Assembly: GCA_040954595.2 (NCBI GenBank) | Contig: CM082590.2 | Coordinates: forward strand, 1,612,001 to 1,676,000 | Source of the DNA: Balanoglossus misakiensis | Taxonomy: Eukaryota; Animalia; Hemichordata | Direction of reading: 5' to 3' | Length of the DNA stretch: 64,000 bases | Shown: positions 1 to 64,000 of the stretch, piece by piece | How positions within the stretch are numbered: the first letter of the stretch is position 1 | Layout of the letters: each line of letters begins with the position of its first letter | The notes under the pieces: model-generated | What the model was told of the DNA's origin: nothing | Seen by the model: the letters and a program-made list of their open reading frames with translations, nothing else | Databases searched by the model: none | Made by a program: the position numbers and the translations under genes

Positions 1-3000
1 ATTTATCTTTATTGTACATAGTTGATCAAAAAATGCAAGAATGAAGTATGACAAGTTGTGACCATTTAATATTAATATGAAATAACCTTTGACATTGTAA
101 TGATTTATTTATGGGTACACACATATACCATTGTATACAAAGGTCAAAGAATTCATTGAAAAAGTTGTGTGATTTATCTAATTTATTAAATGTATAAAAA
201 ATGTAATATGCAGTGAACACTTGTAAATATGTTTTAATAAAAAAATACACTCACTTATGGCATGTAAATACATGTATGGATTCTGCGTTTATTCATTTAG
301 TAAATTGGCAGAATAGTCCCGTTAACATACAGCTAAATTATGATAAATATGGCTTCCAACCCAACTGCGTGTATAAAGTGAGACCCCGTTCAACTCTCCC
401 CGTTAGCAGCTCAGGATAAACAGCCCTTTTATAGAAATAATCTACTGCTTGGCAGTGATGTTCTACACCAGCACTCATACAAATCAATTCTTTCAATAAA
501 GAGTGGTAGTTCCTCACCCCAAAAAATGACAAAATCAGCACATCTTATTCCTGTGCAATACATTTGATCTTGAACTTGATGCCAGTAAGCATGGTTTGTT
601 TTCAAGTGTGGACCCCCCTCATCTAAGCGAAAGACAAAATGATTTTTCTTTACATGCCTCAGCAACAGTCATACCTGCTTTTGATGATGGGCATTTGCAC
701 TCCAATATCACATCTCCCTCTGGATCTCCTTTCACAAGGCCATCAATACTTGCACCCAAATATGGCTTCTCTGAACTTAACCATAATCCCACTTTTTCAA
801 CATCAATATCAGTACCCACTTTTTTTCTCATTTCAATGTATTTTTGTATTGCAATAGGTTCATAAATATTGCCATATTTCATTGACATGGTTTTGATATC
901 TCTGTACAACATATTTCTAAGATACTTAGATGGTTCCACATTTTATTGCCATACCAAAATTTGAAGCAGTGAGTTTGGTTTTTCTGATCTCTAACCATTC
1001 TGTCGAGTCCCTTTGTTCCCTTGTTTTCAATTTTATGGCATTTATTTCATCATTTGCCACTTTCATATTGTTCACTTGGTAATCAACCATGTCCTTGAAA
1101 GATGTTGAGCTAATATCATAGTCATTACTGAATGGCATGGTAACCTGAGTACCAGTAATATCAACTGTGACAGGAACATCAACTTCTGTACACTCTAGAT
1201 GTTGCAGTGGTTGAAGGTCATGAAACAGGAAAATCGAGGAGGATTGCAGACACTACTGTAATGTGCTGCAGAGCTCTGGAAATCTTTCACCCAGCTGTCG
1301 ATCTTGAGGTGCCCTGACATCATATCTGGAAGATGACTGACACATAAGCCTCCCTGACCTCCCATAATGAGACTGAAATATAGTGATTTCATTTAGAGGT
1401 TTTGGTCAACCTGAAAAGGATAGAAACAGACATGACAAAGGTTATGACACCATATATATCAAGTGATGCTACCAAAATATAAAATACAGCCATGTATAAA
1501 TGAGGGTTCAAGAGACAAATATATGCTGCTACCCTCCCTTCATGGCCAGTCAACATGTGTATGTGTTGTCATACATGTATTAATGCAGTAATACTGAAAT
1601 TCAGCAACTTACCTTGAGATTCCTGGGTACAACCCATACAGAGAGTCTTGATGTACATGATAAAGGCTCTGGGTGATCATGAAGTCCGCGTCTATGGAAG
1701 TCCTCCAATGCAAACAGAACACCACCAACATGTGAACATTTTCCAAGTCCATTATTTCCACGTCTGTAAACATATATGTTACAAAAATCAGGCCACAGTG
1801 TATGCTTCCATGCTTATTTTTATGATACTAAAATAATAGTACCCAACACAAAAGTTACACAATGTCATACATGTACTACAGAAAAACCCAAGTTAAAGGG
1901 AACCAACTCCTAAATGTAAAATTATAAGCATGCATACTATCATATCTGAGTGTTTTAACAAACAATAATAACAATTAAAGCTCTCATATAAATGCTGGAA
2001 AGTGTTTTTGCTAAAGATGAACAGAAAAGTCTTCAGAAGTTACAGCTACTGTCGCTTTAAACATAACAAAAAAATGAAATCAACAGCCAAAAAAATGGGT
2101 ACTTTTTCCTTCGAAGCACAAGCTCTATATTTATTTATAATTCTGTAATTCTAGTGTAACAAAAAAAGGTGATATATCAGAGCAACATTAAGATTCACTG
2201 CCCACAAAAATCCTGTAGCATGAAACTAAAAATGCACATCTTGTGCTTGTGAATAAAGTTTCAGTTACCCAGCTGGACATTCACAGGCTGCCTTGACAAC
2301 TTCTCCTGAGCTTATGGAAAAGACAATCATTGCCATGTATGGCTTCGGTTTCATTGAAGGTAGAACTTTAGCCTTTAAATACTTATATTGGTCTTTCACC
2401 ATAACCTGCATATCCTTAACGTTTCTTTCATAGAAGTATTTATATGATTTAAGTCTCTTGTATTTAATCCTGCCAACGTCAAGTTTATTCATGTGATATC
2501 TTTTTGTCTTTATCACTAAATATTCATAGAGCTGAATAAATGTCAATGGTGAAACCTCTCTCAAGTCTCTCAGCCATGTTCCTCCTACTGTCTCTTTTAA
2601 CAAGTCTCCATACGTAATGTCCCTATTTGTTTCCACATCACGGGGTAAGTTTCTGGTTCTACATTTGCCTACAGTAGACATCACTGCATATGCCCTCAGT
2701 ACAAGATCTGCTTTCCTACACTTAGATGGAACTTGGTAATCACCATTCTCCGTCAACAGGGCCCTAAGCTGATTCGTAGTTAGCTGTTTAATACCATTCA
2801 AGGAAGAAACACAAACCTTTCCCTTCAGTGCTGTCAATGTCTGGCTGCTCCGGTCAACGTTTTGTGATTCCATGCTGCTACATGCAGAAACAAATGTGAA
2901 AGAGTTATGGATTATTTTCTGCGTTCTACCCCAATTTAAAAAATGTTTACACTATTACAAACGTGTAAAGTTTAGATGTAGTACTAGTGGGCACGTCATT

Positions 3001-3740
3001 TGTTGCCATAGTTTGACAAGAGAACCTGTTCAACCCACAACAAAATTACATGTACAGGGGCACACAATTTCAAATCATAGCAGATGACCTGTCAGTCAAA
3101 TTCGCGAGACCAAGGACCTAACAAGTTATGCAAATAACCAATCATGCAATATCGAGTGAGTGCGTCTGCCACAGACTACAGTCGTCCCACATTGTAAACA
3201 GTCTGCAAGGTCACGCAAAACCCAACAACTTCCGGGACAGTTGCCATGGCTGCAGTGCAGTGCTAAATGAAAATTTCCAATCGTCATATATGCAAGGCTC
3301 TTGAAATCATGCAACCTCCGTTACTCAATCACAACACAACATTTAACGTCTGACGGCGACGTACGTAGTCGTACGGCTAACGATGATCCCCTCCGCCCGT
3401 ACCCACGGACGGTCGATCGTGGGCCAGACGCGGGCTACACTAAAGCCGGCGACAGATTCCGAAAAAAAATCAAAACGAAACATGTTTTGACACGCTCCTC
3501 GGAATTATCCTCACCATGAAATAGTTAATTTTCGAAAAATTGAGTTTCTTACCTGTGATTCAGCATGTACTGTGCACACAGACTGAGAGTACGCGTTCGG
3601 TGACTGATGTCCACGCTGCTTTCACTGTCACTCAGCGAACAGCCTGTCGTAGCATTGCGTTGGTCACCCTCAGCCTCGTTTTGAACTATAATCGCGCCCT
3701 GTTCGAGAATTTCGTTCAGGATCTCGAAACGGAAGTATTC
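1..3740 (-). mobile_element. Probable ISL2EU (PIF/Harbinger-related) or Kolobok-type DNA transposon, nuclease-gene half; candidate terminus at about 3740
   Basis: A SWIM+YqaJ gene is the known second gene of ISL2EU and some Kolobok elements. A CpG-rich upstream region (about 3100-3740) ends abruptly at ...cggaagtattc|AT. There is a 5'UTR-like donor (cag|gtaag) near 3552. No transposase or opposite end is in the window. Confidence 0.5.
338..2873 (-). pseudogene. Transposon accessory gene: SWIM zinc finger + YqaJ/lambda-exonuclease (PD-(D/E)XK) nuclease. Three coding exons (2873-2269, 1763-1613, 1410-338); disrupted
   Basis: Splicing at canonical sites (GG|gtaact at 2268, ttacag|A at 1763, AAG|gtaag at 1612, tttcag|G at 1410) joins CECPAG to RGNNGLGKCSHVGGVL, giving a SWIM CxC..CxH motif, followed by SCTS..W..P. 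Exon 3 carries the YqaJ motifs TREQRDSTEW..RKTKLTASNFG, MKYGNIYEPIA, GLWL..PYLGASIDGLV..ILECKCP and HAYWHQVQ.QMYCTG..CADFVIF. These are spread over four ORFs, with several frameshifts and an in-frame TAG. Confidence 0.88.
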
Positions 3741-3814
3741 ATAATTTTTTTTTTCTGGTCGAACTGATGGAGTGATTACGGTACTCTCAATTATGTTCTT
3801 ATAATCCCATTATT

Positions 3815-4789
3815 TCACCTCGGCCCACAATGGCAAAATATCTTTGTAAAACAAGGGCAAATTTGATGGAATAGTTTGCATATTATAATTACAACACAAC
3901 AGAAGTGTCCCTCCTTCCATTGTCCCTTTGCAATATGAAAGTGTCTGATCCAAGTCAATTTATTGGCCTGAGACCAGGACAACAGGTGAGTAAGACCGAA
4001 ACCACCATCTTTCCAGAGAGAGCACATTGTATTGTCGTTCTGCTTAGTTTTTTTACCATTCCAGAGAAACTCATTTAAAATACTAAGCAATTTCGAGAGA
4101 AAATGCTCGGGGAGATGCAGGAGGGAAACCTGATAAAGAAATTTTGGAATAATAAGAGTATTCAAAATTGTAATTTTTCCAATGAGAGTTTCTACCTCTC
4201 CACATTGCAAGTGTTTGTTTGACACTGCTGAATTTATCATAAAAGTTCAGCTTATTTGCTTCAGACATATTGTAGGAAAAGTACACACCAAGCCCTTTGA
4301 AAATCTTAGTAACTTTTAAACCAATGGGGCTGTCTGTTCTGTGTCTATCTTTGCCCAACCAGAAAACAGATGTCTTGTCTCTGTTCACACAGAGACCAGA
4401 AACTTGTGTAAATTTATCCTTGACAGCCATAAAAGTGGCAACAGAATCTTCATTTTGTAAAAAAGCAGTAGTATCATCTGCAGATTGAACAATCTTAATT
4501 TCATCACTTGAAATGTTGAAACCCTGTATGCATGTATCTTGTTTTACCATTAAACTAAATAATTCCATAGTTATGATAAAATGTATGGTGAAAAAGGGTC
4601 TCCTTGACGGACCCCTCTTTTTATACAAAAATATCTCGAGGTGAAACCATTATTAATAACACAAGTTTTAATATCAGCATAAAGCACAGTGAACCAGCGT
4701 CTCAATGAAGGACCAAAACCAAACTTCTCTAAACATTTCAACACAAATTCCCAATTGAGGGAGTCAAATGCTTTCTGAAACTCAACCAA
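3815..4789 (-). mobile_element. Non-LTR retrotransposon (L1/Tx1 clade) ORF2 reverse transcriptase fragment, frameshifted
   Basis: Three overlapping ORFs carry FQKAFDSLNWEF..LEKFGFG, INNGFTSRYF.IKRGVRQGDPFSP, IVQSADDTT (degenerate YADD), FKGLGVYF and GKITILNTLIIPKFLY..FLWNGK. Confidence 0.9.
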
Positions 4790-4883
4790 TTAAAGACTAC
4801 AGTCTAAAAGGTATTTAGTTCTGCCAATTTTCTTCCATTCTGCAATGTTTACGACAATTTTTTGGTTATATTTCAAATAATTT

Positions 4884-5430
4884 TTAGGTCCCATTGGAAA
4901 ACCTAAATTTGGTCAAAACTCAGAAACTCAACAACCCCTGGTCATATAGTTTTGTAAATTGGTATGCATGTACCTTATGTCTACCTCAAACAGTTCTCTA
5001 TGTTTTGAGCTAATAGTATGAATTTTCTATTTTTTATGCATTTTTTTTGCCTTTTTTCACATTTTTGGTAAAAAATCTATTTTTCTGGAATTGATCAGCC
5101 GACTTCTTTGAAATGTAGTATGGAGCTTCATATATGTGATCTGAGTTACCAAAGTTTTGTTTAAATTGCTGCAAAATTTTTATATTTATAATTTTGGAGC
5201 AATTTTTGCCATTTTTGATCAAGTAAGATTTGCATGTATGTTTTTCAAATCAACTTGAAGAATTCAATAGTATATTTTGGGGGTGATTTTTGCCATTTTT
5301 GGTCAAAACTCTTTCTCAGAAACCTCTACCCCATTGCTTTGAAATTTGACACGAAGGTTCCTTGCTATGTTGTCAGGATGATTTACAAAATCTATGATGA
5401 AAGCGTCAATGTTTTGTGTGGGCAATATCT
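4884..5430 (+). repeat. Dispersed DINE-1/HINE-like (non-autonomous Helentron-like) repeat copy
   Basis: Starts ttttAGGTCCCATT. Shares blocks (ggtcaaaactcagaaactcaacaac, ttttctggaattgatcagc, gtgatctgagttacc) with copies at about 19.8, 23.2, 26.8, 34.3 and 49.7 kb. Confidence 0.6.
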
Positions 5431-5689
5431 TGTACATGTATTTTTGAGTTGTAAATTAATGTGATTGGCTTCTTTAGAATTATAATGGAATCAAATCATA
5501 GCTGATTCGGAACTTTAATATATTGTACGTATACGATATTTTGTCTTATACCACAAAACATTTCATTACCAGTACATTCTTTGTAATAAAAGAGACACCC
5601 CTACAGCATGATTAAAAGGTGTGTTAACGACTTGATACCCGAATTAAGATAAGCTGTCGCGTGAAGTTCGGAAATGAGAAAAAAGTCGA

Positions 5690-5906
5690 CTGGACTTTCG
5701 TTGATGTCTTTAACGGCCATCTCAGCTGCTGCTAAGTTGCTTTCACCACCACGCCAGACAGCACCATTGAAAGAAAACAAGCCCAGCAGGTACAGATCTG
5801 TCTTGTTGTCTTCACGTCCTGTCTGAAAACTTGGCGTTACCAGTAAACTTACGATTGTAAGAAATCTTAACATCCCAGTGTACTGTTTTGTAATGCTTAA
5901 CTCCAT
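5690..5906 (-). pseudogene. Truncated first coding exon of a class C GPCR (GABA-B-receptor-like Venus flytrap N-terminus) with signal peptide
   Basis: Acceptor cttttgcag|ccacaATGG is in a good Kozak context. A hydrophobic signal (MLRFLTIVSLLVTPSFQT) precedes LYLLGLFSFNGAVWRGGESNLAAAEMAVKDINE, typical of GABA-B/ANF-receptor domain starts. Similarity stops after DINESP and the ORF ends at 5601. An upstream donor (aag|gtaagg) lies near 6088. Confidence 0.7.
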
Positions 5907-7165
5907 TGTGGCTGCAAAAGTAATTAAATAAAAAAGGGGCTTGATACAAAATCAAATTGAAGTACAATAATATAAAAGTATAATATAAAAGGGAAAATAG
6001 TTATACGATTGTATGTCTACAGCGTGGTTTCGTGTGAGTCCAGTGACTCATGAAACAATTTTGTAGAGATGAAATTGTATAACCTTACCTTCGATGGAGG
6101 AAAGTTTCATGTTTACGTTTGAAATCAATCTGGTGAGCATTTGTCGTTTCGTTATAAAGGAACATTTTGTTTTACAGTTCACTTAACTTGATTTCCTCCG
6201 TTCAATGAAATATTCGTCATGACTAGATTCATAAGAAATCATGGGCGTCTTATGGACGCTAAATCTTTCGATTATAGTGTCCTGAAGTACATACAGTATG
6301 TGATCAGTACTAACCTTTGTTGAATATAGGTGTTAAACATTAATTTCAAAGGTTTACTTTAACTGCAGTTAAACTGACATTTATATGTTCGAAGTTATGT
6401 CGTTTGGCTGTCTACAGCAAGTATTAACCCACTTTGGTGGTACCTAGACTATCGCAATTTCTGGGAGCCAGACGGCATCGATCGGGCCACGTTGAGCTGC
6501 GTCGCGTAGACTCGAAGAAGAGCGAAGGAATACCGACGTATGTCAGAGCCAGGCGAAGTTATTACAATCACAGACCAGGTTTTTTGAACCGTGACCTGAT
6601 GCCCGAGACAGACCGTCATCACTAGACTGATATTCCTGCTCGGCGCCCAGGTCTACCCACTCCCCAAATTATATACCCAATGATATATCCCTGTCATCGT
6701 TAAAAATAACTTTTTATAAGAAATGTGGATGTCGGAAACATCTTTTGTTAACAAGCCAAGCAACTGTAGCCCTGTACGCATCATTATACATTTAATTATT
6801 TGAGAGCTTCACATTTATTCGTGGCTTGATACGTGTGGTCGATGGTGCGATACTCGCATTACATTGACACAAGAGGAGAAAATTGGCATTGGAAATATCT
6901 CATCACATCAGAAACTATAAACCACTGAGCATTTGGTGGGAAAGACGCACACAATCAGACGTGGAATTCATCGATGTTTTTAAGACATTGGTCAGAAAGT
7001 CATTTTTTGGAAATGAACGCTGACTTGACCAAAAGTATATTCCGCCGCCCGTACAAAAATTAAATCACATAGTTTCTAAACAAGCAAGATAGTCGCATTT
7101 CTCAAATATGTTAAGAAAGTAATTAAAAACAATCAATCGCCGTTTTAAAAAAGTAGGATGTCTTA

Positions 7166-8146
7166 AGGGACCGTTCAGATTTTACGGCTGGGGTGGGGGG
7201 GGGCAAAATCTAGGCGGGGGGTCACTTACATTTTGAAGTCCAAAGGGGGGGGGGTGTCATCGTTTTTTTAAACGTTTAGGGGGGTCACTTACTTTTGCCA
7301 CAAAACTTTTGCTTTTGAGTACACAAAATTGCAGATTCGCGCCCTCTATTTTACAAAACCTTTTAAGGTGGGAGGGGGACACACCCACCCCGTCCATTCT
7401 TCGCCACATTTCATTTATTGGCTGGTTTGTCTAGTGTACGAGGGCAGACTACTTGCCACCCCACCACATTGATGCGGACTTTGAGTGGAGTGGCAAAAGT
7501 AAAATTGGTCCTCCCCAATATTGAGTTAATTTGTTTTTGAGTTCATTAAAATTCAACTTTCAGCCTATTTTACAAAATTTTCCATTTTTCACCCACTCCC
7601 TTCATTCTTCACCACATGCAGTGTACTAAGGCGTAGCACTTGCCCACCCCCACCCCCCCCCCCACCCCCACCGACGCTAACATTGACTGGCAAAAGTAAA
7701 TTTTGTCCTCCCTAACATTTAGTTAATTTGCTTTTGAGCTCATTAAAATGCAACTTTCAGCCCGATATTTTACAAAATTTTCTTATGTGGTAGGGGGACA
7801 CCCCCTACCACACCCACCCCCGCCACTGTTCTTGTTTTACCAATCCTGCCAACTATTGTATTGACTTGTCATTTTAATTTATTCATAATTCATTCTTATT
7901 GCAACGATATACTATTATATACTTCAATTACTTTAAGAAATTTATAGTTGAGGTGTGGGAAGCCTCATTCCCTTTATTGCATACAGTGCATTTAGGATTA
8001 GGACGGCGAATGTTTTTAGGCGTGGGGGGGGGGGGTCATCATTTTTTGGGCCTGGGTGGAGGGGGGGGGGGGTCCGCCTTATTTTGAAAACTCATGACAC
8101 AAACTTGCCGGCCCCCACCCCCAGCCGTAAAAACTGAACGGTCCCT
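7166..8146. mobile_element. Non-autonomous DNA transposon (MITE) with ~35-bp terminal inverted repeats (TIRs) and a TA target duplication
   Basis: TA|AGGGACCGTTCAGATTTTACGGCTGGGG...CCCCAGCCGTAAAAACTGAACGGTCCCT|TA. The interior has G/C tracts and an internal duplication. Confidence 0.88.
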
Positions 8147-8524
8147 TACATCACAGCTTCTTCGCTGCCTGGCTGTGCAACTAGAAAGGAAAGACAATCT
8201 GCAAAGGCAAGAGTTTAGTTCTGAATTTGACCAGTTCATAAGCTAAGCACCGTGATAACTATTTTAGGTGAGTATAAAGATGATAGTGAAAGCCATGTGA
8301 AGAGGTGACAGATGAGTTTTGCAGTTAGAGTGTAACATTTTAATTTATTTGTTTTTCATTCATATCAACTTTCATAGAAGCAACCAGAAAATCAGTGTAA
8401 GGCTACCCTGTTTAAAATCAGAATTATATACAACGGCTCAGACGTTTTACATCTTCTTTCACACTTCATTCATCCCATGCTTTTTAAATACCTTTACACT
8501 TTTGCTGCGTGGTTTTGTCCCATT

Positions 8525-9108
8525 TAATGCAGGAGCTAAACCCCAAATTTTGGCATAATTGTGCACTTTGGGTTAAAAGCATGAAACTTGGTACACTTAT
8601 GCATTGACCAATGGCGGCCATTTTCTGATGTGGATCCAAAATGACAGCGCCCTCTAGTGGCCAGAAACATACATTAATACTTTTAAATTGTGCACTTCCG
8701 GTTAAAAGCATGAAATTTGGTACAATTATTCATTGATCAATGGCGGACATTTTCCAATATGATTAGGGATTAGGATAATACACATAGGAATGTATGGTAG
8801 CAAGCATGTTTTACAACCCCATATTCCTGTGTCTGAGTGTTAAACTTGACCAGAAAGGGCCATTAACGGGGGGGGGGGGGAAGTGTGAATGTCAGTTTCT
8901 GGCCACTAGAGGGTGCTGTCTTTTGGTATCCATATTGGAAAATGTCCGCCATGGGTCAATGAATAATTGTACCAAGTTTCATGCTTTTAACACGGAGTGC
9001 ACGTTTGGATCCATATCAGAAAATGGCCGCCATGGGTCAATGCATACGTCTACCAAGTTTCATGCTTTTAACCCAAAGTGCACGATTTTTTGGTTAACTG
9101 CCCCACTA
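8525..9108. mobile_element. Foldback MITE with long inverted arms (possibly Academ-like, TAG..CTA ends)
   Basis: Left arm gtgcactttgggttaaaagcatgaaacttggta is the reverse complement of right arm taccaagtttcatgcttttaacccaaagtgcac. Each arm has two subrepeats. The right end reads ...ctgccccaCTA. Confidence 0.75.
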
Positions 9109-9464
9109 AATTGTTGTTTCTACTCTGTATACAAAGTCACAATTTCACAACTACCAAATGCTATTGTTCTTGAATTATGCAGTGTTACCAAATGTCACAG
9201 TTCAAACCACTGTATATAAAGAAGTATTGGCCATCCCACCCCTCTCTCTTCATTCCGAACCTATTCCCAAGTGTACGCGGTACATTTGTTGGTGCCGAGA
9301 CCAGGATGTCGGGCATGGAGAGAGAGAGAGAAGAACAGCAGAAGAGGCCACCGCAGTCAAATGACCAAACTCATCCGTAGTGTTGAAGATATAAACACAG
9401 GCGAAGTTCCCCAAAAGATCGTTTTCCTAAAGGCCATAATTTGAAACATGATAGAGAAACTCAA

Positions 9465-10085
9465 GATTTCCAAGCACTGACCCTGTCAATGCTTGGAAAT
9501 GTCCAGGCTCTCACATTCCCCGAGTGTCTGGATATTTCCGGCCACTTACCCTGTCAGTGCTTGGAAATTTCTAGGCTCTCACATTCCCTGAGTGTCTGGA
9601 AATTTCCGACCACTGACCCTTGTCAGTGCTTGGAAATTTCTAGGCTCTCACATTCCCTGAGTGTCTGGAAATTTCCGACCACTGACCCTTGTCAGTGCTT
9701 GGAAATTTCCAGGCTCTCACATTCCCTGAGTGTCTGGAAATTTCCGACCACTGACCCTTGTCAGTGCTTGGAAATTTCTAGGCTCTCACATTCCCTGAGT
9801 GTCTGGAAATTTCCGACCACTGACCCTTGTCAGTGCTTGGAAATTTCTAAGCTCTCACATTCCCTGAGTGTCTGGAAATTTCCGACCAGTGACCCTTGTC
9901 AGTGCTTGGAAATTTCCAGGCTCTCACATTTCCTGAGTGTCTGGAAATTTCCGACCACTGACCCTTGTCAGTGCTTGGAAATGTCCAGGCTCTCACATTC
10001 CCTGAGTGTCTGGAAATTTCCGACCACTGACCCTTGTCAGTGCTTGGAAATGTCCAGGCTCTCACATTTCCAAGCACTGACCCTT
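9465..10085 (+). repeat. 69-bp minisatellite, about 9 copies
   Basis: Unit gtcagtgcttggaaatttctaggctctcacattccctgagtgtctggaaatttccgaccactgaccctt. It explains the 23-aa repeat ORFs on both strands. Confidence 0.95.
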
Positions 10086-10559
10086 CTGGAGTGACTAGCA
10101 ATTTTTGCAAATTGTACTATTAATTGAATTCATAATTTAGTTATTAGTTTTTTTTCAATGAAATATTCAAATCCATACAACCCAAAGATGGCTCCTTCAT
10201 TATTTCGATGGAAATTTCACAGTTTATTATTTTCTTTCTGCACACTCGCAAACATCTTGAAAATAATCATAGAAAATATCGAAATATATTGTATTGTGAA
10301 CAAAACACTTATTTCCTTGAAAAAAGTTTAAACCAGATATTAACTGAATATGCTCACGTGCAGTACTGATATTGGTTGACAGAATAACAAGATTAGAAAA
10401 ACCAGTGTTAAACCATTTTGGTTTATAGTGTACATGGTGTAAGGGTTTGTGAAATGTAAACATGTTTGTGGAATTGTTGCCTTGTCAATTTTTGTAAGGG
10501 GTTATGAGTCATGTACCCCATCCTGAACTGCATAAAAAGATAAGTCTATGGAATTCTAA

Positions 10560-11500
10560 AACTCTTTGATCAAAAATGGCAAGAAAAATACCAAAAAGTA
10601 TGAATATTTCACCAGATTTCAACAAATCTGATTTCTGTTCATGCCTAAGAACCTCTTTAACAAGTTTCATTAAGGAAGATATTTTGGCAAACAACAGGAA
10701 ATTCAGACAAATCTGACTGATATCACATATATGAATTCCCATTCAAAGTTTCCAATCAATTGGACTTGTGGTTTTACTGAAGACTATTTGGCCAAACCCT
10801 GCAGAAATTCCCAAAAAATACAATTATGCAAATTTCATTACAATTTGATCATATCTGACTGAGATCACCCCTAGAAACCCAAATACAAAGTATCAAAACA
10901 ATTGCACTTACAGTTTCACAGGATTTGATATTTTTTGACAAAAACAGGAAATATTGCCCAAAAATGCATTTTTGCAAATTTCACCACCGTTTGCACAAAT
11001 GTGATTCAGGTAAGCCCTATGAACCTCCATACAAAGTTTCCAATCAATTGGACATGTAATTTCAGAGAAGAATTTTTTTTAACAAAACTGCAGAAAATTC
11101 CCCCCAAAAATCATAAAAAATAGCAAACGCCAGATACTGACTCCACCTGAACAAAATCATACGAGGTCTTCCCAAAGTACTTGCACACCAATGCACGCCA
11201 ATTTTTAACTGAATCTGATCCGCTGTTATTAAGTTTTTCAATTTTGACTATTTGAACATTTTTCCAGTTAATACCAGTATGCATTTTTTCGCAATAACAA
11301 TTTCTATGTACACACTAAATATCAGTAGTTTCAAGTTTTTGATGTTGATGGACATACACATACATACATCAATACATTTAGACGAAACGGATCCATTCAC
11401 AAAATACATAATTCTGTATGAGGCACACATACAGACATACATAGACGACGGACACCAACTGACATTGATATACATGTTAGCCAAAAACCAAAATCAACTT
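10560..11500 (-). repeat. Degenerate DINE-1/HINE-like dispersed repeat
   Basis: Repeated caaagtttccaatcaattggac blocks and (acat)n/(agac)n microsatellite near 11350-11450. It resembles the reverse complement of the window's common repeat family. Confidence 0.5.
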
Positions 11501-12399
11501 CAAAATAGACATTAAAATATATTGCACCACCATGAGAAGACAAATTCATTTTTCGACAAATTTTCTGGGGCGTCATTGATATAGCATGGCATATTGTCAA
11601 AGTACGTAGTCTCTGTGATAAGATTCCATACACACAAAATGGTAACCTTGGAAGTCCAGCTGACGTAGTTATGCAATGGCGTCTCGTGTATTCCGTCGCC
11701 AAAAAATCATCGTAAAATTGATAGTCGGGGTCACAATTCAAGACGACTTTCTCTAAATTCTTTATGAATGGATTAAATCGAAATCGAAATGTTGACGTAT
11801 GACGTACGGAATGAGATCTGAACAGACATTCAATGTTATCATTCTCGCTCGATCACATATTGGGTAGGCCATCTAGCAATTGCTATATAGTATTGGCGAT
11901 AACAGACTGTCTATAAACACACAAAACGGATTTTACTGTTGAGTGTGATCAACCGCCATGTTATTTTTCTCTGAACAATAGACAAATAGAAAGACTGGTG
12001 ACATTTTGAGATTGACTGCGTGAGGACCACAATATGCGTGAATCATTTACGGTTTGTCTTGATGAATGGGTCACGTCATAGTCATAATGCGGATTCGGCT
12101 GCACGCCAACTATCCGCCATATTGTCTCCACTAACTTACTCGTAAGTAGTTTCAAACTTCATTTGAAAAGAGTATTCGTCTGACGGTCCTGTAGATTAAC
12201 AATTTACGCTCTATGAAGCAACTAAACAACGTTAGCTTATTTGTCGATTCACGTAGGGAAGTTATTCGTAACGACGGGTACAGCGTCTGAGCATGGACAG
12301 AACCACGGCAATATCGCCAGGAATGTCTCATTTCACAGCGCCCTCAAACAGTCGATCTCCTCGAACTATCGTTTCCACTGGTCATATATGCAGCATTAA

Positions 12400-12651
12400 C
12401 GAAAGCTCTCATAGACAACCATGTAATAGAAAAAATTAAAACTTTAATAACTTCATTAATATCAAAGCCACACCCACCAAAACCTTTTCAGTTCTTGCCA
12501 TATGATATCTGAACCTGTGTACTAAATTTGGTTGAAATCGGTTCAGCGGTTTTTGAGGTATCGGGTATACAGACAGACAGACACACACACACACACACAC
12601 ACACACACATCGCTAAACTATAAGCTCACGTGATTTTCACGTGAGCTAAAA
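12400..12651 (-). mobile_element. Short DINE-1/HINE-type Helentron-derived element
   Basis: Minus strand reads ttttAGCTCACGTGaaaatCACGTGAGCT (5' palindrome), then (tg)n(tctg)n microsatellite, then ctcaaaaaccgctgaaccgatttcaaccaaattt. This is the typical HINE layout. Confidence 0.7.
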
Positions 12652-12689
12652 ACGGCTACTTTTCGGAAATTGGAAAATGTTTTCTATAC

Positions 12690-14175
12690 TGTTTTTGGTT
12701 ATCGGACATTCGTGACCCCGAAAGCAACTATGATGTGTATCAGTTCAAATCGGTCCTTTTCGGAGCGGCATGCTCGCCGTTTATTCTTAACGCCGTGATC
12801 AAAACTCACCTGGAGAGTAACACTCCCACGCCTACAGCAGCTAACTTGAAGCGCAACATTTATGTCGACAACGTGATCGACGGCGCTGACTCTAATGAAA
12901 ACGCGGTTTCCTATTTCAATGAAGCTAATCGACTCATGCAGACATGTGGGTTCAAACTACGCGCTTGGTCGTCCAACAGTTCACAGATACGCGAACTCGC
13001 TGAACGGGACAATATCGCTGATCCCTCAACAGAGGTGTCGTGTCCTTACTCGGATTACGCTGGAAACCCGGAACCGACACGGTATCTTACACAAAGCACG
13101 ACGAGACACCGGTTCAAACCGCGCTAACGACAAAACGTGATGTTGTTAGTTCCGCGCCTAAATTGTTTGACCCACTTGGTTTTATCGCCCCAGTTCATGT
13201 TAGAGCGAAACTCTTTGTTCAGTTGCTATGGAAACGCGGTCTCCCTTGGGACGAGCCACTCGACGCTGATCTGATTTCACAGTGGACTCGAATCGCCAAT
13301 GATCTGAATACTGTACGGGACACTACAGTACCACGCCAATATTTCTCGACAAATCGAAGTGGCGATGACTACGAACTACACGTAGACGCCAGCACAACTG
13401 CGTACGGAGCAGTAATTTATCTTCGCGACCCACGAACGCGTGAGACTTCTATCGCCTATGTCGGACTTGACCTTACCACGGTTAGAATTGATGGCCGCCG
13501 TGATCGGTACTCGCCTGAGCAAATTCGTCGTAAACGCACTTTCCGACAAGATCAATATTACGGAACGATATCTCTGGTCGGACAGTCAGATCGTCCTTCA
13601 TTGGATCAACAGTGAGAAAAAACTACCCGTCTTTGTGAACAATCGTGTAAAGGAAATCAACGGTTTTCCTCACGTCTACTAATACTGCCCCACCGGTAAC
13701 AATCCCGCTGATCTGTTAACATGCGGAATCAGATCAGACGAACTCGCCAATTCTACTTTATGGTGGAATGGCCCTACTTGGCTGAAAGAATCAGGTGAAT
13801 GGCCGATTTGTGGCCTATATGATACGAGTAGCTCTGTACACCACGTCGCGGCAACCGACGACTTCATGGTTCGCGCTCACATAGAAACTAATCCGCAGAT
13901 CGATGATAGAATGCAAGATGTTGACCGCGCTCATCTTCAAACTACTGATAACGCTGACTCGCCTACCGCGGAAGACAATCCAGTTGCGGAAGTTGGCATC
14001 CAACGCGCCATGGACATTTCGCGCTTCAACTCATTATAGGACTATTAGACAAACTGTTACGAGTTACCGCGTACGTGCTACGTTTCATATTGCGTCTTAA
14101 ACGAACGGAAATCACACCGTCTGGAGAAATCACGCAGAGGAAATGCGATATGCGGAGCGGATGTGGATCAAGGTG
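12690..14175 (+). mobile_element. BEL/Pao LTR retrotransposon pol fragment (RT C-terminus + Pao RNase H/peptidase A17 region), frameshifted
   Basis: YQFKSVLFGAACSPFIL, NIYVDNV, LLGLRW, TKRDVVS..KLFDPLGFIAP..KLFVQLLW...[72 protein letters not shown]. Confidence 0.93.
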
Positions 14176-15257
14176 TCTACGGTGACACTATTCACTCCGT
14201 GAAAATGAATGCAAAGAAATACGATTTTCTGTTCATTAGATTTAGACTTTGTGATGACTTTTTTTCGGCGGCGGGAGAATGTCGGAGAACAATCAACTGT
14301 TATTTGAACATTCTATAGTATACCCAAAACCTTGCATCGCTATGCGGATCCTGATAGAGATCACTTTGGCCAATCAGGCACTTTCATTACTACGCCCAAT
14401 CACACTTCGAGTTTACCCTCTTAATGTAGCAATTTGTGCTTGTTATTACGTCCGCCTCATGTTCTTGTGCAACTTTGGAACTTGTTCTGTCAGTTGGGTT
14501 CTAGCGGTTAATTAGTTAACACCGCCTATTACTGCAATAAACGTGCCTTTTGCACTTTACGTTGGTCGTCCGTGTCAGACATCATTTAAGGAGCCTTGTT
14601 CATCTAAAATACCGCAACAGTTTATACGATTTTCATCATTGTCAAATGATAGACTACATTGTTATGTCAACTGTAAATGGCGTCAACTAGGACCAGAGTC
14701 AGACAACACCAGGCCGAGTTGGTAACAGACCACTCCGTTCGACTGGAACACAAAATTGTCCGGATAATGGCTGGCCAGACCCTTCACACCTGTTTCTCTG
14801 CTCGGCCACATACCTGTCTAGGACAAAGGGCCTAGCCTGTTTTGAGCAACGTGAATGGCCTACTAGACACGGACATTTGGGTAGTATTTGCCAGTTGGAT
14901 GATAGATTAAATAAAAAAAATGTATATATAGACAAATAATCAGTGTTCTCCTTTCTTATGCATCATTTTAATAAATAGAAACATGGAATTCAAGCAATAA
15001 CCAGTATGTTACTTCTCTGTTGTTGGCTACTTGTACATAATCATCATGACATGATCAATAAGCTATTTTCATGATCCCTACGTGAATTCTTGACTTGCAT
15101 ATTCATTGGTGTGAATCTACTATTTTGATTTAAAACTCTGTAAGTGCCAATGATGTTCACTGAATTGAACTTCCATTTTTTTATATATTTCATATAACAT
15201 AATGTAGAATACACAAACAGACAGACAAATAAACAAGCAAACAAACAAACAAAAGTT

Positions 15258-15508
15258 AGGGACTGTTCAGATTTTACTTTCAGGGTGGGGCCGGAGGATT
15301 TTTTATTTTCCTGGTGATTTTTTTTCCATGGACCCCAGTAAATTGTGGAGGAAATCTGTGGTACCCCTTAAATTTCCTAGAGTTTTTCCATGGTCCCCCA
15401 AAAAGGATTGTGATTTTTACGTCTATTCCTCCCTAATTGTTCTTGGAGAAAATGGGCGGTCCTTCCTGGTAATCCTCCGCCCCCGGAAGTAAATCCTGAA
15501 CAGTCGCA
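15258..15508. mobile_element. Short MITE, same family as 28478-30406
   Basis: AGGGACTGTTCAGATTTTACTT...AAGTAAATCCTGAACAGTC. The first ~110 bp align with 28478 onward. Confidence 0.75.
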
Positions 15509-16949
15509 GCTAGCACACTGGCTTTTCTGCCAGAGGAGCGACAACATCAACAAAATGCAGATACACAAGAAATAAGCAGTATATTCCACAAGTGAAGAAT
15601 CCCAGTTACAGACGTTACGAACAAACAACCTTCCAACAACAAAGCTGATCTCTGTTACCCAGTCGCCTTTGCAAAGGCATCTGGGTAATCAAGACTACAA
15701 CAAAGCAAGAAAAGGGTCAAGCGTCGTCAAAGAAAACGTAAAAAATCCAGCATGAGTGGTAAAAGTTATTGGTATAAAACGAATAGGGCCTTCTAGAAAT
15801 GACGTCTCAGACCCGCAAACGCCACCAGAACACAAAACACTTGCACAGAACAGTTTAAGCCGGTTGTTGTATGGAGCAGCAATAATATGCGGTTGGGCCG
15901 TCGTAGATTTTCGCTGGTGGTGAAAAAAAAACGCGATCAAGGCTCAATTTTATTCCGGATCACATGCGGTTACGGCCAGAAGAGGGCGTCAAAGTCTTCA
16001 AATTACCATGTGGTGGCGCACTTTTTTCGATTGGCTGGATTTCAATTTGTCCGTGGTAAATTTAATTTTTGCCGGTGACTGGCACGGAAACTCTTAGCAA
16101 GGTTGAGGTAGGGTGGAAAAATGCCCCATTGATTCATTTTGGCTATTTTAAAATATGCAGTTTCATGGGGATGGACTACTCGACTATCCCAGAGAGGGGG
16201 CACACGCGACAATAAGAGCGCCACCATTTGTTCAAATTGGAGGTGATCTTGTATTAAGTTGTAGACTTTGTCCGACATCGTCCGGTCATCACGGCTGAAA
16301 TACTCCCTTTGCGCATTGCTTACCCCGGTGTAGTCTACTCCACTAGAAATGAAGAAAGTAAATATAAGATTACCACCCGAAGTCTCAAACGTGAAAGCCA
16401 TTTCAGTGGCACTACAGTGGATAAACATTTAATCCGTGTATACGTCATGAAACTGAATCAGATAACTTTTATTCAAACCAAATAAATGAAACATATGAAG
16501 AGAGGCCTATCTTGATTAAACACATTAATCTGATATTTTATCATATTAGGTAACTCAATATTTTACACTTTACATATTTTACCAATAACACAATGCTTCA
16601 GCGAACCCATCAGGAGCAACTTTAGCAGAATACATTTCCTTGATTTTCGTTACATGGTCTTAATTCGGGAGACATTTCTCAATAAAATCAAAAGTCACAG
16701 TTCATATTTTTATAGAAACGGTCCAATTTGTCGAGTGCGCAGTGACAAGACATGCATCGTGCATAGACCACTACGCGGATAGGGTTTCTGCAATGCATGA
16801 TGGTATAATTTGCGTGCAACAGTGCATGGCTAACGCAAGCGCTCAGAACGCAAACTGTCCCACAACACCCTGCTTTATGCTATCCGCGAAGTGGTCCATG
16901 GTAGTGACAACAATTCCTATAGAGCAGTTAAAAAATAAACCGGCCGGCC

Positions 16950-17110
16950 GTAAATTCATTGGCTGTATTGTTTGTATTTATTTGATTTGAAAGGTCGCGT
17001 TTTCCCTGTTGCCTGCTATTAGTTCAGGGCCAGTTTCAGCAGTGCTCTATTGAGTACTTTCGTATCGATGGATTGAGCTCTCGTCCAATCAGAATGGCGG
17101 ATGGTAGCAT
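16950..17110 (+). promoter_or_regulatory. Candidate promoter (CCAAT boxes + YY1-like site) upstream of the exon array
   Basis: attggctg at about 16958 and ccaatcagAATGGCGG at about 17085-17100, in a locally CpG-rich region. Motif evidence only. Confidence 0.3.
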
Positions 17111-17528
17111 GATCTGACATATTGCGTATTGCAATAGGCCTTCCACAGATAGGTCAGAACGGAGAGGTCATTCCCCTCAGCTTCTTTGTCTTTTCTATTA
17201 TTTTTGACAAATGCGGATTGACGTTCCGTTTCTACATGGCCATAACTGATATTTATTTACGTTTCATAGCGTTAGCGCTTGCTATTCGTTTCGCAATTGT
17301 TTTCGTAGTACAAACAAATTGAAGAAGACGAAATATATTATCTATGTCCCTAATGATATAATCGGGGTTACATAATCGCACTTCCAAAGAACGCCGTGAC
17401 AGAATTCATCAGTTGGCGAGGCGCATTCTCCACCCGCACGCAAACGTTGCACTGCATACTTTGACTAATTAGTATGCGAAAGCAAGATTCTGATTGAGTA
17501 GTGACTAATTTGCATAATTGACGAGCAG

Positions 17529-17643
17529 GTGCTGCCTCGTTCTCGTACCGCTGAACGTTGCATTTGAAAAATCATTGCAGCTTCGACGTTCATCAAGCAT
17601 GGAGGTCCCGGTCGCCTCCATGCTTGATGATGTCGTTTCTCTG
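17529..17643 (+). ncRNA. Putative lncRNA exon 0 containing a pre-miRNA-like hairpin
   Basis: Branch-like gactaat, acceptor gcag|, donor |gtaagc. Perfect 16-bp stem tcatcaagcatggagg/cctccatgcttgatga with a 9-nt loop. The upstream intron resembles that of the B exons (ctaattagtatg..aaagcaag..tgatt..actaatt..tgcata). Confidence 0.55.
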
Positions 17644-18280
17644 GTAAGCATGGCATTTAATGTTATTTTACAAGTACATGTACACTTCTTCTAGCAAAAA
17701 CTGGTAGTGGTAGGGCGAGAGTGTCCTCCCAACATCGAAATTCTGACTTTGGGAAGCGTTACAGCGCCGAACAGTAAACTCACAGTCGCATGGAATTTAT
17801 TCGTTGTTTTACACTATGCGAGTAAATTGTACGTCGTTCGTGGCCTCGAGTCAGCTTTGTCAGCATCACCCTCTCTTTGTGGCTTAGTGACGCCCGGGGC
17901 CGTGGATCGAAAAAAGTACCAACACTAACCCTAACCGTTGAATATACCCTAACACTTGCATGTCAACAAACCATATTTATTGATAAAGAAATATGTATTT
18001 GTTTATAATGCCAATCATCAACAACGACAACAAACAAACAAACAAACAATAAAATCGCGGAGGGAGAGCCCCCTGTGGTAACACACTACAGTATAACTTT
18101 TAAGGCAAAGCAAGAGCGAATAAACTGACCAGAATTAGTTTTGTTATTGGGGAGATTTTTGGCACCATTGAGACTGTTATCAGCTACCAGTGTCAGCTAT
18201 GGCATAGCTGTTAACACGCAGCCCTGCCACGCAGAGCTACTATGACTGGTTACTAACTTCTATGTCTATTTGATTCACAG

Positions 18281-18355
18281 ATGCTGCCTGAAATTGTCTG
18301 CATTTCAACTCGGGATTCTCTTCCTCGTCCGAGGCGAGTTTAAGACCGCTCAATG
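18281..18355 (+). ncRNA. Putative lncRNA exon A1 (75 nt; 5' hairpin arm)
   Basis: TACTAAC branch point at 18251, tttgattcacag| acceptor, |gtaagc donor. Confidence 0.65.
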
Positions 18356-18915
18356 GTAAGCATGACTTGCTATATATTTGCTTTTATCGCGCGTTGCAAA
18401 CGAAACAATAGGAAGCAGTGTATGTCTACGAACGAATTTACACATTCCAGCTTTCAATACTTGTTTTTCCCCTTCGAATTCTGGCCTTGATTGCCTGTGA
18501 TATGGTCGTGATGACATGAATTAAATGGACAACTCACAAGTTCAAATCTTCACGTGGAGAAAAAAAATAAATTTGGATGCATTCCATATAGCGAAAATTA
18601 CTCCCATACCAATACACAGGGAGATACTGTAGCTTTGGCAGAACATGCGCTAGTCCAACACCATGCTTAACCAAACTGGCTAAGAGATATATTATCATAT
18701 TAGACGCATGAAGGAAAGTAATGTTGTTTAAAGTGACATAAAACAATACTTTAGGCCAGAAAGAAATATGTAACTCATGACACAAACAGGCTGGATATTT
18801 TTTCTGACCCTATATTATACCATGTTTTGCATATTTTCACTAATTAGTATGGCCCACATAATTCTAAAGCAAGGTTGATTGGTTACTAATTAATATGCAT
18901 ATATTTGATTCACAG

Positions 18916-18988
18916 TCTTAAACACAGCATTTCAACGTATGCCGGAGGAGGAAGAGAATACCTAGGCCTGATCCAAGACCGCTTTCCG
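18916..18988 (+). ncRNA. Putative lncRNA exon B1 (73 nt; 3' hairpin arm)
   Basis: tactaat branch, tttgattcacag| acceptor, |gtaagc donor. Complementary to A1. Confidence 0.65.
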
Positions 18989-19786
18989 GTAAGCACAACT
19001 TGCTGTATACATGCTCCATAGCTTGTTTGTAAAGGCTACCTTTTCCCATCAAATAGTGAAGTCGCCCTTTCAAAATTATGGTGGTGGCAAGCCACATCTG
19101 GTTATCATGGAGATTTGGACACCACTAATGATCATTTGAATATTTTCCACTTGGTAACCTTTATGTACCACTATCTTCAACAATTTCAGTCAACAAGATT
19201 TATATATCGCTGTATAGCAAGGCCGAACAAATATGACTGATTGATAGGGATTTATCTGAAAATGTGACAAAATCAACAAATACAGAATAATCAGTCACCA
19301 AACATGTATTATGTTTTATTCGAGGGAACCTGAGCGGGGTCCCATAAACCTGCCAACCCATGCTTGCCATGACTTTACAAATGTGTCCGTCATACTATGC
19401 AGAAAATTCTGGCTGCCTTAAATAGGTTTTCACTTAGCGCTAGGGGGTCAAATCTCATTGCATTCTGGGCAGAAAGTCCACAACCAACTGTAGTAAGAGA
19501 TAGAAGAAATGATATGTTTACTGTATTTCATGACTTCCTTTGGTCAAACATTTCTGTCTCTGATTTCCCTGTGATTTGGTTGACAGGTTTTTAAATCCTA
19601 TCTCTAAATCATGAAGTACATGTATCAGAATTGCATCCCCCCCCCCAAAAAAAAAAAAATCTAGTCACCCTTGGCGTTTAATATTAGCCATTGATCTGGG
19701 AAAGTTACAAAAATGTGTTGTCCAAGCACGTTGAAGGTAGTGAAGTGGTTTTTACACTAGCCATGAAGGCATTTTACTAAAATTAT

Positions 19787-21330
19787 TAGGTCCCGTTTGG
19801 TATATGTATTTATACCATGGGACCTTACAGGATCAGTTGCACCTGTATGTATGGATGTCTGTATGGATGTTTGTCTGTATGTCCATCAACATCAAACATT
19901 TGGAAACTACTGGCGTGTGACCTTGATATTTAGTGTGGAGATGCAGGCAGGGCAGTAGGTGGGAGTTTGTCTAAATGAAGTTGTCATTGCCAAAATATGC
20001 AAATGAGCTGGGAAAGTGTCAAACTTGTCAAAACTCAGGAACTCAAAAACTACTAGGTAAATTGCTTCAAAATTGAAAATTGATATGCATGTACCTTATG
20101 GTAACCTCACACAGCCCTTTGTGTTGTCAGCTTATGTGAATTTCCAATGTTTATGCATTTTTTGTCTGCACATTATCGGTAAAAAATCTATTTTTCTGGA
20201 ATTGATCAGCTGACTTGTTTGAAATTTAGTATGAAGCTTCACAGGTGATCTGAGTTACCATAGTTTTGATTAAAGTGTTGCAAAATTTGTGTATTTTAAT
20301 TTTGTAGCAATTTTTAGGTCCCATGGCATTTGGTTTGTGTATACATATATACGATTGGGACCTTATGGAATGACTTGCATCTGTATGTATGGATGAACAG
20401 ATGAAAACTGCTGCGCGCATCACTTCCATATTTAGTGTGTAGATGAAGGCGGGGCTGTAGATGGGATTTTGTTCAAACGAGGTTGCCATTGCCAAAAGTA
20501 TTACCTGTGAAAATGTGAAATTGGTCAAACGTCAGAAACTCAACAACCACTGGTCAGATTGATCTAAAAACGGTTATGTCAATGAACCCCATACAGTCCT
20601 GTATGCTTTGAGCTAATATTATGAATTTTCTAATGTTTATTAATTTTTTGTCTTTTCCCACATTATTGGTAAAAAAATCTTCACTTCTGAAAGCGATAGT
20701 CTGAATCCTTCGAAATTAAGTATGAAGCTTCCTATAGGTGGTCCAAGTTTCCATAGTTTTTGTTCAGATTCTTGTAAAATAGGCATATTTATAATTTTGA
20801 GCAATTTTGCCAATTTTGGTCAGAATGCTTTGCAATTTGGTAGGCATTTTCCAAGGGGTAACCCAAGTAAGACGTTGTAAAAATGGTTAAAACTTCGTGC
20901 TTGTCTTATTTGGGGATATTTATTGCAATCTTTGTCAAAAACTGTTTTCTCTGAAAACGTTCAAACCATTGTCTGATTGCTTTGAACTTTGGCAGGATTG
21001 TTCCTTGTAGTGATTGAAGTAAGATGGTGTAAAATTATAGTGACTTTTGCATATTTGTGTTTTTGCCACTTTTGAACAAATGTGTTTTTCTTTGAAACTG
21101 CTTTTTTCATGGCTTTGAAATATGGTAGGAAAATTCCTAGGGGTAACCCACATTTTTTTTCTGATTGCTTTAGAAGTTGGTTAACAATTTCATAACACAC
21201 TTACATGTATGTGCAGCTTTGATTGAATTCTGGTTGTCAATATTTAGGTATTTTGTTGTAAATTTCTTTGTTTTTGGATAGCGAATCGTTTAAACCAATT
21301 GTTCAGTTTCTTTGAAAGTTACTGTTAACA
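19787..21330 (+). repeat. Stacked DINE-1/HINE-like repeats (paralogous blocks at about 23207-25300, 26360-27560, 31590-32140, 33150-33900, 34310-34520)
   Basis: AGGTCCC..GGGACCT 5' palindrome followed by (tgta/tgga)n microsatellite, then degenerate gaaatttggta/cagattgcttt subrepeats. Confidence 0.65.
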
Positions 21331-21420
21331 AGGAGAGTTGGTACACCCAACTTAGACTTTTACAACCAACTTAGAGCTACTATGACTGGTTACTAACTTC
21401 TATTTCTATTTGATTCTCAG

Positions 21421-21496
21421 ATGCTGCCTGAGATTGTCTGCATTTCAACCTCAGGATTCTCTTCCTCGTCTGGGGCGAGTTTAAGACCGCTCAATG
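21421..21496 (+). ncRNA. Putative lncRNA exon A2 (76 nt)
   Basis: TACTAAC branch, tgattctcag| acceptor, |gtaagc donor. Paralog of A1 with a 1-nt length difference. Confidence 0.65.
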
Positions 21497-22063
21497 GTAA
21501 GCATGACTTGCTATAAAGTTGCCTTTATCGGGCGTTGCAACCAAAGCAATAGGAAGCAATGTATGTCTACGCACTAATTTACACATTCGAGTTATGAATA
21601 CTTCGAATTCTGGCCTCGATTGCCTGTGATATGATCGTGATGACATGAATTAAATGGTCAAGTTCAAATCTTCATGTGAAGCATAAATTAAATTTGGATG
21701 CATTTACTTAACCATATAGCTAGAAATTACTCCCATACCAATACACAGGGAGATACCGTAACTTTGGCTGAAAGTGTGCTAGGCCAATATTATGCTTAAT
21801 CAAACTGGCTTACAGAAATGTTATTACATTAGACACATGAAGGAAAGTAATGTTGTTTAGAGTGAAATAAAATGTAAATGGAGTTTTAAGATCGCTGTTA
21901 CAGATTTCTTTGATACGTATTCCACTGTTGTACATTGTCGCAACACAGTCTGACCCTACATTATACCATGTTTTGCATATTTTCACTAATTAGTATGGCC
22001 CACATAATTCTAAAGCAAAGTTGATTGGTTACTAATTAATATTTGCATATATTTGATTCACAG

Positions 22064-22136
22064 TCTTAAACACAGCATTTCAACGTATGCCGGAGGAGGA
22101 AGAGAATACCTAGGCCTGATCCAAGACCGCTTTCCG
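22064..22136 (+). ncRNA. Putative lncRNA exon B2 (73 nt)
   Basis: Identical to B1 by eye, with the same splice signals. Confidence 0.65.
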
Positions 22137-23986
22137 GTAAGCACAACTTGCTGTATACATGCTCCATAGCTTGTTTGTAAAGGCTACCTTTTCCCATGAA
22201 ATAGTGAAGTCACCCTTTCAAAATTATGGTGGTGGCAAGCCACAATCGGTTATCATGGAGAGTCCCATAAACTTACCAGCCCACGCTAGCCATGACTTTA
22301 CAAATGTTTCCCGTCATACTGTGCAGAAAATTCTGGCTGCCTTAAATAGGTTTTCACTTTGCGCTAGGGGTCAATTCACATTGCATTCTAGGCGAAAAGT
22401 CCACAACCCACTGTAGTAAGAGATAGAAGAAGTGATACATTTTTTGTATTTCATGCTTTGGTCAAACATGTCTGTCGCTGTAGTTAGCATATTAAACGCA
22501 TTAATATGAACTCCCATTTCTGTAACATGGCAAAAATCGGCCATCTTGAAATTGTCGACCATATGAGATTTTCATCACTCACTTAGGGTAGCTTTAAACG
22601 TATTTCAGGGGAGAATTGTATAGGCATGACTTGGGCTATAAATTTGATGAAATAGCTACATGCCTATTGTTCACAAGCAGCTGACTGTACTGAAAGACTG
22701 GAAGTGTTGTTTACTTGTAATTAGACCCTCTCATGTATATCTTGGGGATTGCTCGATCGCAATGTCTCTGCTGGTACAATGTCCTTTTAACATGTACAGT
22801 AATATGGTAGTAATTGTAAGTTTGTGTGCGGCATTTGTATTTATAATTATTTTGTAAATTTCTTCATTCTCAAATTGCTTTCCCAACTGCATTAAACTTT
22901 AAATTTTGGTATGATTTTGAGTAGAGTTTTTGTTTCAAAATTATTTTCGACCCTTTTGACATTTTTGGGTGATATGATTTTACATGGAAAATCTGATTTC
23001 CCTGTAATTCGGTTGACAGGATTATCACCATATCTCTAAATCATGAAGTACATGTATCAGAATTGCATCAGGCCCCCCCAAATTTTAGTCGCCTTTGGAA
23101 AGTAATATTAGCCATTGATCTGGGGAAGTTACAAAAATGTGTTGTCCAAGGGCGTTGAAGGTACAAGTGTTTTTACACTAGCTATGTAGGCATTTTATCA
23201 GAATTGTTAGGTCCCATTTGGTATTTGTATTTATGCCATGGGACCTTATGGGATCAGTTGCACCTGATGTATGGATGTTTATTTGTATGTCCGTCAACAT
23301 CAAACACTTGGAAACCTTGATATTTTGTGTGAAGATGCAGACAGGGGGGGGGGAGGGGGGTAGATGGGAGTTTGTCTAAATGAAGTTGTCATTGCCAAAA
23401 TATGCAAATTAACTGGGAAAGTGTCTAATTCGTAAACTCTGAAACTCGACAACTACAGGGCAAATTGCTTTCAAAATTGAAAATTGGTATGCATGTACCT
23501 AACGTTAACCTCACACAATTCTATATATTGTGAGCTAATAATGTGAATTTTTTATTTTTATGCATTTGTTTGTCTCTTTCCACATTATCGGGAAAAAATC
23601 TACTTTTCTGGAATTGATCAGCTGATTTGTTTGATAATTAGTATGAAGGTTCATAGGTGATCTGTGTTACCAACCTTAGTTTTGTTTAAATTGCTGCCAA
23701 AATTTGGGTATTTATAATTTTGGAGCAATTTTTAGGTCCCATTTGGTTTATGTGCATGTATATGATTGGGACCCGAGGAATCAGTTGCATTTGTATGTAT
23801 GAGTGAATGGATGAAAACCCCTGCGCGTATCACTTCCATATTTAGTGTGTAGATGCAGGTGGGGCTGTAGATGGGATTTTGTTCAAATGTAGTTGTCATT
23901 GCTGAAAGTATTACCTGTGAAAATGTGAAATTGGTCAAAAGTCAGAAACTCAACAACCACTGGTCAGATTGATCTGAAAACTGGTA

Positions 23987-24246
23987 CAGTGCAGCTTAGG
24001 AATAGCTTTCCAATTTGCTAACAACTTGCTGACACGGTGTTTATAATGAGTCAACACAGTGTTAGCATGTGCTACAAAGGTATTAAACCTTGGCGCACCA
24101 TATTGTTTTGGCACACCCCAGTTAAACACAAGCCCAATAGGTGCTAATTAGAGCGCCAATAGGGTGCTAACCCAGAGTTGACCCAGTGTTTAAACAGAGT
24201 TGACCCAGTGTTGGTGCAGTTTAAAAGCTATTCCCAAGCTGCACCG
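23987..24246. mobile_element. 260-bp Tc1/mariner-type MITE, TA target duplication, empty site visible in the paralog
   Basis: TA|CAGTGCAGCTTAGGAATAGCTTT...AAAGCTATTCCCAAGCTGCACCG|TA. The paralogous site at about 20575 has a single TA (cggtTAtgtcaatgaacc). Confidence 0.9.
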
Positions 24247-27200
24247 TATGTCAATGAACCCATACAGTTCTGTATGTTTTGAGCTAAAATTATGAATTTT
24301 CTAATGTTTATTAATTTTTTTTCTTTTTTCCACATTATTGGTAAAAAAAATCTTCACTTCTGAGAGCGATAGTCTGAATCCTTCGAAATTTAGTATGAGG
24401 TTATTATTATATATGCCAGAGTATGATAAGCTGTTGTACATTCATTTGGCGGCCATATTGGTTTTATTCAAAATATAAAGTGCAAATGTAAACATTTTTT
24501 TTTCAAAATTGTTCCAAATGTCATAGAAATAGTTTTGAATAAAAACACTAAAATAGCTTGTCTAATACCCAATATACAGCCCTAATATGGGTTTCTATGA
24601 ATACTGTTCAGCATATTGAATTTATGAAAATTATAAAAAAATCTGCCCATGTCAAATATTATTTCAAGATGGTTCTTCATGTACATGAAATATTTTTATA
24701 CTTTAAAATCATAGAAAAAGTCGTGTTTATTTCTTGATATTTGGCCCCCAAATTTTCAATATTAAGTTTATGCAAATTAGAAATATTTCCACAAGGTGGA
24801 TTTGGGTTCAATTAATCTAGACACCTCTCCAAAATATATTCTGAAGAAAAAAATTATGTTGCAATTTATGGTGGCTTAGGTGCCCAAATCTCATAGATTG
24901 ACTAGACTAGAAACCGTTGTCAGATTGCTTTAAACTTTGGCAGAAATGTTCCTTGTAGTGATTGAAGTAAGATGCTGTATAATTGTAGAGATTTTTGCAT
25001 ATTTGTGTTTTTGCAACTTTTGAACAAATGTGTTTTTCTTTGAAAATGCTTTTTTGATTGCTTTGAAATTTGGTAGGAATATTCCCAGGGGTATAACTAT
25101 TTTTTCTGATTGCTTTGGAAGTTAGTTTACAATTTCATAACACATGTACCTGTATGTGCAACTTTTATTAAATTCTGGTTTTTAATATTTAGGTAGTTTT
25201 GTTGTAAATTCTTTGTTTTTGGATAGCAAATCTTCTCTTGAACCAATTCTCCAGTTTCTTTGAAAGTTACTGTATGTTAACAAGGTGATGGTATACCCAA
25301 CTTAGATTGTGTTCACCACATGTTTACGTAACTTTAATATGCCAGCTGTTACACAGACCACCAGCTATTCTATTTTGAATTACCAGTGGCAGGTCACTCA
25401 AAATTTTTGAGCAGGTATTCCATGGTTCCTTGACATCACAAAATCGTCTCGAACTGGTCTCCCATTAGACACTTTTAGCCCCTTGATTAGCCAACGTCCA
25501 AAAACATTTAGGCATTTCAGAGATCATTATTCAGTTCGTCAGTCACTTGTAATGCGGGTTGAAAAACACACACTTGAATTACTTGCTATTTAAAGTCCTG
25601 CAAGCTGCTTAAAACTCGTGTGGACACTGATTTTATCATGTTGGGTATCTTCAAACTTTGATACCACCCCTAGCAATTTTTTATACTGACATGGTTTCTC
25701 GCCAGTGATTTCAACATCCTACTAGGAATACAACCTCTCCTCAACTTCATAAATAGAGGGCATGAAATTGAAGGTTTTTGAGAACACTATTTAAAATCAT
25801 CCCCATCAAGTCTATAAACGTCTTTGGACAGATTTGTATCCAGAGTAAAACGAAACATGCAATAAAGAGACTTTATGCAATAAAAACATGTTGACAATAA
25901 CTCCAAACAATAATTTGCTATGTACAACATGTCAATCGCTAATAGTAGGTATGGCCATAAGCATAAACCTGTTTGTTTTGCTATCTTCACTATTCATGTT
26001 ATCTGACTACATTAATACATTTGCAAGCATACTGTTTCAGACGTAGTGAAGTTGATAAACATTTACGAGTATATTTTTACCTGTTGAAACTTACGGAAGT
26101 TGATCAAAGACTGGACACTTCACATAGGATTTTTCATCCCCTCTGTAGATTGATAGTCTAACATAGCTTGCAATCTTTCTTTCAAAACTGCAGAGGCCTT
26201 TATAAAAAGTTGTTGGTCAGAATGAAAGCTTTGGGGGGGGGGGGTGTAGGATTTCCTACTTTTTAGGTTATTTTTTCTTTGCCCCCCAAAAGTTATGACA
26301 AAAAATTGATGGCCCCTCAGAATTTATACTCCCCCATCATACGCTATCCATATTTATATAAATATGTCAATAAACGCCATACTGTCCTGTAGGTTTGAGC
26401 TAATATTTTGAATTTTCTATTTCTTATTGTTTTGTCTCTTTCTGCATTATTGGTAAAACAAATCTTCATTTCTGAAAGCGATAGACCGACTCCTTCAAAA
26501 TATAGTATGAAGCTTCCTATAGGTGGTCCGAGTTACCATAGTTTTTGTTCAAATCGAAATTGTTGTAAAATTGGCATTTTTAATTTTGAACAATTTTTGC
26601 TCAGAATGCTTTGAAATTTGGTACGCAGATTCCTAGGGGGTAACCCAAGTAAGATGTAAAATATGCTTAAAATTGCGTGCTTGTGTTATTGGGGAATTTT
26701 TTTACAATTTTTATCAAAAACTGTTTTCTCTGAAAGCGCTTGTCAGGTTGCTTTGAACTCTTAGGTCCCATTTGGGACCTAGTGGAATCAGTTCCGTCTG
26801 TATGTATGTATGGATGCATGTCTGTATATCCGTCCACATCAAAAACTTGAAAACCGCTGCGTTTATCACCTCGATATTTCGTGTGTAGATGCATGCCCTG
26901 GCTGTATATGGGAGTTTCTTCAAATGAAGTTGTCATTGACAAAAATATGCAAATTAGATGGAAAAATATGAAATGGGTCAAAACTCAAACTGAACAACTA
27001 CTGGTCAGATTAATTTGGAAATTGGTATGCAGGTACCTTATGTCTACCTCAAACAGTCCTGTATGCTTTCAGCTAATATTGATTTTCTATTTTTGATGCA
27101 TTTGTTTTTATATTATTTTTTCATCATTATTGGTAAAAAATCTTCCTTTCTGAAAGTGATCTGCCTACTTCTTTGAAATTTAGTATGAAGCTTCTTATAG

Positions 27201-27952
27201 GTTGTCTGAGTAACCATGGTTTTGTTCAGATTATTGAAAAAAATTACATATTTATAATTTTGATAATTTTTTTGTCATCTTTCCCCTCTGAAACCGCTTG
27301 TCAGATTGCTTCGATTGTTTCGCTTTTTGGCAGGCATGTTCCTTGTAGTAATTTAAGTTAGGATTTTGAACAATGTTGGTGATATTTGCAAGTATGTGTT
27401 TTTGCCACTTTTGAAGAAATATTTAGCGAGTTTTTTTGCAAATTATTGTTTTTGGTTAGCAAATCTTCTAAACTAATGTCCAGTTGCATTGAAAGTTATT
27501 GTTTACAAGGTATTGCTACCCCCAGTCTGTTTACACTACATGTTTACATAACTTTAATAGGCCAGCTGTTACAGAGACCACTAGCTATTGAATGTCTGTC
27601 AGTCTGTCCCAGGGCTGACTGTAAGAAGTTGCTTGTCATGTGTGTTTCTACACACAAATTTTGGTCAAACATAATTTTTTATAGCACAGCTTTTAAGCCT
27701 GCCACGACACATGACAGTGTATTGGGCATGTTCTTTGTTATTTTTTTTTTTACATTTTCATATTCATATATGGATAGGTCATATCTGCTTGCCAATGTGC
27801 CCCCAAAAATTTCTTATGTAAAAATATCGATGGCCCCCAGGAAATCCTACAGCCACCTCAATTCCTTGGGAAGTATATTCTCAACACTCCCTTACATCAC
27901 GACATACAGGTTTATGATTTGTTACTAACTGCTATGCATATTTCATTCACAG

Positions 27953-28037
27953 ATGGAAGCCACGATTGTCACAATTTCAACTGGTCCAGGGTTTCTCGTT
28001 CTCCTGTGCGCTGAAGCTTGGTTAAGACTACTTTCTT
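27953..28037 (+). ncRNA. Putative lncRNA exon A3 (85 nt; diverged)
   Basis: TACTAAC branch, ttcattcacag| acceptor, |gtaagcatg donor. Keeps the atttcaac and ttaagac blocks. Confidence 0.6.
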
Positions 28038-28477
28038 GTAAGCATGAGTTCATCTATATTTGCTTTTTTTAGGGCATTATTGATTTCCTGTAATGTGATT
28101 ATGATGACGTGAATGAACTGGACATAAATTTAGAATTGGCAGAATTACTCATTACTGTAATTGTATATAGGTGCCTTGAATTTAATTATTTGTTTGCCGT
28201 CCATGGGTGGGTATGTTTTAGGTACAGTGTTATTGAGTCTGTGTGCATGTTTCTGTTGTTTACACATAAATATCATTTGTCACCTGATTGCCATGTAAGA
28301 GTATACCCATGTGGAGCTTCTTTACTCTGCAGTACTATTACTGATGTAAATGGAGTTTCAAAATTGCTGTTTTCACAGATTTCTCTGCTAAGTATTCCAT
28401 TGTTGTGTGTTGTCACAACACAGCACTGACTCTACATTATACCATGTTCTGCATTTTTGACTTATTAGTATGACATA

Positions 28478-30406
28478 AGGGACTGTCCAGAATTTACTTC
28501 CAGGGTGGGGATGGAGGATTTCTTATTTTCCTGGTGATTTTTTTTCCATGGCCCCCAAGTAAATTGTGCAGGAAATCTGTGCCCCCCCCCCCCTTAAATG
28601 CCCCCATGCCCCCCCCCCCCCAATATATACATGCATACTTACAGTCTCACAAGACAGGTTTATCACCCTTTGCAAGAACAATCAAGAGATCATTTACACA
28701 CTGATATAACCAATTTTACAGGGGACAGTTAAGTGGTCATAAAAATCATGTTTTTGCAGGGACTGCAAGTGGCACACTTTTGGGAAGCCTAGCAATGGGC
28801 AACTAAGATTGTAGTTTTCTGAAAATAAATTAATTATGACAAAACTTCCTACTATGTCCACTATATAAAACACTTCAGTTGTAAATAAGGCATGTCAAAA
28901 ACACTGCATCAGCACTTTTGCATCAGAGGTTTTTCAAAGGAAAATATACAGTTATGATCATTGTATCTAATTATCAAGCAGAGTGACATAGTATTTGATT
29001 TAGATTTTTCAATACAGCATTTTTCAATGGGTTATGTGTGACAGTTTCAGGAAATTGACAATAATCAATTGTTTAACAATTTCATATTTTACTTTCTCTT
29101 TTTTACAATCAACAATCAAGTATTTTTTTAAAAATTCAAATCAAACATGATATTGTGTCCTTTACAGTATTTTAAAAAGATTCTGCAAGTTTTGGCAAAA
29201 ACATAAATAAAATGTTTCTTGTTTTTCAATTGGTAAATTAAAAAATAATGTAGTCATGCACAATTTTACGAGGTTTTTTAAACCTTTTTTTAACAAGTTT
29301 GGCTGGCACAAAACAATATAATTTTATGTGTTTGTACTATAATCAAAACAATAGGTACATCACAGGCAAAACATTTGCTGTTACACATGAGCATACTCTG
29401 AGGAGTGGACCAAGAAAGTGCACTTGACACAGAGGACTAAAACATTCAGATAAAAATTGACAAAAGTTAAAGCCAATGTCTCTTTAAGTTTAATATTACC
29501 AGAAAGCAGGGTGCCATTAATATCTTTGAGATATCAATGAGACAGAAATTGCAAATTCGACTGTGTTGAGCCTCACAAAAATTGTAGACAAGCACGATTC
29601 AGACTGCAAACAAAAAGACATTTTAAAAATAAATATTGTGTATTATTTTAGTTTGTAGGAATTAGAATTCTTGCCCATATATTGTGCAATTTTGAACAAA
29701 CTAGAAAAGAAATCAACAAATACTTCGAGGTCAACAAATCTTAAGCGTTAACAAGAGTTACGGCTAGTAGGGCTTTAAATCTGGATTCTTACCCGAGTAC
29801 CATATTTAAGCAAGTAAGATGAATGTGATTTATTATGTCTTACTTTATTCACAGTCACTCTACAAAATACTTCAGGCGTACTATGCTTTATTCTATAAAA
29901 TGTAGAATTAATTTATCGCTAGCTGCTGGTATAGATAGATTGTCAAAAAAGTCTAATTCTTTAAATCTTGTCTGGACTTGAATTGAGCTCAGTTATCAAC
30001 AGTAACAACACTGACTGTTCACCGTACATATATGGTCTGTGCTGGCAGGCCAAATAAGTTGGACATCTTATTATGCTTCACAGAGTAGTTGAACAAGAAA
30101 CTGTAGTACATATACGAAATACACCACCGTAAAAATTACCCGAAATTCCAGCTTATGATGATTTAATAATACGCTTGTGGAGTTCATCTGTCATCCAGGT
30201 TGCCATGCTGGTTTGTTTCTTATAAATCAGTACTTCTGGGCAAATATTAAGTTTGTGAGGTTTTTTGTTACATGGCCCACCTAAAGGACTGTGATTTTTA
30301 TGTCTGGCCTCCCTCCCCCTAATTTTTCTTGGGGAAAATTGGTGACCCCCCTCCCCCTGAAAATCCTCCCCCCCCCCCCCCCTGGAAGTTTATTCTGGAT
30401 AGTCCT
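28478..30406. mobile_element. ~1.9-kb non-autonomous DNA transposon inserted in the A3-B3 intron
   Basis: TA|AGGGACTGTCCAGAATTTACTTCCAGGG...CCCTGGAAGTTTATTCTGGATAGTCCT|TA. The flanks rejoin into the intron seen before B1/B2 (attagtatg..gcaag..gattggttactaat). Confidence 0.82.
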
Positions 30407-30461
30407 TAATGCAAGTTTGTGATTGGTTACTAATAAACATGCACATATATTTGATTCACAG

Positions 30462-30614
30462 GCGGTGTCTTAAGTGGTCATCATTAGGCTGTGCAGGAGG
30501 GGGAGAAGACCTTGGATCCTATGTTGAAGACCCTTACGGCATGATTTGCTGTATACATGCTGTATACATAGCATTTCAACATGAAGTTCCAGGCCCCGTC
30601 AAGTACCTTTTCTG
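30462..30614 (+). ncRNA. Putative lncRNA exon B3 (diverged; original donor degraded, likely extends to |gtaacc at 30615)
   Basis: tactaat branch, tttgattcacag| acceptor. Contains gtcttaa and a purine-rich arm complementary to A3. Confidence 0.55.
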
Positions 30615-33600
30615 GTAACCACAACTTGTTGTATACCTGCTACATAGCCAGTTTATATGTTACTGTTTTTAATCAAATAGTTAATTCACCCTATCAATTT
30701 TATTGGGGCAGCAATTGGTTATCATGGACACCTCTAATAATCACTTGAATATTCTCCACTTGGTAACCTTTATGTAGTGCTATCCTCCACGATCAAAAAG
30801 AGGGTTGGTTATGACTATTTGAATAGGGGATCTAATTGTATTATTGGTATAGGGGAAGTATTTCACAAATGTTTGTGTACATTGATTTCTCATTTCAACT
30901 CATTGGAGATTTTTTTCCTTCATTTTGATGTAAAATATCAAATAATAGAATCCTTTCCAAATTATTTTTTCAAAAGTCACTCTTAATCAGAAAAATGTTT
31001 ATGAAGCTTCTTGGTAAATTTTGATATTTCACAAGCATTTTTCTACTATTGTTGAAGCTCGATCTCAAGAGGTGAGGTAAATTACTTTCTGAATTGGTCA
31101 GGTTTATTTGGTGGGTCTCCCATTCTTTTGATTAAATCTTTAAAACAGCTCACCAAGTTTCTGTTAATAGTTGACTGCTCAAAAGTTAAATTGTTGTCAT
31201 TTCCATTTTAGATAAATATTGTTTATTATGAATGTTAAGAACAAATATAGAGAGATAATAGGGTGTTTCAATGCTACGTTTTCAGTAAGGGGATAAAAAA
31301 AATATTCTGGAAAATGCTGAGTCAGCCATTTTCATGCACTACTAATGCTATAGTTTTCCTATGGTGAAATATCTGAACAACTCAATCAAAAAATAAAATA
31401 ATTGTGTGAGTGTTTTCTTTTTATCATTTAATGATACTTCCATTTCGGCACATATTGTGAAAATTTTAAGAAAATTACTATATTTCTACATTTTTCGAAA
31501 TATCTTCATGTAAGGCTATGACATGTGATAACCAGGCACTGCATCCACGTATTTAACCACCCTAAGATGGGATACAATACATTAAAATATGTTATGAAGC
31601 TTCCTATAGGTGATCTTAGTTAGTTTTGCACAAATTGTTGCCGGTTTTGCATATTGTTGGGGCAATTTTTGCAATTTTTATTGGAAAATCGTTTTTTCTG
31701 AAACCTTTTGTAGATTGCTTTGAATTTTGTAGGCATGTTCCTACTCTGGCTAGGGATATAAACCTAATTGAGCTAATATCATGAATTTTCTATTTTTTAT
31801 GCTTGTTTGGACTTTTCCACATTTTTTGCAAATAAACAATTAATGGAAGTGATAGCAAATTTCTTTAAACTTTAGCATGAAGCTTCCTATATTTGATCTA
31901 CGTGATTTTCGTAAATTGTTACAAAAAATTGCATACTTGTAAGTTTGGGAGATTTTTACCAATTTTGCTCAAAAATCATTTTCTCTGAAATCCCTCGTCA
32001 GATTGCTTTTAAATTTGTTTGGAACGTTCATAGGGGTTACCCAAGTAAGATGTTGTAAAATGTTAGTGAAATTTTCATATTTGTGTTCTTGGGGCAATTT
32101 TTGCAATTTTACATCAAAAATTGTATTCTTTGAAACTACTTGCTGATAATAGCTGGTAGCCGATCAAAACTCTGGTTGTACTCAACTTGTGACTGTCGAT
32201 AAATCTATTATTTTCAATAAAAATCTGCCGAGAAAATACAGACTGATTCAATAGGATTCTTATCTTAAATAGTATAGGCTGAAACTATTTCCATCATAAC
32301 TGTAGAAAGGTTCAAAACGTAATAATCTAATGTTGTAAGTTGCAATCTTGCCTTCCTATCTCCAGTGAAAAAATGATAAGACAACACCAATGGTATGAGT
32401 AATGATATAACTCGTATTTATTTCAAGTTAACTAAACTGTGATAAAAGCAGTGATAAAACTGGTTTCAATTTATAAGGTAATGCTTGGACCAGGAACAGA
32501 GACAAGTAATACTGACAGTAATGAAATGCATCCCATCCAGTGATTTCCCCATGCTTTTTGAGCAACTTGGCCTAAGTATAGTACCCTAATGTCTCTCAAT
32601 GTAAGCCACTTGCTTTCACAAAACAATCCCATTTTGCCACTTTGTACTGTTCTTTATATTTTGATCTGAATCTAAAAATACTGTTGAATCATCCAGTGTG
32701 AGTTAGCACTGTAATTAGCCAAAGTTATAAATCCACAGTTACCCAGCAAATTTGATATTGTATTGGTTTTGAACTATGTAATAGGTAAGAAAATTTTAAA
32801 ATTTCTACTGTTTCAACCCAGACTAGTTTATTTCTGAATAAACAGAGAAATGACAACGGATAGATTATTCCTGTGTAATAAAGACATATGCAGACACAAG
32901 AAAACGTCTGAACATAATCAGTACATTACTAAAACAGTGTAGGTACATTGTACTATAAACTCAGGAAGATTAGTGACTATTGTTTGCCAAAAATGGTCCC
33001 AAGTCATTTCTCAAGCAGAGCAGAATAGTAGCTTTGAGAAGCAAAGTGTGATGATTTAAAATGTGAAAAGACAACACCAATCTCTAGCTCTGCTCTTAGC
33101 ACTGCAAATGTTATCAGACAGGTAGATAGATGTTCAGTCATCATATGTCTGTCAACACTTTTCTTTTCTGAAATCACTGGTGCAAATGCTTTCAAATTTG
33201 GTATGCAGGTTTCTGGGGGTAGCGAAGTAATGCGTGTTCAAATTGTGCTGAATTCTGCATATTTGTAGTTTGAAACGAGTTTTTGCTGATTTTGGAAGAA
33301 GAAATAAGCTTGTAGGATTTCTTTGACTATGCAAGTTTCTAGGGATGACGCAAGTTGTTTCTTCAAAATGTGGTGAAATTTGCATATATTTTTTTTGGGG
33401 GGGGGGAATTTTCTCTGAAATTTAGTATGTATCTCCATGAGGTTTGTGACATAACCTGCAATTTTGTATTTTGGAGGCAGTTGCCTTTTTATTTGGACTA
33501 AAAATCATATTAGAATATGCATATCTGATTGTCATGTCCACAGGGGTGATATTATTTGTTAACATTATGACTGAATCTGTAAAGTTTTCATTATGATCTT

Positions 33601-34519
33601 TAAAATTGGTACGTATAATTGTTTCGATCTTTGTTGTGAATTGTCCCTGAGTGATCTTAGTCAATTTTTTAAAATTCTGCTGAATATTGCATTATTATTG
33701 TATGTCTGAGTCTGAAGAGTAGTCCTCTTCTCTGAAACCCCTTGACCTAAAGTCAGGTGTCAAATAGTATAATTTGCATATTTGTTGCATATGGGATATT
33801 GTTGCAGTTTTTTGAAATTCAAGATGGCTGCCAATCTTTGTTTTAACTCTTTGGAAAAACATTTATTTAAATACTTTTCTGAAAACAAGGTGGTGAACAT
33901 CACATTTTTTTCAAACAGTAATTGGTATAGCTATCATTGTTTCTGAAAATCTTAACTTGTAGGATTCTTTTTTAATCTCTAGCATCTGCAAAGACCACTA
34001 AAACAGCAACTCTATAAAAAGTCTTGTTGCTTAGTACTGACACAAGGTGGTAAAAAGATGTGCAGCTTTTGACTTCTTACAGGCTTACATTTTGTTAGTA
34101 ATATGAGTCCCTTTTTGGTATTGTGCTGGTTTTTTGTCAGGAGCTTGGGCCCCATTCCCTGGATTTTTTTTGCACACCTGGCTCTGAAAAGCTGCCACAC
34201 CTAGGCTTCTCAAATTTGTCACAGCTGTACTTGCCAACGAGTGTGCACCTTAAAATTCAAATCAGTTATTTGACCTGGCAGCCATATTCAGTTATTAATG
34301 CAAATTAGCTGGGACAATTTGAAATTGGTCAAAACTCAGAAACTCGACAACCACTGGTCAGATTGATTTGACAATTGGTATGCAAGTACCTTATGTCAAC
34401 CACATACAGTCCTATATTTTTTTGAACAAATAGTTTGAATATTCTATTTTTATGCATTTTTTCATCATTTTTGGCAAAAAGTCTACTTTTCTAGAATTGA
34501 TGAGTCGACTTCTTTGGGC

Positions 34520-34950
34520 GACGGCAAAGTCCAGGAGGGAATTTAAACTTTAAAATCCAAAAGGGATGGGGGTCATCTTTTTTTTAAACCTTTAAAGGGG
34601 GATCCCATTCTTTTTGCCCCACAAAATTACAGTTCCGAGGTCTTTTTTTTACAAAATGTACTAATCACACCCACCCCTTCATTCTTCACCACATTCCATT
34701 TATTGGCTGGTTTGTATATTGTACCAGGACAGGCTACTTGCCATCCCACCCCACCGATGCAAACTTTGAGTGGCATAAGTACAATTGTAGTAACATTGAG
34801 CTAATTTGCTTTTGGGCTCACTAAAATGCAACTTTGAGCTCTGTATTTGTACAAAATTTTCATTAATTGGCTGGTTTGTCTATTGTACCCGGCCGGCATA
34901 CATAAGATCAAGGACAACGAATGTTTTCGGGGGGGGGGGGGGGGGGGTCA
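34520..34950 (+). mobile_element. Truncated relative of the 7166-8146 MITE
   Basis: Shares cacacccacccc.tcattcttc.ccacatt.catttattggctggtttgt and aggac..cgaatgtttt..(g)n.tcat. Confidence 0.65.
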
Positions 34951-35308
34951 TATTTTATTGCCTCTCTATGTGTGCGTCTGTCTGTCTGTACTCCTGTGTA
35001 GACTTCTTTTAGTGTAATCACTAAATGAGACCACAGTGTCCCTGACGCGATTTTCAGTGACCCCGGGGTAACCTTTGACCAGCTTTCCTATATCTTAGTA
35101 TTCACAGTAGAATACAGCCATGGCATACTAACCCTGGTAACCATGGGAACTGTTTGGGCCCCACCAATGGTGCTGGCAGCTTTAATTTTTACATGATTTC
35201 TTCTTATCATTGTTTTTTTAACGATGATGACTTGATCTAATTATTAAAATAATTTCATTCTTTTTTTACATTAGGTTCATTGGTAACACTGCTGCTGGAG
35301 GGAGTGTA

Positions 35309-35973
35309 ATATTTGTAACGCCGCCGCCACCTAATACTGTACTGGAGAGATGAACTTAATACTTGTAACGCCGCCGCCACCTAATACTGTACTGGAGAGA
35401 TGAACTTAATACTTGTAACGACGCCGCCACCTAATACTGTACTGGAGAGATGAACTTAATACTTGTAACGACGCCGCCACCTAATACTGTACTGGAGAAG
35501 TGAACTTAATACTTGTAACGACGCCGCCACCTAATACTGTACTGGAGAAGTGAACTTAATACTTGTAACGACGCCGCCACCTAATACTGTACTGGAGAAG
35601 TGAACTTAATACTTGTAACGACGCCGCCACCTAATACTGTACTGGAGAAGTGAACTTAATACTTGTAACGACGCCGCCACCTAATACTGTACTGGAGAAG
35701 TGAACTTAATACTTGTAACGACGCCGCCACCTTATACTGTACTGGAGGGATGAATTAATACTTGTAACGACGCCGCCACCTACTACTGTACTGGAGAAGT
35801 GAACTTAATACTTGTAACAACGCCGCCACCTAATACTGTACTGGAGGGATGAACTTAAAACTTGTAACGCCGCCGCCACCTAATACTGTACTGGAGAGAT
35901 GAACTTAATACTTGTAACGACGCCGCCACCTAATACTGTACTGGAGGGATGAACTTAAACTTGTAACGACGCC
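35309..35973 (+). repeat. 50-bp minisatellite, about 13 copies
   Basis: Unit acttgtaacgacgccgccacctaatactgtactggagaagtgaacttaat. Units are contiguous, with no variable spacers. Confidence 0.95.
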
Positions 35974-36189
35974 AGATGATGCTTCTGTGACCAGAGGGAC
36001 GAACAACGCCATGATTTGTTGATCTGATCTAATTAATAATATTCATTCTTTTTTTCCAATAGGTTCATTGGTTATATCATCGCCGGAGGGAGTCTAATCA
36101 ATATCTACAACAATGCCGCACCAGATAACAATATCATAACCAGAGGGATGCTGTCAATAGGTTAGGTTAATAAAAAAAATTAATCTGAG

Positions 36190-36325
36190 GGAATGGTGAA
36201 GGGTTGGTGTATGAATATGTTAGGGTAATAAAAAATGGTATAATATAACGGAATGGTGAAGGGTTGGTGTATGAATATGTTAGGGTAATAAAAAATGGTA
36301 TAATGTAATGGAAGGGTTGGTGTAT
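36190..36325 (+). repeat. 60-bp tandem duplication in a GT-rich low-complexity tract
   Basis: ggaatggtgaagggttggtgtatgaatatgttagggtaataaaaaatggtataat, two copies plus a partial. Confidence 0.85.
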
Positions 36326-36758
36326 GATGACTTATAAAACAGCGTGCCCAAGGGTACCGTAACAAAACTGTCTGCAAGGGTATAATATTATGGTTTCAAG
36401 GGTATGATAAGTAATCAAAATACTATAAAAACAAGGGTAATGCCACGTGGTAAATAAAAACTGTACATGTACAGAGGGTAAATACCGGTATAATATAACT
36501 GGGTGTAAATGTCTATGGTGTAATAATAAAAAATGGTTAATACAAGGTTTTAGTGGTGTAATAATAATAAAAGGGTATTAACTTGATGGTATGAAAATTA
36601 TGGGATGTGTATAAATGGTGTTAATATTACAAAGGTATGCTGATTAATTGGGGTGTAATAATAAGAAATTTAAAATTATTGGGTAATTCATTAGTGTCAG
36701 GTTAGGTAAAATAATTTTTGCTATGCATTCGTGTAATTTGTCTGCCGGTTTTTTGCAG

Positions 36759-36942
36759 CGTTACCCGCGTTCGCGTTCTTCATTGCAGGTCGCTAGTCGT
36801 GTAATGGAATTTCGCCGTGTGCCCGTGTGATTCGCCGATGGATTTTTTACAACGTTACCCGTGTTCGCATTCTTCATCGCAGTTCGCTCGTCGTGTAATG
36901 GAATTTCGTCATGTGCCCGTTTGATTCGCCGATGGATTTTTT
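36759..36942 (+). repeat. ~94-bp CpG-rich tandem duplication
   Basis: cgttacccg.gttcgc.ttcttcat.gcag.tcgct.gtcgtgtaatggaatttcg..tgtgcccgt.tgattcgccgatggattttt, two copies. Confidence 0.85.
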
Positions 36943-37836
36943 GCTTTCATCATCGTAATTCACGCATCAACACGAATCATCTATCTCACGCAACAACAAT
37001 ACATCAAATTGTACACAGAAAAATACGAGTTGGCAAGACAATTCTGGTTAGTTTGAGCCCCCACCTTTTAAAATTCAGGACGGGGGAGGGGGCAGTTTTT
37101 CCTCATTTTATATTTGGCCCGAGGTTTTTAACTGTCCCCAGGCGCGTAAAGTTAGTTAGTTTATCACACAGAATGTAATTATCTTGCAAGTTTTAAAAAA
37201 AAAACACTAAAAAATGTATGGGGGAGCTTCTTGCGATTTGTACTTAAGAAACTGATGGTTTTTACCCATAGGTAATGATTAGTATTAACACATAATTGCC
37301 TATAAATAAAAAATAACTCAAGGGTAAAATGCAACAGTTAATTTTGTGCAATATCAACAGGAGCTGTTTTGGCACATTATTTAAGATTGATAAACACTGT
37401 TTTTGCTCATTGTTTCATTTCGACCACTTTTGTCACCTTGTTTCAAATTGAATGCAAGCATTGTTTCTGTTTGACCACTACTTGGGGTAATTGTTCCAAA
37501 TTGGTATGCAAGATATTTTACATCAGCAGTTAGCCATCTAGCCACACTTTAGCTGCTCAGCATATGAAAAATAATGAAATTCATGCAAAAAGCAAAAAAG
37601 TATTATGGGTATGATGCCATTGCAGCATTGGCGGTTCGACTCCGTCGATACTTACTTTGAAGCATAAGTCTTCATTATTTTTCATATGTAATAATTAAAA
37701 CTATTCCAAATTCATATCTTTGTTTTCAGTTTGTGCTTTTGCTTCAGTTAGGGGGCCACACTTACCAAAACAGTCTTGCCATCTTTTCGCATTTCTTAAA
37801 TGATGCAACGCCAGCAGGAGGCAGTATTTGATCAAA

Positions 37837-38350
37837 TTGACCCCACCAAACACTCAAAATTAATGGGCAGCATACTGTCCACTCTGGTCTGGTTACTGTG
37901 TGCTCTGGTTAATGTTGATTCAAAGGTTGACCCCACCAAACACTCAAAATTAATGGGCGGCATACTGTCCACTCTGGCCTGGTTACAGTGTGCTCTGGTT
38001 AATGTTGACGCAAAGGTTGACCCCACCAAACACTCAAAATTAATGGGCAGCACACTGTCCACTATGGCCTGGTTACTGTGTGCTCTGGTTAATGTTGACG
38101 CAAAGGTTGACCCCACCAAACACTCAAAATTAATGGGCAGCATACTGTCCACTCTGGCCTGGTTACTGTGTGCTCTGGTTAATGTTGACGCAAAGGTTGA
38201 CCCCACCAAACACTCAAAATTAATGGGCAGCACACTGTCCACTCTGGCCTGGTTACTGTGTGCTCTGGTTAATGTTGACGCAAAGGTTGACCCCACCAAA
38301 CACTCAAAATTAATGGGCAGCATACTGTCCACTCTGGCCTGGTTACTGTT
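37837..38350 (+). repeat. 90-bp minisatellite, about 5.7 copies
   Basis: Unit ttgaccccaccaaacactcaaaattaatgggcagcatactgtccactctggcctggttactgtgtgctctggttaatgttgacgcaaagg. It explains the 30-aa repeat ORFs. Confidence 0.95.
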
Positions 38351-41300
38351 GACGCAAATTGTAATTTGACATTGCTAATGCTACCGTGATACTAAATCTG
38401 ATTCTTTGCATCAGGGTAAATTGTGAGGCAAGCTTGATTATGCATCATGATAGATGGTGTTTCAAGCCCTTCACATTGACATTGGTATATAACGCATATG
38501 GGGATTTAAAGTTGATTGTAAATCCCCAGGTTATTACATGGCCAAAAGCACTGTAATTTAAAATTGCTAATGCAATGGTGACATTGAATGTGATTCTCTG
38601 CATTAGGGGAAATGGCGTAGCAAGCCTAATGGTGCATCAGAGTAGATGGTGATGCAAGCTCTGCACTTTGACATAGGTATTTCATGTATATGCATGTGTA
38701 TTTAATGTTGACTGTAAATCCTCAGGTTAATACGTGGCCATAAGCACTGTAATTTGACATTGCTAATGAAATGGTAACATTGAATTGAATTTTTTGCATT
38801 AGGGGAAATGGCTAAGCAAGCTTAATGATGCATTGGAGTAGATGGTGATGCAAGCTCTGCATTATGACATAGGTATTGAATGTATATGCATGGGTATTTA
38901 ATGTTGACTGTAAATCCTCAGGTTAATACGTGGCCATAAGCACTGTAATTTGACATTGCTAATGCAACGATGATATTGAATCTGATTCTTTGCACAGGGT
39001 AAATGGCGATGCAAGCTTGATGATGCATCCCGGTAGATAAGTGATGCAAACACTTCACTTTGACATGGGTATTTAATGCATGCGCATTGATATTTAAAGT
39101 TGACTCTAAATCCCGAGGTTAATACATGGCCAAAAGCACTGTAATTTAAAATTACTAATGCAAGGGTGACATTGAATATGGGTAAATGGTGAAGCAAACG
39201 TGATGATGCATCAGGGTAGATGGTGTTTCAAGCCCTTCACATTGACATTGGAATATAATGCATACGGGGATTTAAAATTGATTGTAAATCCCTAGGTTAA
39301 TACGTGGCCAAAAGCAATTTTATTTGACATTACTCATGCAACGATGACATTGAATCTGATTCTATGCATCAGGGTAAGTGACGATGCAGGCTTGATGATG
39401 CATCACGGTAGATAGTGATGCAAACACTTCACTTTGACATGGGTATTAAATGCATATGGGGATTTCAAGTTGATTACAAATCCCTGGGTTAATACGCGTC
39501 CAAAAGCATTGTAATTTGACATTGCTAATGAAATGGTGACATTGAATGTAATTCTTTGCATTAGGGGAAATGGCTAAGTAAGCTTAATGATGCATTGGAG
39601 TAGATGGTGATGCAAGCTCTGCATTATGACATAGGTATTTAATGCATATGCATGGGTATTTAATGTTGACTGTAAATCCTCAGGTTAATACGTGGCCATA
39701 AGCACTGTAATTTGACATTGCTAATGCAACGATGATATTGAATCTGATTCTTTGCACAGGGTAAATGGCGATGCAAGCTTGATGATGCATCCCGGTAGAT
39801 AAGTGATGCAAACACTTCACTTTGACATGGGTATTTAATTCATGCGCATTGATATTTAAAGTTGACTCTAAATCCCGAGGTTAATACATGGCCAAAAGCA
39901 CTGTAATTTAAAATTACTAATGCAAGGGTGACATTGAATATGGGTAAATGGTGAAGCAAACGTGATGATGCATCAGGGTAGATGGTGTTTCAAGCCCTTC
40001 ACATTGACATTGGAATATAATGCATACGGGGATTTAAAATTGATTGTAAATCCCTAGGTTAATACGTGGCCAAAAGCAATTTTATTTGACATTACTCATG
40101 CAACGATGACATTGAATCTGATTCTATGCATCAGGGTAAGTGACGATGCAGGCTTGATGATGCATCACGGTAGATAGTGATGCAAACACTTCACTTTGAC
40201 ATGGGTATTAAATGCATATGGGGATTTCAAGTTGATTACAAATCCCTGGGTTAATACGCGTCCAAAAGCATTGTAATTTGACATTGCTAATGAAATGGTG
40301 ACATTGAATGTAATTCTTTGCATTAGGGGAAATGGCTAAGTAAGCTTAATGATGCATTGGAGTAGATGGTGATGCAAGCTATGCATTTTGACATAGGTAT
40401 TTAAAGCCTATGCATGGGTATTTAATGTTGACTGTAAATCCCCAGGTTAATACATGTCCAAAAGCACTGTAATTTAAAATTGCTAATGCAAGGGTGACAT
40501 TAAATCTGATTCTTTGCATCAGGGCAAATTCTGAAGAATGCTTGATGATGCACCAGGGTCAATGGTGATGCAATCACGAAACTTTGACACCGGGGTTTAA
40601 AATGTATACAGGGGGATTAATAGTTGACTGAAAATCCCTGGGTTAAGTCCAAAAGCACTGTAATTTGACATTGCTAATACAACGGTGACATTTAATCTGG
40701 TTCTTTGCATCAGGGCAAATGGCGAAGCTAGCTTAATGATGCATCGGAGTATATGGTGATGCAAGCTCTGCATTTTGACATAGGTATTAAATGTATATGC
40801 ATGGGTACTTAAAGTTGTCTGTAAATCCCGAGGTTAATACGTGGCCATAAGCACTGTAATTTGACATTGCTAATGCTACCGTGATACTAAATCTGATTCT
40901 TTGCATCAGGGAAAATGGTGAAGCAAGCTTGATGATGCATCAGGATAGATGGTGTTTCAAGCCTTTCACATTGACATTGGAATATAACGCATATGGGGAT
41001 TTAAAGTTGATTGTAAATCTCCGGGTTAATATGTGGCCAAAAGCACTGTAATTTGACATTGCTAATGCTACCATGACACTAAATCTGATTCTTTGCATTA
41101 GAGTAAATTGTGAAGAAAGCTTGATGATGCATCACGGTGGATATTGATGCAAGCACTTTGCTTTGACATAGGTATAAAATTCATATGGGGATTTCAAGTT
41201 GATTATAAATCCCTGGGTTAATATGTGGCTGAAAGCACTTTTATTTGCCATTGCTTATGCTATGGTGACACTAAATCTGATTCTTTGCATCGGGGTAAAT

Positions 41301-44300
41301 TGTGAAGAAAGCTTGATGATGCATCAGTATAGATGGCGTTTCAAGCCGTTCAAGTTAACATTGCAATATAATGCATATGGGGATTTAAAGTTGATTGTAA
41401 ACCCCCAAGTTAATACATGGCCAAACGCTCAGTAATTTGACATTGCTAATGCTACTGTGATACTAAATCTGATTCTTTGCATCAGGGCATATAGCGAAGC
41501 ATGCTTGATGATGCATCAGGATAAATGGTGATGGAGACACTGCACTTCAACATGCGTATTTAATGCATATGCACTGATGTTTGAAGTTGACTGTAAATCG
41601 CCAGGTTAATATGTGGCCAAAAGCACAGTAATTTGACATTGTGAATGCAACAGTGACATTTAATCTGATTCTTTGCATTAGGGCAAATGGCGAAGCATGC
41701 TTGACGATGCATTACTGTAGATAGTGATGCAAACACTTCGCTATGACATGGGTATAAAAAGCATATGTGGATTTCAAGTTGATTATAAATCCCGATGTTA
41801 ATACATGGCCAAAAGCACTGCAATTTGACATTGCTAATGCAATGGTGACATTGAATCTGATTCTTTGCATCAGCGTAAATGGTAAAGCATGCTTAATGAT
41901 GCATCGGAGTATATGGTGATGCAAGCTCTGCATTTTGACATAGGTATTAAATGTATATGCATGGGTACTTAAAGTTGTCTGTAAATGCCGAGGTTAATAC
42001 GTGGCCATAAGCACTGTAATTTGACATTGCTAATGCTACCGTGATACTAAATATGATTCTTTGCATCAGGGAAAATGGTGAAGCAAGCTTGATTATGCAT
42101 CATGATAGATGGTGTTTCAAGCCCTTCACATTGACATTGGTATATAACGCATATGGGGATTTAAAGTTGATTGTAAATCCCCAGGTTAATACATGGCCAA
42201 AAGCACTGTAATTTAAAATTGCTAATGCAATGGTGACATTGAATGTGATTCTCTGCATTAGGGGAAATGGCGTAGCAGGCCTAATGGTGCATCAGAGTAG
42301 ATGGTGATGCAAGCTCTGCACTTTGACATAAGTATTTAATGTATATGCATGGGTATTGGGTATTTAATGTTGACTGTAAATCCTCAGGTTAATACGTGGC
42401 CATAAGCACTTAATTTCACATTGCTAATGAAATGGTGACATTGAATGTGATTCTCTGCATTAGGGGAAATGGCGTAGCAAGCCTAATGGTGCATCAGAGT
42501 AGATGGTGATGCAAGCTCTGCACTTTGACATAGGTATTTAATGTATATGCATGGGTATTGGGTATTTAATGTTGACTGTAAATCCTCAGGTTAATACGTG
42601 GCCATAAGCACTTAATTTCACATTGCTAATGAAATGGTGACATTGAATCTGATTCTTTGCATCAGCGTAAATGGCGAAGCATGCTTAATGATGCATCAGA
42701 GTATATGGTGATGCAAGCTCTGAATTTTGACATAGGTATTAAATGTATATGCATGGGTACTTAAAGTTGTCTGTAAATGCCGAGGTTAATACGTGGCCAT
42801 AAGCACTGTAATTTGACATTGCTAATGCTACCGTGATACTAAATCTGATTCTTTGCATCAGGGTAAATTGTGAGGAAAGCTTGATTATGCATTATGATAG
42901 ATGGTGTTTCAAGCCCTTCACATTGACATTGGTATATAACGCATATGGGGATTTAAAGTTGATTGTAAATCCCCAGGTTAATACATGGCCAAAAGCACTG
43001 TAATTTAAAATTGCTTATGCAATGGTGACATTGAATGTGATTCTCTGCATTAGGGGAAATGGCGTAGCAAGCCTAATGGTGCATCAGAGTAGATGGTGAT
43101 GCAAGCTCTGCACCTTGACATAGGTATTTAATGTATATGCATGTGTATTTAATGTTGACTGTAAATCCTCAGGTTAATACGTGGCCATAAGCACTGTAAT
43201 TTGACATTGCTAATGAAATGGTAACATTGAATTGAATTTTTTGCATTAGGGGAAATGGCTAAGCAAGCTTAATGATGCATTGGAGTAGATGGTGATGCAA
43301 GCTCTGCATTTTGACATAGGTATTGAATCTATATGCATGGGTATTTAATGTTGACTGTAAATCCTCAGGTTAATACGTGGCCATAAGCACTGTAATTTGA
43401 CATTGCTAATGCAACGATGATATTGAATCTGATTCTTTACACAGGGTAAATGGCGATGCAAGCTTGATGATGCATCCCGGTAGATAAGTGATGCAAACAC
43501 TTCACTTTGACATGGGTATTTAATGCATGCGCATTGATATTTAAAGTTGACTCTAAATCCCGAGGTTAATACATGGCCAAAAGCACTGTAATTTAAGATT
43601 ACTAATGCAAGGGTGACATTGAATATGGGTAAATGGTGAAGCAAACGTGATGATGCATCAGGGTAGATGGTGTTTCAAGCCCTTCACATTGACATTGGAA
43701 TATAATGCATACGGGGATTTAAAATTGATTGTAAATCCCTAGGTTAATACGTGGCCAAAAGCAATTTTATTTGACATTGCTAATGCAACGATGACATTGA
43801 ATCTGATTCTATGCATCAGGGTAAATGACGATGCAGGCTTGATGATGCATCACGGTAGATAGTGATGCAAACACTTCACTTTGACATGGGTATTAAATGC
43901 ATATGGGGATTTAAAGTTGATTGTAAATCTCCGGGTTAATATGTGGCCAAAAGCACTGTAATTTGACATTGCTAATGCTACCGTGACACTAAATCTGATT
44001 CTTTGCATTAGGGTAAATTGTGAAGCAAGCTTGATGATGCATCAGGATAGATGGTGTTTCAAGCCCTTCACATTGACATTGGAATATAATGCATATGGGT
44101 ATTTAATGTTGACTGTACAACCCCAGGTTCATACATGGCCAAAAGCACTGTAATTTCACATTTCTAATGCTACCGTGATACTAAATCTGATTCTTTGCAT
44201 CAGGGAAAATGGTGAAGCAAGCTTGATGATGCATCAGGATAGATGGTGTTTCAAGCCCTTCACATTGACATTGGAATATAATGCATATGGGTATTTAATG

Positions 44301-45510
44301 TTGACTGTACAACCCCAGGTTCATACATGGCCAAAAGCATTGTAATTTGACATTGCTAATGCTGCCGTGACACTAAATCTGATTCTTTTCATTAGGGTAA
44401 ATTGTGAAGCAAGCTTGATGATGCATCACGGTGGATATTGATGCAAGCACTTTGCTTTGACATAGGTATAAAATTCATATGGGATTTCAAGTTGATTATA
44501 AATCCCTTGGTTAATATGTGGCCGAAAGCACTTTTATTTGCCATTGCTTATGCTATGGTGACACTAAATCTGATTCTTTGCATCAGGTTAAATTGTGAAG
44601 AAAGCTTGATGATGCATCAGTATAGATGGCGTTTCAAGCCGTTCAAGTTAACATTGCAATATAATGCATATGGGGATTTAAAGTTGATTGTAAACCCCAA
44701 GTTAATACATGGCCAAACGCTCAGTAATTTGACATTGCTAATGCTATGGTGCCACTGATTATTTTCATCAGGGTTAATGGCGAAACAAACTTGATGCATC
44801 AGGGTAGATGGTATTTCAAGCCCTTCACATTGACATTGGAATATAATGCATATGGGGATTTAAAGTTGAGTGTAAATCCCCAGGTTAATACATAGCCAAA
44901 AGCACTGTAATTTGACATGGCTAATGCTACTGTGATACTAAATCTGATTCTTTGCATCAGGGCATATAGCGAAGCATGCTTGATGATGCATCAGGATAAA
45001 TGGTGATGGAGACACTGCACTTTGACATGCGTATTTAATGCATATGCACTGATGTTTAAAGTTGACTGTAAATCCCGATGTTAATACATGGCCAAAAGCA
45101 CTGTAATTTGACATTGCTAATGCAATGGTGACATTGAATCTGATTCTTTGCATCAGCGTAAATGGCGAAGCATGCTTGATGATGCATCACGGTAGATAGT
45201 GATGCAAACACTTCGCTTAGACATGGGTATAAAAAGCATATGGGGATTTCAAGTAGATTATAAATCCCTGTGTTAATACGTGTCCAAAAGCATTGTAATT
45301 TGACATTGCTAATGCAATGGTGACACTATATCTGATTCTTTGCATCAGGGCAAATGGCGAAGTAGCTTGATGATGCATCAGGATAGATGGTGATGCAAGC
45401 TCTGCACATTGACATTGGAATATACTGCATATGGGGATTTAAAGGTAACTGTAAATCCCCAGGTTAATACGTGGCCAAAAGCACTGTAATTTGACATTTC
45501 TAATGATGGT
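38351..45510 (+). repeat. Satellite DNA, ~192-196-bp diverged monomers (about 37 copies) with higher-order repeats
   Basis: The landmark gtaattt(gac/aaa)att(g/a)ctaatg recurs at 38361, 38553, 38749, 38945, 39141 and onward. A ~762-bp 4-mer recurs at about 38795, 39558 and 40320. One block is duplicated at a 4447-bp offset. Confidence 0.93.
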
Positions 45511-45650
45511 GAGATGTTGTTTGCTCCTCAGGGAGTTGAATGGAATATTTAGGTCCAACGACCTAGGTCAAATGACCATGGGACAACTTTAAAGCATGTT
45601 GAGATTTAATGTGCTACATAAGTTATAAATATTATATTAATATTATTACA
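45510..45650 (+). mobile_element. SINE/LINE-like 3' tail fragment (duplicated at about 47035-47180)
   Basis: gctcc.cagggagttga...taaagca.gttgag..gtgctacataag..(tat)n tail, resembling L2/CR1-type SINE 3' ends. Confidence 0.45.
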
Positions 45651-46639
45651 TAAACAACACTATTACTTAGCTAAGGAAGTGGTCAGGTGAAATATATTTG
45701 CAGAGCTGACCAATTCTTTAAGGAAAATTAAAGTTGGGTATTTTGGATGTATTCATACCTACAAACTGTGTTATGTATGGGACATTGATGTTGCCTAATA
45801 CGTCTTCACATTAACTTGAATTCTTAACGGCAGCTATACAAGGCAGCGTATGGAAAGATCATTGTAAGACATACACAACACTTTTATGGAGCATGGGAAA
45901 TGTTCATGAGAACTGTGTTCTCGGAGCTCAAAACTGTGTTATGAGAAATTCAAGCTGCTAAACTTGCGTGTCTCTAAATTTACTGAAACCGTGATAATGA
46001 GCAAAAGAAGGCAACGTATAGGAATGCCCTTCTACCACATACTGTTACTCAACACTTCTATTAAGCATGGGAAATAGTATTGAGAACAGTATTCTCAAAG
46101 TTGACAAACTGTGTTATGTGTAGAATATCCAAATTGCCTAATTGGCATTCGTTAGCAACCAGTTGTCTTCAAGAGGGTTTGGGGCACCAACCTCAACATT
46201 CTTTAGTCTCATTATATTTAGGTACCCAGGTATGCTAGATGGTTTAAGTGATCTAGCAAGTTACCCTGCATATCGAGCAACTGTTAACGGAGTGAGTTGC
46301 TCAAAGATAGGAAACTCCTTTGTTCATTTTCAAAAAATACCAACAAAAATGTGAACAAAACACACTGAATTATGTATGGGATATTGATGTTGCCTAATTT
46401 GCGTGTCTCCACATTACTTAAAGTCTCGCAGGGAGACAAATGTCACAGCAAACAGAAAAATGATTAATCCACACACATCACTTATTTAGCACGGGAACTG
46501 GTCTTTGGGAATTGGAGCTGACACACTGAATTTTTCGGAAATTCAAAGAGCCTAATATGCATGTTTCCATATTTGCTTAAACTCTGACTGGGAGCTGAAC
46601 AAGGCACTAAATGGAAAGGTCATTGAGCCACATAAAGTC

Positions 46640-46760
46640 ACAGTCCAGTGGTTAGAGCATCAGACCCATAATCAAAGAATCAAGGGTTTGATCCCTGGCA
46701 TGGTTGTGGTGTTGTGTCCTCTGGCAAGGCAATTTACATCTCATTGCCTCTCCCCGCCTA
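46640..46760 (+). mobile_element. tRNA-derived SINE 5' fragment
   Basis: A box (cagtggttagagc), B box (gggtttgatccc), then the CORE-like gtgtcctctggcaaggcaatttac..cattgcctctc. Confidence 0.7.
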
Positions 46761-48259
46761 CAAGATGGGTCGAACATTGATACACTATACCACATGTAGA
46801 AAAACATAAACGGTGTCTTGTATCAAACATAATTAATGGTAAAAAGGGCAGCAAGAGAGGGACTTTGTTCCTTTAAGTAAAATTCAAGTTGTGTAATATG
46901 GACGTATTCACATTTACAAACTGTGTTATAGTCACATAGGGATTAAATGCATATGCATGTGTATTTAAAGTTAACTGTAAATCCCCAGGTTAATACGTGG
47001 CCAAAAGCACTGTAATTTGACATTTCTAATGATGGTGAGATGTTGTTTGCTCCCCAGGGAGTTGAATGGAATATTTAGGTCCAACGACCTAGGTCAAATG
47101 ACCATGGGACAACTTTAAAGCACGTTGAGATTTAATGTGCTACATAAGTTATAAGTTATAAATATTATATTAATATTATTACATAAACAAAACTCTTGCT
47201 TAGCAAAGGAAGTGGTCAGGTGAAATATATTCGCACAGCTGGCCAATTCTTTAATGAAAATTAATGTTGGGTAATTTGGACGTATTCATACGAGTGTTGG
47301 TCAATGACAGGAAAGACATTCATTCATTTTCAAAATGAAAACCAAAAATGCGAACAAAACCCACTGAATCATGTATGGGATATTGATGTTGCCTAATTTG
47401 CGTGTTTCCACATTTACTTAAACTCTCACAGGGAGACAAATGTCACAGCAAACGGAAACATGATTATGCTACACACAACACTTTTATTGATCATGGGAAA
47501 TGTTCATGAGACAAACTGTGTTATCTGCGTTATATTGATGTTGTCTAATTTACACGCCTGTACATTTATTTATACTCTGACTTTGAGCTTAATAAGGCAG
47601 CGCCTGCTAAGGTCAGTTTGCCACGTACACTTTTAATTAGCATAGATAATGATCATGATAACTTCATTTTCAGAGCTGACAAACTGTGTTATGTGAAATT
47701 CATGTTGTCTATTTCATGATAATGGCTTGTGGTACACAAGGGTTAACATCAATCAGCAATTGCTTGTATAAAGGGTATGATGATTGGTTTACAAATGTGA
47801 ACGGTATAATAATGGGCAACACATGTGGAAGTGTTTAATAAACAGTTAACTAATGTGGTTATGGTTTGTGGTAAAATTGAGTGTACACAGATTACAATGG
47901 GCCAAAACAATGAATATAATAAAGGTTAATGATGGTGAAGGGTTTCATATGAATGGTGTAATAAAGGTTAACAAATGTGGTGATAGCTTTGGTGTACAGG
48001 GCTGTTCATATCTATAGTAATGATAAAAGCTTAAATAAGTGTTGAGGTATACATCATGATGGTTCATTCATTGGTTAATGTGTACATTTTATGAATAACA
48101 TGCTATTGTTTCTCAGATAGATTATAATCAGGATGTTTCCATGCACATCGTCATCATGATTCAGTGGAATTCTTCGGAATAGTACCTGTGTTCATTTTCG
48201 CACACCGACGCATTGTACGTGACAGACATGCAGAAAATATTAACACGTAACTCACAGGC

Positions 48260-49585
48260 ATAATGTTAAATCTAAACAAATATGCTAGGTTAGCTTTACC
48301 TCCCCACGTACCCCATCCTAATTCCAAATTAAGCTTGCTGTGAGGTTTTTGGGTAGTACCGATTGGGAAACTTACAAGGTTCATTCACTGTGTCAAATAT
48401 TGGATTTGACACACTGTGCCACCGGTGGGTGAAGCATGGTGAAATGTTGGCGGTAAACTTTAACCAAGCAGGTCACATGAAAGATTGCAATTTGACTTAA
48501 ATGCAGATGTATCTTTACATTTGGACACAGTAGTCAAAGTCCAGTCTGTGTTTAAAATGATACCCTGGTCACACACAGTGACAAATGTCAGCCTTTGACT
48601 ATCGTGTTAAATTATCTAACTTTGCATTGTTAATCACGCACTGTGACGTTTACTGCTGCTATTTTCACTGTGGAAACTTACTATGCTTTGAATACATGTT
48701 CCCTAATGGGGTGTTGAAGGATACAGTAACAGATTAATAATTGGTTATGATTACTTTTGCTAGAATTGGGTTAACAGCACTGGCTTTTCCTAAGGGTATG
48801 CTAATATGTTCATAAATGTGAATGGTATAATATAGGGGAACACATGTATATGTTTAATAAAAAGGTTACAAATGTGATAATTGTTGGTAAAATTTAAGTG
48901 TACATAGGTTATACATGGTTAACAGCATTTGCTTGTATGAAAGGTATGATCATAGGGTAACAAATGTGAATGGTATAAAAGGGTTTAATAGTAGGTTTAT
49001 AATAAGATGATTGCTTGTGTTCACAGGTTACAGTGGGTAAATGACATGATGTCATAATGTTAAATCTGAACGACTATATGCTAGGTTAGCTTTACCTCCC
49101 CAGCCTATTCAAATTCGAAATTTAGCTTGCCATGCAGTTTTACGGTAGTACCAATTGGGAAACTTTCATGGTTCATTCATTGAACCAAATATTGGATTTG
49201 ACACACTGTGCCATGGGTGGGTAAAGCATGGTGAAATGTTGGCAGTAAACTTTAACCAGACAGGTCACATGAAAGGAAGATTTTATCATTTGAGTTCGAT
49301 GACATACATGATAAGATATGTCAGTTTTGACACCTTTTTTGCAGACGTAGATGCTGATGTATTTGTTTCCATTGGTCACAGTAGGCAAAGTCCAGTCTGT
49401 GTTTAAAATGATACCCTGGTCACACACAGTGAGAAATGTTCGCCTTTGACTATCGTGTTAAATTATCTAATTCATGCATTGTTAATCATGCACTGTGACG
49501 TTTACTGCAGGTAATTTTTTTACGCTGTGGAAACTTACTATGCTTTGAATACATGTTCCCTATGGGGTGTTGAAGGATACAGTAG
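48260..49585 (+). repeat. Direct duplication of a ~470-530-bp block (48260-48729 and 49054-49584)
   Basis: Colinear from cataatgttaaatct..gctaggttagctttacctcccc to ggggtgttgaaggatacagta. Confidence 0.88.
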
Positions 49586-49669
49586 GATCTGTTTCTGTAG
49601 CAAATATGACACTGCTATAAACATTTTTGTCTGGTGGCAATATGTGATATTATGTTGGTATCCATCATG

Positions 49670-50140
49670 TAACTCAGATCACCTATATGAAGCTCCACAC
49701 TAAATTTCACTGAAGTCGGCTGATCAATTCCAGAAAATTAGATTTTCTACCAAAAATGTGGAAAAAGACAAAAAAATGCATAAAAATTAGAAAATTCACA
49801 CTATTAGCTTAAAACATACAGAAATGTGTAAGGCTAATATAAGGTACTTTCATACCAATTTTCAAATCAATACGACCAGGAGTTGTTGAGTTTCTGAGTT
49901 TTGACCAAATTAAGGTTTTTCCCAGCTAATTTGCATATTTTGGCAATGCCAACTTCGTTTGAACAAACTCCCATCTACATCCCAGGATGCATCTACACAC
50001 CAAATATTGAGGTTATACGCACAGACGTTTTCAAGTTTTTGATGTGGATGGACATCCATCCATCCATACGTCCATACATACATACAGACGCAACCGATCC
50101 CATAAGGTCCCACTGGTATACCTATACAAATGGGACCTAA
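49670..50140 (-). repeat. DINE-1/HINE-like repeat, inverted copy
   Basis: Reverse complement of the 19787 family. The palindrome aggtccca..tgggacct is at 50105-50138, with a (catc/cata)n microsatellite. Confidence 0.75.
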
Positions 50141-52013
50141 TAAAACGCAACAAATGTAACACTTAACATCTTACAGTACAGGGCCTTGCTAGTTGATGTG
50201 GTACAATTCTATCATATCACTTCACAAGTGGTAGCCAAGGGCAGTGTTTGCACAGAGGAGTCTCTTAAATGCCTTCGTTCGTTCACACCTCTTCAGTGAT
50301 AATGTCTGGATTATATTGACATGAAACTGTTTGTTCAGTAGTGTTTCAACTGCCAGCCACCTGAGTTCATTTTACACCAAAACACTGAAAATATTGTAGC
50401 AGTCAATGATATAACCTACACACCATGTAAAATTCACCATGTTCTAAAGTTATGTTGATGTCTAATGTGCATTGTGACTTACAGGGCATGCACGGCTAAA
50501 GCTTGTCGAAAGTTGACAAAGCAAAAGACCAGACCAGGTGCCTGTTTTAAAATGTGCTTCTTTCCAAGGACCTTGGTGATGAGTCATGAATTGGGGAATG
50601 TTCATGAGACCCATTCATTTCACTGGACCCGCATATGTAATGATATGACCATGAAATTGAACTGTTCCCAGGAGCTACTAAGAGTTGCCTTGTTTCACCC
50701 CCAAGTTACTACCTGGGGTTTTTACAATGTCGACAGTAGTTCCAAAAACGTACTTTTATGAATAATCGATTAGGGTAGATTTATTGGTGGTAGTAAAACT
50801 TTCTGGCCTGCAGTTGCCAAACAAAGACAATTACAAGTAAGGGACTGGACGTAAATTACCAGGGGGAGGGCAGGGGAATTGACGAAAGCAATGGCCTCAA
50901 ATTATTGATCCTCCCCAAGTTACGGGCTCAAAAAATAACGGCCCTCCCCCCAAACGTGAGCACAACAATTTATGACCCTCCCCTGATGTAAAATAATCAA
51001 TATAAAGATCTTCACACCATCAAAAATGTGAATAAAAAGACACAATAACAATGCTCCATATTGGTGAGTTTACAATGTTGGAGAAAAGAAATGTGTCTGC
51101 AATTCAAATTTGGTACTAGTATCTGGCGCACTGATTCGCGTAGCAAAGAATTCTGTGCATAAGACCATTTTTACCACATCCTTGCTTCTAAAAGAAGCGG
51201 TTAAATAGCCAAGCATAGGTGTTTCTGAATTCACAAGTGTCATCCCCGCACTAAGTTTCTAGTTGAATCATTTAAGTCAGACAAATGGATTGTATGATTT
51301 TCAAATGGCATATGTTCAATGTTGATTTTGTACTTTTAAAGGCACATTACATTTGGTAATTGTTTAACTATTTTTGTTCTGTGTGTCACCTACAGTGTCT
51401 TGTTCTACCTCCTACATCATGTTGATAAGGCAAGTATTCAGCTTGTTACCAAGGTTAATATACAATAATCAGCAATGTTATTGTTGACAACTGACTTTAA
51501 GTGCGGACTAAAAGTAAAATGTCATCAATAACATGGTACTTTACAAGCATATATACTTTATTGGGAAGCTCAATACTGGGCACTTAAGCATGTTTTAGTG
51601 AGTAGAACTAGAAACAGCAGTTGTTGAACAGAACAAAAATATTGAAATAAACATCAAGTGTAGAATCTGAAAATCCTACTGCCTATGGTCCCCGACAGAT
51701 ACACAATGAGATACACGTATTGTTGACCTCGTTTAATAATATAAATACGTACGGTTCTGAAAATAAATTACAGGTACAATAAATTCAAGGAATTTATAAC
51801 AATGTCAAAACCGGCATAGAAATTTTATGCACGGCAGCAATAAATGTGTACAATACATCAAGTATCAACTAAAGAAAATAGTCAGAAATTATCTCAATAT
51901 GCAAACGTTCTGAAATTGAAGAATATAATACGCCAGAAAGAGCCACGTCACCATCCAGTTGTCTGTAGACTAAAATAAATTCGCATACAACCGGAAAACA
52001 ACTCACCTCAGAT

Positions 52014-52755
52014 TGTGAAGTTTCGGGGGCGATAGTTACAGCACGCTCACAGCTAATTGTTAACTACAGCAAATTAGTAGGCCGTGCGGACAGGAACACA
52101 GTAGTGTTCAGTAAAACGAAAAGGAAAATCTGGCCACTGGAAGGGCCTAAGCTTATATAGCTACGAAACATTTGCATATTACGCCACATCCGGGCACTAG
52201 CAGTACACCTGCTTTTTGAACAGCCAATGAGCAGAGCTTGCAGTAATATCGAGAGCCGTCTAGCGTGGCAAGCGCTGCTCTCAAAAGCTCGTAGTTTGCC
52301 GTTCCTAGTTCCGCGGGTGGCGATGTATCCCGTCTATTGAACGTTCGTTAGAGTACGGGCAGATCGAGACTGGAGACGAGTGAGATAGAGATTAGCAGTG
52401 TAGAGCAGGGACGACGTGACCAGACTGCCGTGTTGTATTCCTTCTGAGTTGTGTTGATGAAATAAATACAGCGGGGGAAGTTGGAACCGCATTGCTGTGT
52501 GGACTGATAGTTTTGTGATAAATCCGGGCGTGTGAGGCCGCTAACCTTGCAGCGATTTCCCGGCCGCTTGAGAACTTTCTCGACCTACGTATGTACTTAT
52601 TATTGGTGGCAGCGAAAATCTGTGAATCCAGCCGGACACGTCACACTCGTGACTGTCGGCGTATGTGAATATTGGTGACAGCAGGACAGTGTACGAAATA
52701 CCCGAGCATCCCGTGGCGTCCGACGGGTCGATCCGACGGCCGGGCAAACGCCACA
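52014..52755 (+). mobile_element. 5' LTR of a Gypsy/Ty3 retrotransposon (left boundary tentative)
   Basis: TGTGaaGTTT...AAACgcCACA imperfect terminal inverted repeat. TATA-like tatatag at 52154, AATAAA at about 52461. Ends 1 nt before the primer-binding site. Confidence 0.6.
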
Positions 52756-52756
52756 T

Positions 52757-52774
52757 TGGTGGCAGCGGTGGGAT
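52757..52774 (+). promoter_or_regulatory. Primer-binding site (PBS) complementary to the tRNA-Leu 3' end
   Basis: TGGTGGCAGCGGTGGGAT is the reverse complement of ATCCCACCGCTGCCA-CCA (tRNA-Leu AAG/TAG type, from recalled sequence). Confidence 0.85.
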
Positions 52775-52831
52775 ACCCTGTGAGAAAGAAGCGGACTTAT
52801 TTCCTATTGAAACACACAGCCAGATTTTATT

Positions 52832-54400
52832 ATGGCTTCCAACGAAACGGTAGTATTTGCCGTGAGTCCAGACAATGATGAAGACGATGTGTTTGAGGAC
52901 AATATGGACGAGATTCAGTTTAAAGACATGGAAAAGAAGATTGCAAGCAGAGAAACTATACACGGTGAGACTCAAACGTCAAGCGGATATTTTACAGACT
53001 TTGAAGGTCATGTGACGTCACAAAGAGAAGACGGCCGACCTGAACCAACAGAGACAAAAGGACAGAATGAAGTAGACAGTGTGAGACCGAAGAGATCGGA
53101 CATGCGGACTGAGGTGATGCGTAGAGAACCTCAGAAGAACGGTGTGTCCAACGATAATGACAATCAGAACAAATATACTTCCACGATTGACCGAGCTCGC
53201 ATCGACAGGAGAGAATCACCCCTGGCCGAAGCGAGACACACATCTCAAAACGCCAAGTTCAGTCTTGGCAGGGGGCTGACGGCCCAAAACAACAACGTTG
53301 ACCCGGCAGTGAACTCTCTGGCAGAACTATTTTCAGGGCCGATACATCAATCGACCCCACCGACAATTCACGTCACCTCAGAAAACCAATACATCAGGAG
53401 AGGGTGTTCAGCCGAAAATGACCATTATCAAGGGGAAGTGGCGTACGACACTTATCACTGCGACAGTAGAGCCAAACGTACCGAGAGACCTCCTTCCAGC
53501 GATGGTAGTCGTTATCCCCAAAATATTGACGACATACCGAAGCCAGCTCTGAAGAGAGAGCGACGCCTTATAGGGAGAGAACAATTCCAAGAGAGGGGTA
53601 TACCAACTCCACCCCGACCAGTGATAACACCCGATCGCTTCGATGGAAAAGTATCCTGGCGTGACTACTACCGACATTTTGTGTCATGTGCTAGGATCAC
53701 TAACTGGACAGATGAGCAGAAGGGTTATTTCTTTGCTGTTTCTCTTCGGGGATCTGCTCAGAAATTATTGAGCCGAATTGATGTAGACCAGATGGACTAT
53801 CGTTCTTTGGTTGGTCTCCTGGAGAAACGCTATGGAACTACAGGACAGTCTGAACGGTATCTAGTCCAACTGAAATGCCGTAAACGCAAAAAAAAGAGAC
53901 AATTGCCGAACTTGGACAATCTATTTTAGAGCTAACAGAACTGGCCTACCCAGAGGTAGACACAACTGCAATTGAGGAGAGGACCAGTCACCTGTTATGG
54001 ATGTGGAAAGGAAGGCCACATTCGCCGCCATTGTCCGGCCAATCCTCAGGGAAACGACAGCAGACCAGATGGAAGGGCCGACATTTGGTCGAACAACCGC
54101 AACGACCTGTCCAGCCAACAACCCAACCAGTAAACAATCCACATGTGACAATACGTGATGGAGATGAAGAAGAACTGACAATCAATTCCTGTCGACGCAT
54201 GAGACCTGTGTTTTATGTCGTGGCAGAAATATCAAAGAAAACGGTATACGCGTTTATTGACACTGGATCAGAATTAACACTGATCTCACCGAAGATATAT
54301 CAGGGCATGGACAAGAACTGCTGTCCACCATTGTCGCCGTCTCGTGTGCAAGCCTACCAAGCCGATGGATTGACACCACCTTTGGTCCATGGTGAGGCCA
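52832..54400 (+). mobile_element. gag: Gypsy/Ty3 gag (capsid, CCHC knuckle) and aspartic protease; internally deleted, frameshifted, truncated by satellite
   Basis: PDRFDGKVSWRDYYRHF..CARITNWTDEQK...LRGSAQ..LEKRYG, then a frameshift to ETIAELGQSILELTELAYP. Zinc knuckle CYGCGKEGHIRRHC at about 53993. Protease AFIDTGSELTLIS. Confidence 0.9.
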
Positions 54401-57400
54401 TGGACATGAATGCAAGAATGGACACAGATCATTTATGAAGTCAATGTGAACAACTTTACTTGAAGTCAGTACATTGTAAACAGAATACCACAGTTGTAAT
54501 AATTTGTCAGATCAAAATATGTCTATAGACACATCACGTCCATGGACATGAATGCAAGAATGGACACAGATCATTTATGAAGTCAATGTGAACAACTTTA
54601 CTTGAAGTCAGTACATTGTAAACAGAATACCAGAGTTGTAATAATTTGTCTGATCACAATATGTCTATAGACACATCACATACATGGACATGAATGCAAG
54701 AATGGACACGGATCATTTATGAAGTCAATGTGAACAACTTTACTTGAAGTCAGTAAATTGTAAACAGAATACAAGAGTTGTAATAATTTGTCTGATCACA
54801 ATATATCTATAGACACATCACGTCCGACATGAATGCAAGAATGGACACAGATCATTTATGAAGTCAATGTGAACAACTTCACTTGGATTCAGTACATTGT
54901 AAATAGAATACCACATTTGTAATAATTTGTCTGAACACAATATGTCTATAGACACATCACGTCCATGGACATGAATGCATGAATGGACACAGATCATTTA
55001 TGAAGTCAATGTGAACAACTTTACTTGAAGTCAGTAAATTGTAAACAGAAAACAAGAGTTGTAATAATTTGTCTGATCACAATATGTCTATAGACACATC
55101 ACGTCCATGGACATGAATGCAAGAATGGACACAGATCATTTATGAAGTCAATGTGAACAACTTCACTTGAATTCAGTACATTGTAAATAGAATACCACAG
55201 TTGTAATAATTTGTCTGATCACAATATGTCTATAGACACATCACGTCCATGGACATGAATGCATGAATGGACACAGATCATTTATGGAGTCAATGTGAAC
55301 AACTTTACTTGAAGTCAGTAAATTGTAAACAGAATACAAGAGTTGTAATAATTTGTCTGATCACAATATGTCTATAGACACATCACGTACATGGACATGA
55401 ATGTAAGAATGGTCACAGATCATTTATGAAGTCAATGTGAACAACTTTACTTGAAGTCAGTACATTGTAAACAGAATACCAAAGTTGTAATAATTTGTCA
55501 GATCACAATATGTCTATAGACACATCACGTCCATGGACATGAATGTAAGAATGGTCACAGATCATTTATGAAGTCAATGTGAACAACTTTACTTGAAGTC
55601 AGTACATTGTAAACAGAATACCAGAGTTGTAATAATTTGTCTGATCACAAAATGTATATAGACACATCACGTACATGGACATGAATGTAAGAATGGTCAC
55701 AGATCATTTATGAAGTCAATGTGAACAACTTTACTTGAAGTCAGTAAATTGTAAACAGAATACCAGAGTTGTAATAATTTGTCTGATCACAATATGTCTG
55801 TAGACACATCACGTCCATGGACATGAATGCAAGAATGGACACAGACCAAAGTTGTAATAATTTGTCAGATCACAATATGTCTATAGACACATCACGTACA
55901 TGGACATGAATGCATGAATGGACACAGATCATTTATGAAGTCAATGTGAACAACTTTACTTGAAGTCAGTAAATTGTAAACAGAATACAAGAGTTGTAAT
56001 AATTTGTCTGATCACAATATGTCTGTAGACACATCACGTCCGACATGAATGCAAGAATGGACACAGATCATTTATGAAGTCAATGTGAACAACTTCACTT
56101 GAATTCAGTACATTGTAAATAGAATACCACATTTGTAATAATTTGTCTGATCACAATATGTCTATAGACACATCACGTCCATGGACATGAATGCATGAAT
56201 GGACACAGCTCATTCATGAAGTCAATGTGAACAACTTTACTTGAAGTCAGTAAATTGTAAACAGAAAACAAGAGTTGTAATAATTTGTCTGATCACAATA
56301 TGTCTATAGACACATCACGTCCATGGACATGAATGCAAGAATGGACACAGATCATTTATGAAGTCAATGTGAACAACTTCACTTGAATTCAGTACATTGT
56401 AAATAGAATACCACAGTTGTAATAATTTGTCTGATCACAATATGTCTATAGACACATCACGTCCATGGACATGAATGCATGAATGGACACAGATCATTTA
56501 TGAAGTCAATGTGAACAACTTTACTTGAAGTCAGTACATTGTAAACAGAATACCAGAGTTGTAATAATTTGTCTGATCACAAAATGTATATAGACACATC
56601 CGAAAATGGACATGAATGTAAGAATGGTCACAGATCATTTATGAAGTCAATGTGAACAACTTTACTTGGTTTCAGTAAATTGTAAACAGAATACCAGAGT
56701 TGTAATAATTTGTCTGATCACAATATGTCTGTAGACACATCACGTCCATGGACATGAATACAAGAATGGACACAGACCAAAGTTGTAATAATTTGTCAGA
56801 TCATAATATGTCTATAGACACATCACGTACATGGACATGAATGCATGAATGGACACAGATCATTTATGAAGTCAATGTGAACAACTTTACTTGAAGTCAG
56901 TAAATTGTAAACAGAATACAAGAGTTGTAATAATTTGTCTGATCACAATATGTCTATAGACACATCACGTACATGGACATGAATGTAAGAATGGTCACAG
57001 ATCATTTATGAAGTCAATGTGAACAACTTTACTTGAAGTCAGTACATTGTAAACAGAATACCAAAGTTGTAATAATTTGTCAGATCACAATATGTCTATA
57101 GACACATCACGTCCATGGACATGAATGTAAGAATGGTCACAGATCATTTATGAAGTCAATGTGAACAACTTTACTTGAAGTCAGTACATTGTAAACAGAA
57201 TACCAGAGTTGTAATAATTTGTCTGATCACAAAATGTATATATACACATCACGTACATGGACATGAATGTAAGAATGGTCACAGATCATTTATGAAGTCA
57301 ATGTGAACAACTTTACTTGAAGTCAGTAAATTGTAAACAGAATACCAGAGTTGTAATAATTTGTCTGATCACAATATGTCTGTAGACACATCACGTCCAT

Positions 57401-60400
57401 GGACATGAATGCAAGAATGGACACAGACCAAAGTTGTAATAATTTGTCAGATCACAATATGTCTATAGACACATCACGTACATGGACATGAATGCATGAA
57501 TGGACACAGATCATTTATGAAGTCAATGTGAACAACTTTACTTGAAGTCAGTAAATTGTAAACAGAATACAAGAGTTGTAATAATTTGTCTGATCACAAT
57601 ATGTCTGTAGACACATCACGTCCGACATGAATGCAAGAATGGACACAGATCATTTATGAAGTCAATGTGAACAACTTCACTTGAATTCAGTACATTGTAA
57701 ATAGAATACCACATTTGTAATAATTTGTCTGATCACAATATGTCTATAGACACATCACGTCCATGGACATGAATGCATGAATGGACACAGCTCATTTATG
57801 AAGTCAATGTGAACAACTTTACTTGAAGTCAGTAAATTGTAAACAGAAAACAAGAGTTGTAATAATTTGTCTGATCACAATATGTCTATAGACACATCAC
57901 GTCCATGGACATGAATGCAAGAATGGACACAGATCATTTATGAAGTCAATGTGAACAACTTCACTTGAATTCAGTACATTGTAAATAGAATACCACAGTT
58001 GTAATAATTTGTCTGATCACAATATGTCTATAGACACATCACGTCCATGGACATGAATGCATGAATGGACACAGATCATTAATGAAGTCAATGTGAACAA
58101 CTTTACTTGAAGTTAGTAAATTGTAAACAGAATACAAGAGTTGTAATAATTTGTCTGATCACAATATGTCTGTAGACACATCACGTCCATGGACATGAAT
58201 GCAAGAATGGTCACAGATCATTTATGAAGTCGATGTGAACAACTTTACTTGAAGTCAGTAAATTGTAAACAGAATACAAGAGTTGTAATAATTTGTCTGA
58301 TCACAATATGTCTGTAGACACATCACGTCCATGGACATGAATGCAAGAATGGACACAGACCAAAGTTGTAATAATTTGTCAGATCACAATATGTCTATAG
58401 ACACATCACGTACATGGACATGAATGCATGAAAGGACACAGATCATTTATGAAGTCAATGTGAACAACTTTACTTGAAGTCAGTAAATTGTAAACAGAAT
58501 ACAAGAGTTGTAATAATTTGTCTGATCACAATATGTCTGTAGACACATCACGTCCGACATGAATGCAAGAATGGACACAGATCATTTATGAAGTCAATGT
58601 GAACAACTTCACTTGAATTCAGTACATTGTAAATAGAATACCACATTTGTAATAATTTGTCTGATCACAATATGTCTATAGACACATCACGTCCATGGAC
58701 ATGAATGCATGAATGGACACAGCACATTTATGAAGTCAATGTGAACAACTTTACTTGAAGTCAGTAAATTGTAAACAGAAAACAAGAGTTGTAATAATTT
58801 GTCTGATCACAATATGTCTATAGACACATCACGTCCATGGACATGAATGCAAGAATGGACACAGATCATTTATGAAGTTAATGTGAACAACTTCACTTGA
58901 ATTCAGTACATTGTAAATAGAATACCACAGTTGTAATAATTTGTCTGATCACAATATGTCTATAGACACATCACGTCCATGGACATGAATGCATGAATGG
59001 ACACAGATCATTTATGAAGTCAATGTGAACAACTTTACTTGAAGTCAGTACATTGTAAACAGAATACCAGAGTTGTAATAATTTGTCTGATCACAAAATG
59101 TATATAGACACATCACGTACATGGACATGAATGTAAGAATGGTCACAGATCATTTATGAAGTCAATGTGAACAACTTTACTTGGTTTCAGTAAATTGTAA
59201 ACAGAATACCAGAGTTGTAATAATTTGTCTGATCACAATATGTCTGTAGACACATCACGTCCATGGACATGAATGCAAGAATGGACACAGACCAAAGTTG
59301 TAATAATTTGTCTGATCACAATATGTCTGTAGACACATCACGTCCATGGACATGAATGCAAGAATGGACACAGACCAAAGTTGTAATAATTTGTCAGATC
59401 ACAATATGTCTATAGACACATCACGTACATGGACATGAATGCATGAATGGACATAGATCATTTATGAAGTCAATGTGAACAACTTTACTTGAAGTCAGTA
59501 AATTGTAAACAGAATACCAGAGTTGTAATAATTTGTCAGATCACAATATGTCTATAGACACATCACGTACATGGACATGAATGCAAGAATGGACACAGAT
59601 CATTTACGAAGTCAATGTGAACAACTTTACTTGAAGTCAGTAAATTGTAAACAGAATACCAGAGTTGTAATAATTTGTCAGATCACAATATGTCTATAGA
59701 CACATCACGTCCATGGACATGAATGCATGAATGGACACAGATCATTAATGAAGTCAATGTGAACAACTTTACTTGAAGTTAGTAAATTGTAAACAGAATA
59801 CAAGAGTTGTAATAATTTGTCTGATCACAATATGTCTGTAGACACATCACGTCCATGGACATGAATGCAAGAATGGACACAGATCATTTATGAAGTCAAT
59901 GTGAACAACTTTACTTGAAGTCAGTACATTGTAAACAGAATACCAGAGTTGTAATAATTTGTCTGATCACAAAATGTATATAGACACATCACGTACATGG
60001 ACATGAATGTAAGAATGGTCACAGATCATTTATGAAGTCAATGTGAACAACTTTACTTGAAGTCAGTAAATTGTAAACAGAATGCAAGATTTGTAATAAT
60101 TTGTCTGATCGCAATATGTCTGTAGACACATCACGTCCATGGACATGAATGCAAGAATGGACACAGACCAAAGTTGTAATAATTTGTCAGATCACAATAT
60201 GTCTATAGACACATCACGTACATGGACATGAATGCATGAATGGACACAGATCATTTATGAAGTCAATGTGAACAACTTTACTTGAAGTCGGTAAATTGTA
60301 AACAGAATACCAGAGTTGTAATAATTTGTCTGCTCACAATATGTCTGTAGACACATCACGTCCATGGACATGAATGCAAGAATGGACACAGACCAAAGTT

Positions 60401-63400
60401 GTAATAATTTGTCTGATCACAATATGTCTGTAGACGCATCACGTCCATGGACATGAATGCAAGAATGGACACAGACCAAAGTTGTAATAATTAGTCAGAT
60501 CACAATATGTCTATAGACACATCACGTACATGGACATGAATGCATGAATGGACACAGATCATTTATGAAGTCAATGTGAACAACTTTACTTGAAGTCGGT
60601 AAATTGTAAACAGAATACCAGAGTTGTAATAATTTGTCTGGTCACAATATGTCTATAGACACATCACGTACATGGACATGAATGCAAGAATGGACACACA
60701 TCATTTATGAAGTCAATGTGAACAACTTTACTTGAAGTCAGTAAATTGTAAACTGAATACCAGAGTTGTAATAATTTGTCTTGTCACAATATGTCTATAG
60801 ACACATCATGTACATGGACATGAATGCAAGAATGGACACAGATCATTTATGAAGTCAATGTGAACAACTTTACTTGAAGTCAGTAAATTGTAAACAGAAT
60901 ACCAGAGTTGTAATAATTTGTCTGGTCACAATATGTCTATAGACACATCATGTACATGGACACGAATGAAAGAATGCACACAGATCATTTATGAAGTCAA
61001 TGTGAACAACTTTACTTGAAGTCAGTAAATTGTAAACAGAATACCAGAGTTGTAATAATTTGTCTGGTCACAATATGTCTATAGACACATCATGTACATG
61101 GACATGAATACAAGAATGGACACAGATCATTTATGAAGTCAATGTGAAAAACTTTACTTGAAGTCAGTAAATTGTAAACAGAATACCAGAGTTGTAATAA
61201 TTTGTCTGGTCACAATATGTCTATAGACACATCATGTACATGGACACGAATGCACACAGATCATTTATGAAGTCAATGTGAACAACTTTACTTGAAGTCA
61301 GTACATTGTAAACAGAATACCAGAGTTGTAATAATTTGTCTGGTCACAATATGTCCATAGACACATTATGTACATGGACATGAATGCAAGAATGGACACA
61401 GATCATTTATGAAGTCAATGTGAACAACTTTACTTGAAGTCAGTACATTGTAAACAGAATACCAGAGTTGTAATAATTTGTCTGATCACAAAATGTATAT
61501 AGACACATCACGTACATGGACATGAATGTAAGAATGGTCACAGATCATTTATGAAGTCAATGTGAACAACTTTACTTGGTTTCAGTAAATTGTAAACAGA
61601 ATACCAGAGTTGTAATAATTTGTCTGATCACAATATGTCTGTAGACACATCACGTCCATGGACATGAATGCAAGAATGGACACAGACCAAAGTTGTAATA
61701 ATTTGTCTGATCACAATATGTCTGTAGACACATCACGTCCATGGACATGAATGCAAGAATGGACACAGACCAAAGTTGTAATAATTTGTCAGATCACAAT
61801 ATGTCTATAGACACATCACGTACATGGACATGAATGCATGAATGGACACAGATCATTTATGAAGTCAATGTGAACAACTTTACTTGAAGTCAGTAAATTG
61901 TAAACAGAATACCAGAGTTGTAATAATTTGTCTGATCACAATATGTCTATAGACACATCACGTACATGGACATGAATGTAAGAATGGTCACAGATCATTT
62001 ATGAAGTCAATGTGAACAACTTTACTTGAAGTCAGTAAATTGTAAACAGAATACAAGAGTTGTAATAATTTGTCTGATCACAATATGTCTGTAGACACAT
62101 CACGTCCATGGACATGAATGCAAGAATGGACACAGACCAAAGTTGTAATAATTTGTCTGATCACAATATGTCTGTAGACGCATCACGTCCATGGACATGA
62201 ATGCAAGAATGGACACAGACCAAAGTTGTAATAATTTGTCAGATCACAATATGTCTATAGACACATCACGTACATGGACATGAATGCATGAATGGACACA
62301 GATCATTTATGAAGTCAATGTGAACAACTTTACTTGAAGTCAGTAAATTGTAAACAGAATACAAGAGTTGTAATAATTTGTCTGATCACAATATGTCTGT
62401 AGACACATCACGTCCATGGACATGAATGCAAAGATGGACACAGACCAAAGTTGTAATAATTAGTCAGATCACAATATGTCTATAGACACACCACGTCCAT
62501 GAACATGAATGCAAGAATGGACACAGATCATTTATGAAGTCAATGTGAACAACTTTACTTGAAGTCAGTACATTGTAAACAGAATACAAGAGTTGTAATA
62601 ATTTGTCTGATCACAAAATGTATATAGACACATCACGTACATGGACATGAATGTAAGAATGGTCACAGATCATTTATGAAGTCAATGTGAACAACTTTAC
62701 TTGAAGTCAGTAAATTGTAAACAGAATACCAGAGTTGTAATAATTTGTCTGATCACAATATGTCTGTAGACGCATCACGTCCATGGACATGAATGCAAGA
62801 ATGGACACAGACCAAAGTTGTAATAATTTGTCAGATCACAATATGTCTATAGACACATCACGTACATGGACATGAATGCATGAATGGACACAGATCATTT
62901 ATGAAGTCAATGTGAACAACTTTACTTGAAGTCAGTAAATTGTAAACAGAATACAAGAGTTGTAATAATTTGTCTGATCACAATATGTCTGTAGACACAT
63001 CACGTCCATGGACATGAATGCAAAGATGGACACAGACCAAAGTTGTAATAATTTGTCTGATCACAATATGTCTATAGACACATCACGTCCATGGACATGA
63101 ATGCATGAATGGACACAGATCATTTATGAAGTCAATGTGAACAACTTTACTTGAAGTCAGTAAATTGTAAACAGAATACCAGAGTTGTAATAATTTGTCT
63201 GATCACAATATGTCTATAGACACATCACGTACATGGACATGAATGCAAGAATGGACACAGATCATTTATGAAGTCAATGTGAACAACTTTACTTGAAGTC
63301 AGTAAATTGTAAACAAAATACCAGAGTTGTAATAATTTGTCAGATCACAATATGTCTATAGACACATCACGTCCATGGACATGAATGCATGAATGGACAC

Positions 63401-64000
63401 AGATCATTAATGAAGTCAATGTGAACAACTTTACTTGAAGTTAGTAAATTGTAAACAGAATACCAGAGTTGTAATAATTTGTCTGATCACAATATGTCTA
63501 TAGACACATCACGTCAATGGACATGAATGCATGAATGGACACAGATCATTTATGAAGTCAATGTGAACAACTTTACTTGAAGTCAGTAAATTATAAACAG
63601 AATACCACAGTTGTAATAATTTGTCTGATCACAATGTGTCTATAGATACATCACGTCCATGGACATGAATGCAAGAATGGACACAGATCATTTATGAAGT
63701 CAATGTGAACAAATTTACTTGAAGTCAGTAAATTGTAAACAGAATACAAGAGTTGTAATAATTTGTCTGATCACAATATGTCTGTAGACACATCACGTCC
63801 ATGGACATGAATGCAAGAATGGACACAGACCAAAGTTGTAATAATTTGTCTGATCACAATATGTCTGTAGACGCATCACGTCCATGGACATGAATGCAAG
63901 AATGGACACAGACCAAAGTTGTAATAATTTGTCAGATCACAATATGTCTATAGACACATCACGTACATGGACATGAATGCATGAATGGACACAGATCATT
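54399..64000 (+). repeat. Homogeneous satellite array, 142-bp monomer with 139-bp and 83-bp variants; at least 9.6 kb, open at the window end
   Basis: catggacatgaatgcaagaatggacacagatcatttatgaagtcaatgtgaacaactttacttgaagtcagta.attgtaaacagaatacc.gagttgtaataatttgtctgatcacaatatgtctatagacacatcacgtc, starting at 54399, 54541 and onward. Confidence 0.97.

What the first reader, a model, noticed from the sequence alone, without database searches (positions are those of the whole stretch)
18281..30614. Splicing-assembled RNA hairpins: an array of complementary exon pairs whose apical stem-loop contains the exon junction
Seen: three A/B pairs of short exons with strong splice signals (A1 18281-18355 / B1 18916-18988; A2 21421-21496 / B2 22064-22136; A3 27953-28037 / B3 from 30462). 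Joining A1 to B1 gives GUUUAAGAC-cgcucaau-G|UCUUAAAC, a perfect 9-bp stem with an 8-nt loop whose 3' strand is created by the junction. Below it is a second stem: gg-AUUCUCUUCCUC-g-UCC-ga-GGC with GCC-GGA-g-GAGGAAGAGAAU-a-cc. The arms are 560 bp to 2.4 kb apart in DNA. A1 and A2 differ by 1 nt in length and the spliced chain reaches a stop in B2, which argues against coding. Inference: a multi-exon lncRNA making a series of splice-dependent hairpins, such as intron-split pri-miRNA, hpRNA/endo-siRNA precursors or ADAR substrates, so that splicing would gate small-RNA production. I know of no described animal family with this repeated layout.
Basis: partly seen in the sequence, partly recalled or inferred. 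Interest (0 to 1): 0.9.

Follow-up and report, generated by a model that had tools for sequence, protein, structure and literature searches.

The report
Intron-split RNA hairpin exon array
In an animal genome, three pairs of short exon-like units with intact splice signals are mutually complementary and would, if spliced, likely fold into RNA hairpins that may feed small-RNA production; no RNA data could test this, and a neutral inverted duplication is not excluded.

Summary
The six units are at the stated coordinates. They are paralogous splice cassettes, and each B exon is largely the reverse complement of an A exon. Cognate pairs fold at z -3.5 to -4.0; single exons do not.

Two corrections. 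The 9-bp apical stem is not junction-made: the intron's last G gives the same strand in pre-mRNA, so splicing only shrinks the loop. Pair 3 has a different apical stem and a decayed donor.

New: an upstream paralogous unit E0 with its own 22-bp hairpin in a CpG-rich region, and C/D-box-like closed ends in the A-to-B introns.

Stability alone proves no selection: a simulated DNA inversion plus drift matches it. Signs of RNA-level selection are modest: G-U:A-C 11:2 in pair 3 only, invariant splice motifs, and 4 of 148 exon substitutions against 11% background (conversion not excluded). Coding is unlikely.

No genome, usable RNA run or ortholog was available; no look-alike in earlier findings. 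Best reading (0.4): a spliced noncoding hairpin cluster cut by RNase III, like plant intron-split miRNAs and fly hpRNA clusters. Ten literature searches found no animal arm-per-exon array.

The parts
15500..18500 (.). CpG-rich region, putative promoter / 5' end of the transcript (inferred)
   Evidence: CpG observed/expected 0.8-1.2 in 500-nt bins against 0-0.7 from 18500 to 32000; other CpG-rich bins exist elsewhere in the window
17529..17643 (+). E0: seventh, diverged paralogous unit, putative first exon, with a self-contained 22-bp hairpin (about 17584-17636; 16 perfect bp 17590-17630)
   Evidence: B-flank HMM E 0.004 and 5e-4; alignment to B1 region 69.5 vs 33 +/- 5, 0 of 200 shuffles; donor ranks 9 of 3200 GT sites, acceptor 30 of 2657 AG sites; fold z -5.75, 0 of 200
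18281..18355 (+). exon-like unit A1 (5' arm, pyrimidine-rich core)
18494..18821 (+). C/D-like closed stretch in intron A1-B1: box C 18508, CTGA 18804, 10-bp terminal stem (speculative)
   Evidence: 10 of 10 pairs here, 10 of 10 in the A3 intron, 8 of 10 in A2; no Rfam family
18916..18988 (+). exon-like unit B1 (3' arm, purine-rich core)
21421..21496 (+). exon-like unit A2 (tandem duplicate of A1, 4 substitutions + 1 indel)
21623..21967 (+). C/D-like stretch in intron A2-B2 (box C 21637, CTGA 21950; stem has two A.C mismatches)
22064..22136 (+). exon-like unit B2 (identical to B1)
27953..28037 (+). exon-like unit A3 (49 of 76 aligned positions identical to A2)
28087..28443 (+). C/D-like stretch in intron A3-B3 (box C 28101, CTGA 28426)
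30462..30538 (+). B3 core (3' arm pairing with A3 as a rod with 42 inter-exon pairs at p>0.8); original donor decayed
30539..30614 (+). B3 extension: donor relic plus partial B-like duplicate ending at a GTAACC donor (30615); B3 may be the terminal exon (AATAAA at 31392 and beyond)

Best explanation
This is likely a noncoding gene transcribed from a CpG-rich region near 17 kb and predicted to splice E0-A1-B1-A2-B2-A3-B3, so that each A/B pair would form an imperfect hairpin with a 19-27-bp core and the junction in an 8-14-nt loop, probably cut by Drosha/Dicer-type RNase III into small RNAs. Shown: the paralogous splice cassettes, the complementarity, the tandem duplication of the A/B pair. Inferred origin: a splice cassette was duplicated and the exon body inverted to make B, then the A/B pair was duplicated twice. 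Inferred role of splicing: it does not create the arms; it shortens the loop from 0.56-2.4 kb to a few bases, which in the plant case is needed for efficient dicing. Untested: transcription, splicing, cleavage, small-RNA products and targets.
For: Cognate folds z -3.5 to -4.0, 0 of 300 shuffles each. TACTAA, CAG and GTAA (13 positions) are invariant across the four independent lineages A1, A3, B1, B3, where 46 of 79 flank columns are invariant overall (partly circular, since the motifs were used to find the units). Pair 3 is strand-biased toward the splice strand: -60.8 kcal/mol with 10 G-U on plus, -42.3 with 1 on minus; G-U:A-C 11:2 under a symmetric alignment, p 0.011; 6-12 of 400 inversion-drift simulations are as asymmetric. 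Recent duplicate: 4 of 148 exon substitutions against 207 of 1905 background, p 3e-4, and none of the 4 breaks a predicted pair. Paired columns are unchanged between old copies in 25 of 39, against 47% expected, p 0.02. Between old copies exons diverged more than their flanks (45 of 142 vs 54 of 297, p 0.002) yet each cognate pair still folds. E0 has its own pre-miRNA-sized hairpin. Precedent: a non-spliceable intron-split plant miRNA gene gave almost no mature miRNA (PMC11706861, passages).
Against: A perfect DNA inversion followed by drift gives duplexes as stable or more stable: 262-366 of 400 simulations for pairs 1 and 2, 158-294 of 400 for pair 3. Pairs 1 and 2 show no strand bias (G-U:A-C 6:8 and 7:7; pooled pairs 1 and 3 17:10, p 0.12). 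Two-sided compensatory changes are few: 2 of 39 and 0 of 42 mapped pairs, with 11 and 15 broken. Cross pairs also pair (A3 x B1 z -4.0). The intron flanks of B are as conserved as exon B (7 of 237), so gene conversion could explain the low divergence; exon A alone is not significant, p 0.08. The geometry is not a canonical animal pre-miRNA: pair 1 has large internal loops, pair 3 is an over-long rod. B3's donor has decayed and A1 differs from A2 by a 1-nt indel. No Rfam match at E<=1 over 10000-54000 beyond one unrelated weak hit.
Confidence: 0.4

Rival explanations
1. Neutral relic. One exon cassette was duplicated and its body inverted at DNA level, the pair was tandemly duplicated, and the arms have drifted. 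The exons may be noncoding or 5'UTR exons, or no longer spliced; the pairing has no function.
For: Reverse-complemented B aligns with A over most of its length. Inversion-plus-drift reproduces the energies. DNA-level scores are nearly star-like: A-A3 47-48.5, B1-B3 42, cognate 36-40.5, non-cognate 26.5-40.5. B3 donor decay and partial duplicates. Pairs 1 and 2 fold equally on both strands.
Against: Pair 3 G-U:A-C 11:2 and energy asymmetry p about 0.02-0.03; invariant splice motifs; exons and flanks diverged at unequal rates; all 4 recent substitutions keep pairing.
Confidence: 0.27
2. Structured host transcript. The exon-exon helix brings the 5' and 3' splice sites of each A-B intron together, or acts after splicing as an RNase III processing signal. 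The product that matters is a roughly 300-330-nt C/D-ended intronic RNA or the folded lncRNA itself, not 22-nt RNAs.
For: All three A-to-B introns keep RTGATGA and CTGA 300, 317 and 329 nt apart. The 10-bp closing stem is intact in A1 and A3, with two positions changed on both sides (G-C to A-U, A-U to G-C). Stem energies of -8.4 and -7.6 are reached by about 3-5% of random 14-mer pairs. These two blocks are among the few parts of the A1 and A3 introns that still align. The apical helix is predicted in pre-mRNA and lies next to both splice sites. The architecture parallels S. pombe snR107/snoU14 and SNHG25 (PMC12508059, abstract and section 11).
Against: Post hoc pattern. A2 breaks both variable pairs. 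The interior is unalignable between A1 and A3, and the stretch before the D box is replaced in A1, so no conserved guide is evident. Fold z -2.05 and +0.19. No snoRNA family matches these stretches at E<=10.
Confidence: 0.2
3. The exons encode short peptides: ATG opens each A exon, giving 36-41-aa A|B products, or B exons are read in another frame. Complementarity is a by-product of origin.
For: A1, A2 and A3 all begin with ATG; A2 and A3 are open in that frame and differ by 9 nt. B1 and B3 share an open frame; 3.5% of neutral simulations do as well, for a frame picked after the fact. 3 of the 4 A1/A2 substitutions would be synonymous in the A2 frame (read from the sequence).
Against: No third-position excess: mismatches by codon position 8/4/6 and 8/8/11; A2/A3 null p 0.28. 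A1 is frameshifted relative to A2. A-to-B splicing puts B in a frame with a stop. The longest ATG ORF is 41 aa in the full chain and 75 aa over all ordered exon subsets. No Pfam hit for six exon translations.
Confidence: 0.07
4. The units are pieces of a foldback or other transposable element, repeated elsewhere in the genome.
For: The locus is embedded in dispersed repeats and retroelement debris; genome-wide copy number could not be measured.
Against: Outside the array the exons have no match longer than 12-14 nt in the 64-kb window, whereas the intronic dispersed repeat has many copies. The shared ends are direct-orientation splice flanks, not terminal inverted repeats.
Confidence: 0.06

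Closest known systems
Plant intron-split miRNAs (miR444 family, miRtop14; PMC11706861, passages read)
   Same: 5p and 3p arms in separate exons; intron in the loop; splicing turns a very long loop into a short one
   Different: Here an animal, three paralogous pairs in tandem plus a one-exon hairpin, each arm a separate 73-85-nt exon; no small RNA or target shown
Drosophila hpRNA clusters (hp-CG4068 with 20 tandem hairpins; D. pseudoobscura multiexonic transcript with 4 hpRNAs; PMC12697358 section 10, PMC10317233 passages)
   Same: Several imperfect hairpins in tandem in one spliced noncoding transcript; origin by inverted duplication; fast sequence turnover
   Different: The passages read do not describe arms split into separate exons; stems here are shorter (19-27-bp cores); no target gene found in the window
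Splice-junction RNase III hairpins of mixed snoRNA hosts (S. pombe snR107/snoU14, human SNHG25; PMC12508059 abstract and section 11)
   Same: Hairpin folds across an exon-exon junction; the removed intron may carry a C/D-ended RNA
   Different: No recognisable snoRNA in intron or exon; three repeated junction hairpins instead of one
Splice-site-overlapping miRNAs (e.g. miR-205; PMC4561498 passages) and exon-junction retro-miRs (PMC10486083 passages)
   Same: Hairpin and splice site coincide
   Different: In SO-miRNAs splicing destroys the hairpin, here it would tighten it; EJ-retro-miRs are annotated in intronless retrocopies, not at the parental split locus

Membership tests
Intron-split miRNA (miR444-type) | Complementary arms in two exons with an intron in the loop | tested here: met
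   (predicted exons, predicted fold)
Intron-split miRNA (miR444-type) | Junction is really spliced in vivo | not testable with these tools
   no RNA run shown to hold this organism
Intron-split miRNA (miR444-type) | Precise ~22-nt miRNA/miRNA* duplex with 2-nt 3' overhangs | not testable with these tools
   no small-RNA data
Canonical animal pri-miRNA | About 35-bp regular stem with simple loop, 60-70-nt pre-miRNA (criterion recalled) | tested here: inconclusive
   pair 1: 19-bp core with large internal loops; pair 3: longer rod; E0: 22-bp hairpin with weak basal stem
Canonical animal pri-miRNA | Match to a known miRNA family | tested here: inconclusive
   no match in genomic DNA; the spliced form was not scanned against Rfam
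hpRNA / endo-siRNA cluster | Imperfect inverted repeats in a noncoding transcript, often tandem | tested here: met
   (sequence level only)
hpRNA / endo-siRNA cluster | Dicer-dependent, often phased siRNAs and a complementary target | not testable with these tools
   no genome, no small-RNA data; no target in the window
Box C/D snoRNA or scaRNA host gene | Intronic C and D boxes closed by a terminal stem | tested here: inconclusive
   boxes in 3 of 3 introns, stem intact in 2 of 3, span 300-329 nt
Box C/D snoRNA or scaRNA host gene | Conserved antisense guide next to D or D' | tested here: inconclusive
   sequence before box D is shared by A2 and A3 but replaced in A1; not compared with rRNA or snRNA
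Protein-coding exon array | Shared open frame with synonymous-site bias | tested here: not met
Foldback / MITE transposon | Terminal inverted repeats and dispersed high copy number | tested here: inconclusive
   no TIRs and no other copies in the window; genome not held

The most novel reading that the evidence does not exclude
An animal polycistronic small-RNA gene in which every hairpin arm is its own exon. Splicing, and the choice of which A joins which B, decides which duplex is offered to RNase III, while each removed A-to-B intron may release a long C/D-ended RNA. It would be invisible to miRNA and hpRNA annotation that folds genomic windows.
Probability: 0.25. Interest if true: 0.8.

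Novelty: new variant of a known kind. Interest (0 to 1): 0.55.

Why it matters
Animal miRNA and hpRNA pipelines fold contiguous genomic DNA, so precursors whose arms are exons 0.5-2.4 kb apart would be missed. A verified case would carry the plant intron-split design into animals, in a repeated form where alternative splicing could swap arms (B1 pairs with A1 or A2). It would also show a simple birth route: duplicate a splice cassette and invert the exon. If neutral, it is still a clear example of inversion mimicking a selected RNA structure.

Tried and rejected
Whole genome: none held, so copy number, targets and orthologs are open. Sequencing runs: no RNA holder listed. 8 of the 24 listed runs were laid, about 1 in 100 of each run read. 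They gave only partial matches at low-complexity tracts and none on the exons; even the multi-copy intronic repeat drew no full-length read, so these runs are not shown to hold this organism. This is no test either way. Metagenome pattern scan: 2 loci, both chance matches without exon or donor. Viral contigs: 0. Rfam: 1 weak hit at E<=1 in 10000-54000, and 2 and 5 weak hits at E<=10 in the two sub-regions, none near its gathering score and none on an exon. tRNA: none. Two protein searches meant to place the lineage found nothing. The lineage rests on a Pao peptidase (E 6e-28; that Pao elements are animal-specific is recalled), so only 'animal' is claimed. A suspected further exon at 16994-17103 was rejected (n.s.). 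A first null that evolved one modern pair into the other gave 0 of 300 in three tests. I discount it because it starts from an already imperfect pair; the fairer null does not separate. By-eye compensatory changes in the exon duplex did not survive alignment mapping. Earlier findings: five look-ups, one unrelated fungal note. Literature: ten searches found no animal array with arms in separate exons. The library lacks most subscription papers and I read no supplements. PMC3558349, 10.1101/2021.08.05.454923, 10.1101/125997 and PMC3753617 (passages) held nothing of that kind.


Full report
Observation. They share about 60 nt of acceptor flank and 40 nt of donor flank (profile E 1e-11 or better, though these six are the training set), so all six descend from one splice cassette. 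A1-B1 and A2-B2 are a tandem duplicate about 3.1 kb apart, 82-88% identical in long blocks. Unit 3 is older and has repeat insertions in its intron. The window is from an animal, judged from a Pao retrotransposon peptidase (taxonomic range recalled). No finer lineage is claimed.

Pairing. Joined cognate pairs fold at -50.5, -51.1 and -60.8 kcal/mol, z -4.0, -3.5 and -3.5, 0 of 300 shuffles each. Single exons, A|A and B|B do not (z -1.4 to +1.3; the 153-nt long form of B3 gives -1.8). Non-cognate joined pairs are weaker (A1|B3 -0.8, A2|B3 -0.4, A3|B1 -2.4), but B1|A2 gives -3.7. As bare duplexes the cross pairs still score z -2.1 to -4.0, against -3.9 to -5.1 for cognate pairs. In the whole chain A1, A2, B1 and B2 share partners about equally, while A3 pairs with B3 and E0 with itself. 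The junction lies in the apical loop region of all three pairs.

Correction on splice dependence. The 3' strand of the 9-bp stem exists in DNA, because the acceptor AG supplies the G. Unspliced A-intron-B is predicted to keep 36-39 inter-exon pairs. Splicing therefore shortens the loop and does not create the stem. That can still gate processing: in the tomato intron-split miRNA a non-spliceable gene gave almost no mature miRNA (PMC11706861, passages).

Origin. Reverse-complemented B aligns with A over most of the exon, while the flanks stay in direct orientation and A1 and B1 share two direct motifs of 10 and 9 nt. The simplest history (inference) is duplication of a partly palindromic exon cassette, inversion of the exon body, then duplication of the pair.

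Is the pairing selected? Stability cannot say. Starting from a perfect inversion and letting both arms drift to the observed divergence gives duplexes at least as stable in 158-366 of 400 runs. For selection: pair 3 is much more stable on the splice strand (6-12 of 400 runs as asymmetric; G-U:A-C 11:2, p 0.011). The recent duplicates differ at 4 of 148 exon positions against 207 of 1905 in introns (p 3e-4), and none of the four breaks a pair. Paired columns are more often unchanged between old copies (25 of 39, p 0.02). Exons diverged faster than their flanks between old copies (p 0.002) without losing cognate folding. Against: pairs 1 and 2 have no strand bias; B's intron flanks are as conserved as B (7 of 237), which conversion would explain; two-sided changes are 2 of 39 and 0 of 42. 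Only two independent versions of the duplex exist here, and several tests were run without correction. The evidence is suggestive, not conclusive.

Are they exons? TACTAA, CAG and GTAA are invariant across A1, A3, B1 and B3, while 46 of 79 flank columns are invariant overall. The units were partly found by these motifs, and the pattern alone is not enriched in the window. B3's first donor has lost its GT and the second is GTAACC, consistent with a terminal exon or with decay. No RNA evidence could be obtained.

Coding. Exon translations hit no Pfam family. The full chain's longest ATG ORF is 41 aa and the best over all ordered subsets is 75 aa. Mismatches are not enriched at third positions. 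All A exons start with ATG and B1/B3 share an open frame (uncorrected p 0.035), so small peptides are not fully excluded.

Additions beyond the finding. E0 (17529-17643) is a seventh, diverged cassette at the edge of a CpG-rich region. It carries a 22-bp hairpin, z -5.75, one of two perfect hairpins of 15 bp or more in bases 1-38000; the other lies in a tandem repeat. It folds equally on both strands, so it may be a recent inverted duplication. The three A-to-B introns each carry RTGATGA and CTGA 300-329 nt apart, with a 10-bp closing stem that is 10 of 10 paired in A1 and A3 (two double changes) and 8 of 10 in A2. The interior is poorly conserved and matches no Rfam family. This is a lead, found post hoc.

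Comparison. It works like plant intron-split miRNAs (PMC11706861 says this had been seen only in the miR444 family and in its own miRtop14). It also works like fly hpRNA clusters, which include a multiexonic transcript with four hairpins (PMC12697358 section 10). The junction hairpin plus possible intronic C/D RNA recalls S. pombe snR107/snoU14 and SNHG25 (PMC12508059). Membership in any of these needs RNA data and is untested. Ten searches of the held library gave no animal array with each arm in its own exon. Subscription papers and supplements were not seen.

Verdict. The feature is real and unusual at sequence level. Small-RNA hairpin cluster 0.40, neutral inversion relic 0.27, structured or C/D-host transcript 0.20, peptides 0.07, transposon 0.06. 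New variant of a known kind; interest 0.55.

Noticed in passing
window 17619-17632 vs 41500-41513, 44975-44988, 45171-45184: The 3' arm of the E0 hairpin shares 14 nt exactly with three units of the 192-bp satellite, and 11-13 nt with many more (E 0.021). Possibly chance; of interest if E0 makes a small RNA.
   Followed up: partly
window 35275-35973 and 36063-36160 (+): Two paralogous exon-like stretches with polypyrimidine acceptors (alignment 117 vs 30 in shuffles); the first runs into a 50-bp tandem repeat. Weak similarity to the B1 region (6 and 20 of 300 shuffles). No Pfam hit for the second.
   Followed up: partly
window 30884-30919 (+): A-exon-like relic downstream of B3, without splice flanks; 4 of 3000 shuffles score as high, but it was picked from 72 comparisons.
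   Followed up: partly
window 5601-5909 (-): Open stretch that reads like a first coding exon with a signal peptide; weak Atlas lead to ANF_receptor (score 0.91, 10% of members); no Pfam or homolog hit.
   Followed up: partly
window 38360-45505 and 54399-64000: Large satellites: 192-bp unit (about 37 copies) and a 142/83-bp higher-order array that begins at the end of a gag/protease-like stretch (52811-54438).
   Followed up: no
window 619-2951 (-), 3815-4649 (-), 12645-14039 (+): Mobile-element debris: YqaJ-domain fragment (E 4e-11), RT fragments, Pao peptidase/RT fragments.
   Followed up: partly
window 8557-9088 and 9466-10068: A nested inverted-repeat element of about 530 bp and a 69-bp tandem repeat with internal palindromes.
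   Followed up: no
window 19559-21356, 22992-27420, 31582-32136, 34298-34516, 4897-5364, 49669-50143: A dispersed noncoding repeat family, 70-80% identical between copies, fills most of the long introns of the array.
   Followed up: no
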